35,695 nt of DNA from IMG/VR virus record IMGVR_UViG_3300025402_000005, one strand, 5' to 3'. The DNA comes from an uncultured virus (IMG/VR IMGVR_UViG_3300025402_000005). Taxonomy: Duplodnaviria; Heunggongvirae; Uroviricota; Caudoviricetes. Made by a program: the position numbers and the translations under genes. The notes beneath the pieces are model-generated. The model was not told the DNA's origin. It searched no databases and saw only the letters and a program-made list of their open reading frames with translations. Of this stretch, positions 1-35,695 are shown in pieces (the stretch's first letter is position 1; the number at the start of each line of letters is the position of its first letter).

Positions 1-30
1 CGTCAATTTCTAAAGTATCTAGGCTCATTG

Positions 31-1317
31 TTAAATCCACTCCTTAATATATTCACGGTAATTTTCATCATTCCACCATAGCCACTCCTCGATAGTAAAC
101 TCTGTCTCGCGGAGTAACCTCTTTGTCCCATAAATAGAGAACGCATCTCTACCTTTGAGCTCAGGAAATACACTCTCTACACCTTCCCAGAACGCGTTGA
201 GTCCAGCTTCGATGGCATCATTCACGCGCCGATCGTATTCAGTCATCTCTTTCATTCTTTGTTCTCCTTGTTCTCTAGATAGAATAAGTAATCTAGTGCC
301 TTAGCTACTTTACCCTGCAATTCAGGCTGGTAGGTAAGATCAACGAATAACTGTGCCAGCGTGTCTTTCAATAGATCTTTATAGTCCATTTATTTCTCCT
401 TCTAGTATTTCGACTCCATGCCATATGAAGCCCTCTTGATAACGTGTTACTTGCCCTAATATATCGAACCATTGTTCATCCACCTCAGCGGTGATCATAA
501 ACTTCACCCTCTAATCTCCTCCAACTCTTCTTCATCAAGCGGATAGACTTGATCTCCCATGCCATACCCGATACCAGTCTGAATAACGATCTCACCCTCA
601 GTAACTACCACTAGGCAATTAGGGAGTATCGACTCGAAGAACGCGCGAAACTCTGTGTAATCCTCTACTTGATTAAACTCTTTCATGCCATTACCTCCAC
701 ACATTGATTACAGTACATTTCTACTTCGGTATCCCATTGAATAGGATGGCGGGCATCTCTGCACCCACACTCAGCACACTTAGCCATTAGTTAACCTCTT
801 ATTCAGATCGGCGCAGAAGTAATCCTCTATATCCTCATACTTAGATAGCCATTCTTGCGCATTCTCATCCCATATATGACCATTGTCATAGTTGATAGAT
901 ACACCATCCCAGTCGATACTCCATGAGTTGGTCTCTGTGTCCCATATAACTACATAGTGATACTGCTTACTCATGCTTCCACCTTCTCCACAGTATTTTG
1001 GATAACGCGGGTAATTACCTTGTGATTAGTGTCTAGATTATGAACCATGACCTCGAACCGTGATCGGCTGGTCTTGGTCAGGATGGCATAATCACAGTCT
1101 AAGCAGACAACTGCACTTGTCATTCTTTGTCACTCCATATCTCAATATGATTAATAGTTGCGCCCCACTCTGTCTCTGTCTTTACATCAATATCTACACC
1201 GTCTCTATCCCACGGTTCTAACACCTGGAGAGTAATTGAGCTGGCAATAGAGTCGATCTCATCAGCGGTAAGCTTCCTATCAGTCCTAAAGTTCATAACT
1301 ACTTGATACGCTTGCAT
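31..1317 (-). CDS. Operon of small acidic hypothetical early proteins (31-255, 252-389, 504-~686, 780-974, 1120-1317 and shorter ORFs)
   Basis: Tightly packed or overlapping minus-strand ORFs with GGAG/GAAGG Shine-Dalgarno sequences; no recognised family. Confidence 0.7.
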
Positions 1318-1366
1318 AATCACCTTCTAGATAATCAATTCGGCGGAGACTGTCTCCACTAAGAGG

Positions 1367-1420
1367 AACCTATACCCTAGAGAGGAGAAATAGAGGGATT
1401 TTTGATAACGATTAGATAAC
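1367..1420 (-). promoter_or_regulatory. Early cassette promoter A: GTTAT-N6-GTTAT direct repeat plus -10 TAGGTT
   Basis: GATAAC at 1404 and 1415; -10 at 1367-1372, 31 bp away; same geometry in five other cassettes. Confidence 0.7.
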
Positions 1421-1502
1421 GATTTATACAACCCCTCAATACCCCCATAGAACCCAGTTTTGGCGGGTACTGTCTAATTAGGAATAGATATAAGGATAGA
1501 TA

Positions 1503-1529
1503 CTCTCTCTCTCCTCTCTCTCTCTCTCT
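1503..1529. repeat. (CT)n simple repeat
   Basis: ctctctctctcctctctctctctctct; an expanded form of the CTCTCTCT tract in the other spacers. Confidence 0.9.
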
Positions 1530-1531
1530 TG

Positions 1532-1547
1532 TGTTTCACGTGAAACA
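1532..1547. promoter_or_regulatory. parS: parS centromere-like site (perfect consensus)
   Basis: TGTTTCACGTGAAACA, an exact 16-bp match to the canonical chromosomal ParB-binding palindrome; intergenic. Confidence 0.85.
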
Positions 1548-1754
1548 TCTCTCTCAGCTAGCTCACAGATAGCTCTCAGCCTATTATCAGATACCTCCCC
1601 AGCCAACTACCCCCAACTTCTGGTCATACATCCACTTATCGATTTGTCGACATTTGACAGTAGCCGAATTGCCCTAGCAGATCGGTGGCTCCGGTGTCAA
1701 TAGTCCCAGGCTGTGATTCCGGTCACATCTCTCTTGCATATATATTCCCTAATG

Positions 1755-1825
1755 GGGAGGGTGGGTCAACACAAACAAAATGCCCGGTCAATCGCCGCCA
1801 CTACACGGTGATCGCCGGGCATTTT
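1755..1825 (-). terminator. Cassette terminator hairpin followed by conserved TGTTTGTGTTG-CCCACCCTCCC motif
   Basis: aaaatgcccgg...ccgggcatttt inverted repeat next to GGGAGGGTGGGTCAACACAAACA. Confidence 0.7.
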
Positions 1826-1845
1826 GCCGGGGAAACAGCTGCTAA

Positions 1846-2625
1846 TTACTCTTCGTCCTCCTCATCCGGACCGTAAGTGAGCTTAGCCCAATGAGCTACC
1901 ACGCTATTGATCAGCCATAGGCATTGCCCATCTGTGTAATCCTCTCCAGGCATACCCGGGATATCTCCTATGAGATCTACTACCTCTCCATCCATGCCGT
2001 TATAGGAGAGCTCTCTGGCTAGGAACTCCAATATCCGCCCCGTTACTTCTTCGGTGCTCTTCGTACCACCTTCAATAGTCATCGTGCCCACACTCCTTCT
2101 AAGGTCATATTGACGTCTAATACCTTGAACTCTCCAAGATTTAGCCCGTTTTCCGCCAACCACTGCGTAGCGAGCCGTTCAGCCTGCTCCTCATCATCAG
2201 CACTAATCACTGTCGCTACACTGAAATAGTCCATGATGAAGGTAACTGTGTAGTCGTTCATTCCCGATCCTCTCCTTTTAGCACTAATGTGTCATGCTCA
2301 GACTCAGCTTTGAGGGATACGATGATCGTGCCGTCCTCATTCTCCCAGCGGAAGAACTGGTAGTCGCACTCTTCGCACCTCCCGTCCATGTCGTTAATCA
2401 TCTCTATGGTGTTGTCGTCTATGCTTTCCCAGCCACAGACGATACAAGTCACCTTGATACAGCCGTGATAAGTAGTCATTACAGCCTCCCAAACTTCGCC
2501 AAGATGTGTTGTAGGGCTTCGGTGGCACCTTCACCCCATAGGTGGTCAGCAGTATCCGCGGACTCCTCCACGAATTGCTTAATCTCCTCTAGGTGACTCT
2601 CTATGTAATCGAGTACCTCATTCAT
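1846..2625 (-). CDS. Four translationally coupled hypothetical proteins (1846-2082, 2079-2261, 2258-2479 with two CxxC, 2479-2625)
   Basis: ATGA/TAATG overlaps and SD sequences. Confidence 0.75.
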
Positions 2626-2858
2626 GGCATTATCCCTCCGAATAGGAACCCTCCGCCATTGCCTTCCTCATCGCGGGAGACTTCTATCTCTCCGATGTGA
2701 CCATCAGCAAAACGGATAGTGAAGGATGGGAAAGGGTCATTACCCCATTCAGGGTCGTCCTCTTTCATCCCATTGAACTTCAAGATGGTGGCACCCACTA
2801 GCGAGCCGTAGTACTTCTCGTAGAAGGCTTTTCTCTTTTCTAGGTAGTTAGTAGTCAT
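2622..2858 (-). CDS. Conserved phage hypothetical protein (DEEGNGGG motif)
   Basis: ORF coupled at both ends; SRDEEGNGGGFLF motif. Confidence 0.75.
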   Translation of the reverse strand: MTTNYLEKRKAFYEKYYGSLVGATILKFNGMKEDDPEWGNDPFPSFTIRFADGHIGEIEVSRDEEGNGGGFLFGGIMP

Positions 2859-3076
2859 TATTCCTCACACTCACAGTCGGATAAATAGTTATTGCAGTCA
2901 TTACACTCAGTTGTTGCTAGGAAGTCAGAGAACCCAACGCGGTAGGCGATAGGGTCTAACTCATAAAGGGCGCGGGATGTGTCATACTCATACCCAGCGA
3001 CCATGACGGTGCCCCATGCTTCATCGAGACTCTCTTTGTAAAACTCCTCTAATTCGTATTCCTCATATTTAGCCAT
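2858..3076 (-). CDS. Acidic hypothetical protein (DPIAYR motif, C-terminal Cys cluster)
   Basis: Start moved to ATG 3076, downstream of the TGATAGGA SD. Confidence 0.75.
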   Translation of the reverse strand: MAKYEEYELEEFYKESLDEAWGTVMVAGYEYDTSRALYELDPIAYRVGFSDFLATTECNDCNNYLSDCECEE

Positions 3077-3113
3077 GTTCATTCCTATCAGTAGTAGTGG
3101 ACTTGCAAGACAA

Positions 3114-3281
3114 AATCTACCCCATCGAACCCCTAAAACCCTCTCTTTTTTCATAACGATTTGATAACGATCCAGCTCCCAGGAAACTCCCGGCCGGTCC
3201 TCAGCTCATTCCCGGCTAACTCTCTCTTACTTACTCCCTTAGATAGTTAGAGACTAGGGAGGGTGGGTCTCAACACAAACA
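3114..3281. repeat. Conserved inter-cassette spacer B (promoter plus motif module)
   Basis: -10 TAGATT 3114-3119; ATAAC pair 3152/3163; CCCGGCTA; CTCTCTCTTACTTACTCCCTTA; GGGAGGGTGGG 3257-3267; CAACACAAACA 3271-3281. Confidence 0.85.
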
Positions 3282-3287
3282 TTCGGG

Positions 3288-3390
3288 CACAACAAAGGCC
3301 GGCAACCCCCTGGCTGCCAGCCTTGTTGTATAGAACCCCCGCGAGCCTGACTCATTCAGGGGTTCTATGTTTTACCTGATAGGAGGTAAA
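3288..3390 (-). terminator. Three tandem hairpins at the cassette 3' end (terminator or structured 3' UTR)
   Basis: acaacaaaggccggcaacc/ggctgccagccttgttgt; atagaacccc/ggggttctat; tttacct/aggtaaa. Confidence 0.7.
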
Positions 3391-3391
3391 T

Positions 3392-3499
3392 CTAGCTCTC
3401 GCAATCGTGACCGGTGTACCACTCTTCAGCTTGAACCTCATCTAGAAGGTTGAACACACGATCGCACTCAATACAGCGAGCTACAGTTGATAGTTTCAT
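3392..3499 (-). CDS. 35-aa CxxC...HxC small protein (MKLSTVARCIECDRVF...GHDCES), absent from the ORF track
   Basis: GGAGGT SD; ATGA overlap with the upstream gene. Confidence 0.7.
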   Translation of the reverse strand: MKLSTVARCIECDRVFNLLDEVQAEEWYTGHDCES

Positions 3500-4035
3500 G
3501 CACTCACCTCCTCTTTAGGGCAATCGTCAAAGCGGTACTCTTCATCCTCACAGCCATAACAGTAATCGAGGTACTTCATGCTATCAGCGTGAGTTTCGGG
3601 GATGTCCCACGCCTCCTCCTCAATGACCTCTCCATTCTTGTAGGTGACCACGCCTCCCCAGCCTTGTTCCTCTAGGTACTCATGGACAATGCCAGCGGAT
3701 GGATAGAGTTCAGCGAGCGCGGAAATCACAGTAGGTGGAGACCATGGCGTATTGAAGGTATAGAGAACATCTTCATCTGAGGAAGACTCTACATTCAGGT
3801 CACTAGCGTCCCACTTACAACCCCAATGGTTGAGGTTCCAGCCATACCAGCCAGATGGGTCATTCATGGTTTTACCATTAGTACCCACGACATCGTTATA
3901 CGCCTCTAAATCGGTAGGCGCGATAATCTGCCAGAAAAAGCCTTGTTCTAAGTCTTTCTCTAAGCGAGCGCGAATCTCTTTAATGACCTCTGACTTAGCG
4001 GTAATCGTCACGCTATTGCTAACCCAATTTGGCAT
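3496..4035 (-). CDS. YubB/DUF1281 (Api92-like) ferredoxin-like domain protein
   Basis: MPNW-N start, WYxWN-xx-WGxKWD and FxTxWSPP motifs. Confidence 0.8.
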   Translation of the reverse strand: MPNWVSNSVTITAKSEVIKEIRARLEKDLEQGFFWQIIAPTDLEAYNDVVGTNGKTMNDPSGWYGWNLNHWGCKWDASDLNVESSSDEDVLYTFNTPWSPPTVISALAELYPSAGIVHEYLEEQGWGGVVTYKNGEVIEEEAWDIPETHADSMKYLDYCYGCEDEEYRFDDCPKEEVSA

Positions 4036-4451
4036 TAGAGAATCACCTCCTCTCTCACAATAGGGGTTTCGGCAACCTCACCGAATGTGCGCTCATAGAG
4101 GTCACGCCCAGCCTGCCACTCTGACCAATAGCCATCTGAACCGACACTCAATGCCTCACCAAAATAGTACTTAGCGCGGATAAGGACGGCGGTAACTACC
4201 TCATCATAAGGCTTGAAAGCAGTCTTACAGAAATTCATGTCCTGCTTATTGCTGAGGTGAAAAGTTTCATGGCTTCTCTCTCCTACGCCGTTAAAACGAA
4301 TGCGCTCACCCAATTCAGGTAAGCCAGTACCATCCCAGCCAGCGATACCAGCCTCTGAGTTCTCAATAATTGCGGTAACATCTCCTACTAAGGCATTCCA
4401 ATTCTCTTCATGAATAGCCTCCTTTACAGTAAAGTAATGTGTATAGCCCAT
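4035..4451 (-). CDS. Conserved phage protein (MGYTHY...FCKT..KPYD family)
   Basis: Characteristic motifs; TGATAGGAG SD. Confidence 0.8.
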   Translation of the reverse strand: MGYTHYFTVKEAIHEENWNALVGDVTAIIENSEAGIAGWDGTGLPELGERIRFNGVGERSHETFHLSNKQDMNFCKTAFKPYDEVVTAVLIRAKYYFGEALSVGSDGYWSEWQAGRDLYERTFGEVAETPIVREEVIL

Positions 4452-4493
4452 TTCAGTCTCCTATCAAAGAACTAGCGATTTGCTAGTGACTAA

Positions 4494-4654
4494 AACCTAT
4501 CACCTAATCCCCCAAAATCCCCCAAAATTAGATAACGATTTAATAACGCTTGCCTGAGAATTAGCCTGGAATTAGCCGGGGACCGGCAGCTCTCTCTCAA
4601 CAACTCCCTTACGTAGTAAGTACAGAACAGGGAGGGTGGGTTCCAACACAAACA
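4494..4654. repeat. Conserved inter-cassette spacer C
   Basis: -10 TAGGTT 4494-4499; ATAAC pair 4531/4542; TAGCCTGG/TAGCCGGG; CTTAC-GTA-GTAAG; GGGAGGGTGGG 4630-4640; CAACACAAACA 4644-4654. Confidence 0.85.
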
Positions 4655-4717
4655 ATCTGAGCTACAAAATGCCGAAAGGGGCAGGGGATTTCTCCCCCAC
4701 CCCCTGAAGCTTGACTC

Positions 4718-5206
4718 TTAGGCGTTCACCGTCCCAAAGATCTCCTCGCACACCTTCGGATGTAATGAGGTACGCATCTCTGTGAAGGCGGAAGGCTTCC
4801 AACCAGCAAGATAGACACGAGTGAGCAACTTACCTAGCGGATACTTCTCACTTGCCACTCCGAGTCGGATAAGTGCCAACTTGGTATCTCCTGACTCAAA
4901 GGCAATCAAAGACTGGAAGCAAGCAGGAGCATAGATACCAGCAGGTACCACACTCACTAAACGGTTAATCTGCTCAACATGGGTTTTATTATCTTTATCC
5001 ATGATACCGAGTACATAATCGCGGATAGAGAGTTTATCGAAAGAAGCAACCAACTTAGGGAGATCCACATCATTATTGGTATCAGCCAGCCAATTATCAA
5101 CCGCGCGGGCACTTTCAACCATCCACTCGCTACCAGCGTCCCAATCACTATCTACGCGGACGGCGCGGTTTGCCATAACTTGCGCCTTAAATTGTGTCTT
5201 GTTCAT
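4718..5206 (-). CDS. DUF4192-like actinobacterial protein (C-terminal helical part)
   Basis: IRD..., PA..., GD-xx-A, Y-x-L-xx-LL and GWxP pattern; start ATG 5206 after TGATAGGAG. Confidence 0.6.
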   Translation of the reverse strand: MNKTQFKAQVMANRAVRVDSDWDAGSEWMVESARAVDNWLADTNNDVDLPKLVASFDKLSIRDYVLGIMDKDNKTHVEQINRLVSVVPAGIYAPACFQSLIAFESGDTKLALIRLGVASEKYPLGKLLTRVYLAGWKPSAFTEMRTSLHPKVCEEIFGTVNA

Positions 5207-5249
5207 CTTTACTCCTATCAGTACATCCACCGACTTGGTGAATAGTTGA

Positions 5250-5438
5250 ACCCTACCCCATGCCCCACGATTTGCCCCTAATTTTTAATAACGATTTGAT
5301 AACAATTAATTCCCAGCCGGTCCCCAGCTAACTCCCGGCTAGCTCACAACTCTCTCTTTAATAATCCCTATTACGAAGTAATAGTTGGATCAGGGTGGGT
5401 GGGAGCCAACACAAACAAACCCCGCGCTTGGCGGGGTT
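5250..5438. repeat. Conserved inter-cassette spacer D plus terminator
   Basis: -10 TAGGGT; ATAAC pair 5287/5298; CTATTAC-GAA-GTAATAG; GGGTGGGTGGG; CAACACAAACA 5407-5417; hairpin aaccccgc/gcggggtt. Confidence 0.85.
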
Positions 5439-5444
5439 CGCTTA

Positions 5445-5738
5445 TTACTTATCCTCAATGACCTTTATCTCTGCGCCTTTGGCGCGGATAACTAGTACAG
5501 AGTCAGTAGGGATAGAACGAAACGCCTTCTTATCCATGTCCCAGACTGGAATTAACTTCTTTTCGTCAGCGTCGTACTTAAGGACTCCGCCGACTAACTT
5601 TGACTTGTAATTCGTAGTCGCGCGCATGGTGCGCAACTCACCCGTAGTGCGCTTGATAAAGTCAACAGAAAAGAAACTGCCATTAAGCGAGCGCAAGAAA
5701 GTATGAATTTGAGCGCGTGTCAGTTCTACAGTTTCCAT
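5445..5738 (-). CDS. WYL_2 / DUF2693-like SH3 beta-barrel protein
   Basis: FxKxxGExRxMxAT...VWDxxKxAFRS motif. Confidence 0.7.
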   Translation of the reverse strand: METVELTRAQIHTFLRSLNGSFFSVDFIKRTTGELRTMRATTNYKSKLVGGVLKYDADEKKLIPVWDMDKKAFRSIPTDSVLVIRAKGAEIKVIEDK

Positions 5739-5848
5739 TATTCGTCACATCCCTCACAGATAAATACCCACTCTGCTCCAACCTCAGAACGTACAAAGTG
5801 ACCGCTATGCGTGGCGAACTTACCACCGCAACCGTTACAAGCTTCCAT
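5738..5848 (-). CDS. 36-aa zinc-ribbon protein (CNGC...CEGC), absent from the ORF track
   Basis: TGATAGGAG SD; TAATG coupling to the next gene. Confidence 0.7.
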   Translation of the reverse strand: MEACNGCGGKFATHSGHFVRSEVGAEWVFICEGCDE

Positions 5849-5890
5849 TATTAACTCCTATCAGAGAGTCGGCGTTTTGCCGATAGATGA

Positions 5891-6113
5891 ATAGTAACCC
5901 CTACCCGTCGGAATACACGTATTTTTTGATAACAGTTTTATAACGATTTATTTCCCGGCTAGTTCCCGGCTAGCTCTCTCTTATAATGCCCCTTTACGAA
6001 GTAAAGTTAGGCACAGGGAGGGTGGGTGCCAACACAAACATTTCCGGGAGTTTTCCGGGAGCAGGACAAAACCCCCGCCGTGAAGCGGGGGCTTGCTTTC
6101 CTGATAGGGGAAA
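5891..6113. repeat. Conserved inter-cassette spacer E plus terminator
   Basis: -10 TACTAT; ATAAC pair 5928/5939; (TTCCCGGCTAG)2; CTTTAC-GAA-GTAAAG; GGGAGGGTGGG 6016-6026; CAACACAAACA 6030-6040; cccccgc/gcggggg hairpin. Confidence 0.85.
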
Positions 6114-6114
6114 C

Positions 6115-6198
6115 CTATTCGATCGGCTTATCTAAGTGGATCAAGATTCCGACTATGACCATGCCTACCCCTAGCCATAGAGCTACTAAACCGATCAT
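6115..6198 (-). CDS. 27-aa single-TM peptide (MIGLVALWLGVGMVIVGILIHLDKPIE)
   Basis: GGAGGT SD; ATGA overlap with ardC. Confidence 0.6.
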   Translation of the reverse strand: MIGLVALWLGVGMVIVGILIHLDKPIE

Positions 6199-7130
6199 GC
6201 GCTCACCTCCTCTTTGATCTCGGCTTTGCCTAGTACTATCTCGACTGCCTTTGAAGCTTTGGTGATGGCGTCCACTAGAAACTTTGGATCATCTTGGAGA
6301 GGACGCAACCATCCTGCGAGATAGGTGGCGTGATTATCTAGATCTACATCTAGCCCAACTTGATGGAGGAGAGTGACCCCGCCGATCTCCGCTACGAGTT
6401 CCTCTTTAGAATACCCTGAGTCTCCGTGAGATGTGAAGGGTTCTGCCGTCCAGCGATCCGCGCGTGACTTGTGCCCCGTGCTATGGATTACCTCATGAGC
6501 CATTGTCTCCGCGTATTGGGTTCCACTCTTGAATTGTGAGACGAGTGGGAGAGTGATGGAATCCATGAAGGGAGAATAGTGGGGAGACTCGTTCTCGCCC
6601 ATCTCCTTATGGAAGATGGATGGCGCGTTCTGATACTTATTAAGGATAGTCTCTACGGCAACTGGAACCTCCACAGGCTCACGCTTGGTGAGGAATTGGG
6701 CGGGTATTGCTACATCCGCGCATTGATCTAGGTTCCAAACAGTAATGGATGAGAACCAAACATTATTGCGGGTCTTAATAGATGATGGAACTAGTTCGCC
6801 TTTGCCGACATTGACCCAAACGCCATCGATTAGCTTCTGCTTGGTGATCGTAGGCTTAAGGATGTCAGTCGCCCTCTCGCCCTTGCGGACGAATCCGCCT
6901 AGATCCTGCGCTCCTTTATAGGTTACCCATAGTGGGCGCGTGTATCCGCGCTCCTCGCCAATAAGTGAAAGCCACATGGCGTTCACGCCCGTGTAAGCGT
7001 GTTTGGTAACTGCATTGGTAGGCGAGAATCCCGCCCCGTTCCACGGCTTAAGCCATGAAGACTTACCCTCTTGTAATTGCTTAATGACACGCGCTGTAAG
7101 TTCTGCGTGTAACTCATCCTTGCTCAACAT
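6195..7130 (-). CDS. ardC: ArdC-family antirestriction protein (ssDNA-binding DUF1738 plus zincin-like domain)
   Basis: W-x-KPW, Y-x-G-x-N, W-x-TYK-x-AQ-xx-GG-x-VRKGE, HEVIHSTGH-xx-R and YSKEELVAE motifs. Confidence 0.9.
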   Translation of the reverse strand: MLSKDELHAELTARVIKQLQEGKSSWLKPWNGAGFSPTNAVTKHAYTGVNAMWLSLIGEERGYTRPLWVTYKGAQDLGGFVRKGERATDILKPTITKQKLIDGVWVNVGKGELVPSSIKTRNNVWFSSITVWNLDQCADVAIPAQFLTKREPVEVPVAVETILNKYQNAPSIFHKEMGENESPHYSPFMDSITLPLVSQFKSGTQYAETMAHEVIHSTGHKSRADRWTAEPFTSHGDSGYSKEELVAEIGGVTLLHQVGLDVDLDNHATYLAGWLRPLQDDPKFLVDAITKASKAVEIVLGKAEIKEEVSA

Positions 7131-7173
7131 CTTGTCCCCTATCAAAAGACTCTAGCGATTTGCTAGTGCCCTA

Positions 7174-7358
7174 AACCTATACCACCAACCAGCAAACCCT
7201 GCCAAATTTGATAACAATTTGATAACGATTATTTCCGGGACAATTCCCGGCTAGCTCACAGGCAGCTCCCGGCTCTCTCTTACTTACTCCCTTAAACGGG
7301 GCGGGTGGGCCAACACAAACAATGCCGGGAAATGACTGAGGCCCGGGTTGCCCCGAGC
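7174..7358. repeat. Conserved inter-cassette spacer F plus hairpin
   Basis: -10 TAGGTT; GATAAC 7210/7221; TTCCCGGCTAG; 22 nt identical to spacer B; GGGCGGGTGGG; CAACACAAACA 7311-7321. Confidence 0.85.
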
Positions 7359-7381
7359 CCCAGCTCCCGCCGATCAGTACC

Positions 7382-7784
7382 TCATGCGAGCACCGCAGGA
7401 TCTTGTTCTACACGCTCCGCGATCGCCTCACGCAACTCGCGCAACTCGCGGTTACTAATCCCCTGAGAGGGGTAATCCTCATCCCTCAAGATGAGATGTA
7501 CTAGGGCTAGCGTGCTTACTGTGTCAAAAGCTTGGGCGGTAACTGTGTTCATTAGTGAGACTCCTTGATGAATGAGATGATGAGGGTCGAAAGGGTAATC
7601 CATACAAGCCATGAAGCGAGGGGGCTCATGATAGAGCCCCCGTGTAGATGTCCATTACCTTTTGCGCTAAGGCGTCAAGGTCAGCGCGGGTGACCTCACC
7701 GTCTACGCTAGGAGCAATTCGAGCGGGGTCAGCCTGCCATAGGGCAAGGGCAATCGTCGCGGTTTCTAGTGCGTCTAGTTTCAT
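7382..7784 (-). CDS. First early cassette: three coupled small ORFs (7626-7784, 7552-7629 hydrophobic, 7382-7552)
   Basis: TGATAGGTGG SD; ATGA and TAATG overlaps. Confidence 0.65.
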
Positions 7785-7835
7785 TATGTCCACCTATCAG
7801 AGTGTCGATTTACCAGCCGTGTTGCTGATAGGAGA

Positions 7836-7922
7836 ACAATGACAGCACCAGCCAGCAAGCACAAGAGGACAAATCGGACAAATAGTATTTATAACAAAAC
7901 TGTTACATAACAGTTTGATAAC
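7836..7922 (-). promoter_or_regulatory. Leftward sigma70-like promoter TTGTGC-17-CATTGT with upstream ATAAC repeats
   Basis: -35 at 7859-7864, -10 at 7836-7841; ATAAC at 7891, 7907 and 7918. Confidence 0.55.
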
Positions 7923-8098
7923 GATTAGCTGAGAAGTATCTGTACTCAGGCTGAGGCCCCCCCGGGGTTAAGCCGGGAGCTCACCGGGAAGGCCGCCAGT
8001 GCTTATCCACAGGTATCACTAGGTGGGGGCGGGCAGTAGCCGAAGACGGTGCGGGACGGGGCGGAAACAGGCGGGAACAGCTAAAAACTGGCGGGGGC

Positions 8099-8129
8099 TT
8101 GACAACCATTGAAGCGAGGATGGTAGGGT
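8099..8129 (+). promoter_or_regulatory. Rightward promoter candidate TTGACA-19-(TGG)TAGGGT
   Basis: Perfect -35 and extended -10 at the strand switch; spacer is long. Confidence 0.45.
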
Positions 8130-8304
8130 CGGGGCATGAGTACAAGACTAGGAATTTGTCCAAAGTGCGGGAAAGAGATCGAGGTTAGATCAGGTTTCGC
8201 TCACATCATGGTCAACCGACATTTAAAGGAGCACAAATGATGTTTGTCTTATTCACGGCAATGGTTCTGCTAGCAATTTATGGATTAGGAAAAGGAATGA
8301 CACT

Positions 8305-9803
8305 ATGACCCAACTCACTCACGATGAAGTTATAGCGTGGATTGATAAACAGATTGAAACCCGCAAACGAATCTACGATGGAATTGTTGGCACTACTCCT
8401 GAATCGTTGCGTGAGTATCACGATGCAGGTATCGCCTCTCTCCTAGCCAACCGAGATGTGTTGGTGAGGCATGGCAGAGAGGGAATGTGCAACGAATGTT
8501 CTCTGGTCGTCTTTACCGAAAATGGGGTAGAGCGTTGTAAGACCTACCTAGACATAGCCCAACGATTAGACGAGGTGATGTAGGTGAAACTCAAAGTAGG
8601 AAAATCCATTACGGGCGATAGTTATTTCTATCGCTCAACAAATTATTGGTGCGTCATGTTGTTTGGGCGATACATCGAATTAAGAACACAACAAAGCGAG
8701 GTGGAGAAGTGAGCAAATCAGAATTGCGCCGAATGGAGATAGTTGCTCCTGAGGCTATTAAACAACTCCGCGAACAGATAGCGCGGGAGATTGAGGCAAC
8801 AGTATCTGGCAGTTGTCCGAACTTAGACTGCAACTGTTATGTAGTAGCCGCCGCTATCGCTAGGGGTGAGAAGTGAGCGAGTGGGAAGAACCTGATTTTT
8901 CAATCAGCGAAGAGTCTAAAGATGCTTGGAAGATTCTAAAGCATCATACCGAAGTCGCCTCAGACCGCATTTATGAGGAGCTGCCAGATATTATTCAGCA
9001 TGCCTTTGAAGAAGGCATTGCTTATGCCCGCGAGCAGATAGCGCGAGAGATTGAGATTTGCGAACTGTTTTAATGATGTTTGGTGTGGCAAAGACGAAAA
9101 GAATCAAGATTGCTCGTGTATTTGTCACCAATACGCCGCTATCGCTAGAGGTGAACCAAATCAAGTAACTAAAGATGCTATTGAGGAAGCGAGGAAGCGA
9201 GGAAAATGAATGACCTACGATGAATTGCTAGCGCTACTTAATGAGTACCTTGAGTATCAGAAGAATGCGGAAGAGGAGTGGGTTCCCACAGAAGCTTTGA
9301 TCGCAGTAGCTAAGGCTCATACGCCTGAAACCGATTACAACAACCGATTGGTTTGCGGGCATTGTAAAAGCCTCTGCCACTCTGAAACCGGTCTTCATTG
9401 CGATTGGGGTGGAGACGCGTTATACCCATGCTGGACTATAAAGATAATAGAGGAGTCAATAAAATGAGCCCAGAGACCAGATCCTTACTAATTACCGCCC
9501 TCCTATTCGTGGGGGTAGCTATAGCCTTAAGCTTGTGGGCATACCTATGAGGAGCCTAGAGCGGACAGTACTTGCCCTAATCGTAATAACAACTATCATT
9601 ACTATCGTGAATGCGTGGTTATTGAAATGAATTTTGAAGACTTCTATATCCGCTTTGCCTCCCTTGAAGAGCAGTTAGAGCTCATAGAGGAGCAGCTGGA
9701 AGCCCTGCGTATTGAATTTATCGACTTTAATGCTAGAGTTGCCGGTGTAGCACCAGAAAAAATTGCTGAAAAACAAAGACTTAAGAGATTGGATCTTGAA
9801 TGA
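8305..9803 (+). CDS. Cluster of small hypothetical proteins (8305-8583, 8584-8712, 8709-8876, 8873-9073/9209, 9210-9467, ~9627-9803)
   Basis: Coupled ORFs; two share REQIAREIE...AAIARG; several have Cys/His clusters. Confidence 0.7.
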
Positions 9804-9974
9804 TTTTAGATATTTATGCAACACTAATGACGATGGGCGTGATCGGATTTGCTACCTATGTCGATGTACGGCTTACACCTCTTCGTAAGCGCGTAAATGA
9901 GTTAGAGAAAGCTTTGGCGCAAAAGGAATCACCTGTTGCCCCACTAGCTGCTAAAGAGAAGAAGGAAAAGTAAT

Positions 9975-10583
9975 TTGAGCCGAATGCACTACTACCCAGA
10001 TAGCAACAGCGAAGCTGGGCAGGAGTCATTCGTTCTCAACATGCTTGATGAATTGTATGATAGGTATTACTTGGAGATCGGGGCTTTTGAGTCCAAGAAA
10101 ACAAGTAATACCTACATGCTTGAGAAAGACTTTTATTGGAAAGGTATCGCTTTAGAGATCCTTCCAGAGTGTGTACTTGAGTACAACACTAACCGCAAAA
10201 ACCCTTGTTTTCAGGCTGATGCCACAACTTTTGATTATAAGAAGTGTCTAGATGGTGCACAAGCTCCTAGGCGCATAGACTACTTACAGCTAGACATAGA
10301 ACCCGCCTCACAGACCCTAGCAGCTCTAAAGCAGGTTCCTCTCGATGATTACCGTTTCTCTGTTATTACTTTTGAGCACGATCTTTATTATGCCCCTGAG
10401 AATCGCCAGGTTAAGGCGGAGGCGATTGAAATACTTAAATCTCACGGCTATGTACTAGCGGTTGAGAATGTGAAGGTGGATGCCCCGGGTTGGCCTCTAA
10501 GAGAGTTTGAAGACTGGTGGGTAGACCCAGAGGTAGTTCCCGCTGAGAAGTATAAAGATCTTAAACTTCGCTACATGAGTTAA
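9975..10583 (+). CDS. FkbM-family SAM-dependent methyltransferase
   Basis: YLEIGA...SNTY-x-LE...WKG, IDYLQLDIE, ITFEHD and FEDWWV motifs. Confidence 0.85.
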   Translation: MSRMHYYPDSNSEAGQESFVLNMLDELYDRYYLEIGAFESKKTSNTYMLEKDFYWKGIALEILPECVLEYNTNRKNPCFQADATTFDYKKCLDGAQAPRRIDYLQLDIEPASQTLAALKQVPLDDYRFSVITFEHDLYYAPENRQVKAEAIEILKSHGYVLAVENVKVDAPGWPLREFEDWWVDPEVVPAEKYKDLKLRYMS

Positions 10584-10620
10584 GCCCGCGCTAAAGTAAT
10601 TAAAGCGTCATACTTCCCGT

Positions 10621-10848
10621 ATGCAGTACGTTACATGGCTATGGGATCAAATGGATATCCCCGGACCTCTAGGAAGGTTCGCTAAACTCTGCTGGGACGA
10701 CGTTAATAATGGCTGTGCTCTACCCACTTTTAGCGCAAAAACTTGGCTAAACCACTTTGAGACAAAACACCCTGAGTCTAGGGATATCCTAAGTACAGCT
10801 TTAATTAAGTCTTACAAAGAGTACATCAGTTCTCCTGAGCATAAATAA
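10621..10848 (+). CDS. Small protein, possibly YozE SAM-like
   Basis: WL-x-xQ...G-x-FA...DD pattern; -10-like element just before ATG suggests a leaderless mRNA. Confidence 0.5.
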   Translation: MQYVTWLWDQMDIPGPLGRFAKLCWDDVNNGCALPTFSAKTWLNHFETKHPESRDILSTALIKSYKEYISSPEHK

Positions 10849-10862
10849 AGGATAATAGTTCT

Positions 10863-11741
10863 ATGGCTAAAGACCCTAATAAGATCGCATCTTCCGCGGA
10901 TAAACCTATTGTGGAGACTGTTACAGAGCACACCGCTAGAAAACCTATGGGCGGTAGCACGGCACAATGGCGCCAATGGGCAAAAGAAAAGCCAAACCGT
11001 GCAGCTAATGCTAAAGCAACAATTAAAGAGATGAATGAGTCAGAGGAAGCGGAAGAGACTATTCCGAATACTATGACCAAGACCAACTCTAAAGCTCGTA
11101 AAGAAGTTGTTAAGAAGTGGCAGTCTAAGCGCCCAGAGTCAGGTGCACATAAAGCTAAGAGTAAAGAAGAAGCTGAGGCACGGCGCAATAACATGATTGC
11201 GTGGGCGCAAGCAAACCCTAACCGCAGATCTAACGCTAATCGCGCAGCTAAGGGTAAATAATGTTAGACCCAGCACTAGGAAACCCAAAAGCTTATCGAG
11301 CTTTAGGCAAAGAGACCCCGGGCACTAAGACCGGTAAGGCTCCACTTAAAGAGAAGCGCAGTCGTGTAAATGAGTTCAGACAGATTGATAACGGTCAGTT
11401 CTCAGGTCCACGCCCAAGTTATGGTCGTTACCAAGTATCAGAACAAGCTGCGGATATACTTAACCGTTCTCTCCGCTCTATGAATAAGGAGTACTAAGAT
11501 GGCATTTCTAGCACCATTAGCAGAAGTAGCTATGGCAGGTGGAGAAGCAGCTGGCGCAGGAGCCGCAGCGGCTGGCGGAGAAGCTGCAGCATCTGAAGGC
11601 GCAAGCATGGGTGAAACCATGGGACGTGCTGCCGAATTTCAAAATGGGCAGAAGGATCAAAGCAATAACCAACCTAGACAACAAAAAGGTGTCGATTTAA
11701 CTATCGGTAGCCTCTTTGGTAATAACAAGACAGGTTGGTAA
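10863..11741 (+). CDS. Three small basic or low-complexity proteins (10863-11261, 11261-11497, 11499-11741)
   Basis: Coupled ORFs with Lys/Arg-rich or Ala/Gly-rich composition. Confidence 0.75.
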
Positions 11742-11743
11742 AA

Positions 11744-12013
11744 ATGGCTAAGTCACCAGCATGGACTCGCAAAGAAGGGCAGAACCCAGAGGGCGGATTG
11801 AACGCCAAGGGTCGCGCCTCCGCTAAGCGTGAAGGTCATAATCTTAAAGCTCCTGTATCTAAAGAGAAGGCTTCTAAGTCTCCTAAGTCTGCGGCTCGTC
11901 GTAAGTCTTTCTGCGCTCGCATGGAAGGCATGAAGAAAGAGAACACCTCTTCTAAGACAGCTAAAGATCCAAACAGCCGTATTAACAAGTCATTAAGAAA
12001 GTGGGACTGCTAA
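11744..12013 (+). CDS. Basic phage protein, DUF6321-like
   Basis: AWTRKEGQNPEGGLN-x-KGRAS...RRKSFCARM...DPNSRINKSLRKWDC. Confidence 0.75.
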   Translation: MAKSPAWTRKEGQNPEGGLNAKGRASAKREGHNLKAPVSKEKASKSPKSAARRKSFCARMEGMKKENTSSKTAKDPNSRINKSLRKWDC

Positions 12014-12108
12014 TGGCATCTCCATGCTGGGCTAACTACCGACAGTACGGTATGAAAATGAAAGACGGTAAGCAAGTCCCTAACTGTGTACCAGAAAATA
12101 AAAAGTAA
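12013..12108 (+). CDS. 31-aa protein with CW-x-x-Y...K-x-GK-x-VPNCVP motif
   Basis: TAATG coupling; motif common in phage small proteins. Confidence 0.75.
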   Translation: MASPCWANYRQYGMKMKDGKQVPNCVPENKK

Positions 12109-12135
12109 TGGCTGAGACAAAGAAGAAAAAGAAAA

Positions 12136-12351
12136 ATGGCTAAAGGGCATAAACTTTACACTGAGCGAGTTAATGGTGGAGTCATTGCCGAATGCCGTGG
12201 AGACAACTGTGATTGGTCTGGAAAATATAAATATCAAAAGTTTGATAAATCAACTCGTACGTCTGTTACCGCAGAAGACTCAGTTTTTCCAAACCGTCAA
12301 CTAGCAGTAAATGCTCACACAGAGCACCATAAGGAGACTAATAATGGCTGA
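12136..12351 (+). CDS. Hypothetical Cys/His protein flanked by a 20-bp direct repeat
   Basis: C-x4-C...H-x3-H; TAATGGCTGAGACAAAGAAG at 12106 and 12342. Confidence 0.65.
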   Translation: MAKGHKLYTERVNGGVIAECRGDNCDWSGKYKYQKFDKSTRTSVTAEDSVFPNRQLAVNAHTEHHKETNNG

Positions 12352-12880
12352 GACAAAGAAGTGCACTAAATGCCAGGTTGTTCTTCCTGTAGAGTCTTTT
12401 TATAGTAAAACAACAAAAGCTGGAACTGCCACTATTGTTAGCCGTTGTAAGCCGTGCACATTAGAAGAAGCTAAAGAGAAGTATGCTAACAACCCAACAC
12501 CTTTGTCAGAAGACGAGCTGGCACGTAGCCGCTCCTACCACGCAGCTAATAAAGATGCTAGAAACGCTCGTGCTAGAGAAGTGCGCGCTGCTGACCCTGA
12601 CCGTGAGCGTAATCGCAAGTTAATCCAGCGCTTTGGTATCACATTAGACGAGTACAACACTATGCACGACGCCCAAAACGGATTGTGCAAAATATGCGGT
12701 AATCCAGAAGAATTAGACCGCAGACTTGCTGTAGACCATAACCATGAGACTGGAAAAGTTCGTGGGCTTTTATGCTTTAAGTGCAATGTTATCCTTGGTC
12801 ACATAGAGTCTACAGGCATTGCTATGATTGCTAAAGTATTAGATTATTTAGATGAGGAGCTTTTAAATGGCGGAAAGTAA
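12344..12880 (+). CDS. Endonuclease VII-domain (His-Me finger) putative homing endonuclease
   Basis: KKCTKC...CKPC N-terminus; Q-x-G-x-C-x-IC...LAVDHNHETGKVRGLLC-xx-CN. Confidence 0.9.
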   Translation: MAETKKCTKCQVVLPVESFYSKTTKAGTATIVSRCKPCTLEEAKEKYANNPTPLSEDELARSRSYHAANKDARNARAREVRAADPDRERNRKLIQRFGITLDEYNTMHDAQNGLCKICGNPEELDRRLAVDHNHETGKVRGLLCFKCNVILGHIESTGIAMIAKVLDYLDEELLNGGK

Positions 12881-13160
12881 ACGCTTTGGGCCATACAAAG
12901 GGTCTGATGCTAATGGCGGACGCCCTATCTACGTCTACAAGAAAAAAGTAGACGGAAAGTGGGTAACCACTTCCAAGAATAAGGCTCGGGCTGATTATGA
13001 ATCCAAGACGGGTAAAAAGCTATCCAAGAATGTGGATGTTGACCACAAGGATAATAATCACAATAACGACAAATCGGGCAATCTCCGCGCTCTACCGCAT
13101 GGCAAGAATACTGCTAAAGAGAACAAGCGTCGCGCAGGTAAGAAAGAGAACGAGAAGTAA
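12867..13160 (+). CDS. Small basic HNH-like protein
   Basis: VDVDHKDNN-xx-N...NL...N. Confidence 0.7.
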   Translation: MAESKRFGPYKGSDANGGRPIYVYKKKVDGKWVTTSKNKARADYESKTGKKLSKNVDVDHKDNNHNNDKSGNLRALPHGKNTAKENKRRAGKKENEK

Positions 13161-13388
13161 TGGATGAGAAGTGGAGCTGCGATCTGTGCGGGCATGAACG
13201 GGATACACTTGTCTGCATAGAGCCTAAATGTCACTGTTTTTGCGGAATGAAAAGGGAGAAAGACCATGAATAAGAGCGAAGAGCAATTCCCACAGGCTGA
13301 CTCCCATAAGGGTGTTCCTTCTATTAGAGAGATTTGGGGACTCAAGGGAGTTCCTGATCTCAAAGAAATGCTAGACGCCGACAAGTAA
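13160..13388 (+). CDS. Two small ORFs (13160-13273 Cys-rich; 13266-13388)
   Basis: Coupled starts with SD sequences. Confidence 0.55.
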
Positions 13389-13435
13389 CGGCGCGGCGTA
13401 TTTGATTTACGCCCAAAGGCTGCTACTATCAGCCT

Positions 13436-13924
13436 ATGAAGAAAATGACGGGCGTTAGCCTATTTGCTGGGAGAGGTCCTGGCGGCAAAACTGCGCCATC
13501 TCTATCTTCATTGATAGACGCAACAGGGGTTTGCTGGGAATGGAATGGAAGAGTAGAAAATAATGGTTACGGTCGTTTTCATATAGGCAATGTAAAGTTT
13601 TTGGCTCACAGAGCCGTCTATGAAATACTTGTTGGGGGTATACCCCAAAATATGGTGTTAGACCACTTATGCAAAAATAGAAGATGCGTAAACCCAGACC
13701 ATTTGTCTGTAACCACTCAAGAAGAAAATAATAGAAGAAGTGGTTCAATAACGTCTAAAAATATAGTAAAAACATCATGCCCTTCTGGACATCCCTACGA
13801 CAAAACTAATACTAAAGTTTGGGTGCGCCCAAATGGTAGAAAAATGCGGTATTGTGCCCAATGCCGTAGAGACCAATACTACAAGCACAAAACTGTGCAC
13901 AAGGAGGTGGTGCCCAATGTCTAG
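13436..13924 (+). CDS. HNH homing endonuclease fused to 12 codons of a C5-MTase N-terminus
   Basis: CWEW-x-G...GYG...AHR-xx-YE...LDHLC-x-NRRCVNPDHL...N; CPSGH...C-xx-C; starts MKKMTGVSLFAG; AT-rich relative to flanks. Confidence 0.9.
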   Translation: MKKMTGVSLFAGRGPGGKTAPSLSSLIDATGVCWEWNGRVENNGYGRFHIGNVKFLAHRAVYEILVGGIPQNMVLDHLCKNRRCVNPDHLSVTTQEENNRRSGSITSKNIVKTSCPSGHPYDKTNTKVWVRPNGRKMRYCAQCRRDQYYKHKTVHKEVVPNV

Positions 13925-15431
13925 TAAGCAATTAACAGGAGTTAGTTTGTTTGCTGGTATATAGGCGGGTTTGACCTTGCCATGGAGCGAAACAATATCG
14001 ATGTTGTAGCTTCCGTAGAAATCGATAAAAAAGCCAGCGGTATTATCGCTCGGCATTTTCCTAATTCCACATTATTCGGAGATGTTACGGAGGTAACAGG
14101 TGAGCAACTCATTGCAGCTGGATTCGACCCAAGAAACGGAATCATTACCGGAGGATTTCCCTGTCAAGACTTATCCGTGGCTGGAAAACGCGCTGGTCTT
14201 GCTGGCAAACGCAGTGGGCTGTTCTGGGAGATTGCCCGACTTATTCAAGAAACAGAAACGGAATGGTTCATCCTCGAAAACGTCCCTGGTTTACTCTCAT
14301 CAAATAAAGGGAGAGACATGGGAGTTGTTATCGGAACGTTGGCCGAACTCGGGTATGGCATCTCATGGCGTGTGCTTGATGCTCAATACTTCGGAGTACC
14401 CCAACGACGGAGGCGTGTCTTCATCATTGGCAGACGTAATTCAGATGGAGCCACTGCCGCAAAAGTATTATTTGAGCAAGAGAGCTTGCGAGGGGATCTT
14501 ACGGAGGGCAGAAAGAAGGGGAAAGACTCTTCCAGAGCCTCTGAAGAGAGCACTATTGCGCGTATGCGAGGATTCGGAGACTACGAACTAGATGACACAA
14601 CATCTACTTTAAAGTCACGCGATTGGAAAGACGCTACGGATATTGTCTACAACTGAGTCCTTCTTTGTTAAAAGTCGCAGAGCGCATACTAAAGATGACT
14701 ATGAAACATGGGTGGAAAGTAATGTTACTCCCACCCTCAATGGTTTTGATAACAGCGATGAGGGTAGGAGCACAGCTTTGATCATTTTCCATCCGCACCG
14801 ACATGATGGTGTTCGTGTTCAAGGAGAAACGGTTAACACATTAACCGCATTTATGGGAACAGGCGGTTTAAATACTCCAATGGTATTGTTAAACGAAAAT
14901 GAAATTGTTGGAACGCTTCAAGCCCGGGATTACAAGGGAGTGGGTAATCAATACGTGGACGAGAATAAAATTGTGATAACTGGTATTCAAAATACAGTAG
15001 TTGGTAGATCAGACACAGCAGGTCCACAAGGAAAAGGTCACACAGATGAAGGAGACCCCATGTTTACTGTTGATACGACTTCCCCACACGCTGTCGCTAT
15101 AACACCCATTCATGACACAGCTACCAGATCTGTTGGTAAGCGCAAGCACGCAGATGGTACTTATTCTTACGATGGTAAAGGGAACGGGCTTGGCATTGGA
15201 GAAGACGGAGACCCTATGAATACTCTTACAGGCGGAGACCGTCATGCTTTAAGCTATGCCTCCACAGTACGTAGACTTACCCCGCTAGAGACTGAGCGTT
15301 TACAGGGATTTCCCGATAATTGGACAGACAATCAAGCGGATTCGTCTCGCTATAAGCAGACTGGAAATGCGGTGGCAGTACCAGTAGTGGATTGGATTTT
15401 AGGGCGCCTTGTCTCTGAACACATGGGATGA
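13917..15431 (+). CDS. DNA cytosine-5 methyltransferase split by two frame changes (possible pseudogene or multi-subunit enzyme)
   Basis: Motif I SLFAG|IGG broken at 13959; GGFPCQD, ENV and QRRRRVF in 13961-14656; motifs IX/X (RRLTP-x-E-x-ERLQGFP, GNAV) in 14643-15431. Confidence 0.85.
14100..14591 (+). CDS. Overlapping +1-frame ORF resembling the M.EcoHK31I beta polypeptide
   Basis: GGAGGT SD at 14089-14094; RWPNSGM...L-x-DV...YYLS-x-RAC-x-GILRRAERRGK-x-LPEPL. Confidence 0.7.
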   Translation: MSNSLQLDSTQETESLPEDFPVKTYPWLENALVLLANAVGCSGRLPDLFKKQKRNGSSSKTSLVYSHQIKGETWELLSERWPNSGMASHGVCLMLNTSEYPNDGGVSSSLADVIQMEPLPQKYYLSKRACEGILRRAERRGKTLPEPLKRALLRVCEDSETTN

Positions 15432-15438
15432 TTAACCC

Positions 15439-15702
15439 ATGTACCAAAAGAAACATAAGCAGTTTCCAAACATTAAGGTACACGACGCCCTCAATCTAGG
15501 CATTGCCCCTTCTTACATGAATATTTCAGGCTCTGGCGTTGTTGACTCTGATGACCGCACATCCACATCTCAAACTCCCGCAGAAAGCCTTGCAGCTCTC
15601 ACTGGCACAGATATGTCAGAGGAAGCTTCAGAGAACAATAGCGGAGCTGGATCAGCCGCTGGAGCGGGAATTACAGGCGCAGGAGGAAGTGGAGTAGCAT
15701 GA
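15439..15702 (+). CDS. Hypothetical Ser/Gly/Ala-rich protein
   Basis: ORF coupled to the next gene. Confidence 0.65.
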   Translation: MYQKKHKQFPNIKVHDALNLGIAPSYMNISGSGVVDSDDRTSTSQTPAESLAALTGTDMSEEASENNSGAGSAAGAGITGAGGSGVA

Positions 15703-15896
15703 CAACTGTAATAGAGCGTGAACTTACCTTACAAGACCGCTGTGATGCTTGTGGATCTGCGGCTAAAGTCGTTGCTACCTTTAATAACGGAGAGCTTTTG
15801 TTCTGCGGGCATCATGCTCGTAAATCGGCAGATAAGTTGGCCGCCTCAGCTGTTGAGGTATATGACCCTGAAGGGGAAATCAACCTACTTAGTTAA
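15699..15896 (+). CDS. Actinobacterial zinc-binding protein (DUF7455-like)
   Basis: L-xx-xDRCD-x-C-x-xAA...L-x-FCGHH. Confidence 0.75.
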   Translation: MTTVIERELTLQDRCDACGSAAKVVATFNNGELLFCGHHARKSADKLAASAVEVYDPEGEINLLS

Positions 15897-16004
15897 GGAG
15901 CAAAGTGGCATCGTTCGATCGATTCCAGTGCCAGATATGCGAAAAAATCTATGTAGTGGCTTCTTTAGCCCGTTATTGTGAGCAAAAACATCTAGACTCA
16001 GAGA

Positions 16005-16838
16005 ATGGCTAATTCATTCTCTGTCGGCAACGCTGAAAACATTGCTAAGGCTGTTAACACTAAGGCTCCCGCTTTTGCAAAGTCTAAGACTAAAGCAACT
16101 AAAAAGACCACTAAAACGTCAGAGCCAATACATGTTGAATCAGAGCGTTTAGACAAAGACCCTACTTCTTCGCAAGATAGTAAAAGCCCTAAGGCAGAAC
16201 CTCTTTGGGTAGAGTCTGAAAGACTAGACGACACAACCCCTAAAGCAGTAAGTGCCCCTAATAAAGCTTTACCATCCCCTGCCGCACCTGAGAACCCCCA
16301 CAAGGGTAAGCAGTTCCGCGGTAGCACTGGACGCCTAGCAGGTAATCGTCTTTCTTGGAATGACATGAAGACTGGAAAGTACTCTGGAGCTATTGCCAAG
16401 GGCGGGGACATCAATAAGCGAGCAGGCATTAAAGTAGGTAGTCGCCCAAGTAGCCTAGCTCAGACAGACCCTAACTACAGAAACCAGCTTCTTGCCGATC
16501 TACAGAAAGAAGCCTCTAAGCATGGCGAATAAGCCACGCAACATTGGCACAGGTGGTCGTAGTGAGACTGAAGTAGCTCAAAGAGCCAGCGATAAGTTGC
16601 GGTCTAGAAAAGATAGAGACGCCCTAACCCGGGCTTCTGGAGATATTAAGGTCACTGATACTCAGGCTCGTCAATGGAATCGATGGTCAGTATGAGCAGA
16701 GATAAAGAGTTTAAGGACGCCACTATCGTGGACTCCCGTTTTGGTAAGCGCCACATAGTGCTCAACACAAACGAAAAGCCAAGCATTGCTGTGTATGGTA
16801 CTCCCGGAAAAGGACCTAACGGAGAGCACCAAAACTAA
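16005..16838 (+). CDS. Three basic hypothetical proteins (16005-16532 with duplicated VESERLD, 16522-16695, 16692-16838)
   Basis: Coupled ORFs. Confidence 0.7.
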
Positions 16839-16883
16839 GAAGTTAAGCAGTAAAATTTAAAGGTCTCCTATGAAAGGGAAAAC

Positions 16884-17390
16884 ATGACCGCTTCATATCC
16901 AGCTTCCGTAAAGACCTTTACCGTTCACCACGATGTGACGGATACCATCTACGCTGCGGATCCAAATACTATTCAAGATGAAGTAGCAGCTATTGAAACC
17001 ACTCTTGGCTCTACCGCTACAGGAAACAATCCTCTTGTATCAACCACAGTAACATCAGCCAGCACATGGAGCCCCTCAAGCTCTACCTATGCTTCTGTTG
17101 GAGATCGTCTCACTAACATTGAAAAGGGTGTTGCGGGAGATAGTCATGGCGGTCTGTATGTACGCACATCCCCATCTACAACTTACCCTAACGCAGTAAC
17201 CCCAGCAGCTACCACAGTCACAGGTTTGACTATTACAGCTGCCTCTGGACAGTCAGCTAACCTTCAAGAATGGCACAACTCTTCTGGAACCCTAGTCTCC
17301 TTTGTAGACGCAAACGGAAACATTAACGGCGTAAGCTCTGCCGCATCAAACGCGGGTATTCAAGACGTCTTTATGTTAATGGGTTGCTAA
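16884..17390 (+). CDS. Probable virion/fibre-associated protein
   Basis: N-x-IQDEV-x-AIE motif; QSANLQEW module shared with the fibre C-terminus. Confidence 0.7.
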   Translation: MTASYPASVKTFTVHHDVTDTIYAADPNTIQDEVAAIETTLGSTATGNNPLVSTTVTSASTWSPSSSTYASVGDRLTNIEKGVAGDSHGGLYVRTSPSTTYPNAVTPAATTVTGLTITAASGQSANLQEWHNSSGTLVSFVDANGNINGVSSAASNAGIQDVFMLMGC

Positions 17391-17406
17391 TAGTTCTGAC
17401 TAAAGC

Positions 17407-17435
17407 CCGACACTTAGAGGTTTGCTAGATAAACT
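17407..17435 (+). promoter_or_regulatory. Promoter CCGACA-17-TAAACT
   Basis: 17-bp spacing; followed by leader hairpin tgtccca/tgggacg. Confidence 0.45.
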
Positions 17436-17488
17436 TATAATGTCCCAGGCGCATGGGACGTTAAACCCATCTATAGATTGGAAACATA

Positions 17489-18880
17489 ATGGCAGTCATT
17501 CGTGACTCGGGCTACAAGCAAGCTCCTTCTGGAAACGTTGCTGTAGACTTCGTGTGGGGTAATTTCCCATCTCAAACAAACGATGATCGTTCAGGTTCAT
17601 CGATTTCTTACAACGGTACAGGTGGAACCACAGGTTCTGCTGGTTCAGATATTCAAACCGCGGTTGTAACAGCAGCATCTGCTACTGGCGGAACAATCAC
17701 TTACACCTCTGCTAACGAGTTTAACGCAGGTGAAATTGTAACGATTACAGGTCTTCAAGGTTCAGTTGCTATCACGGGCATCACCGCGTCTGCCGGTGTT
17801 GTTACCTACGCAACTGCTTCTACAACTGGTCTTTCAGCCGGTCAAACTATCGTAGTAACTGGAGCATCAACCTCAGCTTACAACGGAACATTGACAATCT
17901 TGGCAGTTAACGCTGGTGTTAGCTTCACTGTAACTTCTGCTGCTACAGGTGCTACCTCAACAGCAACAGGTACTTACACTTCTGCATTTAACCTTTCAGG
18001 CGTAACAATCGCTACAGTTTCCAGCTCACAATTCACCGTAACAAGCGCAGTCACAGACCGTGCTGTTTCAGGTGCTGCAGCTTCAGTAGCTTCTGTTAAC
18101 CTTGAAGTTATTCCGGGAATCGGAGCTGATAAGGGATGGTCAACTACAACTGACTACACCTCAAACCTCTTAACAGAGACCCAACCTACAAAAGCTATCG
18201 GACTCAATTCCTACACCGTTCCAAACGATAACGTCGTTAACGTCTTGAACGGCTACGAGGCATTCCCTAACAACGCCGCTAACAAGACCGCTGGCTTCAA
18301 CCCAGCCGCTACCTTGACTGCCGTTGTAACAGGTGCTTCAGGAAACGGAACAACCGTTACCTATGTCGCTAACAACAACTTCACAACAGGTCAGACAGTA
18401 TCGATCTCAGGTCTTTACAACTACGTCTTGGCGGGGTCCAACCAACCAATCGCTACTGCTGTGTACGCTCCAACTTACACAACTGCTTCTGCGTTCAACC
18501 TTTCAAACGTAACCATTGCATCTGCTACAGCTACTGGCTTCACAGTCACTAACTCAGCTACGGATACAGCTTTGGTTAACACCAACGGAAGCGTCCGCGG
18601 AACAGCGATTGCTACAGTTGCAGCTTCTGCTTCAACAGCAACTGTCCCAACAGTAACAGGTCTCACAACCACTGAGGGTGATCGTCAACTCGGAGTTGCT
18701 AACTTCAACACCGGTACAGTCACCTACACCACTTCAGGTGCTACAGTTGCTAACGCTAACACCGTTTACAGCCAGTCTGTAACAGGTACCCAAACTCTTG
18801 GAACCGCAGTTAACTTGGTTGTCTACAAGCTTGCTGATGCTGCTAACCCAGGAACACAAGCTGGAACCTACACCTACTAA
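17489..18880 (+). CDS. Thr/Ala/Ser/Gly-rich virion surface protein with repeated beta modules and C-terminal PASTA-like domain
   Basis: Three G-[EQ]-x-[IV]-x-[IV]-x-G modules; VP-x-V-x-G...V-x-SQS...G-x-AV-x-LVV; strong codon bias. Confidence 0.7.
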   Translation: MAVIRDSGYKQAPSGNVAVDFVWGNFPSQTNDDRSGSSISYNGTGGTTGSAGSDIQTAVVTAASATGGTITYTSANEFNAGEIVTITGLQGSVAITGITASAGVVTYATASTTGLSAGQTIVVTGASTSAYNGTLTILAVNAGVSFTVTSAATGATSTATGTYTSAFNLSGVTIATVSSSQFTVTSAVTDRAVSGAAASVASVNLEVIPGIGADKGWSTTTDYTSNLLTETQPTKAIGLNSYTVPNDNVVNVLNGYEAFPNNAANKTAGFNPAATLTAVVTGASGNGTTVTYVANNNFTTGQTVSISGLYNYVLAGSNQPIATAVYAPTYTTASAFNLSNVTIASATATGFTVTNSATDTALVNTNGSVRGTAIATVAASASTATVPTVTGLTTTEGDRQLGVANFNTGTVTYTTSGATVANANTVYSQSVTGTQTLGTAVNLVVYKLADAANPGTQAGTYTY

Positions 18881-18887
18881 TAGTTAG

Positions 18888-18921
18888 AAAAGAAGCCCCT
18901 CGCTTTCGCGGGGGGCTTTTT
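18888..18921. terminator. Bidirectional intrinsic terminator between convergent genes
   Basis: aaaagaagcccctcgc-tttc-gcggggggcttttt. Confidence 0.85.
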
Positions 18922-19203
18922 CTATGCCACTCTTTTATTTCTAGCCGTTCTTATGTCTTCTCGTTGCCACTCATTGGTACCTGCCCACACCCCAACTAAC
19001 TCGGGATGAACGATGGCATACTCTAGGCAAGGCTCCTTAAACTCACACGACGCGCATAGTTTACGCGCCGTATTAAGGGTTAGTCTAGGGTTTTCCGAAT
19101 CGTCGGGGAAAAAGATCTCTGGATCTACCTGAGCACATACTTGAGTCCCATCAAATAGAGGGGCTTTAATACCAGCTGTGCTTCTTCCAGAACGTCCAAG
19201 CAT
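18922..19203 (-). CDS. whiB: WhiB-family Fe-S transcription factor
   Basis: C-x3-DPE-x-FFP...A-xx-C-xx-C-x5-CLEYA...GVWAG. Confidence 0.95.
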   Translation of the reverse strand: MLGRSGRSTAGIKAPLFDGTQVCAQVDPEIFFPDDSENPRLTLNTARKLCASCEFKEPCLEYAIVHPELVGVWAGTNEWQREDIRTARNKRVA

Positions 19204-19702
19204 TACAAACACTCCCATATCTCTTGTCGATGTAGTGTAGTCCGTATTTAATTTGTAATAATGCTACAGGTGTTTTCGTAAGATTATAATTGCCCCACGT
19301 AGAAGGCAAAAATTGGGCTATCCCAAAAGCGTGAGAACTCATGTTAAGCGCTTTAGGGTTGAAGTGGCTTTCTGATGTCCAAAGGTTATTTAAGCACTTC
19401 CAGTCAGCCATTGACTTCCCTGAGGCGTACTCTGTAAGGAATGCGATGGTCTGCGGATCAAAATACTTAACATATGGGCTGGACAAGGCTTCCTTAGCCC
19501 CAGACCTTGTAACCTTAAGGTTTACATTATTAAGGGCTACAGATACATCCTTCTCCTCGTATGCCATCTTGAACTTAGGAACTGATATAGGGGTAGCTTG
19601 TGCAGCTGGGGACAGAACCTGACTCCAGACTATGAGAATGGCACTCGCCACTCTAGCTACTTTCTTCACGTCGATCGTAAAGTTAACTCTGATATTAAGC
19701 AT
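19166..19702 (-). CDS. Secreted lytic transglycosylase (SLT-like) with N-terminal signal/TM
   Basis: CL-xx-LW-xx-ES-x-FNP-x-A-x-N-x-SS-x-A-x-GI-x-Q...QI-xx-GL-x-YI-xx-RYG-xx-C-x-AW. Confidence 0.9.
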   Translation of the reverse strand: MLNIRVNFTIDVKKVARVASAILIVWSQVLSPAAQATPISVPKFKMAYEEKDVSVALNNVNLKVTRSGAKEALSSPYVKYFDPQTIAFLTEYASGKSMADWKCLNNLWTSESHFNPKALNMSSHAFGIAQFLPSTWGNYNLTKTPVALLQIKYGLHYIDKRYGSVCNAWTFWKKHSWY

Positions 19703-19920
19703 CACTGCTCCTCTCAGTAAACAAAAGAGAGTCATTACTGACCCCCTCATACTCTATGAAACACTAGAGTTACAGAGTGTGTCAACTCTTAAGTACAATT
19801 TGTGCGGAAAAATAATAAAAAGTGCTCTAAACTTATTAAAAATTGTACATTTTGTGGCATTTATCACGGACAACGACCTCTTCTCTTCATATAAGTCCTC
19901 TATTGAGAATTGGTTTGACA

Positions 19921-20244
19921 ATGGACATAGCAACTGTTACAGGCACAGCAGCATCCGTTTCCGTCGTTGGAGGTGTTTTTTTGGGCATTGCCCGCAGAAT
20001 CCTTAAGAGCCACACGCAAGATTTAGTAAAAGAGTATCTATCTGAATTAAAAGAGAACTCAAAAGAGTTGAAGCCCAACCATGGCAGTTCGCTGAATGAC
20101 ATCGTAAAGCTTCAAGTCCTTCCGATCCTTAAGAAGTTGGATAGAGGGCAGGATGAAATTAGAGATGAACAGACTGAGATAAAAGTCAATGTCGCCCGTT
20201 TAGAGGGTCGATTTGATCAATATGTGGAGGAGAACAAAGAGTAA
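19921..20244 (+). CDS. Single-TM membrane protein with coiled coil (lysis-cluster associated)
   Basis: N-terminal hydrophobic helix; LKPN-x-GSSL-x-D motif. Confidence 0.7.
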   Translation: MDIATVTGTAASVSVVGGVFLGIARRILKSHTQDLVKEYLSELKENSKELKPNHGSSLNDIVKLQVLPILKKLDRGQDEIRDEQTEIKVNVARLEGRFDQYVEENKE

Positions 20245-20726
20245 TGGCCTACGAACCTCGTATAGGAGATTACGGAGTAGTAAAGACTAACGGGTTCTTT
20301 GGAAAGTTAATCCGAGTAGGTACTCTATCTCGATGGAATCACGCCTTCATTTACATCGGTGACGGTTTAATTGTTGAGGCTACTCCTCTTGGCGTAGTCA
20401 TTAGTAAAGCCTCTAAGTATGAGGTTATCGGCTGGAACCAGCATGAAGGTCTAACCGAAGCCCAAAGAAAGCTCATTGCTACTGAGGCTAAGCGCCTTGT
20501 AGGAAAAGGGTACGGCTTCCTAGACATCGCTAACCTAGTCCTTAGGATCTTGGGATTAAAGGTTCTTGCCAGCACTAAGCTTCTAGAGAAAATGGCACAA
20601 CGATACGGAGTTATTTGCTCTGAGCTCGTAGCCCTAGCGTATGACGCTGCAAAAATAGAGTTATGTAACAAGCCCGCAAACATCGTAACCCCGGGTGATC
20701 TAGCGGAAAGGTTAATCTACCAGTGA
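20244..20726 (+). CDS. Permuted papain-like NlpC/P60 (YiiX/YaeF) enzyme
   Basis: GD...W-x-HA-x-IY-x-G...VEA...G-x-x-Y...ICSELVA-x-AY...TPGDL. Confidence 0.85.
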   Translation: MAYEPRIGDYGVVKTNGFFGKLIRVGTLSRWNHAFIYIGDGLIVEATPLGVVISKASKYEVIGWNQHEGLTEAQRKLIATEAKRLVGKGYGFLDIANLVLRILGLKVLASTKLLEKMAQRYGVICSELVALAYDAAKIELCNKPANIVTPGDLAERLIYQ

Positions 20727-21595
20727 CCGCAGGCGTAGACATCGTAAACATTGCTCGTACTCAACTTGGCTTTGTAGAAGGCCCTAACAACGAGAACCCA
20801 TACGGAACTTGGTACGAAATCCCAAATGAATCGTACTGCGCCATGGGCGTAAGCTGGGTGTTTGCTCAGGCAAACGCCTCTCACCTTGTTGCGGCTCAAA
20901 CTCCTAAGGGCTTTGCTTATTGTCCTGCTGGGTTAACTTGGTTTCAAAAGAACAAGAGAGTTATTGATAAGTACTCTGCCCTTCCTGGGGACATTGTGTT
21001 TTTCTCTTGGTCCGGTAACGGCGTAGCCGATCACGTAGAGATCGTTGAAGCGGCCTCTAAAGACGGGCTAACAACAATCGGTTTCAACACCGGTCCTGAG
21101 AGTTATACAGGTAACCAAGCAAATGGTGATGGTTGCTACCGTCGTCATCGACCTTACCTTTATGTTTTGGCTATCTGCCGCCCTGCTTATACAAAAAGTT
21201 CAGCACCTACATCTTCTCTTAGTCAGAACAAGCTTGTTGCAGGAGGAGTAGCTGGTGCTACTGCGCTAACAGGCGGAGGCGTTGCTGCTATCCATAATGC
21301 GAATGGTACTTCCACCCCTGTTCCTACAAAGCCACCTACTGTAATTGTCGCTCCGCCTTTCCCAGGCACTTCTGCCTTCAAGGTTGGGGAAAAAGGAAAA
21401 GTAGAGTTAGTTGTAGCTAAGGCTCTGGCTAACGCTGGCTTAATGCCCGCCAACTTGGTGTCCAGTGTTCTAACAGAAGAAGAAATCGCGCTTATACCTG
21501 TTTATCAAAGCTTGTATCCAGGACTAAAGAAGTCCAAGGGTAAAGGCATTGATGCGGCAACCTACACCTCTATGGTAGCTAAGGCTAATGAATGA
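20723..21595 (+). CDS. CHAP-domain endolysin
   Basis: A-xx-QLG-xx-E...YCAM-x-VSW...PGDIVFFSW...DHV-x-IV. Confidence 0.85.
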   Translation: MTAGVDIVNIARTQLGFVEGPNNENPYGTWYEIPNESYCAMGVSWVFAQANASHLVAAQTPKGFAYCPAGLTWFQKNKRVIDKYSALPGDIVFFSWSGNGVADHVEIVEAASKDGLTTIGFNTGPESYTGNQANGDGCYRRHRPYLYVLAICRPAYTKSSAPTSSLSQNKLVAGGVAGATALTGGGVAAIHNANGTSTPVPTKPPTVIVAPPFPGTSAFKVGEKGKVELVVAKALANAGLMPANLVSSVLTEEEIALIPVYQSLYPGLKKSKGKGIDAATYTSMVAKANE

Positions 21596-21915
21596 GATTA
21601 TTTCAAAAAGTGTCTGACTGGGCTGCTATATCTTTTGGCTCCCCTTTGTTCTTTGTATTCCATATAGTGTGGTGGAGCGCTTGGGTTTTGATACCTATAG
21701 AGCCATTTCCTTTTGGTTTACTAACACTTATTGTGTCTTTGGAGTCAATCCTGTTATCAGGGTTAATCTTGAATGCGACTAACCGCTCAGGCGACGAAGA
21801 TAGGCGTATAATTACTAAAGACCTAAGATTAGATCAGGAGACCCACAATCACATTGAGGAGCTCCGACATCACGTAAAAGAGATATTGGGGTACATACGT
21901 GGGGATAAAGCTTAA
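21592..21915 (+). CDS. DUF1003-like membrane protein
   Basis: FGS-xx-F...W...PFPF-x-LL-x-L-x-VSLE-x-I-x-LS-xx-IL. Confidence 0.8.
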   Translation: MRLFQKVSDWAAISFGSPLFFVFHIVWWSAWVLIPIEPFPFGLLTLIVSLESILLSGLILNATNRSGDEDRRIITKDLRLDQETHNHIEELRHHVKEILGYIRGDKA

Positions 21916-22442
21916 TTTTAGTAGTCCTGCCCATCTAGCCATCGCTGGCTCAGCGGGGTTGGCTACTTGGGCTGCCACTGGGTATTCCACAGACCCAAAG
22001 CACTTGGTAGCGGTTGCCACAGCGTCCTTAGCCGGTGTATCATCTCATACGTCGGATATGTCGTCACCTAATGTGTCGGCGGATTCCCACATAGTAACGC
22101 CATACGCCAACAACATAGAGGAGTAAGACAGTGGCTAAATTCACTCAATCAGAGAAGGCTCTTGTAGAGCATTACGTATATGCAACAGCAGCATCTGCTG
22201 TAGCTATCTGGCAAACCGGAAATCACTCAGTGAAGCATGTCCTTTGGGCTGCTGTTCTTGGTGTAGTCGGTCCTTTGCTGGCTAAGTTTAACCCAAAGGG
22301 TGTTGTAGGAGAGCTCTCTAAGAAGGAGCACCTAGACGCAATTACCACCGCTGCTATTACAAATGTAGCAACTGTTGCTGTAGCTGATGCTCAAAAGGCT
22401 GTAGCTAAAGCTGCTGTAGAGGCTAACGCTTCTAAAAACTAA
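21899..22442 (+). CDS. Two small hydrophobic holin-like proteins (21899-22126; 22131-22442)
   Basis: Two short TM segments each; directly downstream of the endolysin. Confidence 0.55.
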
Positions 22443-22457
22443 TTAGTACTTACAGAG

Positions 22458-22481
22458 AGCACCCCTTCGGGGGTGCTTTTT
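22458..22481 (+). terminator. Intrinsic terminator (UUCG loop)
   Basis: agcacccc-ttcg-ggggtgct-tttt. Confidence 0.9.
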
Positions 22482-22522
22482 GCTATACTTGAAGCACGAG
22501 AAAAATACTCTAGGAGAACAAT

Positions 22523-23018
22523 ATGAAGTGCGATAACTGTTCAAACGATGCCGTATACACCCATGCCGAACCTGGAGTAAGCTCGGCTCATTACTGCAAC
22601 AACTGCCTACCACATTGGCTTAGTGAGCGAGCGATCGCCGGTCATTTCCCCTTGCTTACCCCAGAAGTAGACATCCCAGAACCTGAGGTAGTAAGGCCTT
22701 CTAAGAAAAAGACTGTTGCACCCGTAGATGCAACTCCTGCCGAAGAGTCGGCGCCAAGTGAGAATAATTAAGCATCAAGCTAAACAAGTACATTACGTCC
22801 CAGACAGAGTAGTGTCCCCTAGAGGACCGTTCCCGCGGGAATTATTTGATGAGCCAGAGATCATAGTTTCTCAGCCAGCGTATAGTGAAGACGGGTCTGA
22901 CTACGAATTAGGCGCTACCGCTCAAAATAACTACAGAGCCCCTAAGTATCTTCACTGCGGATCTTGTTATTCAAGAGTACTAGAGACCGAGACTGAAAAC
23001 CACGTTTGCGAGGAGTAA
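22523..23018 (+). CDS. Two Cys-containing hypothetical proteins (22523-22771; 22758-23018)
   Basis: CxxC pairs; SD and coupling. Confidence 0.7.
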
Positions 23019-23515
23019 TGGCTAGGAGAGCAGATAATTACTATTCTCGTAGGCAAGCTTACGAAGAGCAGACGGGTAATAAAACCTACAACATTTTAGA
23101 GAGCATGAAAATTGCTCTTGACAAGCCAACTGATTGGGATGTCTCAATACCAAGTGAGCTCTCTAATGTCGGAGTAGAGACTGAGACCGCGCCTACTCAA
23201 CAACCCTCTAGACCTAGAGCTCTTACTATTGCCTATAATCCAAACACTAAAGTTGTCTACATAGTGTTTAGAACTAATCACTGGCACCAATACAATGATG
23301 TTTCTACTGATATTTGGCTAGGCTTAAAGGGAAGCCCTTCTACAAATGATTACTTGCCAACTTTAGAGGGTAATTGCTCGTCACATCATGCGGCTAACGT
23401 CGGAGATCTATCTGCTGGTACACTTGCTCGTTTGAGCGAAAGCGCAGCCAGAGCTCAGACTATGCAAAAAGGCAAGTTGAATAATTGGAAAGCAAAAGAC
23501 TTTTTTAAGGATTAA
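23018..23515 (+). CDS. KTSC-like domain protein
   Basis: I-x-YNP-xx-x-x-x-I-x-F...Y-x-DV...W-xx-L-xx-SPS. Confidence 0.65.
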   Translation: MARRADNYYSRRQAYEEQTGNKTYNILESMKIALDKPTDWDVSIPSELSNVGVETETAPTQQPSRPRALTIAYNPNTKVVYIVFRTNHWHQYNDVSTDIWLGLKGSPSTNDYLPTLEGNCSSHHAANVGDLSAGTLARLSESAARAQTMQKGKLNNWKAKDFFKD

Positions 23516-23517
23516 TA

Positions 23518-24052
23518 ATGAAATCATCTATGAAGACCGCCGGACCTATTTACGGCGGAGTCCTTCGGTACTGGCATAAAAGCTTTTTACCAATACTTGA
23601 AATTGGATCCACCCAAGAAACCGAATACCCTTTTAGAAAGGGTAAGTGCTTGGTATTCCGAGTACCCTTCACCACTCCCGGGTTCTACCTAGGAATGTGG
23701 GTCAGCCGTCCATCCGTTAATCGAGATGACGACGACGCTATTGATAGAATCCTGCAAGATGCGCTAAGATCTAGGGTTGCTTGGAAGCCTGAAGATGGGA
23801 TGTATGATGAGTTTTTTCAAGAATAAGAAGGCGTGGGATAAGCCCTTTTCAGAGAAAGTGGCTAGGCGGGTATCCCGCGTCCCTACAGGAGACATAGAGC
23901 AATGGACGGATCAATCTCTTTATGAGATCGGTAGGTGCTTGTCTCATTACGCAAAGACTAGAGACGAACGCTATGTTGAAGAGGCACTCACTGGTGCAGA
24001 AGTTCTACACGCTATGGTAAACGAATTGCATACACGCGTGACACGCCGATAA
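23518..24052 (+). CDS. Two conserved hypothetical proteins upstream of terminase (23518-23826; 23804-24052)
   Basis: Coupled ORFs; the second could be a small terminase, judged by position only. Confidence 0.65.
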
Positions 24053-24173
24053 ATAGATTTGTCGACATTTGTGATACACTAATACTGCCGCGTTCTTCTC
24101 TTCCCGTAGGTGGCGTCAGAGAGTCTGGGATCAACCTCCCAGACTTTCTGCTTAAAACTAAATTAGGATCACA

Positions 24174-25754
24174 GTGAGCAACGACCCAGTATTAGATGAT
24201 GAAGAGTTCATCCCTGACGAGTATGATCAGGACGACGATCTGCCTCCAGAGGAGGAAGATGAGTTAGATGAGCTCTCCAAGGAGTTTGTCAAAAAGCTAG
24301 TAGACCGCTGTATTCAGTTCATCGAAGCCCTCTCTGGACACCCTTTTCACCCCTATCAATTACCCCTCGCTAGACGTATTGTTGAGTCAGTAATCATCAA
24401 TGACGGCGAGGAGATCACCGCTCTCGCGTCTCGTCAGTCAGGTAAGTCAGAGACAGTAGCTAACACAGTAGCTGGGCTGATGGTTCTTCTTCCCCGCTTA
24501 GCCCAGATGTACCCAGATCTGTTAAGTAAGTTTAAAGACGGAATTATGATCGGTATGTTCGCACCGGTCGAGACACAGGTTGAAACTCTCTTCGGTCGTA
24601 CAGTAGACCGCCTTACCAGTGAGCGTGCCCTTGAGATCTTAGGTGACCCAGAGATTGACGATAGCTTAGGTAAAGTTGCTGGCGTTACTCGTCAGATTAG
24701 ACTAAAGAAGTCCCGCTCTAGCCTAACCATGATGACTGCTAACCCCCGGGCTAAGATCGAATCTAAGACCTTCCATCTTATTATTATCGATGAGTGTCAA
24801 GAAGCTGATGACTTTGTAGTTTCTAAATCTATCTCTCCTATGTTGGCTTCCACTGCTGGAACAATGGTTAAGACTGGAACCCCAACCACACATAAGAATA
24901 ACTTCTACAGATCCATTCAGCTCAACCGTCGTCGTCAGACCTCCCGCAGTAGACAGAACCACTTTGAGTGGGACTGGCGTGATGTAGCCAAGGTCAACAC
25001 AAACTACGGCAAGTTTATTAAAAAAGAAATGTTGCGCATTGGTGAGGACTCCGACGAGTTCCAGATGTCATACAACTGCAAGTGGCTTCTTGAGCGCGGT
25101 ATGTTCGTTACCTCTACTGTGCTAGATGAGCTTGGCGATACATCCATGGAGACACAAAAGGCTTGGTATAAGACCCCTGTAGTAGTGGGCATCGACCCCG
25201 CCCGTAAGATTGACTCTACAGTAGTAACAGTTGTCTGGGTTGACTGGAACCGCCCAGACGAGTTTGGTTACTACGACCACCGTATCCTTAACTGGTTAGA
25301 GTTGCAGGGTGATGACTGGGAGAACCAGTACTTCCAGATTAGAGAGTTCCTATCAAACTATGACGTGCTCTCTGTTGGCGTAGACGCAAATGGTGTCGGA
25401 GATGCAGTGGCCCAGCGCCTTAAGATCCTCCTCCCTAACGCAGAGGTTTACTCGATAGGTAGTAGCCAACAAGAGCAATCTAAGCGGTGGAAGCACTTAA
25501 AGGCGCTTATTGATCGTCGCATGATTAGCTGGCCTGCTCATGCAAAGACTCGTCGCCTGCGCACATGGCGCAGATTCAAACAACAGATGGAAGACCTAGA
25601 GACTAAGTTCACTGGTCCTAACTTTTTGGCCCACGCTCCTGATGAAGCCCACGCCCACGATGACTACGCAGATAGCCTAGCTCTCGCCTGCTCTTTAACT
25701 ATGGATCTAACACTGCCTCAAGTTGAAGTATCCAGCTCACCCTTTTTTCGTTGA
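24174..25754 (+). CDS. terL: Terminase large subunit
   Basis: Walker A SRQSGKS, Walker B IIIDE, TGTP coupling motif, RNase H acidic motifs GIDP, DANGVG, HDDYADS. Confidence 0.95.
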   Translation: MSNDPVLDDEEFIPDEYDQDDDLPPEEEDELDELSKEFVKKLVDRCIQFIEALSGHPFHPYQLPLARRIVESVIINDGEEITALASRQSGKSETVANTVAGLMVLLPRLAQMYPDLLSKFKDGIMIGMFAPVETQVETLFGRTVDRLTSERALEILGDPEIDDSLGKVAGVTRQIRLKKSRSSLTMMTANPRAKIESKTFHLIIIDECQEADDFVVSKSISPMLASTAGTMVKTGTPTTHKNNFYRSIQLNRRRQTSRSRQNHFEWDWRDVAKVNTNYGKFIKKEMLRIGEDSDEFQMSYNCKWLLERGMFVTSTVLDELGDTSMETQKAWYKTPVVVGIDPARKIDSTVVTVVWVDWNRPDEFGYYDHRILNWLELQGDDWENQYFQIREFLSNYDVLSVGVDANGVGDAVAQRLKILLPNAEVYSIGSSQQEQSKRWKHLKALIDRRMISWPAHAKTRRLRTWRRFKQQMEDLETKFTGPNFLAHAPDEAHAHDDYADSLALACSLTMDLTLPQVEVSSSPFFR

Positions 25755-25828
25755 GACTTTACGCTGACTACACAGGTTCTTTGTAGCACACTGTTCTATG
25801 AGGTACCTCAACCTATAAGGAGTTATAA

Positions 25829-26227
25829 ATGGCACTTGCACCAGACCCAAAGTTCCCAGAGCGCCCAGGAAACGTTTACGATCGTAAAGTTTCTGCCGCT
25901 TCTGCCGGACAACGTGGACCACTTCGCTTTGAAGAGGGTATCGCAACTGATACCGACGTCCCACAAGAGTTTTCAAAGGGCGCTATGCAGGGTTACATCC
26001 CAGCAGCTGGTCGTCCAAACCGCAATCAGAATGTATTCGAGAAGCTTCCAGAAGAGACAATGCGTGAACGCGCACACGTCGGTTCTGCATCTTGGGTAGA
26101 AGCACCTGATCATCTAACAGAGTTTGCCTCTGGCGCTTTCGCTGATCATGGCGACAACCGCATTGAAGAAGTTACTCGTAGTGGCGCCAACCAAAAGGCT
26201 GGCAACGCTTCAGTAGTCCGCGACTAA
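25829..26227 (+). CDS. Conserved virion-associated protein
   Basis: LRFEEG-x-ATDTDVP...ERAHVGSA-x-W motif; AAGGAG SD; lies between terL and portal. Confidence 0.8.
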   Translation: MALAPDPKFPERPGNVYDRKVSAASAGQRGPLRFEEGIATDTDVPQEFSKGAMQGYIPAAGRPNRNQNVFEKLPEETMRERAHVGSASWVEAPDHLTEFASGAFADHGDNRIEEVTRSGANQKAGNASVVRD

Positions 26228-26290
26228 TAAATTAGACGACCGACCCCTGACCCTAAAGGTTGGGGGTTGGGACCTATCTAAGGATTAATA

Positions 26291-26602
26291 ATGGCACTCA
26301 TCCGCGGTAAAGAAGTTAAAGAGGGTCCTAAGCAGCTCCCAGCTAATCCACGCCTGTACAACATGGTGGTGGTTCAAGCTAAATCCCGTTTCTCTAAATA
26401 CCCATCCCCTGCTGCTGCTCACTGGGTTCACACTCATTACCTTCAGCTGGGTGGAAAATTCGTTGACTCTAAAAAAGATATAGACCCAAGAAACCGCGAC
26501 AGAGTTCAAGATGCCATTGATAAGAAAAAAGAAGACATGAAAAAGAAAGTTACTCATCCAGTAGGTAGAAACGTAATTGCTGGAGAGCACTTTAAGTACT
26601 GA
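26291..26602 (+). CDS. Basic hypothetical protein (PS-x-AA-x-x-WV-xx-x-Y-xx-xGG)
   Basis: ORF with SD. Confidence 0.75.
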   Translation: MALIRGKEVKEGPKQLPANPRLYNMVVVQAKSRFSKYPSPAAAHWVHTHYLQLGGKFVDSKKDIDPRNRDRVQDAIDKKKEDMKKKVTHPVGRNVIAGEHFKY

Positions 26603-26665
26603 GTGTCGTTTTATATATTTGTCGACAATTATGTTATTATTGATAGTCTTTACGGAAAGAGGTGA

Positions 26666-28384
26666 TTGGTGAGCTCGATTGATTTCTCGCCTCCGAGTTA
26701 TCGTGCAGCCTCCTCTGATCTAACAATCTCGATCTCCCCACTAGGTCTTGTAGAACTAGCGGATGAAGAGTTTGAGGTTCACGGTCCCCGCCTTAACCGT
26801 TATTCCCTTAACTGGGCTATGTATCTTGGTCACCACTGGTCTTACCGCCGTCAGACAGGCGAAACCCAGCTGGCTCTTAACTATTATCGCGCCTTTACAG
26901 ATTTCGTAATTAACTTTACTTTCGGTAAAGGGGTCTCCTTCCGTTCCCCGAAAGAAACGGAAGCCATTGTCCCAGACCTGCTCGAAAGAGTTTGGGAGAC
27001 AGATAACAACAAAGCCACAGTACTGTGGGAAATCGGTCAGCAGGGATCTGTTTCTGGTGACTGCTTTATCAAGGTCGCTTATGAAGAAGGTTATAAAGAC
27101 CCCGCTGGTAGAGAACACCCTGGACGAGTTCGTATTCTTCCCCTGAACTCTTCTTTTGCTTTCCCAGAGTTCCACCCCCATGACCGCGAGCGCTTAATCC
27201 GATTTAAGCTTAAGTATCGTTTTTGGGGAACATCACTAGAAGGAACACGTCAAGTATTTACCTACACGGAAATCTTGACAGACGACATTATCGAGGAATA
27301 CATAAATGACGAACTCATTGACTCGCGCCCTAACCCACTTGGTGTCATCCCTGTTATTCATATTCCGAATGTTCGTATCAGTGGTAGCCCTTGGGGTCTC
27401 AGTGATTGCAACGACATTATTAACATTAACCGCGCTTACAATGAAACCGCTACTGATATTGCTGACATTGTTAACTACCACGCGGCACCGGTTACGGTCA
27501 TCATTGGCGCAAAGGCCTCACAATTAGAAAAGGGCGCCAACAAGGTATGGGGCGGACTTCCAAAAGACGCTCGCGTTGAGAATCTTGAAGGCGGAGCTCA
27601 AGGACTAAAGGGAGCTATGGACTTCTTGGCAATGCTCAAGAAGTCTATGCACGAAATGGTAGGTGTTCCAGAGACAGCTCTTGGACAAGCAATGCCAGTC
27701 TCAAATACCTCTGGTGTTGCTCTTAGCATCATGTTCCAGCCTTTGATGAACCGCTACCACCAGAAAATCGTTCAATATGCACACGGTCTAGAACGCATCA
27801 ATGAGCTAGTTTTGTTAAGCCTAGCCCTTAAGGAACCAGAAGTATTTACTTGGGATCCTGTAACTAAGACCACACCTTTAAAGCCTGGGCAGTTGGCTCA
27901 ACTAGATTTTAATGACTCAATCACCTATCGATCGATTGTCCACTTCCCACAGCCACTACCACTAGACAAGCTGATTGCTATCAATGAAGTTCAATCAATG
28001 CTTTCTCTTGGTCTTGAGTCTAAGGAAGGCGCTTTGCGCATTTTGGGTGAAGAGTTCCCAGCAGAGAAGCTTACTGAAATCCGTCAAGAGCTTCTTGATG
28101 ACGCTAAGGCTGATGGGGCGCTTAAGTTGCTCCAGACTCAGATCGAGAACGACATCATGAACCTTACTGGTATGCAATCCCCACAAGGCAAAGAGGCAGC
28201 CTCACCTGTAGAGGCTAACCCGGAGACTGGTCAAGGCATTCCTCAGTCCACACTCCCACCAGTAGTAGATGCGGCAAGCATTGAGGCTCAATCAGGGGAG
28301 CAACAACTACGAGTCAACCTCGTAACTGAAGCTTACGGAACATCACTCCCTAACAGGAAGGTTCCGCGAGACTACGAAAAATAA
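26666..28384 (+). CDS. Portal protein (SPP1 gp6-like)
   Basis: Size and position; NPLG-x-IPV-x-H-x-PN...G-x-SD...IN-xx-YN; SGVAL motif. Confidence 0.9.
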   Translation: MVSSIDFSPPSYRAASSDLTISISPLGLVELADEEFEVHGPRLNRYSLNWAMYLGHHWSYRRQTGETQLALNYYRAFTDFVINFTFGKGVSFRSPKETEAIVPDLLERVWETDNNKATVLWEIGQQGSVSGDCFIKVAYEEGYKDPAGREHPGRVRILPLNSSFAFPEFHPHDRERLIRFKLKYRFWGTSLEGTRQVFTYTEILTDDIIEEYINDELIDSRPNPLGVIPVIHIPNVRISGSPWGLSDCNDIININRAYNETATDIADIVNYHAAPVTVIIGAKASQLEKGANKVWGGLPKDARVENLEGGAQGLKGAMDFLAMLKKSMHEMVGVPETALGQAMPVSNTSGVALSIMFQPLMNRYHQKIVQYAHGLERINELVLLSLALKEPEVFTWDPVTKTTPLKPGQLAQLDFNDSITYRSIVHFPQPLPLDKLIAINEVQSMLSLGLESKEGALRILGEEFPAEKLTEIRQELLDDAKADGALKLLQTQIENDIMNLTGMQSPQGKEAASPVEANPETGQGIPQSTLPPVVDAASIEAQSGEQQLRVNLVTEAYGTSLPNRKVPRDYEK

Positions 28385-28502
28385 GCGTTTACGCTGACAC
28401 TTTCGTAGTGTAAAGAGAAAATAAGAATACACGTTAGGTCATTTGTGCTACGGGCTTCGGCTCAATTCGGATAACGACCCCTAGGATACTAAGGATATAA
28501 TC

Positions 28503-29294
28503 ATGGCAGAAACAGCAGAACAGATGGCAGCCGCTTTTGAAGCAGAGGCCAATGTCGCTCCAGTCGTAAATGTGTCGGGCGTTGACGCGCCTACTGTTGC
28601 AATTGGACTAGAGAACGACTCCACCAAGTCTTCAAAGTTTTATACTGAAGATGATTTGGCTCGTGTTCGTTCACAAGAAAAAGAAAAGCTTTACCCTCAG
28701 ATCGATGAACTGAAGGCTAAAGTATCTGCTCTTGAAAAAGAAAAAGAAGAAAAAGCAGCTCGTAAAGCAGCTGAAGCCGCTGAAAAAGAGGCTCAGCAAA
28801 AAGCTAAGCTCGAAGAGGATCTAGACACTAGAGGACTCGTGGAGCTTAAAACTAAAGAGTTGCAAGAGCAGTTGGAGCGTGAGCGTAACGAACGCGAACG
28901 TGCCTTCGCTCTTCTGGAGCGCGAACAAAAGTTTGCTGAACTGCAAACATATCGTCAACAACTTCTTGAACAAGAACGTGACAATATTATTCCGGAACTG
29001 CTTGATTTAGTCAGCGGGAATACCCCTGAAGAAGTTCAAGCAAGTGTTGAAGGATTAAAGTCACGGTCAGCAAGAATATTTGAATCGGTGCAGGAAGCTT
29101 CGCAAGCAACCCGCCGAGAAATGGTTGGTACAAAGGCAACTTTGCCACCAGCAGGACCACTGGAAACTAATTCGGAACAACGTTCGTTAACGGCGCAAGA
29201 AATTGCGTCAATGTCCATGGATGAATACGCGAAATACAGACCTCGAATCATGAGCGATTCCGCTCGTGGTAAGACTCGTGGACTTTTCGGCTAA
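28503..29294 (+). CDS. Capsid scaffolding protein
   Basis: Glu/Lys coiled coil; MSM-x-EY C-terminus; directly upstream of the capsid gene. Confidence 0.8.
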   Translation: MAETAEQMAAAFEAEANVAPVVNVSGVDAPTVAIGLENDSTKSSKFYTEDDLARVRSQEKEKLYPQIDELKAKVSALEKEKEEKAARKAAEAAEKEAQQKAKLEEDLDTRGLVELKTKELQEQLERERNERERAFALLEREQKFAELQTYRQQLLEQERDNIIPELLDLVSGNTPEEVQASVEGLKSRSARIFESVQEASQATRREMVGTKATLPPAGPLETNSEQRSLTAQEIASMSMDEYAKYRPRIMSDSARGKTRGLFG

Positions 29295-29331
29295 ACCCAC
29301 TTAATTTAACAACTATCTAGGAGTCATATAA

Positions 29332-30402
29332 ATGGCATCAGGAATTACAGGTACCGGCAATCTTGCCGCGTCACCAACAGCGTACTCAGGTACCAACACC
29401 CAGCTGACTCAAGCGATTCAGACAATCTGGTCCAAGGAAATCTTGTTCCAAGCAATGCCTATCCTTCGCTTTGAGCAGTTCGCAGTCAAGAAGACTGAAC
29501 TCGGTGTTGCTCCTGGTCTTCAGATCAACTTCATGCGTTACAACAACCTCGGTTTTGCTTCACCGCTCGTCGAAGGTGTTCGTATGCAGACAAACGCCCT
29601 CACAGCACAGCAATTCTCAATCACAGTAACAGAGCATGGTTATGCTCTTGCTGTTTCAGAGCTCTTGCTCAATGCTTCATTTGATGACGTAATGGCTTCT
29701 GCCTCACGTCTTCTCGGTCGTAACATGGCTATCTACCTTGATCAGCTTTCACGCGACACCCTGTACTCAGCTTCTTCAACCATCTACGGTGAAGATCGCT
29801 CTAACGTAACCGCTGTTAACAGCTGGTACGCATACGGTACAGAAGGAACCAGCCGCGCAAGCATGACCGGTTCATACTACCTCACACCTCGCACCATCAA
29901 GGATGCTGCCGAGACATTAGCCACAAAGAACATCCCTCGCCTCGGTGAGACCTATGTTGCTTTCGTGCACCCACACCAATCACGTCGTCTCCGCGACATG
30001 CCTGAGTTCATCGAAGTCACGAAGTATGCCGCTCCTGGTAACTTCATGCTCGGTGAGATCGGTCGCCTCTACGACACAGTATTCATTGAGACCACTCAGG
30101 TTCTCAAGGTTGCTGGTGGTGCTGGTTCTGGTTACTCAGCTGATACAACTGTTGCTAACCCAGTTGTAGTTCCTGGTGGAGGCTACACAACCCCAGCAAC
30201 ACTCACCGGTAACGGTGCATCTGACCGCTACTCAGCTATCTTCATTGGAGATAACGCGTTCGGTCACGCGATCTCACTTCCAGTCGAACTCCGCGATGGC
30301 GGTATCTTGGACTTCGGTCGTGAGCACGCACTTGCTTGGTACTCAATCTTCGGTCTTGGTCTAATTACAGATCAGAGCGTAGTAATTGCGGAGACCAACT
30401 AA
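29332..30402 (+). CDS. Major capsid protein (N4-gp56-like HK97 fold)
   Basis: HPHQ-xx-x-L, GEIG-x-LY-xx-x-FIET and DFGR-x-H-x-LAWY motifs; strong codon bias; downstream hairpin. Confidence 0.92.
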   Translation: MASGITGTGNLAASPTAYSGTNTQLTQAIQTIWSKEILFQAMPILRFEQFAVKKTELGVAPGLQINFMRYNNLGFASPLVEGVRMQTNALTAQQFSITVTEHGYALAVSELLLNASFDDVMASASRLLGRNMAIYLDQLSRDTLYSASSTIYGEDRSNVTAVNSWYAYGTEGTSRASMTGSYYLTPRTIKDAAETLATKNIPRLGETYVAFVHPHQSRRLRDMPEFIEVTKYAAPGNFMLGEIGRLYDTVFIETTQVLKVAGGAGSGYSADTTVANPVVVPGGGYTTPATLTGNGASDRYSAIFIGDNAFGHAISLPVELRDGGILDFGREHALAWYSIFGLGLITDQSVVIAETN

Positions 30403-30423
30403 GAAAAACTTAATAGCTTAAAG

Positions 30424-30447
30424 GGCGGGGGCGTTGAAACCCCCGCC
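30424..30447 (+). terminator. Hairpin after the capsid gene
   Basis: ggcggggg-cgttgaaa-cccccgcc. Confidence 0.7.
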
Positions 30448-30481
30448 TTATCTAACAGAGACACTAAATTGGAGAAAACTA

Positions 30482-30847
30482 ATGGCAAAAGCAAAGCCCA
30501 CTGATGTAACAGGTCGTATGCGCGAGCAACTTCAAGAGCAAGCATTTTCAGCTCAGCAAGATGCCGCAAACTCAATGTCGATGGCTACAGCTCAGGCGAA
30601 AGTAGACCTAGAGACCACCACTATCGATGCAACTCAACCTAACCGCGCCACAGTTATTGTGGATGATGCGATTACAGTTGGAGCCACTGAAGAAGATGAA
30701 GTAGAAATCCGTGTAGTACAAGATCTTGAAAACATGACTCTTGGACATGGAAATAACTATAACTTTAAAGCTGGTCAAAAGTACAAAGTTAAGAAACATG
30801 TAGCCCAGCACCTTAAGGAAAAGGGTTACTTGGCAGGAGTTATCTAA
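30482..30847 (+). CDS. Head-associated hypothetical protein
   Basis: GGAG SD; G-xx-Y-x-V-xx-x-VA-x-HL-x-EKG C-terminus. Confidence 0.75.
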   Translation: MAKAKPTDVTGRMREQLQEQAFSAQQDAANSMSMATAQAKVDLETTTIDATQPNRATVIVDDAITVGATEEDEVEIRVVQDLENMTLGHGNNYNFKAGQKYKVKKHVAQHLKEKGYLAGVI

Positions 30848-30865
30848 GCATAACCTGTTAGGAGT

Positions 30866-30892
30866 GGGCGCCTACGGGCGCCTTCTTCGTTT
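30866..30892 (+). terminator. Intrinsic terminator
   Basis: gggcgcc-tacg-ggcgcct followed by a T-rich tract. Confidence 0.75.
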
Positions 30893-30952
30893 GTAGAGAT
30901 TTTTCAAGCGCTATGCGCCATCATTATACATACCGTAATGTAGGGAGTTTCT

Positions 30953-32041
30953 GTGGCTGCTTTATCTGACATTCTCTCTAGAGTTCGTTTAGAGCTTGGG
31001 GATCAGCAAAAAGCCTTCAACTTTACCGCCACTGGCGATGGAACAACTACCATATTCCCCACAGGCATTAAGCCTATTGAAACAACTAATCTCTATGTAA
31101 CTATCAATAGTAACCCTATTGCCTATCCTTATGGATATACTATCGAGGAAGATACTGGAATTATCACCTTTGTCACAGCTCCAGCAAATAACGCCACTAT
31201 CTTTGTAGAGGGTCTTCAAGATCGTTATTTTTTAGACTCTGAACTATGTAATTTTATTAATGATGCTGTAAACCAGCATACATATAACCGTGTAGATTCT
31301 TTTGGCACTCAAGTGACTATCTCATCATTAGATGCTGTTGAGGAATATCCAGTTGCTATTTTAGCTACCATTGAAGCTCTCTGGGCTTTGGCTACAGACG
31401 CTGCATTTGATATTGATATTCAAGCCCCAGACGGTGTTAATATTCCCCGATCTGAGCGCTATCGCCAATTAACAGGAATCATTCAACAACGTTGGGAACA
31501 ATACAAGACCCTCTGTGCACAATTAAATGTAGGTCTGTGGAAGATTGAAATGGGAACTCTTATTCGGACATCCCGCACAACTAACAAGTATGTTCCTATC
31601 TATGTTGGTCAAGAGGTAGATGACTCCCGCAAGCCGGAGAGAGTTTACATTAAGAACAACCTTACAGGTAAATCCCCCCTACCAACTAATGCTCAAAATT
31701 ACGACATTGTCCTCTATCAAGGTAATAGCTATGCTATTGAGTTTGATTTCCCATTTGACGCTTCACTATTCACTTGGGCCGCTCAAATCCGCACTTACCC
31801 AAATGCCCCTTCAATCTACGCCAACTTTACCGTAAATATCTTGTCTTACTCATCTGCTATCAGCAAAGTCCAACTAACCCTAAGCGTAAACGACACTCAA
31901 TACCTACCTGTTCGTGGGTTCTGGGATCTACTTGCCACTGAAGTATCTAACTCACAGGTGGCGATCACGTACCTAAAAGGTCAAGTATTCGTAACTCAAG
32001 CTGTAACCGACTCTTCTGGCGCCTTGAATGGAAGCTGGTAA
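30953..32041 (+). CDS. Probable head-tail connector/neck protein
   Basis: Position; RVR-x-ELGD N-terminus, GDG-x-T-xx-F insert, beta-rich C-terminal domain. Confidence 0.6.
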   Translation: MAALSDILSRVRLELGDQQKAFNFTATGDGTTTIFPTGIKPIETTNLYVTINSNPIAYPYGYTIEEDTGIITFVTAPANNATIFVEGLQDRYFLDSELCNFINDAVNQHTYNRVDSFGTQVTISSLDAVEEYPVAILATIEALWALATDAAFDIDIQAPDGVNIPRSERYRQLTGIIQQRWEQYKTLCAQLNVGLWKIEMGTLIRTSRTTNKYVPIYVGQEVDDSRKPERVYIKNNLTGKSPLPTNAQNYDIVLYQGNSYAIEFDFPFDASLFTWAAQIRTYPNAPSIYANFTVNILSYSSAISKVQLTLSVNDTQYLPVRGFWDLLATEVSNSQVAITYLKGQVFVTQAVTDSSGALNGSW

Positions 32042-32044
32042 TAA

Positions 32045-35000
32045 TTGAGCTACTGCAACTCTTGTAATAACTGGCCTTGTCAATGCGCAATCCAGGTAGT
32101 TACCCCTGCACCAATAGTCATCAGCGTAACTCCTGAGACTAATACCAACATTCTTCCAGGGTTTACCGCACAAGGTATTCAGGGAACTCAAGGTAAGTTG
32201 GGCGCACAAGGCGTTGCTGGACAGTACGCTGCTCAAGGTATTCAAGGAGCAACGGGAGCACAAGGTTATGGGTATGCACAGTCACAAGGTATACAGGGGG
32301 CACAAGGGGTACAGGGGCTGGTGGGAGGGCATGGTTCCCAAGGAACCACTGGACGATCAGGTGTGCAAGGCTATACAGGAGCTCAAGGAATCCAAGGCGT
32401 TCAAGGTACGCAAGGTCTATTAGGCTTGCAAGGTACGCAAGGAACGCAAGGAACTCAAGGAATCCAAGGCGTTCAAGGTACGCAAGGTCTATTAGGCTTG
32501 CAAGGTACGCAAGGAGTTCAGGGCGTACAGGGCAACACAGGTATTCAGGGCGCGGTAGGTACACAAGGCGCAACTGGAACGCAAGGCACACAGGGCGTTC
32601 AAGGTGTTCAGGGTACACAAGGCGTTCAAGGCTTGCTTGGCTTGCAGGGCGTTACTGGCGCTCAGGGCATGACTGGCTCGCAAGGAACAACGGGAACTCA
32701 AGGCGCAACAGGTACACAAGGAACCGTTGGCACACAGGGAACTATTGGCTCGCAGGGCGTTCAGGGTGTTCAAGGCCGTCAAGGTACAAACGGTATTCAG
32801 GGTACTAACGGAACTCAAGGCATCACCGGACTTCAAGGATTGCAAGGCAATCAAGGCACAACAGGTATTCAGGGTTCAGTTGGCGCACAAGGCACTCAGG
32901 GAGTGCAAGGGCTTCAAGGCGCTCAAGGCTTACAAGGGCTTCAAGGATTAGTTGGCCCATTAGCTTCTAATAACGCACACGCTTCTGCTCGCGTTGCCTC
33001 AACTGCCGATCTTAACGCTACTTATGCCGCAGGTTCAGCCGATGCAGGCGGTGGCTTTGGTATTGGCGCAAAACTTACGCATAATACAAACGGTGCTATT
33101 TCAATTGATGGCGTATCGCTATCCCTTAATGATCGCGTACTTGTTAAGAATCAGACTAACGCTCTTTACAACGGTATTTATACAGTTACAACAGTTGGAA
33201 ATATTATTGCGCCGTATGTTTTAACTCGCGCTACTGACTATAACAACTCAACTGCTGGTCAGGTTGAATACGGAGATTATCTTTTCATAGTTGCTGGTAG
33301 CACTCAATCAAGTCAAAACTATATTCAATACAATGTTGGTACAGGCACTAACGGCTACATCATCATCGGCACAGATGCCATCAGTTTTGCTCAAACCGCA
33401 GGTACAGGCCCACAAGGAACTCAAGGCACTATCGGAGCGCAAGGAATTACTGGAACTCAAGGAACTACGGGTATCCAGGGTGCTATCGGTACTCAGGGTG
33501 CAGTTGGCTTGCAAGGATCAACAGGCGCACAAGGTACTACTGGTATGCAGGGTACTCAGGGAACAACTGGTAACACAGGTTCTCAAGGCACAATCGGTAT
33601 TCAAGGAACCACAGGTCAGACTGGCTCACAAGGTACAACAGGCTTGCAGGGTTCTACTGGTGCAACAGGATCAACTGGCGCGCAGGGAACAACGGGTAAC
33701 ACAGGCGCTCAAGGCACACAAGGTTTAATCGGCGCACAAGGAACTCAGGGTATTCAAGGCTCATTAGGTGTACAAGGAACTATTGGAACTTTAGGCTCTC
33801 AAGGAGTTCAGGGGTCTCAAGGGCTTGCAGGTTCACAAGGTACCCAAGGAACTCAGGGATTACAAGGAGCTCAAGGTTTCTTAGGTAATACTGGCTCCCA
33901 AGGTGCTCAAGGAACGCAGGGTGCTCAAGGTATTCAAGGCCCACAAAGCTCACAAGGAACTCTTGGTATCCAAGGTGCCCAAGGCCTGCAAGGCTCTCAG
34001 GGTATTCAAGGAAACCTCGGAGTTCAAGGTGTCGTATTCGGCGCGGCCGCTCCTGCCAATCAAGGCGTACTCTGGGTTAACACCACGCTGTCCTCTAGCT
34101 CTATTCAAGGTATTCAGGGCACTCAGGGCGCACAAGGCGCGCAAGGAACTCAAGGCCTTCAAGGCGTATCTGGCCCTTCAGGTGTCATATCCGTAACCGC
34201 GCCAATAACAAACTCAGGAACTTCAACCTCAGCAAATATCGGTTTAGGTATCGGCTCATCTCTCACAACTTCAGCATCTAACCTCATAGTAGATTCAACG
34301 ATTGTCCCGTATCTTGCTAATGCAAATACTTTTACTGCAGGGCAAACAATCGCGCCAACATCCACAAGTGTTGTTCCACTTACCATAAATTTACCTTCTG
34401 GTTCATCTCAAAACCTAATAAACTTACAAAATCAAGGGTCAACATATTTTTCTGTTGCAGCTTTTGGTTATACAACCATTGTTGGTGGATTTAGTTCTGG
34501 AAGCTCCAGCGCAGTAAACTCTACCAACGCAACTACGCCAATTTTTAAGGTAAAAAATGCAGCATCTCAAACTGCCGATATTCAACAAAATCTGAACTCA
34601 TCAAATACAGTCCTTTCAGGAACAAATGCCGCTGGACAGATATACGCAGGAACAAATGCCGCTGTCGTTGGCAATACCTCTACCAACCTCACCTCTGCCG
34701 CATACACATCTGCCACAGTCGCAGTCTTTACCTATGGCGGAACTTCACTTATAGCAGCAGGTCAGACCGTGACGGTGGCTGGTGTAACTGGCGGAACTTA
34801 CAATGGAACATGGCAAGTTCAATCACAAACAACAACAACTTTTACAGTTTATTCAAGCACATCTGCATTTACTAACGTTGCAGGTACAGGCGGAACTGTT
34901 CAAATTTCTCCTACCCTATCTGCTACAGCAAATACCTCTGCAACTACCCCAGTTATTGTAAAAGCAGCAACATCTCAAACAGCCAACCTTACAGAATGGC

Positions 35001-35101
35001 AAAGTCCATCAGGCTCAGTGCTTTCAGCAATTGATAGCTCAGGGAATTTTACAAAGGGCGACGGTGCTCAACTAATAATAGCAAGTCAGATGTTTAGTTA
35101 A
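32045..35101 (+). CDS. Collagen-like (Gly-X-Gln/Thr) fibre protein
   Basis: Long GXQ triplet runs; internal IDG...DRVLVKNQ...NGIY domain; Ser/Thr-rich C-terminus. Confidence 0.9.
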   Translation: MSYCNSCNNWPCQCAIQVVTPAPIVISVTPETNTNILPGFTAQGIQGTQGKLGAQGVAGQYAAQGIQGATGAQGYGYAQSQGIQGAQGVQGLVGGHGSQGTTGRSGVQGYTGAQGIQGVQGTQGLLGLQGTQGTQGTQGIQGVQGTQGLLGLQGTQGVQGVQGNTGIQGAVGTQGATGTQGTQGVQGVQGTQGVQGLLGLQGVTGAQGMTGSQGTTGTQGATGTQGTVGTQGTIGSQGVQGVQGRQGTNGIQGTNGTQGITGLQGLQGNQGTTGIQGSVGAQGTQGVQGLQGAQGLQGLQGLVGPLASNNAHASARVASTADLNATYAAGSADAGGGFGIGAKLTHNTNGAISIDGVSLSLNDRVLVKNQTNALYNGIYTVTTVGNIIAPYVLTRATDYNNSTAGQVEYGDYLFIVAGSTQSSQNYIQYNVGTGTNGYIIIGTDAISFAQTAGTGPQGTQGTIGAQGITGTQGTTGIQGAIGTQGAVGLQGSTGAQGTTGMQGTQGTTGNTGSQGTIGIQGTTGQTGSQGTTGLQGSTGATGSTGAQGTTGNTGAQGTQGLIGAQGTQGIQGSLGVQGTIGTLGSQGVQGSQGLAGSQGTQGTQGLQGAQGFLGNTGSQGAQGTQGAQGIQGPQSSQGTLGIQGAQGLQGSQGIQGNLGVQGVVFGAAAPANQGVLWVNTTLSSSSIQGIQGTQGAQGAQGTQGLQGVSGPSGVISVTAPITNSGTSTSANIGLGIGSSLTTSASNLIVDSTIVPYLANANTFTAGQTIAPTSTSVVPLTINLPSGSSQNLINLQNQGSTYFSVAAFGYTTIVGGFSSGSSSAVNSTNATTPIFKVKNAASQTADIQQNLNSSNTVLSGTNAAGQIYAGTNAAVVGNTSTNLTSAAYTSATVAVFTYGGTSLIAAGQTVTVAGVTGGTYNGTWQVQSQTTTTFTVYSSTSAFTNVAGTGGTVQISPTLSATANTSATTPVIVKAATSQTANLTEWQSPSGSVLSAIDSSGNFTKGDGAQLIIASQMFS
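32382..32515 (+). repeat. 62-bp exact repeat at 72-bp period inside the collagen region
   Basis: 32382-32443 equals 32454-32515. Confidence 0.85.
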
Positions 35102-35122
35102 AGGTATGGTATAATATAAAAC

Positions 35123-35497
35123 ATGGCAACTTATAGCAAACAAACATTACAGCCAACATCAGGAACTTCAACTTCTGGTATTCCAATTCCTGTGGCGGGA
35201 ACTACTTCAGCATCCCCTACAACTATTCATACTACACAGAATTCAGCTACAGCATTTGATGAAGTTTGGTTATATGCTACAAATATAGATACTGTTGCTA
35301 GAACTTTAACAATTCAAATTGGTGGGTCTTCTGTTGTAAATCAGATTCAACAAACAATTCCCGCCAACTCTGGGTTAACTCTTATAATTCCAGGGCTTAT
35401 TCTTGCGGGGACGGGATCTGCTGGAAATACAGTAACAGCATACGCGTCAGTAACAAACGTTGTAAACATCTCAGGCTATGTAAACCGAGTCGCATAA
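35123..35497 (+). CDS. Fibre-associated small structural protein
   Basis: T-x-IHT...DEVWLYA-x-N...GL-x-L-xx-PGL-x-L...NI-x-GYVNR motif. Confidence 0.8.
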   Translation: MATYSKQTLQPTSGTSTSGIPIPVAGTTSASPTTIHTTQNSATAFDEVWLYATNIDTVARTLTIQIGGSSVVNQIQQTIPANSGLTLIIPGLILAGTGSAGNTVTAYASVTNVVNISGYVNRVA

Positions 35498-35695
35498 TGG
35501 CAGAGGGATTTAAGCGCGGAGAAGTTGGCTCACAGGTCAATTCATGGATGCCATCTACTAACACAGTTACACCAAGCGGATTCACTTCTTCAATCGCGCC
35601 CTTTGGCTTACAATTACAACAAACAATCAACGCTGGAACTACCTCAGTCACAATCCCTGCTGGTATCACATTTGTTTATGCCATCGCAGTTGGTG
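35497..35695 (+). CDS. N-terminal part of a probable glycine-rich tail protein (truncated by the window)
   Basis: TAATG coupling; TIPAGITFVYAIAVG. Confidence 0.6.
   Translation, partial: MAEGFKRGEVGSQVNSWMPSTNTVTPSGFTSSIAPFGLQLQQTINAGTTSVTIPAGITFVYAIAVG

What the first reader, a model, noticed from the sequence alone, without database searches (positions are those of the whole stretch)
1367..7922. Array of self-contained early-gene cassettes separated by a conserved ordered multi-motif spacer
Seen: six spacers (1367-1777, 3114-3281, 4494-4654, 5250-5417, 5891-6040, 7174-7321) and a partial seventh (~7890-7930) share one order on the + strand. The order is: -10 box; ATAAC-N6-ATAAC; CCCGGCTA-type repeats; CTCTCTCT; CCC-hairpin-GGG; GGGNGGGTGGG; invariant CAACACAAACA; terminator of the preceding cassette. 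B and F share 22 identical nt, and the C and F leaders share CTAGCGATTTGCTAGTG. Between spacers lie unrelated cargo genes (ardC, WYL_2-like, DUF4192-like, YubB-like). Inference: a promoter-to-terminator cassette system whose spacers also act as homology for gene shuffling or excision. This is reminiscent of T4-type PeSL elements or integron arrays, but I do not recognise this motif set as described. About 100 bp of each spacer is explained by neither promoter nor terminator.
Basis: partly seen in the sequence, partly recalled or inferred. Interest (0 to 1): 0.88.

Follow-up and report, generated by a model that had tools for sequence, protein, structure and literature searches.

The report
Conserved boundary module between phage operons
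The early genes of this uncultured actinobacterial-type phage are arranged as short stop-and-restart units, and each junction carries a roughly 50-65-base element of unknown function that is better conserved across more than 50 related phage genomes than the genes themselves.

Summary
Six spacers and a partial seventh share one ordered motif set, found nowhere else in the window. All genes at 1-7790 lie on the minus strand. Read in that direction, each spacer runs: GC-rich terminator hairpin of the upstream operon; core module (TGTTTGTGTTG, C-rich box CCCACCCNCCC, hairpin, GGGR, (GA)n); phage-specific operator-like repeats (GCCGGGA boxes, GTTAT-N6-GTTAT); a TAGGTT-type -10; a 5'-UTR hairpin; a TGATAGGAG ribosome site.

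The new result concerns the unexplained ~100 bp. Its core module occurs in 53 uncultured viral contigs. It accounts for nearly all nucleotide similarity between the window's array and five related arrays (65 of 68 BLAST segments). The promoter-proximal boxes differ from phage to phage.

A 5-6 bp stem around the C-rich box covaries. A long form in relatives closes into a very stable cloverleaf. Exact complements of the 11-mer are conserved on the sense strand of other genes. Cassette order differs among relatives, which fits PeSL-like shuffling but does not prove it.

The mechanism is inferred. I favour a boundary signal that acts as a single strand, probably RNA.

The parts
7322..7381 (-). Spacer F, terminator-type GC-rich hairpin after the 56-aa gene (stop at 7382)
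   Evidence: RNA fold of 7322-7390(-) gives -38.8 kcal/mol
7273..7321 (-). Spacer F core module: 11-mer 7311-7321, C-box 7298-7309, GGGAG 7287-7291, (GA)n 7273-7280
7131..7272 (-). Spacer F promoter-proximal part: GCCGGGA boxes 7245-7273, GTTAT-N6-GTTAT 7211-7226, -10-like GGTATAGGTT 7174-7183, 5'-UTR hairpin 7152-7166, SD TGATAGGGG 7136-7144
6195..7130 (-). ArdC-type anti-restriction gene (311 aa), followed by a 27-aa ORF at 6115-6198
6041..6114 (-). Spacer E terminator hairpin with TTTTG tail, then a small CCGG hairpin
   Evidence: -35.8 kcal/mol
5974..6040 (-). Spacer E core module: 11-mer 6030-6040, stem GGCAC/GTGCC around C-box 6016-6026, hairpin CTTTAC-TTC-GTAAAG, (GA)n 5974-5981
5849..5973 (-). 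Spacer E promoter-proximal part: two CTAGCCGGGAA repeats 5953-5970, GTTAT boxes 5929-5944, -10-like 5897-5906, UTR hairpin, SD 5855-5863
5445..5848 (-). Cassette E genes: 36-aa ORF (5738-5848) and 97-aa weak WYL_2-like protein (5445-5738)
5418..5444 (-). Spacer D terminator hairpin CCCCGC..GCGGGG that runs directly into the 11-mer
   Evidence: -14.1 kcal/mol
5350..5417 (-). Spacer D core module: 11-mer 5407-5417, C-box 5393-5403, hairpin CTATTAC-TTC-GTAATAG, (GA)n 5350-5357
5207..5349 (-). Spacer D promoter-proximal part: three GCYGGGR boxes 5311-5339, GTTAT boxes 5288-5303, -10-like GGGTAGGGTT 5249-5258, UTR hairpin, SD 5212-5220
4718..5206 (-). 162-aa gene, weak DUF4192-like (family A of the cassette maps)
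4655..4717 (-). Spacer C terminator hairpins
   Evidence: -32.0 kcal/mol
4590..4654 (-). Spacer C core module: 11-mer 4644-4654, stem GGAAC/GTTCT around C-box 4630-4640, GGGAG 4604-4608, (GA)n 4590-4598
4452..4589 (-). Spacer C promoter-proximal part: GTTAT boxes 4532-4547, G-rich stretch, -10-like GATAGGTT about 4494-4501, UTR hairpin 4471-4487, SD 4458-4466
3392..4451 (-). Cassette C genes: 138 aa, 179 aa (DUF1281_C) and 35 aa
3282..3391 (-). Spacer B: three hairpins after the stop codon, including TTTACCT-CCTATC-AGGTAAA
   Evidence: -58.8 kcal/mol
3220..3281 (-). Spacer B core module: 11-mer 3271-3281, stem GAGAC/GTCTC around C-box 3257-3267, GGGAG 3234-3238, (GA)n 3220-3227
3077..3219 (-). 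Spacer B promoter-proximal part: GCCGGGA boxes 3177-3216, GTTAT boxes 3153-3168, -10-like GGGTAGATT 3114-3122, SD 3082-3090
1846..3076 (-). Cassette B: six small genes (72, 78, 48, 73, 60 and 78 aa)
1778..1845 (-). Spacer A terminator hairpin with A- and T-tracts (could act in both directions)
   Evidence: -34.6 kcal/mol
1728..1777 (-). Spacer A core module (short type): 11-mer 1767-1777, C-box 1754-1765, GGGAA 1745-1749, (GA)n 1728-1734
1318..1727 (-). Spacer A long proximal part: TGTGACCGGAATCACA, TTGACA-N18-TAGGGC (1671-1700), TGTCGACA (1645-1652), (GA)n 1503-1529, GTTAT boxes 1405-1420, -10-like 1367-1377
7785..8140 (-). Spacer G (divergent region): GTTAT boxes 7907-7922 and SD 7791-7799 only; no 11-mer and no C-box
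7382..7784 (-). First leftward operon (52, 25 and 56 aa)

Best explanation
Shown. Positions 1-7790 are the leftward early arm of an uncultured phage of about 96 kb. Its major capsid protein is 72% identical to those of Streptomyces phages of the BRock group. The arm consists of seven co-directional operons.

Each inter-operon spacer is a composite, read on the minus strand in this order:
(1) GC-rich terminator hairpin(s) of the upstream operon.
(2) A lineage-wide core module: a GU-rich 10/11-mer (T)GTTTGTGTTG; a C-rich box CCCACCCNCCC, often held as the loop of a 5-6 bp stem that covaries; a variable hairpin; GGGR; a short W-rich micro-repeat; (GA)3-4.
(3) Operator-like repeats specific to this phage.
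(4) A TAnnnT -10 box (TAGGTT type).
(5) A 5'-UTR hairpin followed by TGATAGGAG and the start codon.

Inferred. Parts 3-5 form a co-regulated family of host-RNA-polymerase early promoters. Part 2 is a separate, strongly selected boundary signal that works as a single strand. Most likely it acts as RNA on transcripts that read through the upstream terminator. It would display an unpaired C-rich loop and a GU-rich tail to a factor (Rho-like or phage-encoded), or to a complementary RNA. In that way it would insulate, terminate or process transcription between neighbouring cassettes. As a by-product, the ~50-nt near-identical direct repeats offer homology for gain, loss and reordering of cassettes, as in PeSLs.
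For: Anatomy and counts.

Conservation.
- The 18-nt pattern hits 78 loci in 53 viral contigs.
- The 11-mer occurs 238 times in 48 of those contigs, against 1 hit for the reversed-word control.
- It occurs 5-10 times in each of five further contigs, mostly in 5-8 kb arrays co-oriented with the genes.
- 65 of 68 blastn segments between the window's array and five related arrays involve a window module; only 3 lie in genes.
- The boxes downstream of (GA)n differ by phage: GTTAY repeats, TGTGAC..GTCACA, GCAAACTCTATTGA, TTATCCACA.

Single-strand structure.
- 18 of 28 unique modules with a spacer of 2-5 nt between the 11-mer and the C-box have a Watson-Crick helix of at least 5 bp around the C-box.
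- These use 15 different arm sequences.
- The swapped-flank null gives 4.9% (maximum 20.8% in 2000 permutations).
- Several hairpin loops are cUUCGg or cUACGg.
- The long form in relatives folds as a multi-branch structure closed by the 11-mer and its complement: z = -6.1 to -9.1, 0 of 200 shuffles as stable, in 6 of 6 elements folded.
- In that long form, 5 pairs of the last hairpin show compensatory changes.

Boundary role. The module always follows a terminator-type hairpin of a co-directional operon. It is missing at the first, divergent promoter G.

Not a host word. 7 of 7 copies in a Nanopelagicaceae MAG lie on one 7.3-kb phage-like contig. Sixty other genomes of that order hold 0-4 copies each, about chance level.

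Cassette differences among relatives.
Against: - No expression data exist, so it is not shown that the module is transcribed. It lies downstream of hairpins that should stop most transcripts.
- The window's own six modules fold no better than shuffled sequence (z = -0.49 to +1.02). Evidence for structure in the short form rests on covariation of one short stem.
- Stems are almost purely Watson-Crick. Of about 1240 pairs, internal mismatches comprise 1 G-T, 3 A-C and 12 other. Many hairpins are palindromic through their centre. This looks more like DNA hairpins than typical RNA helices. Wobble-based strand tests were uninformative.
- The strict invariance of the GU-rich 11-mer is not explained by a Rho-type or generic insulator model.
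- Extra copies of the 11-mer outside the arrays lack the C-box and lie antisense to the local genes.
- A promoter region between co-directional genes in G002 has no module, so the module is not obligatory at boundaries.
- No binding factor was identified. Sigma70_r2 was not found in the 5 records searched. The RNA_pol (PF00940) search also found nothing, but its control did not ring, so it is no evidence.
Confidence: 0.45

Rival explanations
1. Polar DNA signal. The 10/11-mer is a strand-specific DNA word read by a phage enzyme, for example a nicking, priming, packaging or phage-specific Chi-like recombination signal. The hairpins would form in transient single-stranded DNA.
For: - Orientation is uniform within genomes that carry the short form, whatever the local gene direction: G002 10/0, G003 9/0, G004 8/1, G005 5/0, G006 0/9; G035 9/0, G044 8/0, G025 8/0, G007 0/7.
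- Copies inside coding genes are conserved at the nucleotide level. In the conserved VPTQT codons, 0 of 4 codons inside the 12-mer vary against 14 of 16 outside (p=0.003).
- Stems are Watson-Crick only and often palindromic through the centre.
Against: - This does not explain why array copies always carry the C-box, hairpin and (GA)n, nor why they sit exactly between terminator and promoter.
- The nearest record, G001, breaks the polarity rule: 6 copies on minus and 1 exact copy on plus at 8023.
- The word is not enriched in the candidate host order, so it is not a host Chi or KOPS mimic.
- A 5-bp stem with an 11-nt loop is unlikely to extrude from duplex DNA.
Confidence: 0.22
2. Upstream activating DNA site. 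A conserved phage or host protein binds the duplex 11-mer and C-box and activates or times the downstream promoter.
For: - The module is always upstream of a promoter region.
- Its sequence is invariant, as expected for a protein site.
- Some extra copies lie just upstream of ribosome sites or starts of other genes: 5 of the first 13 looked at.
Against: - The distance from the 11-mer to the start codon varies in the window: 191, 192, 203, 205, 211 and 460 nt (coordinates). It varies more in relatives, so there is no fixed helical phasing.
- A stem that covaries around an invariant loop is not expected for a duplex site.
- The module is absent from promoter G and from a G002 promoter that carries similar proximal boxes.
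Confidence: 0.13
3. The spacers exist chiefly as recombination homology for a mobile cassette system (PeSL- or integron-like).
For: - Direct repeats of 22-58 nt occur between spacers.
- Gene families are permuted as whole units among relatives, and the window has one extra module-bounded cassette relative to G002.
- The precedent is the PeSL system (abstract of PMC2839356).
Against: - The module is conserved far beyond what homology for recombination needs. Its 11-mer is identical across 53 contigs whose genes have diverged below blastn detection. This implies a sequence-specific function.
- Modules are gained or lost between the same neighbours, and replacements occur inside cassettes.
- No integrase family matched among the 31 window ORFs scanned.
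- No circles or deletions could be tested.
Confidence: 0.1
4. Processive antitermination RNA (nut- or put-like). RNA polymerase that transcribes the module becomes resistant to the following terminators.
For: - The layout is a single-stranded conserved box followed by a hairpin with a conserved loop, in an early region punctuated by terminators.
- The resemblance to lambda nut boxA/boxB and HK022 put is recalled from memory, not tested.
Against: - Known nut and put sites lie downstream of the promoter and ahead of the terminator. Here the module lies after the terminator and upstream of the next promoter's operator boxes.
- Transcripts from each cassette promoter therefore do not contain a module until they have already passed a terminator.
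- No Rfam family matched.
Confidence: 0.07

Closest known systems
PeSLs (promoter-early stem-loops) of T4-type phages (Arbiol et al. 2010, PMC2839356; abstract read)
   Same: Small repeated regulatory cassettes pair a promoter with a terminator stem-loop. They sit between small non-essential early genes in a plastic region, and relatives differ by whole-gene insertions, deletions and replacements.
   Different: Here an extra 50-65-nt element lies between terminator and promoter: an invariant GU-rich 11-mer, a C-rich loop and (GA)n. It is conserved across a whole phage lineage, while the promoter-proximal boxes are not. The host type differs (actinobacterial-style -10, no clear -35). Mini-circles and recombination at the repeats are untested.
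Stoperators of cluster A mycobacteriophages (L5, Bxb1); recalled, no call
   Same: Asymmetric short sites occur in many copies per actinophage genome. They lie in intergenic spaces and have a fixed orientation.
   Different: Stoperators are 13-14 bp repressor sites oriented with transcription in both arms of temperate phages. Here array copies are sense and the other copies antisense to local genes. Array copies carry extra structured parts. No repressor or integrase was seen in the window.
Lambda nut / HK022 put antitermination sites; recalled, no call
   Same: A conserved single-stranded box is followed by a hairpin with a conserved loop, in an early region with terminators.
   Different: The position relative to promoter and terminator is reversed. 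There is no sequence or Rfam similarity.
RNase III processing sites between T7 early genes; recalled, no call
   Same: Repeated structured elements in each intergenic spacer of an early gene array.
   Different: The T7 early region is one transcript without internal promoters or terminators. The T7 sites are long irregular duplexes. The window's modules are weakly structured.
Chi / KOPS-type polar words; recalled, tested
   Same: A GT-rich, strand-specific word that is co-oriented along the genome.
   Different: It is not enriched in the candidate host lineage: 0-4 copies per ~1.4-Mb genome in 60 genomes. Array copies also carry additional conserved parts.
Earlier scan reports of terminator-box-promoter cassettes in other uncultured phages (e1-5826582 and others)
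   Same: The same general design: a stop hairpin, a near-invariant box and a promoter between small genes, shared by dozens of relatives.
   Different: These are other genomes and their sequences were not shown, so I could not compare the boxes.

Membership tests
PeSL-type promoter/terminator cassette | Stem-loop that terminates the upstream gene's transcript | tested here: met
   A GC-rich hairpin of -14 to -59 kcal/mol lies between the stop codon and the 11-mer in 6 of 6 spacers. Several have T-rich tails. Termination itself was not assayed.
PeSL-type promoter/terminator cassette | Strong sigma-70-like early promoter in every cassette | tested here: inconclusive
   A conserved -10-like G(G)TA(T)AGGTT lies 30-45 nt upstream of each start. 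There is no conserved -35, and the E. coli-consensus scan found none in the spacers.
PeSL-type promoter/terminator cassette | Indels and replacements between relatives bounded by the cassettes | tested here: inconclusive
   Whole-unit permutations and one extra module-bounded cassette were seen. So were module gain/loss and replacements within cassettes. Nucleotide-level breakpoints cannot be mapped.
PeSL-type promoter/terminator cassette | Mini-circles or deletions from recombination between nearby cassettes | not testable with these tools
   No sequencing run could be listed for this stretch, so no reads were laid.
Integron cassette array | Tyrosine-recombinase integrase next to the array, and attC sites with R''/L''-L'/R' symmetry | tested here: not met
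   No integrase family matched among the 31 ORFs scanned. The spacers are not imperfect palindromes of attC type.
Known RNA families (Rfam 15) | Match to a curated covariance model | tested here: not met
   No match overlaps a module in the window or in 20 related loci at E<=1.
Host Chi/KOPS-like polar word | Over-representation in the host chromosome | tested here: not met
   7 of 7 copies in the MAG lie on one phage-like contig; about 47 copies in 60 genomes, near the chance level of ~0.7 per genome (my arithmetic). The host assignment itself is only a hint.
nut/put-type antitermination site | Located in the transcript between the promoter and the terminators it overrides | tested here: not met
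   The module lies downstream of the terminator and upstream of the next promoter's boxes in 6 of 6 spacers.
Promoter of a phage-encoded RNA polymerase or sigma factor | Phage encodes such a polymerase or sigma factor | tested here: inconclusive
   There was no PF00940 hit, but that control rang nowhere. There was no Sigma70_r2 hit in 5 records, two of them at least 94% complete, and that control rang in 10 of 14 genomes. Divergent factors could be missed.

The most novel reading that the evidence does not exclude
The GU-rich arm UGUUUGUGUUGG of the early inter-operon modules may be an antisense seed. It would pair with the exact complement CCAACACAAACA, which these phages keep on the sense strand of other (largely structural or late) genes. 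Several of those complements lie right at ribosome-binding sites or first codons.

The long form in related phages carries both arms in cis as a 9-12 bp closing helix of a cloverleaf. The short form, as in this window, would be a split version that acts in trans. This would be an RNA-RNA link between the early and late programmes, timing late translation or directing decay of early read-through RNA.
Probability: 0.15. Interest if true: 0.85.

Novelty: new variant of a known kind. Interest (0 to 1): 0.68.

Why it matters
The stop-and-restart cassette design is known from T4-type phages. Here it carries an extra element that is the most conserved nucleotide sequence of the early region in at least 53 uncultured phage genomes, probably phages of freshwater Actinobacteria, whose hosts are rarely cultured. 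An invariant 11-mer, a C-rich loop held by a covarying stem, a cloverleaf long form and conserved complements inside other genes all point to a regulatory signal with no described counterpart. Working it out would show how this abundant phage group separates or links its transcription units. It could also yield a compact, portable insulator or timing element for actinobacterial genetics. In addition, the element is a convenient sequence marker for recognising this phage lineage in metagenomes.

Tried and rejected
- **Cultured phages.** Megablast of 1-8200 against cultured phages gave no match. blastn of spacer E against the same set gave only chance hits at E>=0.6. BRock, the nearest cultured group by capsid protein, lacks the 18-nt motif. 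It has one C-box-like word, the same as the control.
- **Rfam.** Nothing was found on the window or on 20 related loci.
- **Literature.** A full-text search for either 11-mer found 117 papers; the 20 listed looked like primer or oligo contexts, with no phage element among them. A search on Streptomyces phage / BRock / intergenic / repeat found only the BRock genome announcement, of which I saw the listing abstract. I therefore found no description in print, within these two searches.
- **Whole genome.** None is held for the window.
- **RNA runs.** No RNA holder was listed, so no reads were laid.
- **ArdC relatives in viral contigs.** Only two distant loci turned up, of no use for synteny.
- **Bacterial genome scan with the 18-nt pattern.** 25 hits were found, about or below my chance estimate of ~50 for 596 Gb. 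The exception was three hits on one contig of a Nanopelagicaceae MAG.
- **tRNA-like reading of the cloverleaf form.** ARAGORN found nothing in 17 loci or in the window.
- **G-quadruplex or i-motif reading.** The window's modules have only three G/C runs (read), so I rejected it.
- **Sigma-70 promoter within the 11-mer or C-box.** No consistent -35/-10 spacing exists (read), so I rejected it.
- **Strand assignment.** Tests by G-U against A-C counts and by sense/antisense folding energy were uninformative or driven by composition.
- **Consensus promoter/terminator scan.** Promoter-like sites were fewer than in shuffles (6 against 10.9), and terminator-like sites were 8 against 5.8.

Full report
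**What is there.**

The window is phage DNA. It encodes a terminase (24174-25754), a portal (26666-28384), a major capsid protein (29332-30402), an endolysin and a 1018-aa collagen-like tail fibre, all on the plus strand. The capsid protein is 72-73% identical to those of Streptomyces phages LuckySocke, Alone3 and BRock. No whole genome is held.

A near-identical viral record, G001, is 41,457 bases long and estimated at 43% complete. It shows that the window starts at its base 8788.

All genes from 1 to about 7790 are on the minus strand. A divergent control region lies at 7785-8140. The finding therefore has to be read on the minus strand, from high to low coordinates.

**Checking the observation.**

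The motif set is real and confined to the stated region.
- The gapped 18-nt pattern TGTTTGTGTTG-N1-3-CCCACCC occurs 6 times, all on the minus strand; none is expected from shuffles.
- GTTAT-N6-GTTAT occurs 7 times against 0.05 expected.
- The repeat finder recovered the same families, the 22-nt identity between B and F, and the 17-mer shared by the C and F leaders.

Cargo genes:
- ArdC is solid.
- WYL_2 and DUF4192 are weak, below Pfam's cut-offs.
- The 179-aa protein matches DUF1281_C.

**Anatomy of one spacer, minus strand, 5' to 3'.**

1. GC-rich hairpin(s) right after the upstream stop codon (-14 to -59 kcal/mol), several with T-rich tails.
2. The core module:
   - TGTTTGTGTTG;
   - 1-3 nt;
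   - CCCACCC-N-CCC(C);
   - a variable hairpin;
   - GGGR;
   - a short W-rich micro-repeat (TAAGTAAG, TTGTTG, ATATATAT);
   - (GA)3-4.
3. Two to three GCCGGGA-type boxes about 11 nt apart.
4. GTTAT-N6-GTTAT followed by an A-run.
5. A G-rich stretch ending in G(G)TA(T)AGGTT, a TAnnnT -10 box of the kind used by Actinobacteria (the consensus is recalled, not from a call).
6. A short hairpin at the start of the leader.
7. (C/T)TGATAGGAG, then 5-8 nt, then the start codon.

Spacer A has the same ends but about 300 nt more. The extra stretch holds a TTGACA-N18-TAGGGC promoter-like site, a TGTCGACA palindrome and long (GA)n tracts. Spacer G, the first leftward promoter, faces a divergent gene. It has items 4-7 only.

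**The core module is a lineage-wide element.**

- The 18-nt pattern matched 78 loci in 53 viral contigs of 4.6-98 kb.
- In five of them the 11-mer occurs 5-10 times, nearly all in one orientation. Most copies sit in a 5-8 kb array where each follows a terminator-type hairpin and precedes a short operon.
- In the other 48 contigs it occurs 238 times, against one hit for the reversed-word control.
- Some modules carry AGTTTGTGTTG, so the invariant core is the 10-mer.

Nucleotide comparison of the window's array with the five related arrays gave 68 blastn segments. Of these, 65 involve a window module and only 3 lie in genes. G005 against G006 looks the same. The module is therefore far better conserved than the proteins around it.

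What follows (GA)n differs from phage to phage:
- GTTAY direct repeats in the window, G004 and some others;
- TGTGAC-N4-6-GTCACA in G005 and G006;
- GCAAACTCTATTGA in G003;
- TTATCCACA-type boxes in some G002 spacers.

**Host hint and absence from cells.**

A scan of 596 Gb of bacterial and archaeal genomes gave 25 hits. That is at or below my chance estimate of ~50. The exception was three hits on one 7.3-kb contig binned with a Candidatus Nanopelagicaceae MAG.
- In that MAG all 7 copies of the 11-mer are on that contig and none is in the other 1.3 Mb.
- Sixty other genomes of the same order hold 0-4 copies each, about chance.

The word is therefore phage-specific and not a host Chi- or KOPS-like signal. 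A leaderless TTGACA-N18-TAGGGT-N6-ATG start at 8099-8138 also fits an actinobacterial host (leaderless usage is recalled). BRock itself lacks the element.

**Structure.**

In modules with 2-5 nt between the 11-mer and the C-box, the last G of the 11-mer and the first C of the box belong to a 5-6 bp stem. This stem makes the C-box an 10-12-nt loop.
- 18 of 28 unique modules have a Watson-Crick helix of at least 5 bp there.
- They use 15 different arm sequences (GGAAC/GTTCC, GAGAC/GTCTC, GGCAC/GTGCC, GAGCAC/GTGCTC and others).
- The null with flanks swapped between elements gives 4.9%, with a maximum of 20.8% in 2000 permutations.
- The window's B, C and E fit this stem; D has one mismatch.

The next hairpin also varies in sequence while keeping its pairing. 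In many relatives it has a cUUCGg or cUACGg loop.

A second, long form occurs in at least 20 unique elements. There the 11-mer pairs with an exact CAACACAAACA 75-145 nt downstream. The pair closes a three-hairpin cloverleaf in which the C-rich boxes stay unpaired.
- Six of six long-form elements folded had z-scores of -6.1 to -9.1.
- An alignment of 12 gave 9 invariant closing pairs, one U-G, and 5 pairs of the last hairpin with compensatory changes.

**Results against a simple RNA-structure reading.**

- The window's six modules fold no better than shuffles (z = -0.49 to +1.02).
- The stems contain almost no wobble pairs.
- Many hairpins are palindromic through the centre.
- My strand tests were uninformative.

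**Copies outside the arrays.**

The short-form genomes hold further exact copies of the 11-mer without the C-box. In 24 of the 25 I examined, the local gene's sense strand carries the complement, CAACACAAACA. The one exception encodes a conserved GVCVDNADP motif and is probably coincidental.

Several of these copies are orthologous sites.
- TAA-CCAACACAAACA-AGGAG immediately before the start of one gene in G003, G027 and G031.
- The leader of a 'MASK...' gene in G002 and G004.
- Codons 3-6 of a gene in G001.
- A VPTQT site in a conserved protein of G003, G018, G035 and G044. Here none of the 4 codons inside the 12-mer varies, while 14 of 16 flanking same-residue codons do (p=0.003).

The word is therefore under nucleotide-level selection outside the arrays as well. 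In the window itself only 10-mer copies occur on the plus strand, at 16763 and 24995.

Two readings fit these copies.
- A polar DNA word. Orientation is uniform per genome in nearly all cases.
- RNA-RNA complementarity between early modules and other mRNAs.

G001 has its single extra exact copy flipped relative to the array but still antisense to its gene. This favours the RNA reading, but it is one case.

**Cassette dynamics.**

I grouped ORFs of the six arrays by BLASTP and marked the modules. Below, '|' marks a module, letters are BLASTP gene families shared between arrays, and 'x' or '.' is an ORF with no match in the other arrays.
- Window: | ArdC | x I | A | x x D x | x E x x x J |
- G002: ArdC x | A x F .. 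| L D | E x x J |
- G005: ..R | G | B Q | . S | N.. | C | T
- G006: | B . | R | A | G . S | .. | T | C |

Whole units are permuted (C|T against T|C; R..B against B..R). The window has one module-bounded cassette (x I) that G002 lacks. This is what PeSL-type shuffling predicts (abstract of PMC2839356).

Equally, modules come and go between the same neighbours (A F in G002, A|F in G003). Genes are replaced inside cassettes (138 aa against L upstream of D). At this divergence every gene-level rearrangement must break in an intergenic spacer anyway. I rate the shuffling idea as plausible but unproven, and as secondary to a sequence-specific function.

**Mechanism.**

- Shown: the composite anatomy, the lineage-wide conservation of the core module, the covarying stem, the cloverleaf long form, the conserved complements elsewhere, and the absence from host genomes.
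- Inferred: the promoter-proximal half is a family of co-regulated early promoters of the host polymerase, with phage-specific operator repeats.

For the core module I commit, at about 45%, to a single-stranded and most likely RNA-level boundary signal. It would act on transcripts that pass the upstream terminator, and it would expose a C-rich loop and a GU-rich arm to a reader. My reasons:
- it occurs only behind co-directional operons;
- it is strand-specific;
- it is missing at the first promoter;
- its helices covary while its loops are invariant.

Sigma70_r2 was not found in the five records searched. The search for a T7-type polymerase family also found nothing, but its control did not ring, so it is no evidence.

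Rivals:
- a polar DNA signal such as a nick, priming or phage-specific recombination site (about 22%);
- an upstream activator site (about 13%);
- recombination homology as the main purpose (about 10%);
- a nut/put-like antiterminator (about 7%).

**Comparison and novelty.**

The array is a PeSL-like stop-and-restart cassette system in a new phage lineage and host type. Earlier reports of this scan describe similar designs in other phages. The core module has no counterpart that I could find in Rfam, in cultured phages or in two literature searches. I file the whole as a new variant of a known kind. The boldest reading is a split, trans-pairing version of the cloverleaf that links early and late RNAs, which I put at about 15%.

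Noticed in passing
window 1645-1652, 24060-24067, 26620-26627: The palindrome TGTCGACA, inside a ~24-nt repeat (ATNGATTTGTCGACA..), occurs in spacer A and again just upstream of the terminase and portal genes (D19, 79). The same TTGTCGACAAAG boxes follow the last array module in G002, G004 and G006. It may be an operator or promoter element of a later gene class.
   Followed up: partly
window 8099-8138: TTGACA-N18-TAGGGT is followed 6 nt later by the ATG of a 34-aa zinc-ribbon-like ORF. This looks like a strong rightward promoter that makes a leaderless mRNA.
   Followed up: no
window 8003-8011 and 8032-8041: A perfect DnaA-box-like TTATCCACA and GGCAGTAGCC lie in the divergent control region. 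GGCAGTAGCC is the complement of the GGCTACTGCC word that recurs next to promoters in related contigs. TTATCCACA repeats also occur in spacers of relatives L004 and G002.
   Followed up: no
window 3376-3383, 6101-6108, 7825-7832 (+ strand): CCTATCAG, the complement of the ribosome-site leader CTGATAGG, sits in small hairpins just after the last stop codon of operons C and F and in the leader of operon G. The operon F copy (CCCCTATCA) matches its own leader variant (TGATAGGGG). The 3' end of an operon RNA could therefore pair with a 5' ribosome site.
   Followed up: partly
window 13982-15431: A C-5 cytosine DNA methyltransferase is split into two overlapping ORFs: 224 aa matching profile positions 18-168 and 262 aa matching 230-322. 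It lies directly after an HNH endonuclease gene (13436-13924). This could be a split gene, a frameshift or an insertion.
   Followed up: no
window 16763-16772 and 24995-25004 (+ strand): The 10-mer CAACACAAAC, the complement of the module core, occurs on the sense strand of a 54-aa ORF and of the terminase gene. About 0.07 such 10-mers are expected by chance in the window (my arithmetic).
   Followed up: partly
L089-L091 (contig C44 of G055): A 7.3-kb contig binned in a Candidatus Nanopelagicaceae MAG carries 7 co-oriented modules and is probably phage DNA mis-binned with, or infecting, that host.
   Followed up: partly
window 32045-35101: A 1018-aa tail-fibre-like protein has long collagen G-X-Y repeats (Pfam Collagen E=2e-71). 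These repeats dominate the repeat finder's output.
   Followed up: no
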